Made by a program: the position numbers and the translations under genes
Part shown: piece after piece, positions 1 through 64,000 of the stretch
Layout: each line of letters starts with the position of its first letter
Position numbering within the stretch: the stretch's first letter is position 1
The notes under the pieces: model-generated
Seen by the model: the letters and a program-made list of their open reading frames with translations, nothing else
Database searches by the model: none
Told to the model about the DNA's origin: nothing
Source: Ancylonema sp.
Taxonomy: Eukaryota
DNA length: 64,000 nt
Reading direction: 5' to 3'
Assembly (NCBI GenBank): GCA_050230475.1
Contig: JBFLGF010000151.1
Location: 1 to 64,000 of the forward strand

Positions 1-2141
1 ACTACGTCCCGGCGGCACGCCAGGTGGGCGTCTACGCTAGCGGCCTACACCTACACCATCATCTACAGGAAGGGAGCAGCCAATGGCTAGACGGATGCGC
101 TGTCCCGGAGGACAGACCACGGGCCCCCCCCCTCCCCTCCCTCCCCATCATTCCCCAGCCCCATGCAGAGCCCCTCTTGCACACCCCCTACCTGGTCGGA
201 ACAGCAGTCATGGTGTCCCCCCCCGATCCGCTCCTTCCGGAGATCGCAGCAGCCCAGGCGTGGGATCCTGCGCTGGCAGCTACCATCTCTACGATCCTAG
301 GGAGGCCCGGCGGGGAGTCAAAACCCGCATTGCCAGGTGGCCGCCCTTCGGGCAGGTCGGACGATCAGTTTGCCTTCCAGAATGGCCTACTCTACCACCA
401 GGGGCGCAGCCAAATTCCCCCTACAGCAGCAGCCCTCATCCTGAAGATCTTGCAGCAGTATCACGACAGCCCCATGGCAAGGCACTACGGCGTGGCGCGG
501 ACGCAGGCCCTGGTGGGGCAATACTTCAAGTGGCAGGGGCTGGCTACAGGTGTCGAGGCCTACGTGAAGAGTCGTGACGCATGCCAGCGAAACAAGGTGG
601 TGCGACACGCGCCCTATGGGCTCCTGAACCCCCTGCCTATCCCCGATAAACCTTGGTGCAGCGTGTCCCTGGGATTGGATCACGGATCTGCCGCCGAGTC
701 ACTACCACACGACGCAATTCTCGTGGTCGTGGATCGCCTCACCAAACATGCAATCTTCATCCCCACCACCAAATCTATGCCGGCGCCTGATGTCGCGGCG
801 GCGCTATTCCTCTAGCATGTGGTCAGGGTTCATGGGGTGCCCTCAACCCTCGTGAGTGATCGGGATCCCATCTTCACATCCCACTTCTCTAGGGGAGGGG
901 CTGCTGGAGCTGATGGGGATTCATGCCAACCGGTCGTCCGCCTTCCATCCCCGACAAAGCAGCTGAATTGAATCCGGCTGAATTCAACACTGGAGCAGTA
1001 TCTTCGCATGTATTGCGACTACCAGCAGGACGACTGGGCCAGCCTCCTGGGGATGGCCGAGTTTTCCTACAACAAATCCAAACACTCGGCTACCACCATG
1101 ACCCCGTTCTACGTGAACTACGGGTACTATCCCCAGATGTCCCTGCTCCCTCCATCCCCATCCTCCAGCACCCCAGCCGCGGACTCGTACGTGCAGCGAC
1201 TCCGCGAGGCGCAAGTCAATCTTCAACTTCAACGGGAGCTCCTAAAAGCTAGGAAAGCGATGGAGCTCTCCGCGAATCGGCGTCGTCGCCCGGCACCAAA
1301 CTAGTGCCAGGCCAGAAAGTGTGGCTGCTTCGTCGGCACATCTCCACCACGCGTCCGTCGTCCAAATTGGATGTTCGTTGCCTTGGGCCCTATCCAATCA
1401 TCGGGCCCATCGGGAGATCTGCTTTCAAGCTGCTGCTGCCACCGTCAATGAAGATCCATCCGGTCTTCCATGTCAGCCTGCTAGAGCTGCACGTGGCGAA
1501 CACATTCCCGGGCCGTGTCGTGCCCCCGCCCTTGCCCACTCAGGTGGATGGCCTTCCCGAGTTCGAGGTTAACAAGATCCGACTCCAAGTTTCGGCGCCG
1601 GAAGGCTGTTCTACCTCGTGGATTGGGTCGGCTACAACCAATCGGAGCAATCCTGGGAACCCGCTGCCAACTTGGCTCATGCCACGGTGGCAGTCCAGGA
1701 ATTTCATACCCGCTATCCATTTCACCCGGGCCCAGTTTAGATTTTTTGCCACTACACTTTTTTGTCATATTATATCTAGACATTTGTCATTTCGTCCCCG
1801 TAGTCTCCTCTTCTCCTTTTCCGGGGAGGGGTACTGTTAGGACCACTCCCTATAGGCACTAGTGCTTCTCTAGTGAGTGCTCCTACCCCGCACTAGTGTG
1901 CTTCTAGACTAGTGTTGTTATATCTAGTGCTCTCTCTCTATATCGAGTGCTCGTGTTCTCCCATATGAGTGTTGCCTAGTCCTCACCTCACTTTCACTAC
2001 CTATATGTAGCACATAGGAACGACCACCTTATGGCCGTTCCTAACAACTCATGTAATCACCAACACCTAGTACTACTCATTTCCCATTTTAGTACTTGTT
2101 GTTTGATGCTTGTCTATCCTATCAATTCAAGCATCCTTACA
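1..2141 (+). mobile_element. Ty3/Gypsy chromovirus, 3' part (end of RNase H, integrase, chromodomain, PPT, 3' LTR); degenerate
   Basis: Across frames: DALSRR; integrase Zn region (HDSP..HYG, CQRNK), core (VVVDRLTK, VSDRDP, AEFSYN), GPY, IHPVFHVSLL; chromodomain (EFEVNKI...YLVDWVGY..SEQSWEP..NL) at ~1558-1720. PPT GGGGAGGGG at 1823-1831. Frameshifts and stops present. Confidence 0.93.
1835..2141 (+). repeat. 3' LTR of the chromovirus (TGTTAGGACCAC...CCTTACA)
   Basis: Begins TG just after the PPT and ends CA where the minus-strand RNase H of the next element is cut. Homologous to LTRs at 16665-17020 and 18712-19028. Confidence 0.88.
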
Positions 2142-3289
2142 CACTCCCCTTCGAAAGACGAGTAGTTCTGCTCCGCTGCATTGCATGACCGCGAGGCAAA
2201 GCAAACAAGGTACTCTACACCGTCATCGCCCGCTTGACTTAGGATTGCCCCCATTCCGCGCTGACTCCAATCTGTAGTGAGTATGAAGGGGTTGTAGGGG
2301 TTCGGCAACTTGAGCACAGCCGCGCTGCACAGCTGCTCCTTGAGCTCCCCAACCGCATCCGCTTGCGCCTTGCCCCACTGGACGGTCCGTCTTCATCAGC
2401 GCATTGAGGGGGAAGGCGATGGTACTGAAGTGCGGCACGAATTTGCGGTAGTACGAGAAAAGGCCCAATGCTGCCCTTAGTCCTGACAGATCTGTGGGGG
2501 ATGGCAATTCCCTCACCGCTGCTATCTTGTCTTGCTGGGGCTCCAACTTGTCGGCTGAGATGCGATGCCCCAGCAGAAAGTCAATGCTATCTGCTCCAAA
2601 AACACATTTCTCCGGGTGCACCTTCAGACCCGCCTCTCGCAGCCGCTGGAAGACCATGCTCAGGTGTTGCACAAGTTCCTCCACGTTGCGCGACCAGATG
2701 ACGATGTCGTCAATGTAGCACCGACAAAAAGGTAAGTCAGCACCTGATCCATGAGTCTCTGAAAGTATGGAGAGGCATTCTTGAGTCCAAAAGGGACCAC
2801 AAACCACTCCCATAAAATTCGATTGGCCCCCCAAAAGGCTGTCTTGTCACACCGATCCTCCTCTCTGACTGGCATCTGATGGTACCCACTGCGCAGATCC
2901 AGCTTGGAGAAGATGGTAGCCCCCCCCATCTGGTTAAAGATGTCCTCAATCCCTAGCAGGGGGTATCGGTCCAATGTAGTCTCCATGTTGAGGGGGCGGT
3001 AGTCCCCACACTGCCGGAAGTCAGTGTAATTCCCCTCTGCGTCCTTCTTGCGCAACCACTGTGGCCGATGCGTTCGCCGATTGATTTGATCGCTGTATGA
3101 ATCCCAGCGTCTCCAGTTTCCTACACTGCGCCTCGACAAAGTCCCACTCCACTTGACCCAATTTTTGAGGGGGGGTCTCAAAATGGCTTGATTGGAATTC
3201 AGGTTTATCTGCATTGGTCCCCCCTTGAAGTCATCAGACTTGATGTCCTCAAGGGAGAAGGCAAACCTGTCCACGTTGTCGTCCAACAT
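2142..3289 (-). pseudogene. Gypsy reverse transcriptase and N-terminal RNase H
   Basis: DYRPLN, DRYPL, FSKLDLRSGYHQ, KTAF, PFGLKNA, YIDDIVIWS, LGLFSYYRKFV; RNase H PFILTTDWS..GMGAILSQ...QNYSSFEGEC. Confidence 0.95.
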
Positions 3290-3659
3290 GGCCAGGACTC
3301 GTGCCTGGTCCCTCTCCTAAAGGCTGCTTCCGATGTTGAATCTTGTCGGATGCTTGTCTCTCTGAGGGGGACTTCGTACTCTCCCCCCCTCCGCCTCAGG
3401 CTCTAACACCCTAGGGTTTTGAGGAGACCCAAATTTTTCTTCTGAGGCCAGGAGGGCGGCCACCACCACTTGGGCAGCCTTACGCTGAAGTCCTCCTGGA
3501 GTTTGGAACATGGATGGCTCCGCAGCGACCATTTCCCTGAGTTCGCCACATAGTTGATGGCTGCGTACGCTGGATGCATTCCCCCCCCCCAGATGGCTGA
3601 GTAGGCAATGCTGGGTGGGGTGAGATTCCTATGCCTGACTGGCCATGTAGCATTATTGC

Positions 3660-4630
3660 CCCCAACCAGCGCATGGTAGTGCCATCCAAAGCACCCAAGC
3701 GCATTCGATCCTCGTCGGACACCCCCACTCACTGCCGCTGTGTCTCCCAGCGCGTAGCCCAGGAGCAGCTCCTTCTCCTTATCATCCGGTTCCTCCCACA
3801 CGTTTGCGTCCGTGTTGAACACCTCACCCTCGCCAGGTGTGCCGTTTTCCTGTGGCTTGTAGGCGTTGGAGTGAAGGTATGACACCACCGTTGGCATGCA
3901 TAACCTGACACCCCCCTCAAGGTTGTGTGAAGCAACGGGGAATTTGTCTGAGTGTCCTGGCATGGTGGGGATGTGATAGCCCTTGAGAATTGTGGTCAAG
4001 GGTGGGGAATGGGAGATGAGTGTTGGCAGCGTGGCTAAGATTGCAGGTTGCAGCATGTTGGTCGAGAAGAGTCTGACGCGATGCGCTGCTGCACCCAGAT
4101 CTCCTGCATCCACCACCACTGGAGCACCCACAAAAGCCTGGACCAGTTCTCCGGATTTCTTGACAGCTATGGTAAGTTGCTCCCCTGGGTAGGTGTTCTC
4201 CAGGATGTAGACCAGGGGTGCAGCCTGATCTCGTTGTTGGAAGAAGTTGATAATGCGCACCAGATCGTAAAAGTACTTGAATCTGGGATCCATGGCACCA
4301 CGCTGTCGTCCAGCGTGGCTCACACTTTGGCACTCCCAGCTCCCCTCCAGCAGATCCACAGGCCCGTTGTGTGTTGGTTTTGTCTCAAAATTGATGTTGA
4401 ACATTGCGCGACGTTCTGCGGCAGCCGTTTGTCGAATGCGTTGATGGCTGCGTCTGAAAGGAGAGTCGGGTATTGTTTCTGAAGGGACTGAAGCGTAGCA
4501 CGTGCAATCTTCCTGCTGATTGGGTCCTTGTCGGCATATGTGTAACAGCGCACCTTGTATCCTGCTGCCAGAGTTGTTCGCAGTACCCCCAGCCCCACAC
4601 CTCCGAATAACTCCATCACATGCAGCCCAT
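3660..4630 (-). pseudogene. Cytosine-5 DNA methyltransferase domain within retrotransposon pol
   Basis: Motif I VMELFGGVG (FxGxG, ~4590-4625); motif IV DLLEGSWECQSVS (Cys codon 4330-4332); motif VI YILENT (~4192-4200); motif VIII AHRVRLFSTN (~4060-4085); motif X-like RMRLG-ALDGTTMRWLG (~3665-3720). Canonical order; frameshifts near 4385 and 3720. Confidence 0.88.
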
Positions 4631-5099
4631 CTTGCATGCACAGCGCACTGAACTGACGTGTCGCTGTGTTGATGGGGGAAGCACCCTCAATCACACCTCC
4701 TAGCCAAGATGATGACGGCAAAATGGGAGCAAGGGCAAGAGGGGTAATTGCAGCCAACCTATCCGCGGCATTTTCCCTTCGCGTCAGGTCGCGCACCCTC
4801 ACCTCCTTTTGCTTCTCTACCATGTCCTCTGCCTCACATGCTTGCGCCAAGCTGCTCAGCTGATATGCTGCCAGCTGTAAGGGAGAAGTGTGATATCCCC
4901 ATTCCTCGTCGGGCGGGATCGTGTTGTCGGCATCTTGAACGTCTTGAAGATCTGCTGCACTGCTGAAAAGACCTTCGAAGCAGGCGTAGGCCACAACTGG
5001 TGGCGTAGATGTGTGGCATGGGGCTGAGATAGCATTAGTATGTAGCCCACCCTCCCCATCGCTCCAGCGAAAGGTAAACTTCTCGGTGTAAGCGTCGTA

Positions 5100-5410
5100 C
5101 GCCCCCTTTACTGCCGTGACGAACTCCATCCCAAGAATCACGTCGTATGCTGTGGTGTCGACCACAGTTGCATGAAGTTCCACCACGCACAGCTTGTCAG
5201 TTCCTCTTCCTAGCGTGAATTTAAGCTTATTTTTGGTGACGCCCAGCGGCATCTCGATGGCCCCACTGGCAGTAACAAACTCCACTCCTCGTCGGAGCGC
5301 TTGAGAGTGTATCTGTATAGCAGCAGCGAATTTCTTACTGGGCATCACTTTTGAGGCTCCGGTGTCAAGGATACTCTCTTTTGGCACATAGCCCTCCACG
5401 TCTAAGATGC
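5100..5410 (-). pseudogene. Retroviral-type aspartic protease domain
   Basis: ILDTGAS catalytic motif and YDVILGMEF, in the same ORF (4320-5498) as methyltransferase motif I. Confidence 0.9.
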
Positions 5411-5528
5411 CGTCTTGGTTGCATATGTAGACGGGTGTCGAGTGCACTCGAGTTCGATCTGCTTCTGCTATAGCCGGGACCAGCACCTCGCGCTCCACGG
5501 GAAAGTGTTGTTGAGGGAAATGCCGTTC

Positions 5529-7223
5529 TTAGTCGGTGGCCTTTCTCCAAAGGCTGGCTGCTAATTCACCCACCAGATGCTGTAAGTTTCTTGTTGCATC
5601 GCGCAGGTGCGCCACCGTCTGCAACGGCGTCTCCATTAGCAACTCCTCCTGATCTCCCATAGGCGGTTCAGGGAAAAGCGACGTGGGCGGGTATTGTAGA
5701 TCCGTGGTGCCTGGCTCCAAAGTGGACGGCGGAAGACCATGCGGAAAAGACTGCGGCAGTCTCTCTTTGTAGGCATACTGATCTGGCACTCCAGGCACCT
5801 CTGTTGTAGCTGCTGGTTCAGGAAGGGTGGTTAACGGGTCAGCTTGTCGCCGTTCTGTAGCGTTGACCACTGTTGGTAGTTCTGATGCTACAGATGGAGA
5901 GAAATGCACTCGTCGTGCTGGATTTTGCTCTGCGGACTCCCTCGCTTGTCGAGTAGGCACCGAGGGTCGTGTTGACCTCCGCTGCATCATCGCTCGAGCC
6001 GCACGATGGTATGTCAAAGCCATGCCCTGGAATTGGTAATTAGAGCTAGTGTACTCCGAAGCCTTGATCCGCTTCCTGCTGTTGTTGACATTCATCGCGG
6101 TCTGTCTCCTCTTCAGCAAATCGGTAGGCAGGAGTTCTGGGTGTGTAGCCCAGCATTGTGCCTCCATATGCCCTGGCTTCTTGCACGCTGAACAGACCGC
6201 ACCATTGGTTTTATGTGCAGCCAGGCTCTCCAATGGAATTGTAGGCGTACGTGCTGGTGGTGGTGGTCCAGGAAGTCCGCCACGAGGTAACTCAGGACAG
6301 TTTCTGATGTGACCTATCTTCTTGCATTGATTGCACTCCCTCTGTGATCCGTTCTGCTGCCCAGGCGTTCTTTGATGTCCCTCCCACCTAACTTGTCCTC
6401 CATCGGGCGAGGGGGCGCTTTAGGGGGAAATGGCGTTGGCTGCCCTATCTCAGTGTCATGCGGGTCGGGGGTAAGGCCTGCAGCACGCAGCTCCGTCTCA
6501 AACTCCAGCAGAAAGGCCTCGCTATCTTGCGCCGTTTTCAGTAGTTCATCCTTGTCCACCAGGGGATCTCCCTTCTTGAAGCGGCGCATGTCTTCCCTCA
6601 TCATGGCTCCTCTTGTTGCCTTTCTGATGTGAGAGGAATGTATTCCCGCAGATTGAGCGCCAGCCCACGTGTCGTCATCAAACCAGCGGTAAGGAGCGGC
6701 TCAGCCACCTCATCGATTCGGTCGGCCATCTTGACCAGCGACTCCTTCGGCTGCGCCCGAAAAGCGTAAAGGTCCTCGAAGAAGCGAGCTGAGGCCATCT
6801 GAAATGCCGCTCGAATGATGGCTAGAAATTCTTCTAAATCAGCTGGCTCGGCAATCGGTTCTGGCAGAAAATGTGGTCGCGTAGGCATACCCGCCTGATT
6901 GACCAAGTACACACGGTTCAAGTTGAACACCGCTTTCTCCATGTAATAATTTCTCCAGACCGCTCGGTCCTCTTCTCTGGCCATAGCTTCCAGAATGTAG
7001 GGGTTGTCGTCTTTGGTCCAACTCCACTGTCCATGAAGAGGTCCAACAGCCGACGTGCCTATCCACCAAGTAGGTGGTAGAGAGTATCCATGTAGTCATG
7101 TTGGGCTACTCCCCCCCCAAGGTGACGTTGCGGATCATTCATGATTGCTCTCCAGCCCACCTGTGCGTCCTTGATGAAATTGCGTTGTGCATTACCCCCA
7201 TCTCCTGTGTATATCGTAGTCAT
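5529..7223 (-). pseudogene. gag-like region with CCHC zinc knuckle
   Basis: CSACKKPGHMEAQC knuckle. Fragmented ORFs start MTTIYTGDGGNAQRNFIKDAQVGW. The TAA at 5529-5531 is in frame with the downstream protease ORF. Confidence 0.8.
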
Positions 7224-7255
7224 TCTTTTTTTTAACGAAAAACTTAACAGGTCTT

Positions 7256-8193
7256 TGTAAGTTTCCTATGGCAAGGCAATGCCGTTGGACTGAACGTAAT
7301 GTGTTCGAAACAGTGTTTGTGAAATCTTTAAGAATTCCCACCTAATTCAAGGAACTCAATTGCAAGAATATCACCAGCCGAATTCACTTCACAAATGCTT
7401 ATTACACGATAGTTCGAGTCAAGATTTGTTCAGCGGTTCCCTCCCGAGGTCTACAAAGACCTGTTAAGGTCTAAAGAGCACCTCTCTCGGCTATATAGGC
7501 TCTGCCTCTCCTCTGGGCATGTCTGACCAGCATCATTATTGCGGCACCGCGAAGCGGCTGCACCGACATCTAGGCTAATGCATTCCTAGCCAAGTATTAC
7601 GATGTTCTTGTCATGTACATCAATATTGCAGCTAGCTAGGTACGTACAATGCATGACTATCACGAGACTGATCTGATCTGATCGATAGCATTGTTGGCAG
7701 CCGCCAGAGCTTGCGGCTGATACATCAAAAGGACAGTGTATATACAAGTAGTTTGTTTCTACTGTAGTAACGTAATCTAGACGCTAAGTCGCGAAGATTA
7801 GTCCTCTTGCAGTTCACTGGTCAGTATCCCAGAGTGCGTCACTCACTGATCAGTAACGTGCTGCCTAACATGTCTTCTGCGAGAGTAGCGAACTAGGTGC
7901 CGCCAAATGCGGAACACATTAATCGTGCGATATCTAACTAACCCTTAGTTATACCATCGAAACTTAACGTACGATTGTAAATGCCGGCACGTGCCAAATA
8001 AAAGAAGTACATTCACGTCTCATTGTGAAAGTGTTCCGTGTATCGCTTATTACCGATTCCTCCGTTATAATTGTGTGACTCTGCTCACTTGCTAGTTCAC
8101 ACGCTATAATCAGAATATAGGCGCGCGATCGTTTAAAGGATGACAAAGTTGAAGCCGTTCAATTCGGGCCCGTGTTATGCACGAGTGCCGACA
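7256..8193 (-). repeat. 5' LTR / leader ('module A') of the DNMT-Gypsy element
   Basis: Starts TGTCGGCAC on the minus strand; TATA-like TATATAG at 7491-7497. Homologous stretches at 15870-16638, 18220-18405, 19440-19842 and 52800-53345. Confidence 0.72.
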
Positions 8194-9470
8194 CAACTGC
8201 TGGTCTCACACGTTTCCCAAAAAAAAGGGCTCAACGTAGTGCACGAGGCGGAGGTAAAGTTGATAGAGGCAAGATTGGAGGCAAGCCATCGACGGACACA
8301 ATTTGCTACTATTGCGGAAAATGAGGCCACTACATGAGAAATTGCAAATATGTCAAAGAGGAGTGTCGGTGCTGCAAGCGAAATGGACATTTGGAGGTGA
8401 TATGTAGGGAGGAAAGTAGAGGGGCACGCAGTTCATGTGTCAATGAGCGAGAAGAATCACTCTTCTTGGTTAGAGAGATCATGTTGACTACGACAGAAGA
8501 GAAAATCTCAGGCGAGGAGGGGCTGGCCGATAATGGCGCTTCTCGTCACCTCCGCACCGACATCGATTCTTTCACAACGGTCACTTCCCTTCCTAGGCAT
8601 TACCGGATAAATCAAGTCGATGAAGTGATGAAAGTGGCACAGTGGGGAATAGTAATACTCGGAAATTATTTAGTTACAAGGAAAACAAAACTTCGACCCG
8701 GTGAAACTATCTAAGTGCCCAACCTACGACTTAACCCCTTGTCGATGCAACGTCTATGATGAACTAGTTTCATTCCCGTCTACAATGAAATACCCAGCAA
8801 AGTCTTCATCGAGAAGCAGCTGCCAATGGAACTCTCGAGCATATTGTTATTTTGTCGAAAAGTCCACTCTACGGAGCGACTTTAGATTCCAAAATTGTGC
8901 TACCAAGTCCACACGAGCAACACGTGCCAAAGGTTATGGTTGGTGAGATGTCGTGAAATTCCGTCAGCCATACTAGGCTGCGGAATACTTTACTAGAGAA
9001 TAATCAAATCAACTCAGATTATCTCGTTGCATAAATGCAACCATCAACATCGCGATAATACACTTTGCACAAACTCAAGTGCCAAAATGGAATGCACCAA
9101 TATGAATCAGTTAAAATGAGATCGGAGTCCATACAAATATCAAACTAGATCTATGGTAATGGATGTTGAACAAACAATGCGGTTTTAGTCTAACAACTAA
9201 CTTAACCTTTCAATGTCATGTGAATGACTATTGGACTTCCTAACTTCTTGACGTTTTCATATACCACTAGTCAACATAGCATGCATACTTATTACAACGA
9301 ACCTCGCTCTAAGGCTATTAGTGATTGCCCTAGCTTCATGTCCATGTCTCTTCTATCAACGTTTGGGGCACAAGGGACAAGTAGCTCTCACTAGATTCAT
9401 CAGTGAGAACATGGTAGATGCATTGGACAATTGTGTTCGCGGTATAATTGGTGACAGTCCTCTATGTCAA
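8194..9470 (+). mobile_element. Ty1/Copia relic (gag zinc knuckles, protease, GAG-pre-integrase)
   Basis: CYYCGK*GHYMRNC and CRCCKRNGHLEVIC knuckles; LADNGASRH protease resembling WICDSGADYH of the 36-42 kb Copia; QRLGH motif at ~9355-9372. Confidence 0.8.
8954..9338. mobile_element. Probable solo LTR inserted in the Copia relic
   Basis: TGAA...TTCA ends with near-TSD TGTCG/TGTCC. Removing it rejoins GEMS-MSLL(H)QRLGH. Confidence 0.6.
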
Positions 9471-10149
9471 CTTCCCAATATGACTTCGGGCCAAGTCCCC
9501 CTCCACTCCAACTCGCAACCCTCCACGTGCGAAACTTGGCGGTTTGCTACATGCGCATGTAGCAAATCGGGCGAAAATGATTGGTGCGGAAGATGCAGCC
9601 AGGCGTAAGGACGCAACTCGGAGGCTGGTAGCAGCGGTGGGGCGCAACCTTCCAGCCCTAAATCAGTCATCCTCTCGGCTAGGAGATGAGGTCGAAGGGG
9701 CTACCCCTATGAACACCTCCATGCGCCACTCTATACCTACTTTATATCAGAACGGCCTCCACGTCATGTATACGTTTGTAGGAGTTGCGTGCAGGGTGCT
9801 CCAAACAGCACTGACTGCTATATTTTTAGTGCGGCTCTACACCTACTCCGAGAGAGACCGCATCTCCAAGTGGATGGTGAGGACGAGGTTGTGGAGTCTA
9901 CAGGCACAGTTTCCTATGGTTGTCAGGAATATCACACGTGGACGTAACCAGCGTACGTTCGGAACTTATAATTTGCACTAGACGACAATATAATGACATT
10001 TGGTCATAGAAACCGTGCACGACCTTACACTCTCACTCTATTACACTGTGACACTTATCGTGTCGGAGTGAGTCTTGGTGAAGTCTAAACGTTATCTTTG
10101 CATATTTTTGCATTGTTATCGCGGTACTTGCATCTTGACAGGCGTTGCT

Positions 10150-10617
10150 TATTGACTCTGATTGCGGGTTGCTTAAGTGCTCATCATCAATTTTTGTCGT
10201 AGATCGAGCTTTCTTTGTGTTTCTGAGTATGACCCATACCACTGTCTCGTACACTCACATATAAAGACCCAAGCAAACCTCTTGCCTTGGGCCGATCTTG
10301 AACCAATTATTTTACACATGATGGTAGATGTGTATGAGTTGTGCACATGCATCCGATGGTGCATGATGTAGATGTGAGAGTGCGTGTGATTGTAGTTGCA
10401 CACATGGCATGGGTATGCATAAGTGTAGTGCATTGTATCACACATGCGGGATCGCACGTGTGATGCGGGTGTGATGTGTGGTGTGTTCACACGTGTGGGT
10501 TAACACAGTAACACTAGCGCTAACACATTCGTTAGTGCGGTGGCGCGTACTTATGTATTCGTTATAATGGTGATTTACACGTGTGTATGTGAGTAAACGA
10601 TGCTAGATAGCACGCCA
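10150..10617 (+). repeat. Diverged non-coding A+B derivative of the DNMT-Gypsy family
   Basis: CTTGCCTTGGG (A end) followed by B-like sequence ending GATGCTAGATAGCACGCCA; left border uncertain. Confidence 0.5.
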
Positions 10618-12032
10618 ATTCATATGGACTTTCTAGAATCATTCTCTAAATCTAAATCCACACGTATCCATCGCCTGAAACCTGATCCACAATTGTTTAT
10701 CACACGTGCTAAGTCTAGTCCGGCACGCATCCAATTTACTTAACAAAGTCATCAAATCCGACCTATTATCCCGGTGTCTATATCCCAGGAACCTAGTTTG
10801 AATAAACCAAGAAAACCGCCGGACAAGCATGTGACTCGTCAAGCTTGATTTCGGAATTGGTAAAGACTAGACTTCAAAACCCCTTCCATAAAATACTGTC
10901 CGGACCAAGAAACATGATTAAGTTTCGGAGGTTATCCCATAATCTAAATCCAATTAATGGAAATGTACGGGTTAAGAATAAGTTGCAAGTAATCGACTTG
11001 GTGACATGAGTGAATAATTTCCAAATACACTAAGACGCGCATGTGTCCCGGACGTGTATGCGCACGTGTACCTTGTAGCAGTCGGAATGTCAATTCCTTT
11101 ATACGGATTAACGGATTAACGCCACGTGACAGACTTTCAAAATTACGCCCTCGCTCCAACTTGAGACCGACATGTTTCATTCTATGTCGGCTATATTTCA
11201 TATAGGGGGTATTCTGTGAGAACGTTTAAATTGTAGTAAGATTGACAAGTCTCTTGTTCAGGCCAGGGGTTGTCCGGACTTGAGAATGCGCCACATGAAA
11301 GAGGAGAACGCAGCGTGCAAATAAGTACCAAATGAGAGGGCAGCAAAGAGTGTTGGTAGGAACCAGAAGCTAGCACTAAGAAGGAAGGCATGCGTTAGGG
11401 TGTGTGCTACAAGGCCCTTCGAACAGTGGACTTGCTCCCTTGTCATATTGCTTACCATTGATCCCGTATTTCCTTTTATTTCTACAACGTTGCTTGAGTG
11501 GCAGTTGTGCGGAATATATACTTTCTATCATGTAAGAGGCACATGAGTGCATTGACCATCAAGGAAAGTCTATATTTGTTTTCTCGCATCAAGGAAATTC
11601 GAAATTTGCGTCAACATCTTTTGTCCTCATGTTCCAAGGCACTTGCCCCTCCAAAGCTGCCGCACGAGTCATTAATGCTTCGAATCCATGTTCTCACACT
11701 CTATTGCTCATGTTGTGCTCCATAAATTGGTAAATTGCATGTTACATATGTGCCTCATGGGCCGAGCATGCATAAGCCCCCGATAGAACAAATATGCGTG
11801 CTTCTCGTAGTGCCTCCTCACAACATAATGTACATGCACTTGAGTATTGATATGCCTATCTACTGGACTCCTATCTGCATAAAATCTGTATCTGATGCTC
11901 GTGTTGTTACCCAACACACATGACCGACCCTCATTGTTGGAAAATGACACAACATGGAGGCTTTGCGACATAGCAAGGGCAACAATTTACCTTCACATGA
12001 ATTCTCATTACATGAATACCCTCTTCTTCAGG

Positions 12033-14076
12033 TTATCCCAAACGTTGCCTTGTCCGCCTGTTGTTTGCATCAGTCCCGTCGAGCTGACTCCAACTAGAAC
12101 CTCGGCCTCGTGCAGGTCCAACCCCTTCGTCACTGCTTGTGCCTGGAGCAACACCGGCTAGGAACCTCAATAATTCGGCTTGCAACGTGGGGCAGACCTG
12201 CGCTAGGTAGTCGAATCCATCTGTTTTCATCACAGCTGAGCGACCACAACAGAGTGTGTCAGAAGTTACACATAGAGGAAGCACTTTCAGTTATATAACT
12301 ACAAGATCACCATATCGTTATTATATATCAAAAATATTAGTGGTGCAAAATAATACCCCACACGAAGCACACCTATGCATCAGTCCCCAATAGTCAAATC
12401 CTACTCTTCCCCTGGCGATGGATGAGGAGATATAAATAATGATGTTATATACAATATAGAACAGCGGTTCCACATCAGCTCCATGCATGGCCTCCTGAGC
12501 AATCCCAGCATTCTGCCCACCTCTCAAATTCTCTGCCGCAAACTGAAGACAAACTTTCTTCAATTGTGCTGCGTGGTGCTGTTCCGCCAGAGCCATAGTC
12601 GTTGACACAGTCTCAACACTCACTTCCTCGCAGAGTTTTGACTCACACATCAGCCTCAACCTGTCCAAACCATATCTGTCAGCCGCAGCGAGCAAGTGCT
12701 GTGCCATGAGGACAGATGCGCCAACCGCTGCTGAACCTGTGACATCTGCTGGCTCTGGCAGCGCCTCTGTGTAGATGAAATGTAACATGGCCTGTGAGGC
12801 AGACAGACAATCCAAACAGGCAGCTCGTCAGCCAGAGCTGGCTGTTGACCAGGTACCATACAAGCCGAGCCCTTCCCCTGATTTTAAATTGAAGAAACAT
12901 GATGCTAACAAGATGCAATCGATTTTGCAAGAATATCGACTCCCAAACGCCATCACTTGCGATGCTGGAGCAGGCGAGCAGCAGGACACAACAGGATCAG
13001 ATGCGAGGACTTCACCTTGAAAACGGGATGTTTCATGTCTTCGATAACCAGCTTCGAATTTGTCGACTTCAACGGCCCAAAAAGTTGAGCCTTGAATACA
13101 GGAGATCGAGCTGCGAGCACTAGCTTATGCGCTTGAAATACCTCCCCATCTACTTCAAATGTCACATCCGTGTCCTCTAAGCTGTCCAGCAACGCTCCGA
13201 AATGAACTCCCATGTCAGGAGGAGGCACTTCGATACTGAACGGCTTAGGACCCTTAGTTGCTTGAACAACAACTCCGACGGTGCACTGGATGGAAAGGCT
13301 GTCACTGCTCAAATAGTCGGAGGTCTCCAACATGGCTCTTCTGAAAAATCGTTTGTAACCCCTGAGACAACGAACACAACAACAGAGAACAAGAACTGTA
13401 AGCAACCTTATTTCGGATTCACCTGCGATTGTTCGCGAGATAAGAGACTGCGTGGAAAAGGCAGTTTCTACTAGTCAAAGCTATGCTTGAATCGCATGAC
13501 CATACCATGCCATGTCATGTGATATCCCTTCACGTCATTGAGACGTTCCAAGGGGTACAGCTCGACAGTATCAACACGAATCGCATGAAAAATCTTGTAC
13601 TGAGAATTCATTTGCGCCCATCCACAAAACTTGGCCGCATCCAAAGTCCGGAACCAGATAGGATATATCACTCACCACATGCTCCCTCTGTATTTCAAAG
13701 TGTATGGTCCACTTTCCAACGACCTGTCGAAGTGGCTATGGACCTTGTGCTTTCCTTTACCGCTCTGATCAAGCAAAGATAACTCAAACAGAGCCCTCAC
13801 ATCCGTTCCCTCACTCGCAAGGGCGATGAAGACGGATACGTACTGAGAGTTATCTTCCGCATTCTTTCCATCCGGATAAAAATATATGGCCCACTGGTAA
13901 CCACCAACTGTGAATGGTTCACTGGCCATGTACTTCCCCACTCCCATCCCTTTCGCTAAGCTATACCCTTCAATATTGAAATGATGTGAAGCGTTGACCG
14001 TCTCAGTAGTATTTTGAGACCTAGTCGGGGCACTTGCACCAAGCCCCTCGATTTTTACAGTCGGCGTCTTAGCCAT
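12033..14076 (-). CDS. BPM: BTB/POZ and MATH domain protein (CUL3 adaptor); exons 13676-14076, 13016-13361, 12521-12791, 12033-12235
   Basis: MATH ([44 protein letters not shown]), BTB ([34 protein letters not shown]). GT-AG introns join in frame. Confidence 0.95.
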
Positions 14077-15199
14077 CGAGTTGACTCACGAAGTACCTTT
14101 CTTTTTTGGATTCAGCAGACCTGCAGTGAATCCCGATGATTTAATAGTTCTATGTATTGTATATCCATACGTGCGATTTTCGTGTGTCGTTGTTCAGGTT
14201 GCCACCCGTGGAAGCAGATACTGATTCTCATGAAGTTGTGATATCTGCAAGTCCCGTCCGTAGGGTTTGCTGTTGCAAAGCTTCAACGAAGGCTAAGCGC
14301 GAGGAAATGATATATGGATTGTTGCCTGTAGTACCGGGCGTCTAGAGACTTACCGGCCGTCCAGGTGTCCACCAACCGCTCGAATTCTAAACGCGTACGG
14401 TAACGTGGTACCGTTCGGAAGGAAATGTAGTAAAAATCCAAGTGATGCACCGCCAAAGTGAGCCAAGGAATCGAACGAATGAAAGTAAAAGTGATGTGCA
14501 TCGTGCAGCGTGTATATTGTGGGAAGGATTTGGACGTCTGATATGCTAATATTGTCCCGTTTTAATCACGGTCAAAGTGTATGCGTTTGAAGTCGTCAAT
14601 TAAATACCCGCACTAGTCAGAAATCAGTCGACTGACCGTGCCATTTGTCAGCGACTAGCCTGACAAATTCAATTTATTACCATTCATGATTGAAGCTTCT
14701 ATCTCATTGAGTGCATTTTGATGGATTAAACCCCGAAAATCTAATGACCTGTCGGAACGCCGTTCAATAGTTTTCCCAGACGTCTTCCAAACCGTTTGGG
14801 TTCCGAACGCGTTCGGAAAAGTTGATAGCAATCCGAGTGGAACTCTGTCATATGGATCACGCTTGCGAAGAGATGCCGGCGTTGGTCGATGCTATTTATT
14901 ACGGTTGACGGCGTCCTGTGAGCCAGTTCTCACGCTGTTCACACGGTCACGTTTCCTTTCGTCAAATTCATTAACGGACAATTATTTGTCTTTCTTTCTC
15001 ACCAATCACCGTACGAAAAGCCTACAGTTTCTAAGACATCAATCCCAATATTTCGTCATAACGCATAATCTGATTGACTGATACAGATGAACGAACAGTC
15101 TAAGGGGCTACCAACCCCTCAAGCACACCCGACACCGGGCAGCACACTGGACACCGGACGGCAGCATAAAAGAGAACCGGACATTCAGAAACGTTAAGA

Positions 15200-15510
15200 G
15201 CGCCCGCGGGGGCGAGCGCACTTCATCGCATGACTCTTTGCGCGATGCGGGTTACCACATCATTCGTGAGCACGCGCATCGCGAGCGCATTGGACTCCTT
15301 CCGTCATTGGCACACGTGGAGGGCGTGTGGACATTGTGATTTCGGATGATGTGGAGGGGCACACCTTGGTCGACATTGTTGTTGCGGACCCTACCTCTTG
15401 TGAATTAGTGGAGCGGGCCACTTGACAAGATCTTGTCGCCGCTACAGATGCGGAGCGCAAGAATGAAATCCGCTGTCGGGATCGCTCAAGTGGGACGAAG
15501 TTTGTGTTCT
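15200..15510 (+). mobile_element. Relic of restriction-like-endonuclease non-LTR retrotransposon (CRE-like)
   Basis: GGERTSSHDSLRDA, then RVDIVISDD..TLVDIVVADPT...AATDAERK; disrupted. Confidence 0.7.
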
Positions 15511-15641
15511 ACACCATCATCCATCTTGGGTTATGGCACTTGTCTGACAATAATCGATCGTGTGCTTACATGGTTATTTATTGGGGTAAATTGGTTAATG
15601 TGCCTACACAATGGAATGGTGTGGGTGCAGATATTTGCGTA

Positions 15642-16638
15642 TGTCGTGCCGTTTAACATCGTGCCTCAGTCACACGTGTAACACATTCGTTATAGCGACC
15701 AGTGTTGTAATGGGTATAAAACACGTGCGAATTATGTGTCATCTCATCACATGGAATGTCGACATATGGAATCATGACCTAGTCGAGGTCCGCTACACAC
15801 ACGTGCACGATAAAAATGAACATTGCACAAACATGAAGCAAGTCTACCACATGTCAAATATTATTTTATAGTCTACCTAAGGCAAGGTGTTGTTGTTGGT
15901 CTAATCGTAGAGTGTTTGAATCTTTTGAGTTGTATAGTTGTATTGCACACCCGATTCACAAAGTTGGAAATGCGAGCCGAACACAAATAATGTACACAAG
16001 GAATGCGGTCAATTACTTGGCGAGTCCCGAGGTGTGATAAGACCGATACAGGTCTGATCACAAATGTTACAAAATGTATAGAACTCAGCTAGTGAATTAT
16101 GCTAGTAACACGGAAGCTGCCGATCCTGCTGTATCGACTCATGGCGCCGACCGATTTAGCTAGCCGACTTACTGGCTAATCCACTCATAGACCAGCACGC
16201 TAGGAAATATATAATTACATATGTCCTATCGTAAATATCTAGAGCTAAGAAGACGTCAAACTGGGTACTATAGTAGTGTTGTTCGCAGCTAGTGGCCAGT
16301 ACCCACATAAGTTACGAAGTGGCCTTTACTGCCTTGTTGCATCCGTGCAACATTACGCTAGCTTACGGCGCCTTTAACGCGGTGTGAATATTGCTGGTCG
16401 CTGACTAAGTAACTTGTACGCTTATTCTACAACCGCATGGTAATGCAGTCCGTCCTTAGTGCCGTTGAATGTGCCGTAGGTAGCGAAACAATCATACTCT
16501 TATGTTGAGTGTGTGTAATGTTAAGTGTGGCGAATATCCGTTGATCCAAGCCCGTCGGCACCCCAATATCAATATAGAGTGCTTAGCTTCGTTCGCCTAA
16601 AGCTGTCTACTCATTGGTCGACGGAATAGTGTCCGACC
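15642..16638 (-). mobile_element. Non-coding A+B derivative (solo-LTR-like) of the DNMT-Gypsy family
   Basis: 15642-15900 is an inverted homologue of 19810-20070. 15870-16638 is colinear with 7260-8193 (TCCCGAGGT..AAGACC; AGTG(T)CCGAC end). No clear TSD. Confidence 0.7.
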
Positions 16639-16664
16639 CGCCAAGTCATGTTCAAGTCATCCTA

Positions 16665-18215
16665 TGTTAGGACCACACTAGTTTGTGTCCCTAACGTACG
16701 ATACTAGTTAAAATACGATATTTAGCCCGATTAGTTTTCCGGCACTGAGTGACCATTTATTCATGGCTCAGTTTTTCAGTTAAATCCTGTCGCTTGGCTA
16801 TTATTCCGTTTCGATAATCATTTCAGTTAACTGGTCGTTTGCTTCGTTCGCTTCACTAGTTACCGTTCTTACACTTGAGTTCCGTCGATCCTCGTTCTCC
16901 ACTCCGTACTTAGTCGTGTTAGGAACGTAGTTATTGCCGTTCCTAACGACTCATGTAAATTGTGCTTCCTTGAGTGCTTTTCCCGACCCCATTTCCTTGC
17001 ATTAAGCTCTACCCCTTACACTTTGTTAAGAACAAAAAAAAATCGTGACTTCTCCCCTCCTTCTCCCCCTTCCTTTCTGTCTCCCCTCCCGGTCTACTGT
17101 GATGGCTGATTTTGATAATGCGGTGGAGGAAGCTCAAAGCCGCGTGGCTCGGCTTGAATCGGAGAACTAGAAATTCAGACTACAATCGGAACAACAAAAC
17201 CAACAATTTCACCATATGACACAATAAAGTCAACAATTGGCAAATGAGGCAAATTTATGGAGAGACCAAGCCAATCGTCAAGGACAATTCTCCCCCCCCC
17301 CCATACCCCTCCCCCTCCTCACTATCCTCCTCCTCTCCACCCCTCGACCTAAAACTTCCCCAACCTCCCACTTTCCCGAGTATACCCTCTGAACTACGCT
17401 CTTTCAAACTACGCCTCTCCCAGTACATCGGTGCCAATTACGATAGATACAACAATATCTAGGATCAGATCCTCTATGCGGGTAGTCTTCCAAATGGCAC
17501 GGCGGGTGAATAGTATGAGTCCCTGGTAGACTGTGACACCTTTCCAATTTCCCCTTCCTACACCTTCGAATCTTTCCTCCAATCGCCCGACGATTTCTTT
17601 GGGGGAGGGGTCAATGTGCAAACTTTGGAGCGCTCCCTCATTAACCTACGCTAGAGCGGTACCGTATCTGAGTTGGCCATTGCTTTTCAATGCATCACAA
17701 ATGATTTTCGCCCAAAGTGGCTTGATCACCCTTTGATGTTTGAATTTTCGCAGAAGTTAAAGGAAATCGTTCGCTTTCCCCCATGGAGATCGATGGCACC
17801 CGAGGAACCCAGGGCCCACTCAACCAAGCGAAGCGCTGCCGACGGTTCGATTCTGGGCTCTGCGCATACCGCGGCAAGCCCGGCCACGTCCTCAACACCT
17901 GCCCCGACCATTTCCAAGCCCGGGGGACCTTCCAGCTTACCCCCGGTTTTTAGGTAGTCCACTAGTCCCAGTTCCCTGGCCCCGGCAATAGTTATCCTTC
18001 TAGGAAATTGATGCTTCTTTGACCCCCCCCTTGCAGCCCTGCCAACTCCGGACCCTTCAAAAAACTCCCGCCCTAACCAATAGGGGCTTGGCTTACCCGA
18101 TTGGCTCCCCATCTCCATCCTGGCGTTCGTCTACTCAGGCGCCTCCGGCACCTACCTGAACGCCTCTGTTCTCGCAACGTAAAAGTTGCAACCCATCCCC
18201 CACCCCCATCCCATC
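16665..18215 (+). mobile_element. Chromovirus 5' LTR (16665-17020) plus degenerate gag and start of protease; truncated
   Basis: TGTTAGGACCAC...CCTTACA LTR; gag from ATG 17102 with stops (LKLPQPPTF, YAGSL, F+Q+LK); AFVYSGASGTYL (degenerate DSGA) at ~18123. Confidence 0.82.
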
Positions 18216-18219
18216 CCTA

Positions 18220-19088
18220 TGGTGCTTTGTATTTGAGTTCGGTTGGCTTACAGCCTATGTGAATTTGATCCATAAGCATTCCGTGTGATTTGATTCCAGT
18301 TATCGATTGATTGAGTATTGCACAATTATACACTTTACAAGCGTCGGGCACTCTACGTCTAGACCGAAGGCACCGCCATGCCATTGGTAGACTTGATAAG
18401 ACCTATCAAGCTTATTGAATTCTGAATTAAGAATTCCACCAAAAAAAATGAGCGTTGTGAATACAAGTAATGAAAAGTAGTACACAGGAGACAAAGGCAA
18501 TGAGGAGCGTGTCTTTATTAAAGATGCACAGATCGGATGGAGGACTCTTCTCAACGACCCCACCAGGTCCCTCCTGAGCGGAATTGCTCAATACGAATCC
18601 CTTGAATCTCTGGGACCAGGGCTAAGCCAAGCTGGACGGCTCCTCGATAATTTCATCGAGAGGTGGGACTGCCGATTTGAGACCAACTGCTACTATGAGG
18701 AGGCTACTATGTGTTAGGACCACTACCTAGAGTCACCACTGCTTCTCTAATGAGTGTGCCCAACCCGCACTTGTGTGCTCTTCGACTAGAGTTCAATTTT
18801 TCTGTTATCGAGTGTGCTCTACTTTATCCTAGTTCTCCCATCAGAGTGTTCATCCTGGTTCATTTCCTAATTTGAGCTATATACTCGATAGGAGCATACT
18901 TTATTGTTGTTCCTATCAATTCATGTACTTGCCACGCATTTATTACTTTCATTCCCATTGAGTGTTGTCATGTGTGTGCTTATCTTTATTCTTAAGCTAT
19001 GACGCTTCTTCCCTCTAGCGTCATAACACTACGAGCGAAGCAAGCGGAGCCTTGCGGCGAACGTACTACAAGTCAAAGGAGGAATAAG
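18220..19088 (+). mobile_element. Second coding-type DNMT-Gypsy family fragment (leader end + gag N-terminus), split by a chromovirus solo LTR
   Basis: YTGDKGNEERVFIKDAQIGWRTLLNDP aligns to YTGDGGNAQRNFIKDAQVGWRAIMNDP at 7223. Leader GCCATGCCATTGGTAGACTTGATAAGACC matches 7250-7285 reversed. Confidence 0.8.
18712..19028 (+). mobile_element. Chromovirus solo LTR
   Basis: TGTTA...TAACA ends; 5-bp TSD CTATG/CTACG; homologous to 1835-2141. Confidence 0.9.
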
Positions 19089-19439
19089 AGAGGGGTTGGT
19101 AGCTAGGGGATTGCTAAGTGAGAAATACATTTGGATATGATGTTTTGGTTTTGTGTAGATGATAATTCATGGTGATGAAAATGAGTGACGATTTGGAGCC
19201 TTTTGTCTCCAATGGGTGCCGATGATAATTCATATGACTGGCTTTATCTATGTTAGATGTGAGATACTATGTTTTTGTAACATTTGGTACATGATTGGAT
19301 CATCATGAAAGTGAGTATATGATGATGATGATGTAGATGAACTTAATATAGAGTGTACACATTGGCATGTATAGTAAGCATGTTGGGATCAAACATGAAC
19401 ATGTTGGCATGTATAGCAATGCAACTGTACGACATGAGA

Positions 19440-20070
19440 AGATCTATCATAGCCATGCATTGTATCTAGTTGCAAAAGTGATGTACACGACGTAGTCACT
19501 AAAATACTTGGCTAAGAATGCAGAAGCAAGTATGCCGGTGTGGCGGCCAGCGAAGCGGCGCCGCAAAAAGATGCTAATCGGATAGGAGCTAGCGACTACA
19601 CATTCTGTAACTTTCGTACTCATACCTCAATAGGTCTTTGTACACCTCGGGAACAACTGCCCAGATTACCACCCAATTCTTTGTGTGATTTGTGTATGAG
19701 TTCGGCTGGCATTTTGACCCGATTACCATTATTTTTTGGACTTTATTACTGAAAATCTGTTAGTGTGTATTACCTTCTCATTTCATTTAAGCATCGGATA
19801 CTTTACATCCAAACCAAGGTCGAAGCCTTGCCCTAGGAAGACTATAAAATATGATTTGGCATGTCGTATACTTGTGTGATGTGTTTGCAATAACTTATGG
19901 TATCACGCACGTGTGTGTAGCGGACCTCTACTAGGTCATGATTCCATGTGTGTACATCCATGTGAAGAGATAGAAAGAAATTCACACGTGTGAAGTGCAT
20001 ATTACGACCAAAATCGTTACAACAAATGAATCGCACGTGAGAATATGACACGATGCTAGATAGCACGACA
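19440..20070 (+). mobile_element. Non-coding A+B derivative of the DNMT-Gypsy family
   Basis: AATACTTGGCTAAGAATGCA, GGTCTTTGTACACCTCGGG and GCCTTGCCCTAGGAAGACT match 7260-7600 reversed; ends GATGCTAGATAGCACGACA. Confidence 0.75.
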
Positions 20071-20590
20071 TATGGTATGGCATTCCGAGCCTCTATGCTG
20101 TCAGACTGTGGTAGAGGTCTCAATAGCGGCGGAGTAATCCTCCTCCACTCACAGGGGTCTCGGAGACTGTAATATTGTACGATTGAGGTACGGAGGGGAA
20201 TCTGGCGCGCGAGTCTAGTCACTGTTGCTTGGGCCCGGTTATAACTTTACTTGATTCTCATTGGAATTTATTGCAAATATCGATTGACGTGAATCACCTT
20301 TTCATTTCATTGAAGTATTGGATATTTTTCATTCCGACCAAGTTCGTTATGACAGTTGAATCGCACGTGAGACTATGACACGATGCTAGATAGCACGACA
20401 TATGGTATTGCATTCCGAGCGTCTATGCTGTGTGTGCTATGATTGTGGTAGAGGTCTCAATAGCGGCGTAGTAATCCTCCTCCAGTCACAGGGGTCTCGG
20501 AGACTGTAATATTGTACGATTGAGGTACGGAGGGGAATCTGGCGCGCGAATTTGAGTCTATTCACTGTTGCTTGGGCCCGGTTATAACTT
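20027..20590. repeat. Direct duplication with ~330-bp period (20027-20248 vs 20357-20590)
   Basis: Near-identical repeated block containing the B-module end and its flank. Confidence 0.85.
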
Positions 20591-20977
20591 CAACAAAAAG
20601 AGTTGGGCCCCAGTCGGGTCCGACATCGACGAAGCGCCTCCAACTGCCAATTCTCGGGCCCACCTGGGGCCCAGTTCATACAGGTTAACCCGACGAGTTG
20701 GGCCCCTAGTTATAACTTCTGCCCTGAATGATCTCAAACATGTTAACATGAGGACAATTTGACCGTCTGAACGTGAAAATAGGTGACAATGTGACACGTG
20801 ACCCGAGCTCGCAATGTCACCAAGGAAGTCACTGATGACTCCCTCATGTCTGACATGTAATCAGATCAGAACCCTGCAAGAGGAAAATCGGAGGTGCTGA
20901 CATACTGACCCCGCCCGTCGGACACGGCCAGACCTTTGCACATAGGAAAGCACCGATCATATCCTGAGCAGGCGATC

Positions 20978-23900
20978 ATGTCTCTGCCCGGTGAGAACAC
21001 GTTTGAAAATATTGAAAAGGAGAGCGAGTATGGATACGTCCGCAAGGTCAGCTGCCGTGAACTCCACCTCTGAATGTCTTACAGCGCCGATGGACCTCTC
21101 CATGGCAACTGGAACACTTTTTCTCGAGAACGTGCCATCTTTTGCCATTTCTGGTCCCAACCGGTTCTCTTCTGGTTCTGGTTCTGGTTCTGGTCCCCGT
21201 TTTAACATTAAGGAGCAAGTAGTGAAGTTGATGTTGAATGGATATGCGTACCTTGTGCATCACAAGAGAGGCATGCAATGCGTATTCAATTCGGAAGACC
21301 GGTCTTGATGAGAAGAACGGATGATGGTTTTGGTAGTTTCAAGCGAGTCTGATTTTTGCATCCTTGTGGTGTCCCGTCACACCGTGTGGCGACGTGGTCT
21401 CTCCAGGTTTCGGGACCCGTGGTTATTGGTGAGGGCATGGGCGGAGCTGCCATGTACGAACTCGTCCGTGTGGGTCACGACAAGCTTATCGGGGAAATCA
21501 TCCGACTTGAGGGAGACTCTGCCACAATTCAGGGTAAGCCTACAACGTTGAGGCCTTGATCGGAAGTCCCAGTCTTCCTGCCCCTCGGCCATCTCTTTGT
21601 CGTGAGTGATAGATTGCTCCTGCGTGGTTAAGATCAGGTAGAGAGACCTCGTCTCGTCAACGACCTCATTATAATGGAAAGCGATAATGCGGGATGATGT
21701 GACCCGTGTTCTTAGAAGTATAGGGGGGGTCAGGCATGGATTCGCTCTCGCACCCTCTGTCAGGGCCACTTCTCTATGGCACACGTGTATCTCTCCATGG
21801 GCTCCAGCTCCGTCGTTGCCAACGGCTCCTTTGTTTGCCTCGCTGGCGCAGTGTACGAGGAAACTGGGGGACTGACTGTGAATGATCCCATTCTGCGAAC
21901 ACACAAGGTATGGGAAGGATCATAAATTTTCACCTGAACCAGTAGAGGTTTCGCAGGAATGAGTAGATAGGAGGATGTCTTTGCCGATTTTTTTGTCTAG
22001 GATGTGAAGTAGGGTCCGTTGGGTTCCTGGAGCCCACCAGGCTTTCAAATCTGAATCGTTCAGGGTCGAGTCTCAAAGTCGAAAAAGTTGTCGTTTAGAG
22101 TGGTTCCAAATTGCGCACAAGCCTGTCCGAATCGAAAGGAAATGTGGTGGGCTTTAGATTTTGTCCATGGCAGAAATGGCATCCATGGATAGCCACATGG
22201 CACAGCTGGGTCTCCCTCTGGATTGGACCCAGACCTCCCCCCCCCCCCTGTCTCTTCTGTCCTTCCGTGTGTCAGCCTCTTTCCTGCGAGCTCGGCCCGG
22301 GCATCCTGAGCAACATCTTCGATGGAATCCAGCGGCCCCTGAAGGCCATTGCGATAGCCTCTGCCAGCGTGTACATCCCCCGCGGGGTGGCTGTGCCGGC
22401 GCTGGACCGCAAAGCCCTGTGGGAGTTCGAACCCACAGGACTGAGTGAGTAACACTGCAGCTGCGCGATGTACTCATTCTTGGTGGCTCGGTAGGGGGTG
22501 TGTGACGCCTGAACCTGGGGGTGGGGGTGGGGGTGGGGTTTGGGGCAGACCTGGGCGACATGCTGTCCGCTGGAGACGTGTACGCGGTACGACCGCCAGC
22601 AGTGGGCCTCCTGTCTCCCCCCTCCTCATTTCTGACGCACAGGATGGGGGTGTGGGGATGGGTCTGAGCAGAAGGTCCAGGAGAACAGTCTGATGACGCA
22701 GAAGATGTGCGCCCCCCCCCGCGCCATGGGCAAGATCTCCTACATTGCGCCCCCAGGGCAGTACACACTCACCGTACGCTGCCATCCAATCAGCCAATGC
22801 GCGTTGTAACCTGCCTCTGTCATCCGTCAAAAGAAGGTCGTGTTTATGGTTGTGGGGTTTGGGTTCAGGACACTGTGCTGGAGCTGGAGCTGAACGGTCA
22901 GACGAAGTCGTACACCATGCTTCAGACGTGGCCCGTGCGCACGCCCCGCCCCGTGGCCANAACATCTTCGACGGAATCCAGCGGCCCCTGAAGGCCATTG
23001 CCATCGCCTCTGCCAGCGTGTACATCCCCCGCGGGGTGGCTGTGCCGGCGCTGGACCGCAAAGCCCTGTGGGAGTTCGAACCCACGGGACTGAGTGAGGA
23101 CCACTGCAGCTGCGCGATGTACTCATTCTCGGTGGAGGGTGTGTGACGCCTGACCCTTGTGAGGGTGGGGTGTGGGGCAGACCTGGGCGACATGTTGTCT
23201 GCTGGAGACGTGTACGCGGTACGACCGCCACCACTGGGCCTCCCCTCTCCCCCCTCCCGCATTCTGACGCACGGGTTGGTGGTGGTGGTGGTGTGGGGGT
23301 GGGTGTGAGCAGAAGGTCCAGGAGAACAGTCTGATGACGCAGAAGATGTGCGCCCCCCCCCCGCGCCATGGGCAAGATCTCCTACATTGCGCCCCCGGGG
23401 CAGTACACACTCACCGTACGCAGCCACCCAATGAGCCAATGCGCCTCGCTCATCCGTCAAAGGAAGGTCGTGTTTACGGTGGTGGGGTTCGGGTTCAGGA
23501 CACTGTGCTGGAGCTGGAGCTGAACGGTCAGACGAAGTCGTACACCATGCTTCAGACGTGGCCCGTGCGCACGCCCCGCCCCGTGGCCAAGAAGCTCTCT
23601 GCGGACACGCCTCTGCTCACGGGGCAGCGCGTGCTGGACGCCCTCTTCCCTTCCGTCCTGGGCGGGACGTGCGCCATCCCGGGAGCGTTCGGGTGCGGCA
23701 AGACAGTCATCTCGCAGTCCCTGTCCAAGTACTCCAACTCCGACGGCGTGATCTACGTGGGGTGCGGGGAGCGCGGCAACGAGATGGCGGAAGTGTTGGC
23801 GGACTTCCCTCAGCTCACCATGACCCTCCCCGACGGCCGCGAGGAGAGCGTGATGAAGCGCACCACTCTGGTGGCCAACACCTCCAACATGCCCGTGGCG

Positions 23901-25154
23901 GCCCGGGAGGCGTCCATCTACACGGGGATCACGCTGGCGGAGTACTTCCGCGACATGGGGTACAACATGGCCATGATGGCGGACTCCACCTCGCGATGGG
24001 CAGAGGCGCTGCGAGAAATCTCGGGTCGTCTGGCAGAAATGCCCGCCGATTCCGGTTACCCGGCCTACCTGGCGGCCCGCCTGGCCTCCTTCTACGAGCG
24101 CGCCGGGAAAGTGCAGTGTCTGGGCAGCCCCGGGAGGCAGGGATCCGTGACCATCGTGGGGGCCGTCTCCCCCCCCGGAGGTGACTTCTCCGACCCAGTT
24201 ACCGCCGCCACTTTGGGCATCGTGCAGGTGTTCTGGGGGCTGGACAAGAAGCTGGCGCAGCGCAAGCACTTCCCCTCCGTGAACTGGCTCATCTCCTACT
24301 CCAAGTACACGGGGGCGCTGGAGGGGTTCTACGACCAGGAGGCGCCGGAGTTCATCGGCGTGCGCACCAAGGCGCGGGAGGTGCTGCAGAGGGAGGACGA
24401 CCTGAACGAGATCGTGCAGCTGGTGGGGAAGGACGCGCTGGCAGAGGGCGACAAAGTCATCCTCGAAACCGCCAAGCTGCTCAAGGACGACTTCCTGGCG
24501 CAGAACGCGTTCACACCGTGAGCCCCATCTCGCCTTCCCCCCGTCCTTTGCACTCAGTGTTGAGGTGGTGCCTTCTCTCTCCTTGTTGCCTTATTGTCTT
24601 ATTGCCTCATTGCCTCATTGCCTCATTGCCTCATTGCCTCATTGCCTCATTGCCTCATTGCCTCATTGCCTCATTGCCTCATTGCCTCATTGCCTCATTG
24701 CCTCATTGCCTCATTGCCTCATTGCCTCATTGCCTCATTGCCTCATTGCCTCATTGCCTCATTGCCTCATTGCCTTGTTGCCTTATTGCCTCGTTGCTAG
24801 GTACGACAAGTTCTGCCCCTTCTACAAGTCGGTGTGGATGCTGCGCAACATCATGCTCTTCCACCAGCTCGCCACGCAGGCCGTGGAGCGGGCGGCAGGC
24901 GGCGATGGGCAGAAGATCACGTACAACATCATCAAGCAGCGCCTGGGCGACCTCGTCTACAAAGTGGCGTAAGTGCACCCTGAGGAGCAGGAGGGCGGGG
25001 AAGTGCTACTGTTCTGACCCTCTGTGGGTGTGGCTGCAGGTCGCAAAAGTTCGAGGACCCGGCCGAAGGCAAGGACGCTCTGGATTCAAAGTTCCAGAAA
25101 CTGCACGAGGAGCTGCTCTCCTCCTTCCGAAGCCTGGAGGATGACTACAGATAG
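20978..25154 (+). CDS. VHA-A: V-type H+-ATPase catalytic subunit A; multi-exon, with a local duplication at the n at 22960
   Basis: [15 protein letters not shown], Walker [62 protein letters not shown] introns. Confidence 0.97.
24601..24775. repeat. Intronic 8-bp tandem repeat (CCTCATTG)n, ~21 copies; second array at 26201-26299
   Basis: Directly visible; accounts for the spurious 'LPHCLIAS' ORFs. Confidence 0.97.
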
Positions 25155-26199
25155 ATACATAGAAAAATGAGAGCGATGCTCGAATGCTCAAATGCATATT
25201 GGCTTGTAGGGGTGTGGAGGTGGAGTGGATGCGATGGTCATGCGGTCTTTTGTAGACCGAAAAGAGGCTCTGAGCGATATATGAAGGAGGCATATGGGGT
25301 TAAGGTTTTCCTCTGCTTTTCTCTCTAATCGTATCTCAGGTCAGTGAAGAAGGGTCAAGTCTTGGTACAACACAGATGCAAAGTAGGGGACTTTGATTAG
25401 GGTGCAATTGTATGTATCTTGTACTGGGGTGGGTCCTCTATGTGAGGTAACTTGTGCAAAAATATACGTTTTTGTCTTTCGTGACATGCGACTTTGGTCT
25501 CACCTGGGTTCTTTTCACTATGTGCAATCCTATGTTGGTGAGGTGAGTGCATCATGGCACGGCACTTTGTGGACTCCGATGTGTAGACCGTATTTCTCCT
25601 CCCTTTACACAAGTGTTGTGAAGTTCTACCAATGGTAGGTTGTACCTCGATGCCCATTCCTTTAACGATTGAGACGTGAGTTTCACGAATGTTTCGGTAT
25701 CTAAGCCTCTTAGTGTCGATTCACGTACAACCATTCATACTTCATTTTGCAGTTGAGTACATATGGGAGTAAGTCATTGCATGCACAGGAATCTTCATCA
25801 TTATGGAAGTCTGCAATTGGATGCAAACACAATGAACATTACAGTCCAAAACCCAAGCAAATTATGGATTGCAATCAGGCTAAAATATCAATCCGAAGCA
25901 ATCGTGTGTATAAAGGGGTGTATCACGCATCTAAGAGGTCTAAATGGGAATGTGTACCAGTTTGGAATTGGAATGGGTACCAGATGCATTCAATTGCTCT
26001 CAGGTTGAAACGCAGATTTTGCACACGTGGCATTCTACTTCCATATCGTGTTGACATTGAATTTGCGATCAAATTGGTACCATCGCCAAATAACCGAGCT
26101 AATGATGTACCCCGTATAACAAACTCCGTTTAGCGATTAGGCGAATTTGTGCCTAATCTAAGTTACAAATATCCATGTTAAACCTTCTCATCGAGGGTN

Positions 26200-27744
26200 A
26201 CCTCATTGCCTCATTGCCTCATTGCCTCATTGCCTCATTGCCTCATTGCCTCATTGCCTCATTGCCTCATTGCCTCATTGCCTCATTGCCTCATTGCCTT
26301 GTTGCCTTATTGCCTGGTTGGCAGGTACGACAAGTTCTGCCCCTTCTACAAGTCGGTGTGGATGCTGCGCAACATCATGCTCTTCCACCAGCTCGCCACG
26401 CAGGCCGTGGAGCGGGCAGCAGGAGGCGATGGGCAGAAGATCACGTACAACATCATCAAGCAGCGCTTGGGCGACCTCGTCTACAAAGTGGCGTAAGTGG
26501 ACCCGGAGAAGCAGGAGAGCGGGGAGGTGCTCTTTCGATCGTTGAGGCCATTCTGACCCTCTGTGGGTGTGGCTGCAGGTCACAAAAATTTGAGGACCCG
26601 GCGGAAGGCAAGGACGCTCTGGAATCAAAGTTCCAGAAATTGCACGAGGAGCTGCTCTCCTCCTTCCGAAGCCTGGAGGATGACTACAGATAGATACGTA
26701 GAAAAATCAGAGCGATGCTCGAATGCTCAAATGCATACTGGCTTGTAGGGGTGTGGAGGTGGATGATATGGTCATGCGGTCTCTTGTGGACTGAAAAGAG
26801 GCTCTGAGAGGGGATTTGGGGTCAAGGTTTTCCTCTGCTTTCCTCTCTAATCATATCTTAGGTCAGTGAAGAAGAGTCAAGTCTTGGTACGACACAGATG
26901 CAAAGTAGGGGACTTTGATTAAGGTGCAATTGTATGTATCTTGTTCCGGGGTGGGTCCTCTATGTGAGGTAACTTGTGCCAAAATATGCCTTTTTGTCTT
27001 CCGTGACATGCGACTTTGGTTGCCACCTGGGTCCTTTTCATTGTATGCAATCTTATATTGATGAGGTGAGTGCATAATGGCACTATACATTGTGGACTCC
27101 GATGTGTAGACCGTACTTCTCTCCTCTTTGCACAAGTATTGTGAATTTCTATCGCTAGTAGGTTGCACCTCGATGCCCATTCCTTTTACGATTGAGACTC
27201 TCTTTAAAAGTTTAATGAATGTTTCGGTATCGAAGCTTCTTATTGTCGATTCACGAACAACCATTTATACTTCATTTTGGATTAAAAGTGAAGTAAGTCG
27301 AGTACATATGAGAGAAAGGCATTGCATGGGAATCTTCGTCATTATAGAAGTCTGCAATTGGTTGCATACACAAAGTACATCACAATTCAAAACCCAAACA
27401 AATTATGGATTGCAATCAGGCTAGCAATTATGTCAATCTGAAGCAATGCTGGGTAAAAAGGGGTGTATCACGCATCTAAGAGGTCTAAATGGGGATGGGT
27501 ACCAAATTGGAAGTGGAATGGGTACCAAATGCATTAAGTCGCTCTCAGGTTGAGAAGCGGATTTTGCACTCGTGTTACTCTACTTCCAAACCGTGTTGAC
27601 ATTGAATTTGCGGTCAAACTTGTATCACCGCCAAATAACCGAACCGATGAACGAACCCCGTATAACGAAACCCGTCAATTGCTTAGGCGAATTTCTGCCT
27701 TTACTAAGCTACCAATATCCTTTTTAAACCTTCTCATCGAGGGT
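26200..27744 (+). repeat. Diverged duplicate of ~24690-26198, including the last two VHA-A exons (stop 26693)
   Basis: Colinear with substitutions and indels; begins right after the n at 26199. Confidence 0.9.
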
Positions 27745-29447
27745 AGTCTACATAGGCGATTCCAAGTACATTGGTCATATCTTGTAATGTGACACGGTTA
27801 CTATAATGTGGTGTAGTATTTAATGGGAAGTAGTATGTCATAATTTGTAATATGTAGTTATGTGATTTGTCGATAGATGTGCCCGACGATTTACAATATT
27901 GTTGATAATTTTCGTGATGTATCGAAAAGGTCGACAGCGTTTTTATTATTATTTTTGTATTGTGGTGGTTTTTTTTTGCCATACATTTCGTTTTACCCCG
28001 ATGGTACTGTATATGGTGTGTTGCCTTCAGAACATCTTAATCGTTACTCCGTGGATTTCATTCCGTACATTCTTTTTCATGTTTCTCTCAATGAATAGCA
28101 TAAAGAAAAGAGAGCCGATTGAGCAACACAGTTCCCGTCATGTGCCATTCATCATTCTTTAAGTCACATTGTGATCATACGAGAGTCTAGTATCAACCAA
28201 GGCTGAACGTACAACCGTCACGATCAACCTTCATCATGTCCACTCTTGGGGATAAGCGGTTGTGCACCATGATTATTTATCGCTACCAGCCCTCTGATCA
28301 GAGCTCTCGTTGTTGCTTCTAATTAAAACACGGCAAACGTATTTGGCTTGAATATAATCGAGTTAAAGATTTGCCTTGCGTATGTACAACAAGATACGAT
28401 ATGACAGCACTACAATGTAGTGCATCATGAATGACACATGGCGCTAGCTTCAAATTTGGCCGTTATGCTGTTCATTTGAATTCCATGGTGACTAATTGTT
28501 CGATTTTTGTTTGTGAATATTGAGACATTTGAGCTGGTGAAGTAATGGTTGTCGATGGGCCGGGATATGTATGATGAAAATGGGTCGATGGTTCATCTGA
28601 ATACTTTTGGCTTCATTAGATAAAGCAACACATAAATTTTAGGATTTCGAATGTTTTTGGCTGTCGACGTGATACATTATTGTAGCCGTCTTCTCGATGG
28701 ACAAAAGCGTACCCCACGACCATGACGTAATTGATCGGTCAGTGATATTCATATGCCAAATTCAGGATTATTTTCTTCGCAAGCGAAATCATTACGCTTG
28801 CTAGGAGGAAATTGACGTGTTTTTACATTCGTGTCAGTCTAATGATGGTGATAGGAAGGAATTGTTTGTTATAACGACAATAGGTACCTAAATTTATCGA
28901 GTCGCCTCGCAAATCAAATGATGGAATAAACTGTCGAGGTCAAGGTTCAGGATCGGCCTCCGCACAAGCACAAGCACAAGTAAAAGCTAAAACTCATTTA
29001 CAGGTATGCTGTGCTCAAACAAGTATCGACAGGACTGCTCACAACAGTTACGATAGACGACATCGATTCACAACTCTCGATGACGAAGTTTTGGCAAAGA
29101 ATAATCGTATTTTTAACTTGCAGAGGGGAGTTGCCGAAGGAAGATTCAGAAATTCAAAGCTCAGCTATGAAGGTATCTTCTTAAATCAATAAAATGAATC
29201 CAGTATAATATCATGTCAATTTCCATGGCATAATACTGCAGAGTCGCACGAGTTAAATCGCTATATAAAGATACCCGATGTGCTGGTGCCATTATTTTTA
29301 GTGAGTATGAAGATGGTATTAAATTGAGTTATGTGAATGTAATTCTTATCCTTCTCAAATCGGGAATACATCTTCAACACATCGGCTAATTTTACAGTGA
29401 ATAATCCCTCTTCACTGTTTTTTCTCGTGTGATGTCGTCTCTTTTAG

Positions 29448-30767
29448 AGAGATCGTCCTTCCGAGTTGCCAACTCCGGCAATGGTTGCTTCAGAAGGGTC
29501 AGAAAGAAGTTTCTCAACCCCTAACCCAGATCCGCGCGATGGCTCCAAGATTTCAGGCGTTGAAGCTGCTGAAATTGAGGAAGAAGCGACTCAGAGTCAC
29601 GGTGTCCGAGACGAGGGAATGAATGGATCTGATAGTACACCCGGCGGCCTCAGCCCCCAGTATGAAGCACTTGCTTCATATCAGCGAGAGGATTTCCGCG
29701 ATACCCAATGTGCTGAAGTCCTGGAGCAAGGGAAGAATGATGCCAAGAGGCAAAAGCGGTATACATCCCTCGATACTGCAGTGCATGACGAGGTGATGCC
29801 TCAACTCGATATCTCTAAAGCTGTGGAAGGTTCTGGACCAGAGATGACACCAGATACTGAGGCATTACGTTCGAGGATCCGAGAGCTAGAAGCTAAGCTC
29901 AGCAAAGCAGGGCACGAAAAATCTGTCAGCAGCGTGGAGAGCGGATCTTACGTCGATGCGCAGGCCAACCCCATTCTTCTTCAACAAGCCGTGGAGAGTT
30001 CAAGAAAGGCCATGGGAAACTATTCTCGAATGGTATTCCAGCATCTGCAAATTTCTTCAACAGGGGAAGTAGGGAAGGTACTGCTAGAAGATGAGACTGA
30101 CACCTTGTTTCACAGACCGGCGCATGTCAAGCTCGTCTTAGAGGCAAGGATAAGTACAGAAATGTTTACAGACTTTGAAAATGAGAGCTACGTCCCTGGT
30201 GGCGCAAGTCAGGTCTTGGACCGCCTCAAGCGATCAGAGTCGATGATGGTAGCCTATAGGGAGCTTGCCAACATGGAGGCTTGTGGCAGCGAGTCTGACC
30301 TGATTCAGTCGTACATTACGCGCATTGTGACGACTGATCCGCTCGGCCGATGGGGCGAGGCTAAGTGGATGGCGGTGCAGTCTATGATCGGTCACATTTC
30401 AAATAAGTTTGAAGACCCGTGGCTCTCGCACAGCTGGAATGAGTCGACTGGTGGGATGCGGCTAGCTTGGGTAAAAATGTGCTATTCATTGTGGGATTTA
30501 CACGCTTTGGCATTCGTATTTCACCCCCATGCTGATATAAAACGAGTGACGAAAGAGCAACATTTCGACAGGAAGTACATGGAGTTGGTGGACTGCTGCA
30601 AAGATTCCGACATACCGCGCGGGTTTGAGGCGGCAAAAGTGGCGTTTATGACGCAGCCGATGTTCAGCGTGAGAGACACAGTTGTACGAGGCCAGGTGTA
30701 TCCTGGTTGGGGAAAGAGTCAGGTTGATAGGAGGGCTGCATTGTGGGTCGATATTTATAGCACATAG
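29448..30767 (+). CDS. GIL1/IRK-interacting-protein-like; last large exon (small upstream exons likely near 28.9-29.2 kb)
   Basis: Coiled coil, HVKLVLEARISTEMFTDFENE, WDLHALAFVFHP, and C-terminal VAFMTQPMFSVRDTVVRGQVY resembling the GIL1/IRKI C-terminus; acceptor TTTTAG at 29447. Confidence 0.7.
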   Translation, partial: RDRPSELPTPAMVASEGSERSFSTPNPDPRDGSKISGVEAAEIEEEATQSHGVRDEGMNGSDSTPGGLSPQYEALASYQREDFRDTQCAEVLEQGKNDAKRQKRYTSLDTAVHDEVMPQLDISKAVEGSGPEMTPDTEALRSRIRELEAKLSKAGHEKSVSSVESGSYVDAQANPILLQQAVESSRKAMGNYSRMVFQHLQISSTGEVGKVLLEDETDTLFHRPAHVKLVLEARISTEMFTDFENESYVPGGASQVLDRLKRSESMMVAYRELANMEACGSESDLIQSYITRIVTTDPLGRWGEAKWMAVQSMIGHISNKFEDPWLSHSWNESTGGMRLAWVKMCYSLWDLHALAFVFHPHADIKRVTKEQHFDRKYMELVDCCKDSDIPRGFEAAKVAFMTQPMFSVRDTVVRGQVYPGWGKSQVDRRAALWVDIYST

Positions 30768-32925
30768 GATTCTGTTTTGTCGGGTGTGTCGATGGGGTAT
30801 TTTAACGTCATGTCGATGACAACATGTAGAGGGTGATGGAAACTTTCTTACCCGACGTTAGGTAGGATTTATTATTATTTCGCAAGCCAATGTGGTAGCC
30901 CCCTAGTCTGGGATCACCTTTTACTTACCGACATTGCGTAACAAACTGGAAAAAACAAGATAAAGCATGGGTTAGATGACACTGCTCTTTCATTGGATCG
31001 GTGATATGCCATTGTGCCATCGAAGCGTGCATTGTTTTCGTGTATGCGCGTAAGTCGATGCGTTTCATGGATAGAGATACGAGATGTCTACAATGATATT
31101 ATTATTTTAATAACAAATTTACCATGCGCTTCAGTTCATAAGTTCGGAACCCTGATTCAAATATAGTTCGAACCGCACCCAGTTTGGTTCCATCTTGTTA
31201 TGCACAAAAAGCCTAGGAATGATTGCTTGCTTATCACAGCGACATGAAAGGAATACCCATCATCTGCACCGACCACCATTATTGGCTGCCCAAGCCGCTT
31301 CGCAATACGGCAACATTTGTTCTTTCCGAGACGATATCGTTGCTGAATTGTAAAATCGCCGACTCGATCATCTGTCAATCTCACGCTATCGATCGCTTCG
31401 TGCGACAGTAATCCCATTTCATTCCCTTGTTACAGAAATGACAGCCGCAATCGGTTCCGAAATGGCTGAGATTTAGACCGTATTGGGATGTTTAAGTTTC
31501 GCAATGACAACTCAAAAGAAAAGCAATATTTGGTGTTTGTTTCTAGCTTTGAAAGTTTTGGGGGGTCTCTGTGTCATCATCTTGCTGTGCGAACGCAGTT
31601 CAGATTCGTCCGAACCAAAGTTTAGTGGATCTGTGGTTATGTTCTACTATGAATATGTGGTATCTAAAACATCGATGTCGTTGTCGTCGATAATGTGACG
31701 TTCAAGGATTTTCAGGTCGATGATAAACGTTGTAGATCACTCAGCCATGGATCACTCAGTTGTGCGTGGGGGTTTATCGTATCGCAGAAGGCCTGCCTTT
31801 TGTCGAATTGATCTTCGGTCCAAGTTGCACGTGCTATGGAATCCGAGCAAGCATCCGTCTTCTCAATTAAAATGGCCTTACTAAGTTTTGGAAGAAAATA
31901 CATCTTGATCAGAGCATCATCAAGATTTTAGTGTAGGCTACCTTGAAAATCGATGCGCAAATGCCTCATTGTTCTTTGACCCATGTTGATGTGTCGACAA
32001 AAGTGTGACATGTTAAGAAACTGATATTTTGACGATGTGCATCTGTTTGCTGACGTGGTAAATTTATTTTGATACATACACATCCTTTTTACATCTCCCC
32101 CCTAATGTCTCTTTCTTAAGTAGCGCTTTTGGTGAGAGTTATATTAAAAATGATATCAAATCTATTTTTTGGGGCGATTCGTATCAAAACCGATGAATTT
32201 GTAGACCATCAAGTTGGAAGACGTATGGAGGGATGGAGAGAGTACATCATTCGCTGTGTTTTAGCATTCAGATGTTGGGATGATTTCTGATATTTTGGAT
32301 GGAATATATGCAACTTCATGAAGTGTACTTTTTGTTTTTCATGAGTAGACTAGTTGTGGAGAAGATTCCAGGTCAGCACTGAATACCGCATTGTACATAT
32401 CCATGCATTTGTCGCAGTTGTAGCAGTTGTAGCCCATTCACGATCAGGGACTTAATTTCACTCTTAGCCATAATACATTATTTTAAGCACAATTACTGAT
32501 TTCAAGTCGGCTTGTGAGGGTTCGTGTCACCTCGCAACTGTCACGCTATTTACAAAAGGTCCCATGATGTTCTCAGTCTGGATTTTCGTGCATAGATTGC
32601 ATGGCTTGTTGAAACTTCGTAATCACAATGAGTAAGAGAAAGGAATGACTTGTGTGACATGGGCGCTTCCTTGCCCACGGAGGCGCTGACATAGGGTTCA
32701 CATCATCTCAACCATCAAGTGACATACTGCTCAAACCCTAAGCATCAAGCATTCCTGACGCGCGGATACAAGCACAACCCATTATACCCGTTGTACATAT
32801 ATACAATGAAACGGTGGGCTTGACAACTGTTCTAAAACGAGGCAATCCTCTTTCCGATAATTTTCTTCATGATATTTTTTAAAAACTTTATATTTACAAA
32901 TTCAGTGTATTTCCAGCACACGAAG

Positions 32926-35530
32926 TCATGCTGCGTCTGGATGAGTGCCATCCAAGCGCGAAATTTCGTCCAAATCCGAACTGGTCAAACCACACTCGAG
33001 TGCCTTCAAATTCGATTCGATCCGGTTCCTATCGTGAGATCGCGGAATCACCACTTGCTGATCGCACATGGCCCATTTGAGGACCACCTGAAACACCCTC
33101 TCTTCCCCACAATTAAATCATTCTGATTTTATATCTTTCATTCCCAATTATATTGAATAAATGGAGGCGGAGTGTATCACTCATCGTAACGCAAGTGATG
33201 GTATTGTGCATCATTTGCATACAGGTGCATGTCACGAGCCACAGCACAGACACCCTCCTCCTCTTCCCACACATTCACATTCGTTTTGCAGATACCTACG
33301 CTATGTCTGGACCTACATTGCTTCAAATTTGTGGTGTCTCCATCACAAGTTCACTCGAGACAAACCCTATTCCGCACTCAAAGTGAGGTGGCGGTACCTG
33401 AGCGGTCGAGCATCCTCGGGTGTTGGCCACTCGAGTGATAACCGGATGTGAGAGAACCGGATTTTCCCCAGGTGTCGCCTTCCCCTTGAACTGCCACTGA
33501 CTTCCGAGGGTGCTGTACCCCATGTACTGAATGCCTTGCTGGCGGCAAAACTCTCGCAGCGCTGCATTGGATTGGAGGGGGTCCGAGTGACTTTTGCCAC
33601 AGTAGGGGGGGGGGAAGAGGTGAACATGGATGAGAGAGGGAGGGGGGAAGGAGAGAGGGAAGGGGTGAGAGCAAAATAAGAGCCATCTTTAAAAAAGATG
33701 GCGAACAACCATCACACTTGTTACTCCAAACGGTACACTTTAGGCATTCGAACCCTGTCCGGGACAGCTGGTTTGGAACACATTGAGAAGGCTCATAGGC
33801 CAAAATCCGCACCAAGTATCTGTCCCATCCTAACCCATCCCAACCCATCCCTGACCAGGGAACACGTGTGGTATCCATTGCAACTGACATCTGTAGGGGA
33901 CGAGGGTGGAGTGCCACCTTTGAAGGACATGAGGGCGGATTCGAGCCATTGCGAGTAGGGAGCGCATCTCCTCTTTCCCAAAGTTGCTCACCTACAAACC
34001 CCATCGATCAGGACCCAAGAACCCTAAAACCCTAAAACCCTGATTCGTCACTGCCTCCCCTCACGTGGAATCCTCAACCTATCGTCTTTGCGTGCTTTGT
34101 ACAAGGCTCCACTGCCAGCATTCCCAGGGGGGTGAAGCCACGATATCAGACGAGAGGAGTCCCAAGGGCGCTCACCCCAATGCTGCGGATGAGGCCTTTC
34201 TCATACATCTCCTCCAGAGCTTGCCAGCTGGCCCCCCCACTCCCCTCAGAACATGTGAGGCTCTTGTGTGGTTCACACGCAAGATTTCGAGTGATGGGAT
34301 TCTGTATTCCATCATCAGAGATGACAGGTCACAGATTGACTTCCCAAGCTAAGAACCCGAGTAAGGTCGTCACCTGTCTTGCCAGGTGGCGGTTGAGAGG
34401 GGTGTCCCCTCGGGACAGATGGCAGGGAAGCAGGAGGGGTAGTGGAGCAGGAAGAGGTCCAGATACGATGTATCCAACTCCCTCAACGAGTCCTGGAAGC
34501 AATCTAGAGCGGATTGATACCCGTGATGACGCGGGTGGAGCTGTGGCACATGGCAGAGGATGTAGGGTGAGGTTCACACTATACCGGAACCAGTTTCAGC
34601 CTCACCTTTGATACCAGGAAGAGGCTGTCTCGCGGGACAGAGGAGTGGTTGATGGCGGACCCCACCATGGCCTCCCGGTACCACTCCTTGGCTTGCGCTG
34701 AGTCGATCAGACTGGCCGAGAGAGGGTTTGGAATGGAGGCTTTGAGATATGGAACTGATCGGTGCTGGCATACCAAAAAATGCCCTCATACAGGATCGCC
34801 TGTAAAACATTCTGCACGTAGAGAGCCTTCATCGACCTGAAGCCCACATGAATGTTGGACACTGGGAGTGATTCCTCCTATTTCACACATGGAAAGCACC
34901 GGAAGAGCTGTCATGCGGTTATCAAGTTGAGTTGATGCTTACAGATACCCTGCCTCAATCGCCCATGCGACTGCCACCTCAGTTTCTGGACCAAGACCAG
35001 CCGTCCCAAATCCCAAACGAGGCACTGCAGGGTGGGGAGAAAAGGAGAGAGTCGGCACCGGCTGAAGAAAAACGACTGTGACGTTTGACTTTTAGTTTTT
35101 GGTTTGGGACAACATGAGACTGCGAGACAAGCAAGCTTCAGGCGCGGAGTTCCCGTTGTAAATGGCGGATAATCCAATGTTGCTTGCAGAGCCCCTTCTA
35201 AACGTAGGATGCGTGCTGACGACTTTGGAGCTTACTTGATACGCCATTACTCAATTCTGCAGTCTCGCCGACGTGCCAGTCGGAGCTGCTTTTCTTCCCT
35301 AGGCGCGTATCTGACACCTTGTTACTGTATCCAATGTCCTCCGCAGCTATGTTCGAGACAAGGGAGTCGAGTGATTTTCTATTCAGGCTAATGCGATGTT
35401 TAGGCGAGGAGCGCAGCGCAAACTGAAGGACGAGCAGAAACAGGGCACCGGCCGTCATAGCGATTGTGCTAATAGAAAATTGAACACATGGGGCGAATCG
35501 GGTAGATCGGAAACGTCGGGCCGCCCTCAT
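32926..35530 (-). CDS. Aldo-keto reductase, copy 1 (multi-exon; N-terminal hydrophobic segment; start uncertain)
   Basis: Spliced LSNGVSMPRLGFGT, IDSAQA.EWYRE, LFLVSK|LHP, YLDLFLLHYP, IGVS|NF, MGYSTLG, TAQ|VVLKWA..VVIPRS..RIESN. Confidence 0.88.
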
Positions 35531-36025
35531 TTGGACAGCTCCGACCCTCATACAATCAGCAAGGAAGTGGTGGAGCGTTGTCTCGCTTTCCACTGCTGTG
35601 ACCTCGCCTACGCTGAAATGCTACAGACAAAGTGAACATGAGGGTGCGATACATGTCAGGCTCGCGGCGTAGTGGCGTAGCTGCCCAGCGCACGATTTTC
35701 CCAGCTGTGACGTTCTGTAACATTTAGGCTACATATCTTACCCGCTGAGTATTTAGCGCGTAGCACGCCGTCTAAGGCGGCACTACTATCACCGATAACC
35801 CCCTCAAATAAAATAATTACTTATACCGGGGTTTTTAAAATAGTGAATTGGTCCAGACTCTGGCCGCTGGGTGGGATCTGCGTCTTTGACAATTATTATT
35901 AAGCGTGTCTGTCTCTCTAAATTGGAAACTTAAGTATGCACACATGTGTAAAACTACACATGGAGACTTTACGTTCCAGAAGTACATCGACGACATTGAT
36001 GAATGCTATAGTGCAATCGGACCAC

Positions 36026-39000
36026 TGTGAACGCCATATTGACGTCCACTCTTGTCACAACTCTTAACTCACTCAAATACACGAATAGTGTATTTGACAA
36101 AGCTTCTTTCTCATAAAAGCAAGTGAAAAACAACACCGGAGACGAATTGTCACTATAGTGGTTCGGTAAGCGAATCTTGTTCCGCTAGCCAAAATTATGA
36201 CCTTGGAACACGCAACCGAGTCCAAAGCATTCCTAAATGTCTTACGACCCTTGATACATCGTACGATCAATCTAAACCCGATCATACACAATCTTCATAA
36301 GTACACACGCGCGCGCCAAGTAAAGCTACGCCGTCGCCACGTTGTCACTGACACAAAATCTCCGATACATTATTCTAACCAACCGTACCACTCATATAAC
36401 AAACCAAAATAACATGCGTCACAATACTACCTATCTCCGATATAAGCACCAAACACATTTTGTTCATTTCATAGACGCACACTCACACACAAAAACCAAA
36501 AGCGTTCTCGAACACACCAAGAGTTCCCGTCAAACCTAATTGGCAACTTTGGCCACCTTAAAGTTGAATACTAATTTAATATTTAATATACATTGCAGCA
36601 CATATCTCACAATCCCCCTCCCTGCAACATCGACAACATTAAATAAATTTCTTAGCCACTTGGCCGCCATTCCAACTAGTCCCTTGCAAACTTTCAGAAT
36701 TCCTACTCCGACATTTTTTGTCATCATGTCGGCAGCAATTTAAACCAGGTATCAATTTTACAACAGCTCAATCAACCCCTCATCAACCCTATCTCGAAGT
36801 GAATGATATTTAATGCGAACGTGCTTCGAGCGCTGATGAAATTACAGGATTCATGGCCAACTTCAAAGAAGATTCATTGTCCCCAAGCAATAAAACACTC
36901 ATCTTCCCAATTTTCATTTCGCCCTGAAGTTGATTGAGGTACACAGCCTCATTTCCAGCTTCACTCAGTCCCACATATTCACTCTCACAACTGTGAGTAA
37001 CAAGTTTTTCATCATCGATGATCGCCAGCTGACAGCAGCTCCAGCACTCAGAAACACATATCCACTTCGTCCTCTGGATGTCTCCCTCTCCCCAGCATGA
37101 CCAGAATCTGAATAGCCCCACACCTCGACTTGTGCCCCTCGTTTGTACATCAGCCCCTCTCCCACTGTACCACTCAAGTACCGTAACACACGCTTCACCC
37201 CCTCCCAATGTGTGACACCCGGATTCTGGATTGAACTTACTCAGTTCTGACACTGCAGCTGCCAGATCGGGTCGTGTGCATGTGGCAGATACATAAGACT
37301 GCCGATGGCCGACCTGTAAGGAATGTTCTCCATCGCCCTACTTCTCCTCCGACAGGTTTCTGGGAACTGTCGAGCTGAATCCCCAGCTCAAGCGGTGTCG
37401 ACACTGGCTTACACCCCACACCACCCACCCCTCCATGTTGAAGCGCTTAACAACATTCCGAGCGTACCGCTCTTGTGCCAGAAAGACATCCCCATTGACC
37501 TGTCTCCTGATTTCAATTCCCAGCAAAAATCGTGCCTCCCCTAGATCTTTCATTTTGAACTGTGTGCAGAGTCACCTCTCCCCAACTTTTTCCCCACCAA
37601 AAATAAATCATCGACATACAGTGCAATGTACACCGCATCTCCCCCTCCCCCTTTCACGTATATCCCGAAATCAGACTTTAGACGGAAAGTTGAACCCCAG
37701 CTGCTTCAGAACAGAATCGATGGAGGATGTTCCACTGTCGTGGAAGGACTGCCTTTAGTCCAAGAAAGGCACTTCAGCAGTCTCATTACCTTCCCCTCGC
37801 TTCCTGAAAAGCACTATACCCTCTGGTTGCTCCATGTACACTTCCTCATCGAGAGGAGCATAAAGGAAAGCCGTCGTAACATCCATTTGATGCATTTTCA
37901 TCCCCTTTGAAGCCCCCAGAGCCACCATCTGTCGAATGCTCTCGAATCTGACTGTAGGACTGAAGGTCTGATCGTAGTCGACACCCTCCACCTGACTGTA
38001 CCCCTTTGCCACTACTCTCGCCTTGTATTTTTCTATCTCCCCTTTTTCAGTGGTCTTCACCCTGAGAACCCACTTTGACTTCACCACTTTCTTCCCCTTA
38101 GGCCTGTCGACAAGCTCATACACACCATTTTCTCTTAGGCTTTCCATTTCGCTGTTCATTGCCTGTTGCCACTTTTTCCTGTGAGGTCCCTGAAGAGCTT
38201 CCTGAACTGACTCTGGACTTTGTTTGACCTCCTCATCCGCAGCAGTAGCCAGATACGCCCCTCGATGAATCGCAGGTGGAACCCCTCGGTTTTCCCTGTT
38301 GCTGTGTCTGGGCTCACTAGCCTCCTGAGTTTCCCCCCCCCACATCAGAAATTGGTACCTCATGTACGGACTTGGAGGAGCATCATCATCGGGTCCCCAG
38401 TCATCATCTTCCCCCCCTCCTTCATCGCCACCACCCTCTTCTTCATCGTCACTGCTGTCCTCCACCGAGACAGGCATTTCGAGCTGAAGATTCACGTCCC
38501 CCACAGAAAGTAACATCATCATTGAGATCTGGAAACCTAATCGGTTCTACATCGTCAAATTCTCCACCATCGACTGTTCTCCTCCACCAGCCAGCCTCGA
38601 CGTTTTCATCGACATCGGGAACTCCCACATTAAACACCTTCCCCCTCACTGGATCCCAGACTCGATATCCGACACTCCCAACAAGATATCCAACGACTAC
38701 CCCCTCCCACTTCTTTACTCCCATCTTCCCCTTCCTCTTGAACTTCTCCATCGAAACGTAGGCTTTGCTCCCATAAGCTCTTAGACGTTTGATCGTTGGA
38801 GTGCTGCCCGACCAGATTTCATCTGGAGTCTTACTCAAACCGGTCACTGGTCCTCTGTTTCGAATGTATGATGCAGTTGGGATTGCCTCCACCCAGAACC
38901 CCCCTCCTAAACCAGCACCCACCAACATGGATCTTGCCCTATCCTGCAGCGTGCGATTCATTCGCTCAGCAATCCCATTGCTCTGCGGTGAACGTGCTGG

Positions 39001-42000
39001 AATGGTCTGATGAAGAATACCATGCTCCCTAAACCAAGTCTCAAGTGCTGCATCGACGTATTCTCCCCCATTGTCTGACCTGATTTTCTTGACCCTCCTC
39101 CCACTCTGATTTTCGTTTACTGTGATCCACTCCTTGAGAGCAACCTTAGTGTCGCTTTTCAGTCGAAGTGGCACCGTCCAGGACTTCCGACTGAAATCAT
39201 CGATGATCACCAAGTTGTACTGACTGCCTCCTCCCCTTATTGCCTTCGGATTGAAGGGGCCAGCGATATCCGTATGAACTAACTCAAGAGGCTCCTTCGC
39301 CCTGTACTCTTCTGTGCTTTCCTTGGATGTGATTTCTCGCTGGACTTCCCCAACTTACAACCTCGACACATTCCAAAGTCCCTTTGATCCCCCTCTTCCA
39401 ATCCCCCTCGCCAGCTGCTCTCGCACTAACCTCTCCATTCCCCCCTGAGATGTGTGCCCAAGCCTTCTATGAAGTTTGTGGACGCCATTGTGACGTCCAC
39501 TCAACTCAACTCTTTACACTTGAGTAATACCCAACTCAAACTCAGAACTCTACTCTTACTCAGATTGAGATCAACACAAACTCAGACTCAGACTCATTCA
39601 CATACTCATTAAACTCATTCACATATGGCGCAGCTCATAGACATAGCTTCTTTCATATAAAAGCAAGTGAAAACAACACCGGAGAAGAATTGTACCTATA
39701 CCCATTGTATGAGAAAATCTCAATCAACTAGCCAAAAGTAAGACCTTGTCTTGTGTCATCAAGTTGACAATATCTCCAAATGACTACTGACCCTAGATTA
39801 ACCGAACGAGTAAATCTAATTCGTCAACTATTGAAGTTATTGCGCGCCGAGCCAATAACGCGACTACTGCACATTTCACTACACACGTCATACTTTTCTA
39901 CCGATACAACTAATCATTCTAAACAAGAGCGAAAAACAACACGTGTCATTATTCTAAATATTCCAAAGACAAAACGTCACTTCAAGTCATAGACGCGAAT
40001 AACCAAAAACACGAAAACCGAACCAAAAACCAAAAGCGTCAAAGAACCGCGCACTATTATTACGGCTTTTACAACTCGCGGTTACAGCAACTTTGGTCGA
40101 ACTAATTAACACATCATTAATATACAAATATGTTGCAGAAAATAAAAATACTCCACATGAAGCAACTCCATGCTTATCCCTTTTACCCCAAATACCACTC
40201 CCTCCATTTCCTCAGGACCATTGAGTGCCTCACAGATTAAGGTAGGTTTCGCCTTCAGCGACTCTCTCATTGTTGCTATTTGCTCCCCTTCTCTGTTCAG
40301 GATGGGAATCACTTTCCCAGGCTGAGGCTTTCCATTGAAAGCATAGCTACACTCCCCCTTGTCACGTATGCACTGAAGCGAGAAGATATTCACATTCATC
40401 CCTGGCAGAAACAACACCTCATGAAGCTCAAGCACACCCTTCACTCCATCCCCCTTGTCGGTGGAAAGGCGCACTACTCCCCATCTAGTTATCGCCACCT
40501 TTCCTTTGATCTGCTTGACATGAAATGTTGATGGAATGTCTTCAATGAAGTCGAACACATTTATGTCACCCGACATGTGATAGTCAGCTCCACTATCGCA
40601 AATCCACTCCCTTTCTTCTCCATCACCATATCCGATGCCCACGTTGATCTCCCCAATCAGCACCTCAGCATGTCCCTGATCTTCCCCATCTGTCCCTTCC
40701 CCAAATTTCCCTTGACCTCTCCTTGCACTACCAGCACCTCGAACCCTTGTACCTGTACCACCGGCTTTTCCTCCCCTTGCTGCCCCATTTGGCTTTGCTG
40801 TAGCATGTTTGCTCAATGTGTCCTACTCCCCCGCACCATGTACAGACGCTATCCTTCTTCGGGCACTCTCTACTCCAATGGTCCGACTCACCGCACCTGA
40901 AACAATTCTATGACTTCCCTTCGCTTCCTCTACCGACGCCTCGACCACTGAAATTTCCCCTTCCTCTTCCCCTAAAGCTTCCTGGCCTCTTGTGGACTGA
41001 TAGTAGACTTCTGTTGCCATTGCTGACGCTTTAGACTGTAATGCCCTTCTCTTCTCTGTAGTCTCTATATCATACATTCGATCCCAGATGTATTCTATGG
41101 GAGGAGCTGGAGTTTGCGCAAAGTATGATTCACGGAGTATATCATACTTTTCTGGTAGAGCACCAAGGAGTGTTTACAGCCGATCATTTGCTCCTATCAT
41201 ACCACCTACTGTCACCTTTCGCAAGAGCTCATTGTACCTCTGCTTGATGGTAAGAAAGGACTCATCACCACTGATTACGAAGGTAAGAAACTCTGTACGC
41301 GCTGAAGATCGCTGCGCGGGTGTCACTGTGTTGTAATCTGCTCCAAGTTGTGCCCACATCAAAACAGGATTGTTGTTGCCATGAACGTCGAGACTCATCA
41401 CAATACTGTCATCCACTGTTTGTGTGATAAGTGACGCAGCCTTCTTTGACCTCTTTCTCCACTCCTTAATTTCGAGGTGTCTTTTCTCGACCTCCGCGGT
41501 ATTAACTGGATCATTCGCAGCATCTAGAACTTCTGCAGCAATTTCCGTAGGCTCCATTTCTGTACCGTTTACTATTTCCAGGCAATCCTCCGCATCCAGG
41601 ATTGTTGTAAGCTTTGTTCGCCATGGACCGTAAAATGAAGCGTCCTTCAACACTATTTTTTTTACGTACTCTAAGGATCCCGAGCCAGAGGCTCTGATAC
41701 CACTTGTGTACGCCATAATGACGTCCACTCTTGTCACAACTCTTAACTCACTCAAATACACGAATAGTGCTCAATGACTATTTAACACGTACTCAAACTC
41801 TTTTGCGCATTCACATTCACTTCGAAACTCATACTCATTGTACGCGACACATAGACAAAGCTTCTTTCTCATAAAAGCAAGTAAAAAACAACACCGGAGA
41901 AGAATTGTCACTATAGTGGTTCGGTAAGCGAATCTTGTTCCGCTAGCCAAAAGTATTGACCTTGGAACACGCAACCGAGTCCAAAGCATTCCTAAATGAC

Positions 42001-42273
42001 TTACGACCCTTGATACATCGAACGATCAATCTAAACCCGATCATACACAATCTTCATAAGTACACACGCGTCAAAATAACACGCGTCACAATACTACCTA
42101 TCTCCGATATAAGCACCAAACACATTTTGTTCATTTCATATACGCACTCTCACACACAAAAACCAAAAGCGTTCTCGAACACAACAAGAGTTCTCGTCAA
42201 ACCTAATTGGCAACTTTGGCCACCTAAAAGTTGAATACTAATTTAATATACAAGTTGCAGCACATATCTCACA
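36026..42273 (-). mobile_element. Full-length degenerate Ty1/Copia element; LTRs 36026-36611 and 41705-42273
   Basis: TSD ACCAC on both sides; iMet PBS TGGTATCAGAGC; PPT at 36613-36624; gag, WICDSGA protease, integrase (IRSDNGGEY, SNGIAERMNRTL), RT (YKARVVAKGYSQ, HQMDVTTAFL), RNase H (GYSDS, DNES). Confidence 0.97.
39477..40157 (-). mobile_element. Solo LTR of a related Copia family nested in the Copia GAG-pre-integrase region
   Basis: TGTGGA...TCCACA ends; TSD TGAAG (39470-39474 and 40158-40162); splits MELLH|RRLGH; similar to host LTRs. Confidence 0.9.
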
Positions 42274-43579
42274 ACCACTTCAAATTGTGGACGTTGTATG
42301 TGGTGGGTGGGTGTGCGTATAACTCGATTTGGCGCGACAGTGCATATTTCTTGAATGTTGTCGAACAAAAGTAATAGAAAAGTGTATGTGAAGCAAGGGT
42401 TCTTCGTATGATGGGTTTAACCACGGAAGCACATCATTTGACGCGAAAAATATTTGCACAAAGATGTGTGTGCTTGTGCTGAATGTCATGCACAACCACA
42501 CACGTCTTGCGCTTGTTGCCACGACAACCCATCAACTATTTTATTTCGCGAGATCAAATTCCGAATGCAAAGTTTGGAGTGTATATTGCTAGATTCCGAC
42601 AATTGGTTTGACCATGAAAGCTTTCTAACCACAATTATTTTGTTTTTCAGGATGAGAATGTTCAGTCATATTCACAACATTGGTATGTCTCACTAACCTA
42701 CCTTTCAAAAGAATTTGTAGACATCACATATTGAATGGCGTCAAATGTATCCAATGTCGTTAAATGCTCGCGTTACAACTATCTAGAGATGTGAGTGACA
42801 ATGGGACAATGTCTGCTTTCAATTCGGAGATTCCGTTGCCTTTACATCGGAAATATATCCAGCTAAGAAAAAAATCATATCATGCACCATACATATTCTC
42901 TTATTCTTTGTCAGCAATTGAATGAATGAAGAATGAATGAAGAATAAGAACTCTCCAGGTTTCGAAGTAATAACTTTCGAATGAAGAATGCTGTCAATCT
43001 GGTTCACTTTGTAAATGTATTAACTGCAGTTTACATACAACACTAAGCCTACCAAAAACACATGCACACCATGCCTTTCACCAGAATCACTAGTTCATTT
43101 TCCAAAATCATTTGAAAAAATCACCTCCCATTCCCGATTGTACCATATCGGAGGGGCCACAATGATGTCTCACACACCACACAAACCTCAGCATCAACCT
43201 TGTACATCAGCAGGACCTTTTAAAATCAGCAAGTCGCTTGTTTCGACAATCTAAAAGAAGAATTAAAGGACCACGTGCTACGGCACTTTAACAGTAATCC
43301 TCAATGTTTGGATTTGACACATTCTTGCACTTCAAACTTCTTGCTGTTTTATGTACAAAAGTGTGAGTAACTGACTTCAGGCCCTTGAGCACAATTTTTG
43401 CATACCATCAAAACAACCTACAAGCAGATGCATCATCACCGAGACATTCTCTTTCGCACCTATATCATTTCAGGCAAGATCCATCCTGTATCCACTCCTT
43501 TGAAACCAGCTGCTTCCTCAATCTCTATGTCACTGTGGATGTCAAATAAGACTGATAATTCCTTTCCAGAAGTGGGGGC

Positions 43580-44221
43580 TTAGTGTCTATTATAGGTGCC
43601 ACTTACCACGCAGTAAGCACAAACCAATCGCTGTGAGATGTAAACCAGAACAGCAAATGAAAGGCATACAAGGGTTACATCGCGTATATCCCCATGCTCC
43701 CTCGGTGCCAAAAATGTTGCCACTTCATCTATCAGCTTGGCCAGATTTCGAGGCCGCCCCTCGGTAGACGGTGGTGTATCCCCTGATGATGAGGCGGACG
43801 GATTTAAATCCACAGTCTGATACGTTGATGATTCGTCGGAAGGGAACCCAAGCTGGGAGGATTTTGGGATGCTGTCTGCCGCATTCGCACAGACGGAGGT
43901 CGGAGACGCTGTGGCCTCCGCATGCTTTTTCTGCTCGTCCGCATACTTCTCAAGACGGCTGAGAACAGATCGTGAGGACTTGTCGAGTTCGGATTTTGGG
44001 TTTGATTGCCTGGTAGAACTACAAGCTATTCGAGTAACAGGTACACTGCATATCCTATGCCCCTGCCGGATCAAGAAGCAGTTGCTGATACCAGTTGGCC
44101 AGTGCGTTGCGCGACGTACTGATGTATCACCTCGCACATACATCGGAGCTCTGCATACTGTCGAATGGGCGGAATTCGTGGTAGTGGTGGACAGGTTTAA
44201 GCGAGATCTAAGAACTGCCAT
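43580..44221 (-). CDS. Protein of unknown function, copy 1; Ser/Thr-rich transit-peptide-like N-terminus and C-terminal hydrophobic helix
   Basis: ORF stays open in both diverged copies with an in-frame indel; C-terminus GDIRDVTLVCLSFAVLVYISQRLVCAYC is invariant. Confidence 0.7.
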   Translation of the reverse strand: MAVLRSRLNLSTTTTNSAHSTVCRAPMYVRGDTSVRRATHWPTGISNCFLIRQGHRICSVPVTRIACSSTRQSNPKSELDKSSRSVLSRLEKYADEQKKHAEATASPTSVCANAADSIPKSSQLGFPSDESSTYQTVDLNPSASSSGDTPPSTEGRPRNLAKLIDEVATFLAPREHGDIRDVTLVCLSFAVLVYISQRLVCAYCVVSGTYNRH

Positions 44222-44720
44222 AACTCTGCCAGGCAACACACACACCCTTGTGAGTTAAGAACTGTTGCACTTTCTGATAGAGGGCATGGCATGCTGTTCA
44301 TGTGAAGCCATTGATGTATTGCATCCGCCAGATTTATGCATGGCCTATTATTTGACAATCTTCTTTTCTCATGACATTTGATTGCGTCCGTGTATTATGC
44401 ATGCGGATCCAAGTCGTACGTCATCCACCTCAAAACGTTATGCATCTGCGAGGACTGCTTCTGGAGTGGAGACGGGCGCCTCGTCAACAGTCGTTGTAAT
44501 GATCTGGGACTCGTTTTTCCAGGTCTTCAGGGAATGTTCGATACAACAACTCGAAACACGTACAACCTGTGCTCCAACAGAATTTCAGCAATCAAGCTGC
44601 AATTGGTCAGAAGTACAAAAAATGACACGTTTCCATCGACACATAACTCACATCCGCACACACAATTTGTACGTCGGTCAATGTACGATCGTGCGCCTCC
44701 ATGGTGACTTGTGAGGGANA

Positions 44721-45206
44721 TGTGGCAGCGAGTCTGACCTGATTCAGTCGTACATTACGCGCATTGTGACGACTGATCCGCTCGGCCGATGGGGCGAGGC
44801 TAAGTGGATGGCGGTGCAGTCTATGATCGGTCACATTTCAAATAAGTTTGAAGACCCGTGGCTCTCGCACAGCTGGAATGAGTCGACTGGTGGGATGCGG
44901 CTAGCTTGGGTAAAAATGTGCTATTCATTGTGGGATTTACACGCTTTGGCATTCGTATTTCACCCCCATGCTGATATAAAACGAGTGACGAAAGAGCAAC
45001 ATTTCGACAGGAAGTACATGGAGTTGGTGGACTGCTGCAAAGATTCCGACATACCGCGCGGGTTTGAGGCGGCAAAAGTGGCGTTTATGACGCAGCCGAT
45101 GTTCAGCGTGAGAGACACAGTTGTACGAGGCCAGGTGTATCCTGGTTGGGGAAAGAGTCAGGTTGATAGGAGGGCTGCATTGTGGGTCGATATTTATAGC
45201 ACATAG
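44721..45206 (+). CDS. Partial duplicate (3' end) of the GIL1/IRKI-like gene
   Basis: Identical to 30282-30767; cut at the n at 44719. Confidence 0.6.
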   Translation, partial: CGSESDLIQSYITRIVTTDPLGRWGEAKWMAVQSMIGHISNKFEDPWLSHSWNESTGGMRLAWVKMCYSLWDLHALAFVFHPHADIKRVTKEQHFDRKYMELVDCCKDSDIPRGFEAAKVAFMTQPMFSVRDTVVRGQVYPGWGKSQVDRRAALWVDIYST

Positions 45207-47364
45207 GATTCTGTTTTGTCGGGTGTGTCGATGGGGTATTTTAACGTCATGTCGATGACAACATGTAGAGGGTGATGGAAACTTTCTTACCCGACGTTAG
45301 GTAGGATTTATTATTATTTCGCAAGCCAATGTGGTAGCCCCCTAGTCTGGGATCACCTTTTACTTACCGACATTGCGTAACAAACTGGAAAAAACAAGAT
45401 AAAGCATGGGTTAGATGACACTGCTCTTTCATTGGATCGGTGATATGCCATTGTGCCATCGAAGCGTGCATTGTTTTCGTGTATGCGCGTAAGTCGATGC
45501 GTTTCATGGATAGAGATACGAGATGTCTACAATGATATTATTATTTTAATAACAAATTTACCATGCGCTTCAGTTCATAAGTTCGGAACCCTGATTCAAA
45601 TATAGTTCGAACCGCACCCAGTTTGGTTCCATCTTGTTATGCACAAAAAGCCTAGGAATGATTGCTTGCTTATCACAGCGACATGAAAGGAATACCCATC
45701 ATCTGCACCGACCACCATTATTGGCTGCCCAAGCCGCTTCGCAATACGGCAACATTTGTTCTTTCCGAGACGATATCGTTGCTGAATTGTAAAATCGCCG
45801 ACTCGATCATCTGTCAATCTCACGCTATCGATCGCTTCGTGCGACAGTAATCCCATTTCATTCCCTTGTTACAGAAATGACAGCCGCAATCGGTTCCGAA
45901 ATGGCTGAGATTTAGACCGTATTGGGATGTTTAAGTTTCGCAATGACAACTCAAAAGAAAAGCAATATTTGGTGTTTGTTTCTAGCTTTGAAAGTTTTGG
46001 GGGGTCTCTGTGTCATCATCTTGCTGTGCGAACGCAGTTCAGATTCGTCCGAACCAAAGTTTAGTGGATCTGTGGTTATGTTCTACTATGAATATGTGGT
46101 ATCTAAAACATCGATGTCGTTGTCGTCGATAATGTGACGTTCAAGGATTTTCAGGTCGATGATAAACGTTGTAGATCACTCAGCCATGGATCACTCAGTT
46201 GTGCGTGGGGGTTTATCGTATCGCAGAAGGCCTGCCTTTTGTCGAATTGATCTTCGGTCCAAGTTGCACGTGCTATGGAATCCGAGCAAGCATCCGTCTT
46301 CTCAATTAAAATGGCCTTACTAAGTTTTGGAAGAAAATACATCTTGATCAGAGCATCATCAAGATTTTAGTGTAGGCTACCTTGAAAATCGATGCGCAAA
46401 TGCCTCATTGTTCTTTGACCCATGTTGATGTGTCGACAAAAGTGTGACATGTTAAGAAACTGATATTTTGACGATGTGCATCTGTTTGCTGACGTGGTAA
46501 ATTTATTTTGATACATACACATCCTTTTTACATCTCCCCCCTAATGTCTCTTTCTTAAGTAGCGCTTTTGGTGAGAGTTATATTAAAAATGATATCAAAT
46601 CTATTTTTTGGGGCGATTCGTATCAAAACCGATGAATTTGTAGACCATCAAGTTGGAAGACGTATGGAGGGATGGAGAGAGTACATCATTCGCTGTGTTT
46701 TAGCATTCAGATGTTGGGATGATTTCTGATATTTTGGATGGAATATATGCAACTTCATGAAGTGTACTTTTTGTTTTTCATGAGTAGACTAGTTGTGGAG
46801 AAGATTCCAGGTCAGCACTGAATACCGCATTGTACATATCCATGCATTTGTCGCAGTTGTAGCAGTTGTAGCCCATTCACGATCAGGGACTTAATTTCAC
46901 TCTTAGCCATAATACATTATTTTAAGCACAATTACTGATTTCAAGTCGGCTTGTGAGGGTTCGTGTCACCTCGCAACTGTCACGCTATTTACAAAAGGTC
47001 CCATGATGTTCTCAGTCTGGATTTTCGTGCATAGATTGCATGGCTTGTTGAAACTTCGTAATCACAATGAGTAAGAGAAAGGAATGACTTGTGTGACATG
47101 GGCGCTTCCTTGCCCACGGAGGCGCTGACATAGGGTTCACATCATCTCAACCATCAAGTGACATACTGCTCAAACCCTAAGCATCAAGCATTCCTGACGC
47201 GCGGATACAAGCACAACCCATTATACCCGTTGTACATATATACAATGAAACGGTGGGCTTGACAACTGTTCTAAAACGAGGCAATCCTCTTTCCGATAAT
47301 TTTCTTCATGATATTTTTTAAAAACTTTATATTTACAAATTCAGTGTATTTCCAGCACACGAAG

Positions 47365-49827
47365 TCATGCTGCGTCTGGATGAGTGCCATCCAAGCGCGA
47401 AATTTCGTCCAAATCCGAACTGGTCAAACCACACTCGAGTGCCTTCAAATTCGATTCGATCCGGTTCCTATCGTGAGATCGCGGAATCACCACTTGCTGA
47501 TCGCACATGGCCCATTTGAGGACCACCTGAAACACCCTCTCTTCCCCACAATTAAATCATTCTGATTTTATATCTTTCATTCCCAATTATATTGAATAAA
47601 TGGAGGCGGAGTGTATCACTCATCGTAACGCAAGTGATGGTATTGTGCATCATTTGCATACAGGTGCATGTCACGAGCCACAGCACAGACACCCTCCTCC
47701 TCTTCCCACACATTCACATTCGTTTTGCAGATACCTACGCTATGCTTGGACCTCCATGCCTTCAAAGTTGTGGTGTCTCCATCACAACTTTACTCGACAC
47801 AAACCCTATTCCGCACCCACAGTGAGGTGGCGGTACCTGAGCGGTCGAGCATCCCCGGGTGGCGGCCACTCGAGTGATAACCGGATGTGAGAGAACCGGA
47901 TTCCTCCCAGGTGTCGCCTTCCCCTTGAATTGCCACTGACTTCCGAGGGTGCTGTACCCCATGTACTGAATGCCTTGCTGGCGGCAGAACTCTCGCAGTG
48001 CTGCATTAGATTGGAGGGGGTCCGAGTGGCTTTTGCCACAGAGGGGGGAGGGGGAAGAGGTGAATATGGATGAGCAAGGGAAGGGGTGAGAGCAAACTAA
48101 GAGCCATCACACTTGTGCCTCTAAAAAGTACACTCCAGGCATTCGAACCCTGTTCGGGACAGCTGGTTTGGAACACGTTGAGGAGGCTCATAGGCCAAAA
48201 TCCGTACCAAGTTTCCGGCCCATCCTAACCCATCCCAACCCATCCCCGACCAGGGAACACGTGTGGTCACCTTTGCAGGATATGGGGGCGGACTCGAGCC
48301 ATTGCGAGTAGGGAGCGCATCTCCTCTTCCCCGAAGTTGCTCACCAACAAACCCCATCGACCAGGACCCGAGAACCCTAAAACCCTAATTTGTCACTGCC
48401 TCCCCTCACGTGGAATCCTCAACCCATCGTCTTCGCGTGCTTCACACAAGGCTCCACTGCCAGCATTCCCAGGGGGGGCGAATCTGCGATATCAGATGAG
48501 AGGAGTCCTGAGGACGCTCACCCCAATGCTGCGTATGAGGCCTTCATCGTACATCTCCTCCAGAGCTCGCCAGCTGCCCCCCCCACTCCCCTCACAACAT
48601 GTGTGGCTCACACGCAAGACTGTATTCCATCATCAGAGATCACAGGTTACGGATCGACTTCCCGAGCTAAGAACCCAAGTAAGGTCGTCACCTGTCTTGC
48701 CAGGTGGCGGTTGGGAGGGGTGGCCCCTCGGGACAGATGGCAGGGACGCAGGAGGGGTAGTGGAGCAGGAAGAGGTCCAGATACGATGTATTCAACTCCT
48801 TCAACGAGTTCTGGAAGCAATCTACGGCGGATTGGTACCCGTGATGACGCGGGTGGAGCTGTGGCACGGGGCAGAGGATGCAGGGTGAGGTTCACACTCG
48901 ACCGGAACCAGTTCCAGCCTCACCTTTGACACCAGGAAGAGGCTGTCTCGCGGCACAGAGGAGTGGCTGATGGCGGACCCCACCATGGCCTCCCGGTACC
49001 ACTCCTTGGCTTGCGCAGAGTCGATGAGACTGGCCGAGAGATTGTTTGGAATGGAGGCTTTGAGATATGGAACTGATCGGTGCTGGCATACCAAAACATC
49101 CCCTCATACAGGATCGCCTATGAAACATTCTGCCTGTAGAGAGCCCACATGCATACTGGGAGATACTGGGAGTGATTCCTCGTGTTTCACTCGTGGAAAC
49201 ACCGGATGAGCTGTCATTTGGTCATCAAACTGAGTTGATGCTTACCGATACCCTGCCTCAATCGCCCATGCGACTGCCACCTCAGTTTCTGGACCAAGAC
49301 CGGCCGTCCCGAATCCCAAACGAGGCACTGCAGGGTGAGGAGAAAAGGAGAGAGTCAGCACCGGCTGAAGAAATACGACTCTGACGTTTGACTTTGAGTT
49401 TTTGAGTTGGGACAACATCAGACTGTGAGACAAGCAAGCTGCAGGTGGGTCGTTGTAAATGGCGGATAGTCAAATGTTGCCTGCAGAGCCACTTCCAAAT
49501 GTAGGATGCGTGCTGACGAATTTGGAGCTTACTTGATACGCCATTACTCAATTTTGCAGTCTCGCTGACGTGCCAGTCGGAACTACTTTTCTCCCCTAGG
49601 CGCGTATCTGACACCTTGTTACTGTATCCAATTTCCTCTGCAGCTGTGTTCGATACAAGGGAGTCGAGTGACTTTCTATTCAGGCTAATGCGATGTTTAG
49701 GCGAGGAGCGCAGCGCAAATTGAAGGACGAGCAGAATCAGGGCACCGGCCGTTATCACGAGTGTGCTAATAGAAAGTTGAACGCATGGGGCGAATCGGGT
49801 AGATCGGACACGTCGGGCCGCCCTCAT
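47365..49827 (-). CDS. Aldo-keto reductase, copy 2
   Basis: Same exon set as copy 1 (GYRLIDSAQA). Confidence 0.88.
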
Positions 49828-51636
49828 TTGGCCAGCTTCGACCCTCATACAATCAGCAAGGAAGTGATAGGGCGTTGTCTCGCTTTGCACTGCTGTGACC
49901 TCGCCTACGCTGAAATGCTACCGACAAACTGAAAATGCGGGTGCGCTACATGTCAGGCTGGTGGCGTAGCGGCGTAGCTGCCCAGCGCACGGTTTTCCCA
50001 GCTGTGACGTCCTGAAACACACAAGCTGGCATGTAAGAGCATCCCTAGGCTACATATTTTACCCGCTAAGTGTTTGGCGCGTAGCACGCCGTCTAAGGCG
50101 GCACTACTATCACCGACAACCCCTTCAAATGGAGATACCCCTCAAAAGGAATAACTACTTATACCGGGATTTAAAAAAAAGTGAATTGGTCGAGACTCTG
50201 GCCGCTGGGTGGGATGTGCGTCGTATTAAGCGTGTCCATCTCTCTAAATTGGAAACTTGAGTGTGCACGCATATGAACGAGTGCACATAGAGACTTTCAA
50301 TTCCAAAAGTACAACGACAACATTGATGAATGCTATAGTGCAATCGGACCACTTCAAATTGTGGACGCTGTATGGGGTGGGTGGGTGTGCTTATAACTCG
50401 ATTGGGCGCGACAGTGCATGCTTCTTGACAATTGTCGAACGGGAGTACAAAAAAAGTGCGTGTGAAGCAAGGGTTATTCATATGATGGATTTAGCCATAA
50501 GAGTATATCATTTCGCGCAAGTAATATTTGCACAAAGATGTGTGTGCTTGTGCTAAATGTCATGCACAAGTACACACATCTTGCGCTTGTCGCCACGACA
50601 AAGCCTCGAATGTTTTATTTCGCGAGATCAAATTCCGAACGCGAAGTTTGGACTGTATTGCTGGATTCCGACCATTGGTTTGACCGTGAACTCTTTCTCA
50701 CCACGATTTTTTTTGTTTTTCAAGATAAGAATGTTGGGTCATAATCCTGACATTGGTATGTCTCATTGACCTACCTTTCACAAGATTTTTTAGACATCAC
50801 GTACTGAATGGCGTCAAGTGTACCCAATGAACATCTCGCTAAATGCTTGCGTTTCAACTATCTAGAGATGCGTGTGGCAATGGGACAACGTGTGGTTTCG
50901 ATTCGGAGATTCCGCTGCCCTCATATTGGAAATATATCCATCTAAGACAACCGTACACGCTCTCTTCTTCTTTATCAGCAATTGAATGAATGAAGAATAA
51001 GAACTCTCCAGGTTTCGAAGTTTCGAAGGAAAAACTTTCGAATGAAGAATGCTATCAATCTGGTTCACTTTGTAAATGTGTTAAATGCTGTTTACATACC
51101 ACACTAAGCCTACCAAAAACACATGCACACCATGCCTTCCACCAGAATCACCGGTTCATTTGTCAGAATCATTTGCCAAAAAACATCACCTCCCATCCCC
51201 AATTGTATCATATCGGAGGGGCCACAATGATGTCTCATCCATCACACAAACCTCATGCGTACATCATCAGGACCTTTTGAAATCGGCAAGTCGCTTGTTT
51301 CAACAATCTAAAAGAAGAATTAAAGGACCACATGCTACAGCACTGTAACAATGATCCCCAATGTTTGGATTTGACAAACTCTTGCACTTCAAACTTCTTG
51401 CTGCTTTATGTACAAAAGTGTGAGTGACTGACTTCAGGCCCTTGTGCACAGTTTTGGCGTACCATCAAAACAGCCTAGAAGCAGATGCGTCATCACCAAC
51501 ACATTCTCTTTCGCACCTACATCATTTCAGGCAAGATCCATCCTGTATCCACTCCTTTGAAGCCAGCTGCTTCCTCAATCTCTATGTCATTGAGGATGTA
51601 AAACTAGACTGATAGTTCCTTTCCAGAAGTGGGGGC

Positions 51637-52260
51637 TTAGTGTCTATTAAAGGTGCCACTTACCACGCAGTAAGCACAGACCAATCGTTGTGAGATGTAC
51701 ACCAGAACAGCGAATGAAAGGCATACAAGGGTTACATCGCGTATATCCCCGTGCTCCCTCGGTGCCAAAAATGTTGCCACTTCATCTATCAGCTTGGCCA
51801 GATTTCGAGGCGGCCCCTCGGTAGACGGTGGCGTATCCCCTGATGATGAGGCGGACGGATTTAAATCCAATTCATCGGAAGGGAACCCAAGCTGAGAGGA
51901 TTTTGGGATGCTGTCTGCCGCATTCGCACAGACAGAGGTCTGAGACGCTGTGGCCTCCGCATGCTTTTTCTGATCGTCCGCATACTTCTCAAGACGGCTG
52001 AGAACAGATCGTGAGGAATTGTCGAGTTCGGATTTCGGGTTTGATTGCCTAGTAGAATTGCAAGATATTCGAGTAACAGGTATACTGCAAATCCTATGCC
52101 CCCGCCGAATCAAGAAGCAGTTGCTGATACCAGTTGGCCAGTGCGTTGCGCGACGTATTGATATATCACATCGCACATACATCGGAGCTCTGCATACTGT
52201 CGAATGGGCGGAATTCGTGGTAGTGGTGGACAGGTTTAAGCAAGATTTAAGATCTGCCAT
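51637..52260 (-). CDS. Protein of unknown function, copy 2
   Basis: Homologue of 43580-44221. Confidence 0.7.
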   Translation of the reverse strand: MADLKSCLNLSTTTTNSAHSTVCRAPMYVRCDISIRRATHWPTGISNCFLIRRGHRICSIPVTRISCNSTRQSNPKSELDNSSRSVLSRLEKYADDQKKHAEATASQTSVCANAADSIPKSSQLGFPSDELDLNPSASSSGDTPPSTEGPPRNLAKLIDEVATFLAPREHGDIRDVTLVCLSFAVLVYISQRLVCAYCVVSGTFNRH

Positions 52261-52769
52261 AACTCTGCCAGACAACCCACACACACCCTCGTGACTCTAG
52301 AGTTAAGAGCTATTGCACTTTCTGATAGAGGGCATGGCATGCTGTTTATGTGAAGCCAGAGTTGTATTGCATCCGCCAGATTTATGAATGGCTTATTATC
52401 GCACGATCTGCTTTTCCCGCAACGTTTTAGTGCTCTCGTATGTCATGCATGCGGATCCAGGACGTGCACCTCAAAACGTTATGCGTATCTGGAACAAGGA
52501 CCACTTCTGGCGTGGGGCCGAGCGCCTCGTCAACAGTCGTTGTACTGATCTGGAACTCGTTTTCCCAGGTCTTCAGGGAATGTTCGATACAACAAATCGA
52601 AACACGTACAACTTATGCTCCAACAGAATTTCAGCAAGCAAGCTGCAATTGGTCAGAAGTCCAAAAAATGACACGTTTCCATCGACACATAACTCACATC
52701 CGCACACACAATTTGTATTGTCGAATATCAGGTGCCTGTATGGTGACTTGTTAGAGAATGGGTGAATGT

Positions 52770-53563
52770 ACCTATACGGTGAAATGATGCGGGTGCGGGT
52801 ATTTGCATCCTAAGCCATGTTTACACATGCGTGGGTACTTTCGATGTCATTACAATTTGGCACGTGTCAAAACGGAAGCATTTATCAATCAAGTTTCGAT
52901 TGGCAATGAAGGCATTGAAGCACATCATAATTCCCATGCCACTTGCGGCAACATACCCGGAGGGACACTCTGGCATGTTGGCAAGCCGATGCAGGTCCTC
53001 ATACGTCTCTGAATTTTTTTATAGAGTACATCAACTCAGGCTAGAGGCACTGTTGCTCTCAGTCCACAGTAAGTAACAACAAGTCTCAGGGTGCTGCATT
53101 GTTGTATCCTGAATTTTGCGCCATAAAAAGTTTGAATCGGCAGTACAAATGGACTACATGACGACATAATATGGTGCATGTCAGCCATGCATTGTATCGT
53201 AGTGATTTGTGTGCCGTCATTGATGGAATACTTGGCTAGGATGCGAGTAGCAAGTATACTTGACGGCAGGCTATATTTGATGCGCCGCAAAACGACTGTA
53301 ATCTTGATGCAAATATCTCATATGAGCTTTGTACACCTCGGGTACCTGTTTGATGTGCTTCATAAACGAATGAAGTATGTACATTAGCCAATTGTTATCG
53401 CGCATGGATATGTGGTGGATCTCGACTAGATCATAGAGTGCAGGTGTATTCAATCATGTGAGAAGTTAGGAAGTGTTTCGCACGTGTGAAATGTATCATG
53501 CGACAAAATTCGTTGTAACGATAGTATGGCACGTGCAAGTACACAATGCTAGATGGCACGACA
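52770..53563 (+). mobile_element. Internally deleted A+B derivative of the DNMT-Gypsy family
   Basis: ATTTGGCACGTG, AAGTTTCGAT, AATACTTGGCTAGGA and CTTTGTACACCTCGGG match module A; ends ATGCTAGATGGCACGACA. Confidence 0.65.
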
Positions 53564-54679
53564 TGTAAAATTATTTTGTTTTTTTGGGTTTGGCCCTTTA
53601 TTGGCGAGAGTGTCGATTGCATTGCAACAAAAACCGAATCCGGGCCTGTGACCCTGAAGAGCCCGCTCTTGCGAGAACCTCGTCGAATCCGGCGTCATAG
53701 GTGGCGACGTGAAGGGCAGTTTGTTGCATAAATATGTTTTTATTATAAACATGTTTATCTCTCTTTTAGGCATTAGTTCACTCGCATCGGACACCTTTTC
53801 GTCTTATTAGTATGGGAATCTTGTCGTTTGTTCATATTGGAGCAAATGTGTTGGTCGTTCACTTCGATAATTTCTCCGAAGGTATCGACCGAGGGATAGG
53901 GCAATCTGATTGGTTCCACGATACCAAACCTGCGAGACTCCTCGACACAATTTAGTACATGGCTCTTGATTGCGACACGTCACTTTGGGCGCGGTGTTCA
54001 TTTTTTTGCAACGAAAATTTGAGATTTAAAAATTGTAAACCGAAAATATGCTTCGCACGTAACATCTGATATGTGCACTGGACACGTCTTGTCAAAGAGG
54101 TTTTTAAAATCCCTAATTTGATGTTTTTTGAGTTTACAAGTTTTCGAAATTTCTACATGCCGGAAGACCGCGAGGACCAACCGGGATCAGGACCTGGGAC
54201 TGGGACCAACCCGAACTAAACGAGTTTGTAGAAGTCCGCTCAAGGATGGTTCATGATCACATTATCATCTCGGATACCGTGTCTAGATCGGGTCCACGCG
54301 TGAAATCGTCATTGCCACCAAATATGCCGTGAAAAAACTTCCTCTGACATCCAAACATTCAACATTCAATATTGTCGAATAACACGCAGAAGTCAATCAT
54401 CGTGCGGACTTCTTCACCCTTTCGACTTTATGAAGACTTTACTTCGGAGACTTTAAGCTTTGTAAAAGGTCCAAATGAAGAATGACAAACGATAGACATG
54501 GTAAAAGCAATGTGATATTCGCAAAACCCTCTGACTCGTATTCTAGGTCTAGGTCTCGGTCTGGGTCTAGGTCTAGATCCAAGTCTACACGTGCAGGTCT
54601 GGATCTAAACCTAGATCGAGGTCTGTCATGCAACAATAGCCTTTGATTTTAAGGACAAAGTGTGTCCATTCCCACCCCT

Positions 54680-57345
54680 TCATCTCAACGGATGCTCCAA
54701 GTCAACATCCACTTTTTGCACTGTCCCCAAAAACTCTCGCACTTCATCGGGGCTTCCCGTAGCGATGTGTGCCTCTGCCAGCGCTTCATAGGTGTCGTCT
54801 TCAGGCCTGCATGCGGTCATCCTGACAGCTTACAACACAAAAATATAATGCACAATGTCCCATAGCGGCTAGGCACTAGCCTAGGAATCATAATCTCCCC
54901 GCAATCAAAATATCCGCCTCCACAAGCCGTGTCTCTTACCGCACCGACCAAACAAGAAGAGTCAAAGGGAGAAGAAACGAGCAGCTCTTATCACCTCATG
55001 CCTTCTCTCCTCATCCTCTGCGTCAGTCGCAATGCGTCAGAGAGGCGGCCCAGATTGGTCGTGTGGGTGATGAGGGTGGTGTATGTGAACTGGTTGGCTG
55101 GCACGCCGCCACGTGTCATCTCCCCAAGGACTCGGATGGCATCATCCACCCGCCCATACTTGCTGACAGCACACAAAGACCACCCCGGGCTCACAATGTG
55201 CTCCATAAACCTTCCTCTCTGATGAATCAAGAGTATGGCTGTCATGGTTGAATGGCTGTCATGGTTACCGAGTACAGGTTTATATTGCTTTAATACGATC
55301 ATTGTCATCAAGTGTGAGGGTTGAAACGCTTCGGTAATTCATCGACTTTTCCGGCTTCGGTACTTGGAATTGGATTTCGGAATTCAGTATGGTGGGGTTG
55401 CGTGATCGTAACCATTTTCGAATTTGAGGGACCAATACATAGAGGGCTTTAGGGCTTCAGGGTTTTCAGCCAACCAGAATGCCAGGATGAGGGTGTTGTA
55501 CGAAATTGCGTCGGGTGTCACCCCTTCCCTCCGCATTCTGCCCAATGTTTCTTCTGCCAGCTGGCACAAACCCATTCTGCCGTACGCCCCCAGGATGGAG
55601 TTGAAGGTAACCGCATCCGGACGCAGACCGGAAGCTTCCAACCTCTCCAACACCGACTCCATCTGAAGGGGGGGGGGGGGAGTGTATCGTGCGTATCCTG
55701 TCACTCAACCGTGTGGTGTGGATTCGCGGATTCGCATCGCAGGAACAGGGACGTGAAAGGTTGAAAGACAGACCCAAAAAAGAAAAAAAAAAAAAAAGGG
55801 TCCAAAAAGGGTCCAAAAAGGGTCCAAAAAGGGTCCAAAAAGGGTCCAAAAAGGGTCCAAAAAGGGTCCAAAAAGGGTCCAAAAAGGGTCCAAAAAGGGT
55901 CCAAAAAGGGTCCAAAAAGGGTCCAAAAAGGGTCCAAAAAGGGTCCAGAAAGGGGCGGTTTGTGTGTGCCTGCACCTGCCCCAGGTTCCCCATCTTCCCG
56001 TGCATCGCCACCACCGCATTCCACACGCCCACATCTGGAGCAAACCCCTCCTCCGCCACCTGTCGCATCGCCCTCTCCGCCTCCTCCACCTGCCTCGTCT
56101 TGGCATATGCCACCACCACGCTCTTCAGCAGCCCGAAGGCGCCCCGCAGCTCCCCCCTCCCCCGCATCACCTCCACCGCCTCCCGCAGCTTCTCCCCCTC
56201 CCCCCCCGCCGCGTACGCGTGCAGGAGGGCAGAAAACGCCCCCTGGTCCGGTTTCAGTCCCCGGGACCGCATTTCTGCCACCAGGGCTTCTGCCGCCTCC
56301 CACTTGCCCTCCCTGGCGTAGGCAGAAAGGAGGGTGGTGAAGGTGGCGTTGCTGGGCGCCACCTGTCCCCTCTGCATCGCTTCAAACACCTTCCGCGCAT
56401 CCTCTGCCGACCCGCAGCGCGCGTAGGCGTGGATCAAAATGTTGTACGTGTACAGGGAGAGGGGGCAAGCCTCGGCCCTCATCTGCTTCAACACTTTTGC
56501 CACTTTTGCCGCCTGCCCCGCCCGCCCGTACGCCGCCAGGAGGGTGTTGAAAGTCACTTCGGTCGGAGAGCTCCCACTGTCCCTGAGATCGCCGAACACG
56601 GCCTCCATTTCTGCCAGCTGCCCCTTTTTGCCGTGCATGCTGAGCATGGTGTTGTAGGTGTGCAGGTTCGGGCGGCAGAACCCCCCCCTCCCTTCTGCCA
56701 TCTGCCCGTACAGCTGCCTCGCTTTCGCCTCCTCCCCCGCCGTCCCGTAGCCCGCCAGGAGAGTGGTGAGGGTCACCACTCCGACCTCCACCCCCTCCTC
56801 ACGCATTTCTGCCACCAACCTTTCTGCCACCCCCACCTCCCCCGCCTTGCCCTTCAGTGCGATGAGGTGGTTGTAGGACACGGCATTGGGGCGGCAAAAG
56901 GCCTTCCGCATGCGCCCCAGTACTTGTGCCGCCCTCTCCCCATCCCCCAGCCTCCCATACATCCCCATGAGGGAGTTGAAGGTCACCACGTCTGCCTCAA
57001 CGCCCCTTTCTGCCATTTCCCTCGCCACCCCTTCTGCCTCTGTCACTAACCCCCCCCTGGCGGCTGCGCCGATCATCATGTTATAAGTTCGGAGGGACCG
57101 GGGGAGGCCCTGTCTGTCCATCTCCTCCACCACCTCTCTGACGCGTTTCCACGACCCCTTCCGACGGCCATGGACGCCGATGATGACGTTATAGGTCACC
57201 TCCGACGGCTGGATCCCGTCACGTTTCATCTGTTCAAAATGCGTCAGAGCTTCTTTGTACCGCCCCTGCTTGGCGAGAGAAGACAGGTGGCAGGTGTGGG
57301 TGACCACCGGGGGGGTCCTCGTACTGCGCCAGGGTTCCCGTCCTG
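54680..57345 (-). CDS. P-type pentatricopeptide repeat protein; exons ~55976-57345, 55475-55662, 54995-55162, 54680-54806; 5' end unresolved
   Basis: Many tandem 35-aa motifs (VTYNVIIGVHGR, VTFNSLMGMYGRLG, etc.). Splicing restores ILAF|CKYGRVDDA and GM|RPEDDTY. Confidence 0.9.
55798..55951. repeat. Intronic 11-bp tandem repeat (GGGTCCAAAAA)x13 plus one degenerate copy
   Basis: Directly visible. Confidence 0.97.
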
Positions 57346-59127
57346 TCTGCGAGCGAGCACCACAGCAGCGATGGGAGCGTCAACGACGGCGCCATGTGGA
57401 ACCTTACCGCAATCGGTACCTTTGCATTGCCCCCCAGCCTCAAAGGCGGGACTCCGTCGGATTTTTGGCCAGCTTCATCCGTTCTATTGTCGGATTCCTT
57501 TGTGCTGGGGGTGCTGTGGAAGTTTCTGGGGAAATTCAGGGAGTCGAGGAATCGGTGGAAAGTGCCGGTTGGTCAGTCTCGGCGCAATCAGAGCATGGAA
57601 GAATTTGGGAATTTATGTTCCTGCTGCACCCTCTGCTATTCTGTGGCCGGCTAAGTGTATCTTTATGAATTCGACGTAGTGAGCCCTTATTCGTGTGTGC
57701 TTCCTATAGCTCCTTAGTGTATAAGCGCACAACGTCGGAACAGGCAAGCAAAAGCCGTACGAAGAGAGGTGCCCTCCTGTAGCTGCACTACACAGCCGCG
57801 GGAAGGTGTTCATTTTCTCAAATATTCCGTTGATGAAGTCATCCTTTGATTCCTTCCTCGTCAGTCGTCGGCATCAATGGCATGATTTTTTTACGTGAGC
57901 CTCACTACGCACGCACTTATGAGGAGGCGCAGCCGAGTCGTACATAGAATATCTAACACGCACCTGCAGAAAGGTGGGCAGGCCACGTGATACATACGTA
58001 AAGTAGAATGCTTGGAGGGAAGCGCATCCCGGGGTGCCACGTGGAGTGATCCTAGATGTGTTTGGGCATGACCAATGGCCTTTCCGGCCATACCTACATC
58101 GTGTGAAGCTACGAGAAAACGAGCACTACAGACGGCCATGTTGTTTGTGGTCTGGCTACGGGGCTGTCTGGTGGCGTGAAGTGAATGTGCCTGCGTACGA
58201 ACCTGTTCATGGCGGTCGGAAAAGGTCTGCCGGGTCAATTGGGAGCCATGCCTGTAGCACTAAGCCAAGACACGGACAGCTTTTGGGCGATGTTTGCCTA
58301 ATAAATAAACAGCGGGACGTTGTCACGTGTAGGCTCCATTATTCAACCAACTTTGACTACTGTGCTGTGCCTGATACGTCTGCTCAGCTCAATACTTCGC
58401 AATCAATTACCTAGAAGTACGGTATTGCGAAACAGCTACTGTGCTGCCAAAACCCTGTACCGTACAGGCAATCGAATACCCGGGCTTGTGGGACAAAATT
58501 TTCGCGCGGGAAGGAAAATAGGCGCGAATAGTATCGATTCGTCCAGATGGCACGTAAATGCCTCACTGCCTTCTGACAACACCTACTGCCTACTCATAGC
58601 TGAGCCGAGCGCCCTATCGCACGTGCGATGATGCAGTTCCATGAATTGCAGAGGTATTGTTGAAGCGCATTCTCGCCCGTCTACTCTGACGGCCAAGTCA
58701 TCGCCAAATGATCACCTAGAGTCGCACTTGAGTCCACACCTGTGCAACAAATAATTAGCGATGGAGCCTGCCGTATACCAGGTTGTAATGCAGCAAAACA
58801 GGACATGAACACCCTTGCTGGGTCTTCTGTCCCCTTGCTCCTGAGGTTCAGCATTGGTCGGGTCACGTCTCTACATGCTCGCTGCTTCCAGTGTCCATTT
58901 CGCGGGGCGCAGATTTTCCCGGTCATCGTTCGGGGAAATACGATACAAAGAAATTCGACCTCTGTCTCGCCAATGACGTCTATTAGCAGGACAGTCATTT
59001 CAATATTCAGGGGACCAATTTCGATCGTATAGATTTACGTCATCCTAGATTTTCAGGACCCAACATTTTGTGTAGCGGAAGGCGGGTAGTAGTAAGGTCG
59101 CCGCGCTTTTGTCGTTGAGTGGCACGT

Positions 59128-60912
59128 ATGGCGCGGACAGGCCAGAAGCGAGCCACACCCCGGCGCAGGTCTGGGGCGGCTGCCACAGTTGCGGCTGGTG
59201 CAGCCGCTGCCGCAGCCGCTGCCGCCGCTGCCGTTGCAGCTGCACAAGCAGGTACACATCAACATCCGTTATGGGAGGTAATCATGTGTGTGTGTTCTGG
59301 CCATCGGCTGATTTTGTCACGACATCATTTCCCCCACTCCATTCACCAGATTTCCATTTGATACTCCACGGACCTGAAACCTCAAACCTGAAACCTGAGA
59401 CCTGGAACCTGGAGCCTGGAGCCTGGAACCTGAATCTTGATTCCTGGATCCTGGAACCTGGAACCTGGAACCCAGAACCTGGAATTTGGAACCTGAAACC
59501 CGGCCTTGCGTGTTCCTGACAGGTGGAGCAGGGGGGGCGAAAGGGGGCCGGGGAGGAGCTCCACGCAAACGTCGGTATCGCCCAGGCACGCTGGCGCTGA
59601 AGGAGATCCGGAGGTACCAGCGGACAACGGAACTGCTCGTCCGGAAGCTTCCTTTCACCCGCCTGGTGAGTCCCCTGGGGGAACACGTGAACCGTGAGAA
59701 ACGGGCATGGACCGTAGCCCGCACTTCATTGGCCCGCTGGTGATCGACCTCCGATACAGAACCCGACACCTGTCTGGTACACAACCCTGAAAGCAGTTGG
59801 AGTGTGGCTGGGTCCAGGTTCGCGAGATCAGCAACAGCATGACTCAGATCCCCTTCCGATGGACGGCCGAGGCCCTGCTGGCCATTCAAGAGGTGCACCA
59901 CCCGGATTTGGATTCGGGGTTTTGGAGTGTTGGGTTCAGCTTGTTTTTTTACGATTATTTTCTTTCCCTTCTACGTGTGCGCAGTCCATGGAGGACTTCA
60001 TGGTGCATTTGTTTGAGGACACTAACTTGTGCGCCATTCACGCAAAGCGGGTGACCATCAGTGAGTGAAACTGATACGTTTTCTAACGCATGCGAATAAA
60101 CGTACAGACGAGGATATGTATACATAAACATGTATACACACATGTATACACATGTCGAGCTACGTATGTACATGTATTGCGGCACAAATGTACAAACATA
60201 CCTCTCTTTTGTTCCTAACATGTAAGGACCTATGTCTAATTTAAATAGACGTGTATATCTTAGAAACATAATTCATAACAATGTGAATACTCATGCACAT
60301 AATTTAAACGTTTAGACATGCAATGGAAAGCTTTTGTGTAAGTGCATGTGTTGATATGTTTATGTGTCCATGTACATGTGTACGCATGTATGTATCTTTG
60401 TGTATATATATATAAATCGAGTTTGTATATGCGCACCTACATGGGTATATAGATATGTATAAGCATATGTATGAGTACGTGTATGTATGTGTGTATGTGC
60501 ATATGTACGTGGGTGTGTATGTATGTCTTAATTGCACGTGCAATGCGACCCATCCCGATGATGGAAGACGTCTCATCATGCTGGAAAACTATCATTGTTA
60601 TTCATTTATTATATATTTATTTGCTATACTCTTACGATATAGGTAGGCATATGCCCACGATGCGCATTGGACTCTCGGATTGAGGTCCATTTGTTGTGAT
60701 GCCAACGGGAATAGAATCTGCGTCCACTTCAACGAATGATGATGTGGGTGGAGTAACACGGGGTCAAACAACATTGAGACAATTTCTAGTTTTTCGTGAA
60801 AGATTCCTTGGAGACAAACTTTTTTTTTCTTTTTTGGGTTGTTGCAGTGCCGAAGGACATGCAATTGGCTCGACGAATCCGAGGAGGAATATTGGGGGCG
60901 CAGTTGCAATAA
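59128..60912 (+). CDS. CENH3: Centromeric histone H3 variant; exons 59128-59251, 59523-59665, 59818-59892, 59985-60060, 60849-60912
   Basis: Histone fold [16 protein letters not shown]...[20 protein letters not shown]; divergent tail; loop 1 one residue longer than H3; RWTAEA for RFQSSA; HLFED for GLFED. Confidence 0.85.
59372..59500. repeat. Degenerate 7-bp tandem repeat (CCTGGAA/CCTGAAA) in CENH3 intron 1
   Basis: Directly visible. Confidence 0.85.
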
Positions 60913-61379
60913 CGAATGGCCTTTCTTTCCGAAATATCGTTGAATTTACCACTTGTTGGCCTCTTTCTAGGCCACCAATGCTTACAGCATAAAACCATGG
61001 CCACAAAAGGGCATATTGTGGTTTTGGATTTTAATTTTCGTGAGCCTAATGGAGCTGCTGTAAACAAGGGTAGCAACCAATATAGACACTTGCTTAGCAC
61101 TAGACTAGACATATCTAGGTGGCACAACATTGTAGACACAGAGCTAGACTAAGGCCCTAAATGCACACCTTTTGGCTTATTTTTTTAGACGAGGTTTATG
61201 CTTCTCTCAGAAAAACTGCAGAAAGTAGATTATCGCGAATCATTGTAAGTTACCACATGACATGCAGCGCAGAATCAGAGGTTGACGATAGATGTGAATG
61301 AGACATTGGTGAATGGTGGCAGATTTATTGTCGGCTAGTCGTATGCTGCAATCAAAAGATTACAAAGAGGTGCCGGCAA

Positions 61380-62300
61380 GGATATAGAAGTAGTGACCTC
61401 GAGTCACTAAATCTAAAATCCTGCATGTGCATGCGAAGTCGCGAAGTACAGATCACACGTGTGGGAGACACATGTCGACGTGTTATGAGTCTGTGATACT
61501 TGCGGGTGTATCCGTCGTATCGGTGCTTTACATGTGTGGGTGTATGTGTGTACGTAGATGATGCTAGATAGCATGATAGTACCAACCCCGTTTTTTTTGT
61601 CTTCCTTTTTTTGGATCTCTTACTCGTGAGGAAATTGAGGCTAAGACCACTGAGAGAGAATGTACATGGCGACGGAGAACGCCAAAAACTGTGTTGTACG
61701 AATTTTACTTCTGAAATAAATCCACATCTATCGGCACAAATCCTAACCCTGTTTCAGCTGTCAACAAAAAATCTCAGTGCTACAACTCTGGTCAGTGTGG
61801 ACATCAAGCCAAAGACTGTTCGCATCCTCAACATAATCCTCCTCCAGCTTATCCAAAAGCTGCAAGGTCACCAACCGCTCCAAATTCCCGATGAATTCTT
61901 AAGTCGGAATCTAAGTAAAAAAAGGTACTTGTGGCTTCAAGGGTGATGCTTCTGTCAATTCGAAGTTTTATTTCGAAACAACGACAATATGGTGATTCAG
62001 AATATACAGTTGGTGCTACTTGTGAGAAGTGTGGAAATGGTGGTCACAGAGGGTTCCAATGCTGAAAATCTCAGGTGCGAAAATTTGATTCAACCTTCCT
62101 ATCATGTGTCCCCTCCACACCAAGAGCTACTCCTGGATAGGCACTACACTTCGACACATGTTCCACCATCATCATACATGTTGGAGAGCCCGTTGGAAGA
62201 TTTGAGTGTGGACATCAGAGTTGCCTCCCTACAGCAACACATGCCCAACGACCCTCGGGTGTAAAATCATGCTATATAACATCATTCTTCGTCGACTTTG
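61380..62300 (+). mobile_element. B-module end (to 61578) followed by a degenerate gag relic with two zinc knuckles
   Basis: GATGCTAGATAGCATGATA; CYNSGQCGHQAKDC and GATCEKCGNGGHRGFQC* (compare GAVCSACKKPGHMEAQCW at ~6.2 kb); stops. Confidence 0.55.
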
Positions 62301-62348
62301 TCCCCTATCAGACCAGAAAAGAATGTTGGCTTTTGGACCCGCAAATCC

Positions 62349-63369
<1,021 letters not shown>

Positions 63370-63670
63370 AATTTCAGCGTTTGCAAAGGCCAAGCGATTT
63401 CACGCGGCAGCGATTTGTAAAGACTGCCGCAGAAACCTTGCACCAGCGGGAGAGGACTGGAACGGAGTCAGCCTTTCGTCCTTGTACCATACCGAGAACC
63501 AAAGCGGAGTAGGCCTAGAACCTACCTGTAGGCATGTAGGCTTTAAGCCCCACTGAGACCTACACTCTACGACAAACGTTGAATCGGACGGTCAATTATT
63601 GTTCATTGAACGAGTGAGCGTCGGTCACTTCTTCGATCGTTGGCGTAGCGCGTGTGGATGTCAAAGATGT

Positions 63671-63867
63671 TGACCCCAACAGCGTAATATTGTCGGGATT
63701 TTTTGAAGTACCGTTATATTCAGTCCATACGTCAGATGACCCCAACAGCGTCATATTGTCGGGATTTTTTGAAGTACCGTTATATTCAGTCCATACGTCA
63801 GATGACCCCAACAGCGTAATATTGTCGGGAATTTTTGAAGTACCGTTATATTCAGTCCATACGTCAG
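63671..63867. repeat. 66-bp tandem repeat x3
   Basis: Units start at 63671, 63737 and 63803; near-identical. Confidence 0.95.
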
Positions 63868-64000
63868 TTGTCGCTAGCAAATGTTTTACGTGATTTGGCT
63901 GTACCGAGAATTGGCGTATCCGTTACGTTACGGGTTATACGCGGGTCTCGGAGGTAGTTCCAGCCTATCATCGCGTTTCTTTTCGCTGGAGCCCTAATCA

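Follow-up and report, generated by a model that had tools for sequence, protein, structure and literature searches.

Whether the cytosine methyltransferases carried by retrotransposons act on the element's own cDNA has been an open question since 2018. A retroelement at positions 2142..8193 of contig JBFLGF010000151.1 of Ancylonema sp. raises it anew: does a Gypsy-type element encode a methyltransferase between its protease and its reverse transcriptase (RT), as the original prediction proposed, and with which of its proteins would the enzyme be made? We analyzed the whole stretch of 64,000 nucleotides, hereafter the window, together with related proteins. Gag with a zinc knuckle, aspartic protease, RT and RNase H, as called by Pfam in the window and in intact relatives, identify the element as a Ty3/Gypsy retrotransposon, and the proposed position of the methyltransferase holds family-wide. 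The features are as follows.

1835..2141, plus strand: 3' LTR of a different, nested Ty3/Gypsy element, with TG (1835) and CA (2141) ends and a purine tract before 1835
2142..3532, minus strand: ORF2 remains with Met at 3532, linker, RT (~3049-2574) and RNase H (2377-2142, cut) (Pfam)
3533..3628, minus strand: spacer from the ORF1 stop to the conserved ORF2 Met, with a C-rich stretch and a G-run, hairpin possible
3629..3631, minus strand: TAG, counterpart of the family-wide end of ORF1 (Gag-PR-DNMT), from the stop position in relatives
3632..4631, minus strand: DNMT3-like C5 cytosine methyltransferase domain (PF00145, relatives, profile and fold comparison)
5118..5399, minus strand: aspartic protease (DTG; Pfam PF13975/PF13650, E 2.5e-7 and 3.1e-7)
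5532..7214, minus strand: Gag remains, frameshifted, with two Cys/His knuckle-like motifs (6335-6297, 6194-6153) (tblastn)
7215..8190, outer end approximate, minus strand: 5' non-coding part, probably with a terminal repeat (contig depth)
9482..9930, plus strand: second, older remnant with the pre-methyltransferase linker and motif I region (tblastn)
18448..18711, plus strand: third remnant, a Gag N-terminus cut by an LTR from the nested element's family (tblastn)

The protease motif ILDTGAS (5372-5352) and the methyltransferase motif I ELFGGVG (4613-4593) share a single 402-aa ORF on the minus strand (4320-5528), as had been claimed. The next frame holds GSWECQ (4344-4327), ILENTYP (4206-4186), AHRVRLF (4086-4066) and motif IX (3777-3757), and motif X (MRWLGA, 3674-3657) lies past a further frame change; the predicted series of motifs I, IV, VI, VIII and X, followed by a Gypsy RT and RNase H, is present in full on this strand. 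The RT (YIDD at 2717-2706) and the RNase H, reaching down to 2142, were matched on window ORFs by RVT_1 (E 6e-13 and 1.7e-11) and RT_RNaseH_2 (E 6e-24). Frame changes near 4385, 3725 and 3650 interrupt the methyltransferase reading, and with several frameshifts and stops the copy is dead, in agreement with the original prediction. It is a decayed member of a highly repeated family, its Gag 41-63% identical to the intact ORF1s P0001, P0002 and P0007 (tblastn) and its ORF2 remains 61-90% identical to those of relatives; zf-CCHC was weak in the window Gag and above or near the cut-off in relatives (Pfam).

The 3' limit at 2142 is an insertion point, where the plus-strand LTR of another Gypsy element splits the RNase H. 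The nested element has an integrase zinc finger and an SH3 domain upstream of its LTR on the plus strand (Pfam), and the LTR is matched at 82% by a solo-like copy at 18712. The integrase and PHD finger of the relatives had no close match anywhere in the window. The 5' limit near 8190 is approximate: matching-contig depth is highest at 7201-7600 and lower in 8001-8400, the bin in which the high depth stops, and a unique-flank contig begins at 8118. Positions 7442-7660 pair with 19449-19652 in two pieces (69% and 90%). Neither a PBS nor a TG..CA terminus was identified in the 5' part of the element, and the uneven depth over 7201-8400, with the 5' end alone in the window, fits an LTR or DIRS-like split repeats alike. 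Rfam gave no match in 1800-8400 and no tRNA gene was found within the 64-kb window. By tblastn, the remnant at 9482..9930 is 34-45% identical to ORF1 relatives (E down to 5e-21) and that at 18448..18711 is 36-55% identical to ORF1 N-termini (E down to 2e-21).

The match to a C5 methyltransferase profile, whose absence the original prediction had named as one refutation, is significant: DNA_methylase (PF00145) was found on the window at E 4.1e-7, above the curated cut-off (Pfam). The domain is 59-71% identical to those of eight relatives and unpermuted, with motif order I-IV-VI-VIII-IX-X. Its best nine PDB profile matches were DNMT3C/3B, and a structure model of a relative's domain, built with 77 sequences (pLDDT 96.8; an input of 8 sequences gave pLDDT 40), had its best Foldseek matches in DNMT3A/3C/3B (E 4e-17, TM 0.68-0.71). 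All 32 Foldseek rows listed were DNMT3; there was also a good match to a phage enzyme (E 4.6e-16, TM 0.61), and an Atlas cluster of mostly viral members reached a score of 0.95. With DNMT3 as its closest solved sequences and structures, and the domain unpermuted, the methyltransferase is DNMT3-like as far as sequence and modelled fold can tell. The catalytic Cys of motif IV is kept in 136 of 139 aligned relatives, the motif VI Glu in 142 of 144 and the two motif VIII Arg in 139 of 142 and 140 of 141, so that these four residues are nearly invariant across ~140 sequences, down to 30% identity. Among seven proteins, mean identity was 70% in the methyltransferase, 61% in the protease and 51% in the Gag N-terminus, which makes the methyltransferase the best-conserved part of ORF1, protein identity being a proxy for selection only. 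From sequence and model, the methyltransferase of intact relatives is predicted to be likely active.

PC is the canonical motif IV dipeptide of C5 cytosine methyltransferases, and the window copy has EC. The change is real, as originally noted, because in the alignment with DNMT3 the residue ahead of the catalytic Cys falls on the Pro of GGSPC; its standing as a rare variant was lost on comparison with relatives. EC is found in the window and in 8/8 close relatives, and clade-wide motif IV reads EC in 89, PC in 38 and otherwise in 12 of 139 aligned sequences. EC thus predominates within a large clade, and it is neither a defect of one copy nor unique; these counts rule it out as the mark of a dead enzyme unique to the window copy. 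P and E have been interchanged at least five times on well-supported branches, and 13 times by parsimony.

The loss of the PC proline, together with Gag-level expression, would suit a domain that binds DNA or flips the cytosine with little or no methyl transfer and serves as a structural, DNA-protecting or decoy module. Motif I in the family reads FGGVGLG, not FxGxG, and the KnitGypsy-Dnmt3 enzyme of Klebsormidium nitens, the sole Gypsy representative assayed, was reportedly silent in yeast, a result called inconclusive by its authors (PMC5890265). The window copy is also without extra CpG loss: CpG observed/expected is 0.59-0.71 for the element versus 0.69 for a Copia and 0.77 for the nested Gypsy, and as a possible signature of self-methylation CpG depletion does not set the element apart. 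However, the near invariance of the Cys, Glu and both Arg speaks against a domain that only binds, and the repeated P/E interchange is easier to square with a substitution that a functional enzyme tolerates than with an enzyme dying and reviving several times over. We consider a binding-only domain distinctly unlikely.

The relatives reveal where the methyltransferase is encoded. All 8 relatives of 572-2000 aa have the protease and methyltransferase region and no RT. ORF1 is a Gag-PR-DNMT protein of ~1200 aa ending at a common stop in 13 of 14 lineages: the stop lies 7-9 residues past motif X in 32 of 33 sequences with the motif X pattern, which form 14 independent clusters, 13 of them obeying the stop down to ~41% identity, and the exception (P0174) reads 46 residues beyond motif X. 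Eight full-length ORF2 relatives (966-1091 aa) have the order RT-RNase H-DDE integrase followed by a PHD finger, without protease, and are 76-83% identical to the window RT piece. Among 80 family proteins, 32 had the methyltransferase, 42 the RT and none both, in searches that were limited to proteins of at most 2000 aa and have a full fusion (~2300 aa) outside their range. ORF1 and ORF2 pair on source contigs of equal size (7714 for P0006/P0062, 7530 for P0028/P0056). By this sequence comparison, the methyltransferase closes the Gag-protease ORF and the RT opens a separate ORF in relatives. The original wording, an enzyme packaged with pol, is not supported, given the common stop and the lack of any protein with both domains among the 80.

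The same comparison bears on a rival origin, in which the window copy picked up a piece of a host DNMT3 in a one-off or neutral event, or in which the assembly is chimeric; a one-off capture was the other refutation that the original prediction had named. Heavy decay of the window copy and the lack of a matching contig across the whole stretch would allow such an origin, but the Gag-PR-DNMT order is repeated in 8 independent clusters from other assemblies, 1567 related proteins were found at E<=0.001, and the domain, present in 8/8 close relatives, has high contig depth across it and is more conserved than the protease. The clusters and related proteins rule out a one-off capture, and an origin of either kind is highly improbable. 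Searches with alignment A1 confirmed none of 248 stretches in JGI metagenome contigs and none of 79 in IMG/VR as a locus, and the ORF2 alignment found generic Gypsy loci only (29-42% identity), with the methyltransferase in 0 of 79.

DNMT-bearing retrotransposons had correctly been expected to be on record: the KnitGypsy-Dnmt3 family consists of Gypsy elements with a Dnmt3-related domain and a DIRS-like repeat layout (de Mendoza 2018, PMC5890265). Like our element, these are Ty3/Gypsy elements of a streptophyte alga with the domain unpermuted and kept across copies; there, however, the DNMT shares the Pol ORF with RT and RNase H, whereas here it ends the Gag-PR ORF. A PHD finger and the EC motif are not mentioned in the passages available, although the figures may show both, and 'phd' and 'protease' had no matches in passages of the peer-review file (PMC5890265). 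The element kind is thus already described in another alga, and what is new is the layout, with the DNMT ending the Gag-protease protein. SymbioDIRS-Dnmt3 and SymbioLINE-Dnmt are likewise retrotransposons with their own C5 methyltransferase and differ in their DIRS or LINE backbone (PMC5890265, in part). EpiLTRs also pair a C5 methyltransferase with a chromatin reader, but in the portion seen their DNMT is sister to DNMT4, they have an adenine methyltransferase, and the reader is a chromodomain, not a PHD finger (bioRxiv 10.64898/2026.05.21.726589). In a literature search with thin coverage of subscription papers, we found the family in no paper, and likewise no account of retrotransposon DNMTs of the EC type or of a Gypsy element with DNMT and PHD.

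The RTs of these methyltransferase-bearing Gypsy elements form one branch (support 100/99), within which the methyltransferase occupies three positions, lying inside Pol in the other two subclades, and the PHD finger occurs in two subclades. We found unannotated relatives in Closterium and Mesostigma viride (P0109, P0110, P0112, P0254, P0153) with the WEC motif and RTs on the same branch; in those of Closterium, too, the methyltransferase is placed past Gag and protease and ahead of RT. P0110, P0254, P0211 and P0253 differ in having methyltransferase and RT fused in one ORF; P0211 and P0253, the two of them that reach past the integrase, had no PHD call. The K. nitens name was absent among 20 of the 150 distant matches. 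The host groups with Mesotaenium and Closterium (SH-aLRT 92) and is by its sequences likely a zygnematophyte.

The separation of the two ORFs requires a route to ORF2. The TAG at 3629..3631 has no variant among the listed differences of matching contigs, and most contigs that differ in the spacer carry single-base indels. The N-terminal extension of P0051, compared with the ORF1 end, fits the -1 frame in 10 of 12 codons and the +1 frame in 4 of 10 (best of 200 shuffles, 0.71), suggesting that ORF2 lies in the -1 frame relative to ORF1 where testable, namely in the protein sequences of a single ORF2 extension and a single ORF1 tail that carries a frameshift. In the window copy, TAG and ORF2 Met are 96 bases apart and in frame; we nevertheless ranked readthrough of an in-frame stop low because of the spacer indels and the -1 frame of P0051. 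The window copy has two canonical -1 slippery heptamers only, at 4777 and 3537, neither fit to join the ORFs, and the spacer hairpin is weak (-25.9 kcal/mol, z -1.77, matched by 9 of 200 shuffles). Translation likely gets to ORF2 by -1 recoding, by splicing in the vicinity of the ORF1 stop, or from a separate start codon, the conserved Met.

The stop also bears on the site of action. De Mendoza et al. argued for action in cis from a DNMT in the same ORF as RT (PMC5890265 peer-review file, in part), and with a conserved stop between methyltransferase and RT this argument is not directly applicable. An active enzyme might instead work in trans, its targets being integrated copies, rival elements or the chromatin of the host. 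The stop ahead of RT would then uncouple its synthesis from reverse transcription, and unspliced RNA would yield it in bulk, with an Ogre-like spliced RNA skipping it for the replication enzymes. Ogre elements (Tat clade) likewise have Gag-PR in ORF1, RT-RH-IN in ORF2 and a short spacer between, which they splice; they differ in having no methyltransferase and a spacer that is a demonstrated intron (PMC6317226, in part). The stop context TAG-G is compatible with a 3' splice site, but the bases ahead of it are not pyrimidine-rich, the fusion to Gag favors packaging and the other two subclades have the domain inside Pol. Action in trans therefore appears fairly unlikely to us.

We lean slightly toward a family with Gag-PR-DNMT3-like in ORF1 and RT-RH-IN-PHD in ORF2, whose enzyme is likely active, packed with Gag and methylating new cDNA. 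Because the methyltransferase is joined to Gag rather than RT, its output would be comparable to that of Gag, and the element's own protease would then free it. The cDNA would arrive pre-methylated, probably at CG by analogy with SymbioDIRS-Dnmt3, whose domains are reported to cause de novo CG methylation in yeast (PMC5890265, in part), and a new insertion would therefore resemble host chromatin or fall silent at once; the integrase PHD finger may read histone tails in the choice of insertion site. Self-methylation of cDNA is here an inference borrowed from de Mendoza 2018. Against this reading we counted the silence of the K. nitens enzyme in yeast, Glu for Pro, the unspecific CpG depletion, the read-on of P0174, the lack of a canonical slippery heptamer before the stop and the weak hairpin.

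At the level of the clade, the data suggest that the phenomenon extends far more broadly across green algae than the one published K. nitens family indicates. More tentatively, and with considerable doubt, we envisage a large, old and mostly undescribed Gypsy clade of green algae and mosses combining an active EC-type DNMT3 writer, moved among three positions, with an integrase PHD reader, a self-contained counterpart of the animal DNMT3 and ADD module; in the glacier-associated family, Gag-level expression might give many enzyme copies per particle and fully pre-methylated cDNA, or a shaped host methylome. A retrotransposon-borne DNMT is itself not new. The family provides natural domains that are intact and numerous, backed by a structure model of high confidence, its natural EC and PC pairs allow a clean comparison in enzymology, and an enzyme on Gag with a stop before RT is a layout for which action in cis and in trans would give different predictions.

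The original prediction placed a C5 methyltransferase between the protease and RT of a Gypsy element, and the domain order on the minus strand matches this: from approximately 8190 down to 2142, we found a non-coding 5′ part and Gag remains that include two knuckle-like motifs, then the aspartic protease, the C5 methyltransferase, the RT and a partial RNase H. The protease and methyltransferase motif I lie within one 402-aa ORF, and frame changes near 4385, 3725 and 3650 precede the remaining methyltransferase parts. The profile check agreed with the domain assignment, the PF00145 match exceeding the Pfam cut-off (E = 4.1e-7). The copy was rightly called dead: its coding region is broken by the frame changes, and its 3′ side is cut at 2142 because the 3′ LTR (1835–2141) of a plus-strand Gypsy element occupies the site. 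Neither the integrase nor the PHD finger of the relatives has a close match in the window. CpG depletion of the copy (0.59–0.71) was not clearly beyond that of neighboring elements without a methyltransferase domain (0.69 and 0.77). The other features of the window were the following:

1–2141, plus strand: a different Ty3/Gypsy, inserted into the methyltransferase element and represented by its 3′ half (integrase zinc finger, SH3, purine tract, LTR)
8325–8946, plus strand: Copia-like fragment flanking the methyltransferase element
9482–9930: related-element remnant, the second in the window
12300–14085, minus strand: host MATH-BTB (BPM-like) gene with introns
15640–16081 and 19596–20072: long inverted arms, ~4 kb apart, 70–89% complementary, with nested Gypsy remnants between
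18448–18711: related-element remnant, the third in the window
22477–27650: V-ATPase subunit A region, gene on the plus strand from 23268–24518 on
29448–35453 and 42274–52717: segmental duplications, offsets ~8 and 14 kb, 85–100% identity
36813–41770, minus strand: decayed Copia element
55469–57379, minus strand: PPR-repeat-like ORF, recognized by eye, broken by an 11-bp tandem array (55760–55990)

Visual inspection of the nested Gypsy also showed a stretch resembling a chromodomain. The nested element's family is more highly repeated still than that of the methyltransferase element, and an LTR of the former also cuts a Gag remnant at 18712. The inverted arms are possibly DNA-transposon ends or oppositely oriented terminal repeats. 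The V-ATPase subunit A gene has partial duplicate copies upstream, an 8-bp tandem array in an intron and its 3′ part in a 1.5-kb tandem duplication. The segmental duplications include an unannotated 439-aa ORF (29448–30764), and the window contains three N bases, suggestive of assembly joins.

When the methyltransferase part was used as query against proteins of 572–2000 aa, 8 of 4340 candidates matched (59–71% identity). All 8 carry the protease and a methyltransferase with the WEC motif, and the domain is thus family-wide and no lone insertion. We aligned contigs of four sequencing runs to window positions 1–12000; in run X1 the summed contig depth, a figure not equal to copy number, was 7e4 to 9e5 over 2001–8000 versus 230–270 at 10801–12000, and the element family is therefore highly repeated. 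Contigs of runs X1 and X2, from one organism, match the element's unique flanks near-exactly; X3 and X6, metagenomes from glacier and ice, contain related flanks with many differences. In a tree using 30 of 120 listed matches, the V-ATPase A of the window joins Mesotaenium and Closterium (SH-aLRT 92), a tree that is weak because Spirogloea is placed elsewhere. Together with the metagenome flanks, this grouping makes a zygnematophyte alga the likely host, one that would have relatives on glacier ice.

Intact members are organized in two ORFs. ORF1, of ~1200 aa, encodes Gag-CCHC-protease-methyltransferase and ends directly after motif X: the end lies 7–9 residues past it in 32 of 33 sequences with the motif X pattern and is common to 13 of 14 independent clusters (the exception being P0174), a count that omits fragments short of motif X and the frameshifted tails of P0007, P0008, P0013 and P0038. 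The window TAG at 3631–3629 (minus strand) occupies the position of this family ORF1 end, with no variant among the aligned contig rows listed; a stop at 3319–3317 is private to the window copy. An RT search gave 52 matches, 42 of them belonging to the methyltransferase-element family, and the full-length ORF2 relatives (n = 8) have RT-RNase H-integrase-PHD finger without a protease. A Met stands at or beside window position 3532 in 9 of 13 aligned ORF2s, three starting farther downstream and one having Ile. No protein among 80 of the family combined methyltransferase and RT in searches covering lengths up to 2000 aa, which a full ORF1–ORF2 fusion would exceed.

Sequence conservation appears to extend upstream of the ORF2 Met, which favors entry ahead of that residue. 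The N-terminal extension of the relative P0051 fits the –1 frame of the ORF1 end at 10 of 12 codons; the +1 frame fits 4 of 10, and the best shuffle reached 0.71. In the frameshifted tail of P0013 the –1 frame is open over 25 codons, 22 of which fit (best shuffle, 0.82). The window copy has no canonical slippery heptamer upstream of the ORF1 stop, and the hairpin 3′ of the stop is weak (z = –1.77). In Ogre elements, a spacer comparable to the ORF1/ORF2 gap is reported to be removed by splicing (PMC6317226). We consider it unlikely that the enzyme acts in trans with an Ogre-like splice.

Against solved structures, the family profile ranked DNMT3C, 3B and 3A first (E = 3e-6). A model of the P0002 domain built from 77 sequences (pLDDT 96.8) gave DNMT3 in every Foldseek row listed (best E = 4e-17; TM 0.68–0.71), and a phage methyltransferase likewise matched (E = 4.6e-16; TM 0.61). 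In profile and predicted fold, the enzyme is thus closest to DNMT3, with the phage enzyme matching as well. At E ≤ 0.001, a search of 1.84 billion representatives with the profile found 1567 proteins. Among the best 150 of these and the 8 first matches, 136 of 139 rows keep the catalytic Cys and 142 of 144 the Glu of motif VI, and the two arginines of motif VIII are conserved at 139 of 142 and 140 of 141. Immediately ahead of the Cys, Glu occurs 89 times, Pro 38 times and some other residue 12 times. On a 122-row tree, the P/E interchange needed 13 changes, at least 5 of them forced by well-supported branches. By this EC majority and the repeated changes, EC is the common state of the clade and exchangeable with PC. 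By mean identity over seven ORF1 proteins, the methyltransferase (70%) is the most conserved part, followed by protease (61%), Gag N-terminus (51%) and linkers (49–50%).

A Pfam scan of 29 hand-chosen long profile matches placed RNase H upstream of the methyltransferase in 17, a PHD finger after the integrase in 16 and the methyltransferase upstream of RT in a single ORF in four. Named clade members, from 20 matches looked up, were Closterium and Mesostigma viride. RT sequences from 46 of 138 rows gave a tree in which the window family, Closterium-type and RNase H-DNMT-integrase elements formed one branch (100/99), the three RT groups each having their own (100/100, 100/100 and 100/97). With midpoint rooting and a comparison set of generic Gypsy elements without close DNMT-free kin, one methyltransferase capture followed by moves of the domain is only plausible. 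The RT of P0186 falls outside the shared branch, on a long branch; its methyltransferase before the protease and its unrelated RT suggest a second capture. Among other relatives, P0119 has an added G-patch domain, and in the long proteins P0103 and P0199 the methyltransferase domain is the sole Pfam match.

A DNMT-bearing Gypsy in charophyte algae had, as expected, already been reported: KnitGypsy-Dnmt3 of Klebsormidium nitens. According to the text of that paper (PMC5890265), this element has DIRS-like repeats and Ka/Ks below 0.2, and its DNMT shares the Pol ORF with RT and RNase H, whereas in the window family the DNMT ends ORF1 and RT lies in ORF2. The window family may work like KnitGypsy-Dnmt3, but we keep the two apart because the shared DNMT–RT ORF was not found; the comparison is with the paper's text, and its figures and supplement may show domain order, PHD finger and EC. 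KnitGypsy-Dnmt3 was without activity in yeast, a result its authors call inconclusive, and SymbioDIRS-Dnmt3 methylated CG (PMC5890265). A non-catalytic role of the methyltransferase domain seems to us quite improbable. A 2026 preprint still treats streptophyte Gypsy-DNMT3 as the known case and adds EpiLTRs (10.64898/2026.05.21.726589), and PHD fusions to retrotransposons are described in general (10.1101/2021.11.30.470311). The accessible parts of PMC6338049, PMC12344493 and PMC11244446 contain nothing on the window element family, and our literature searches found no published description of it.

We regard as the most likely reading, and somewhat favor over its negation, that the predicted enzyme is carried with Gag: the methyltransferase would travel with Gag and would there methylate the element's own cDNA.
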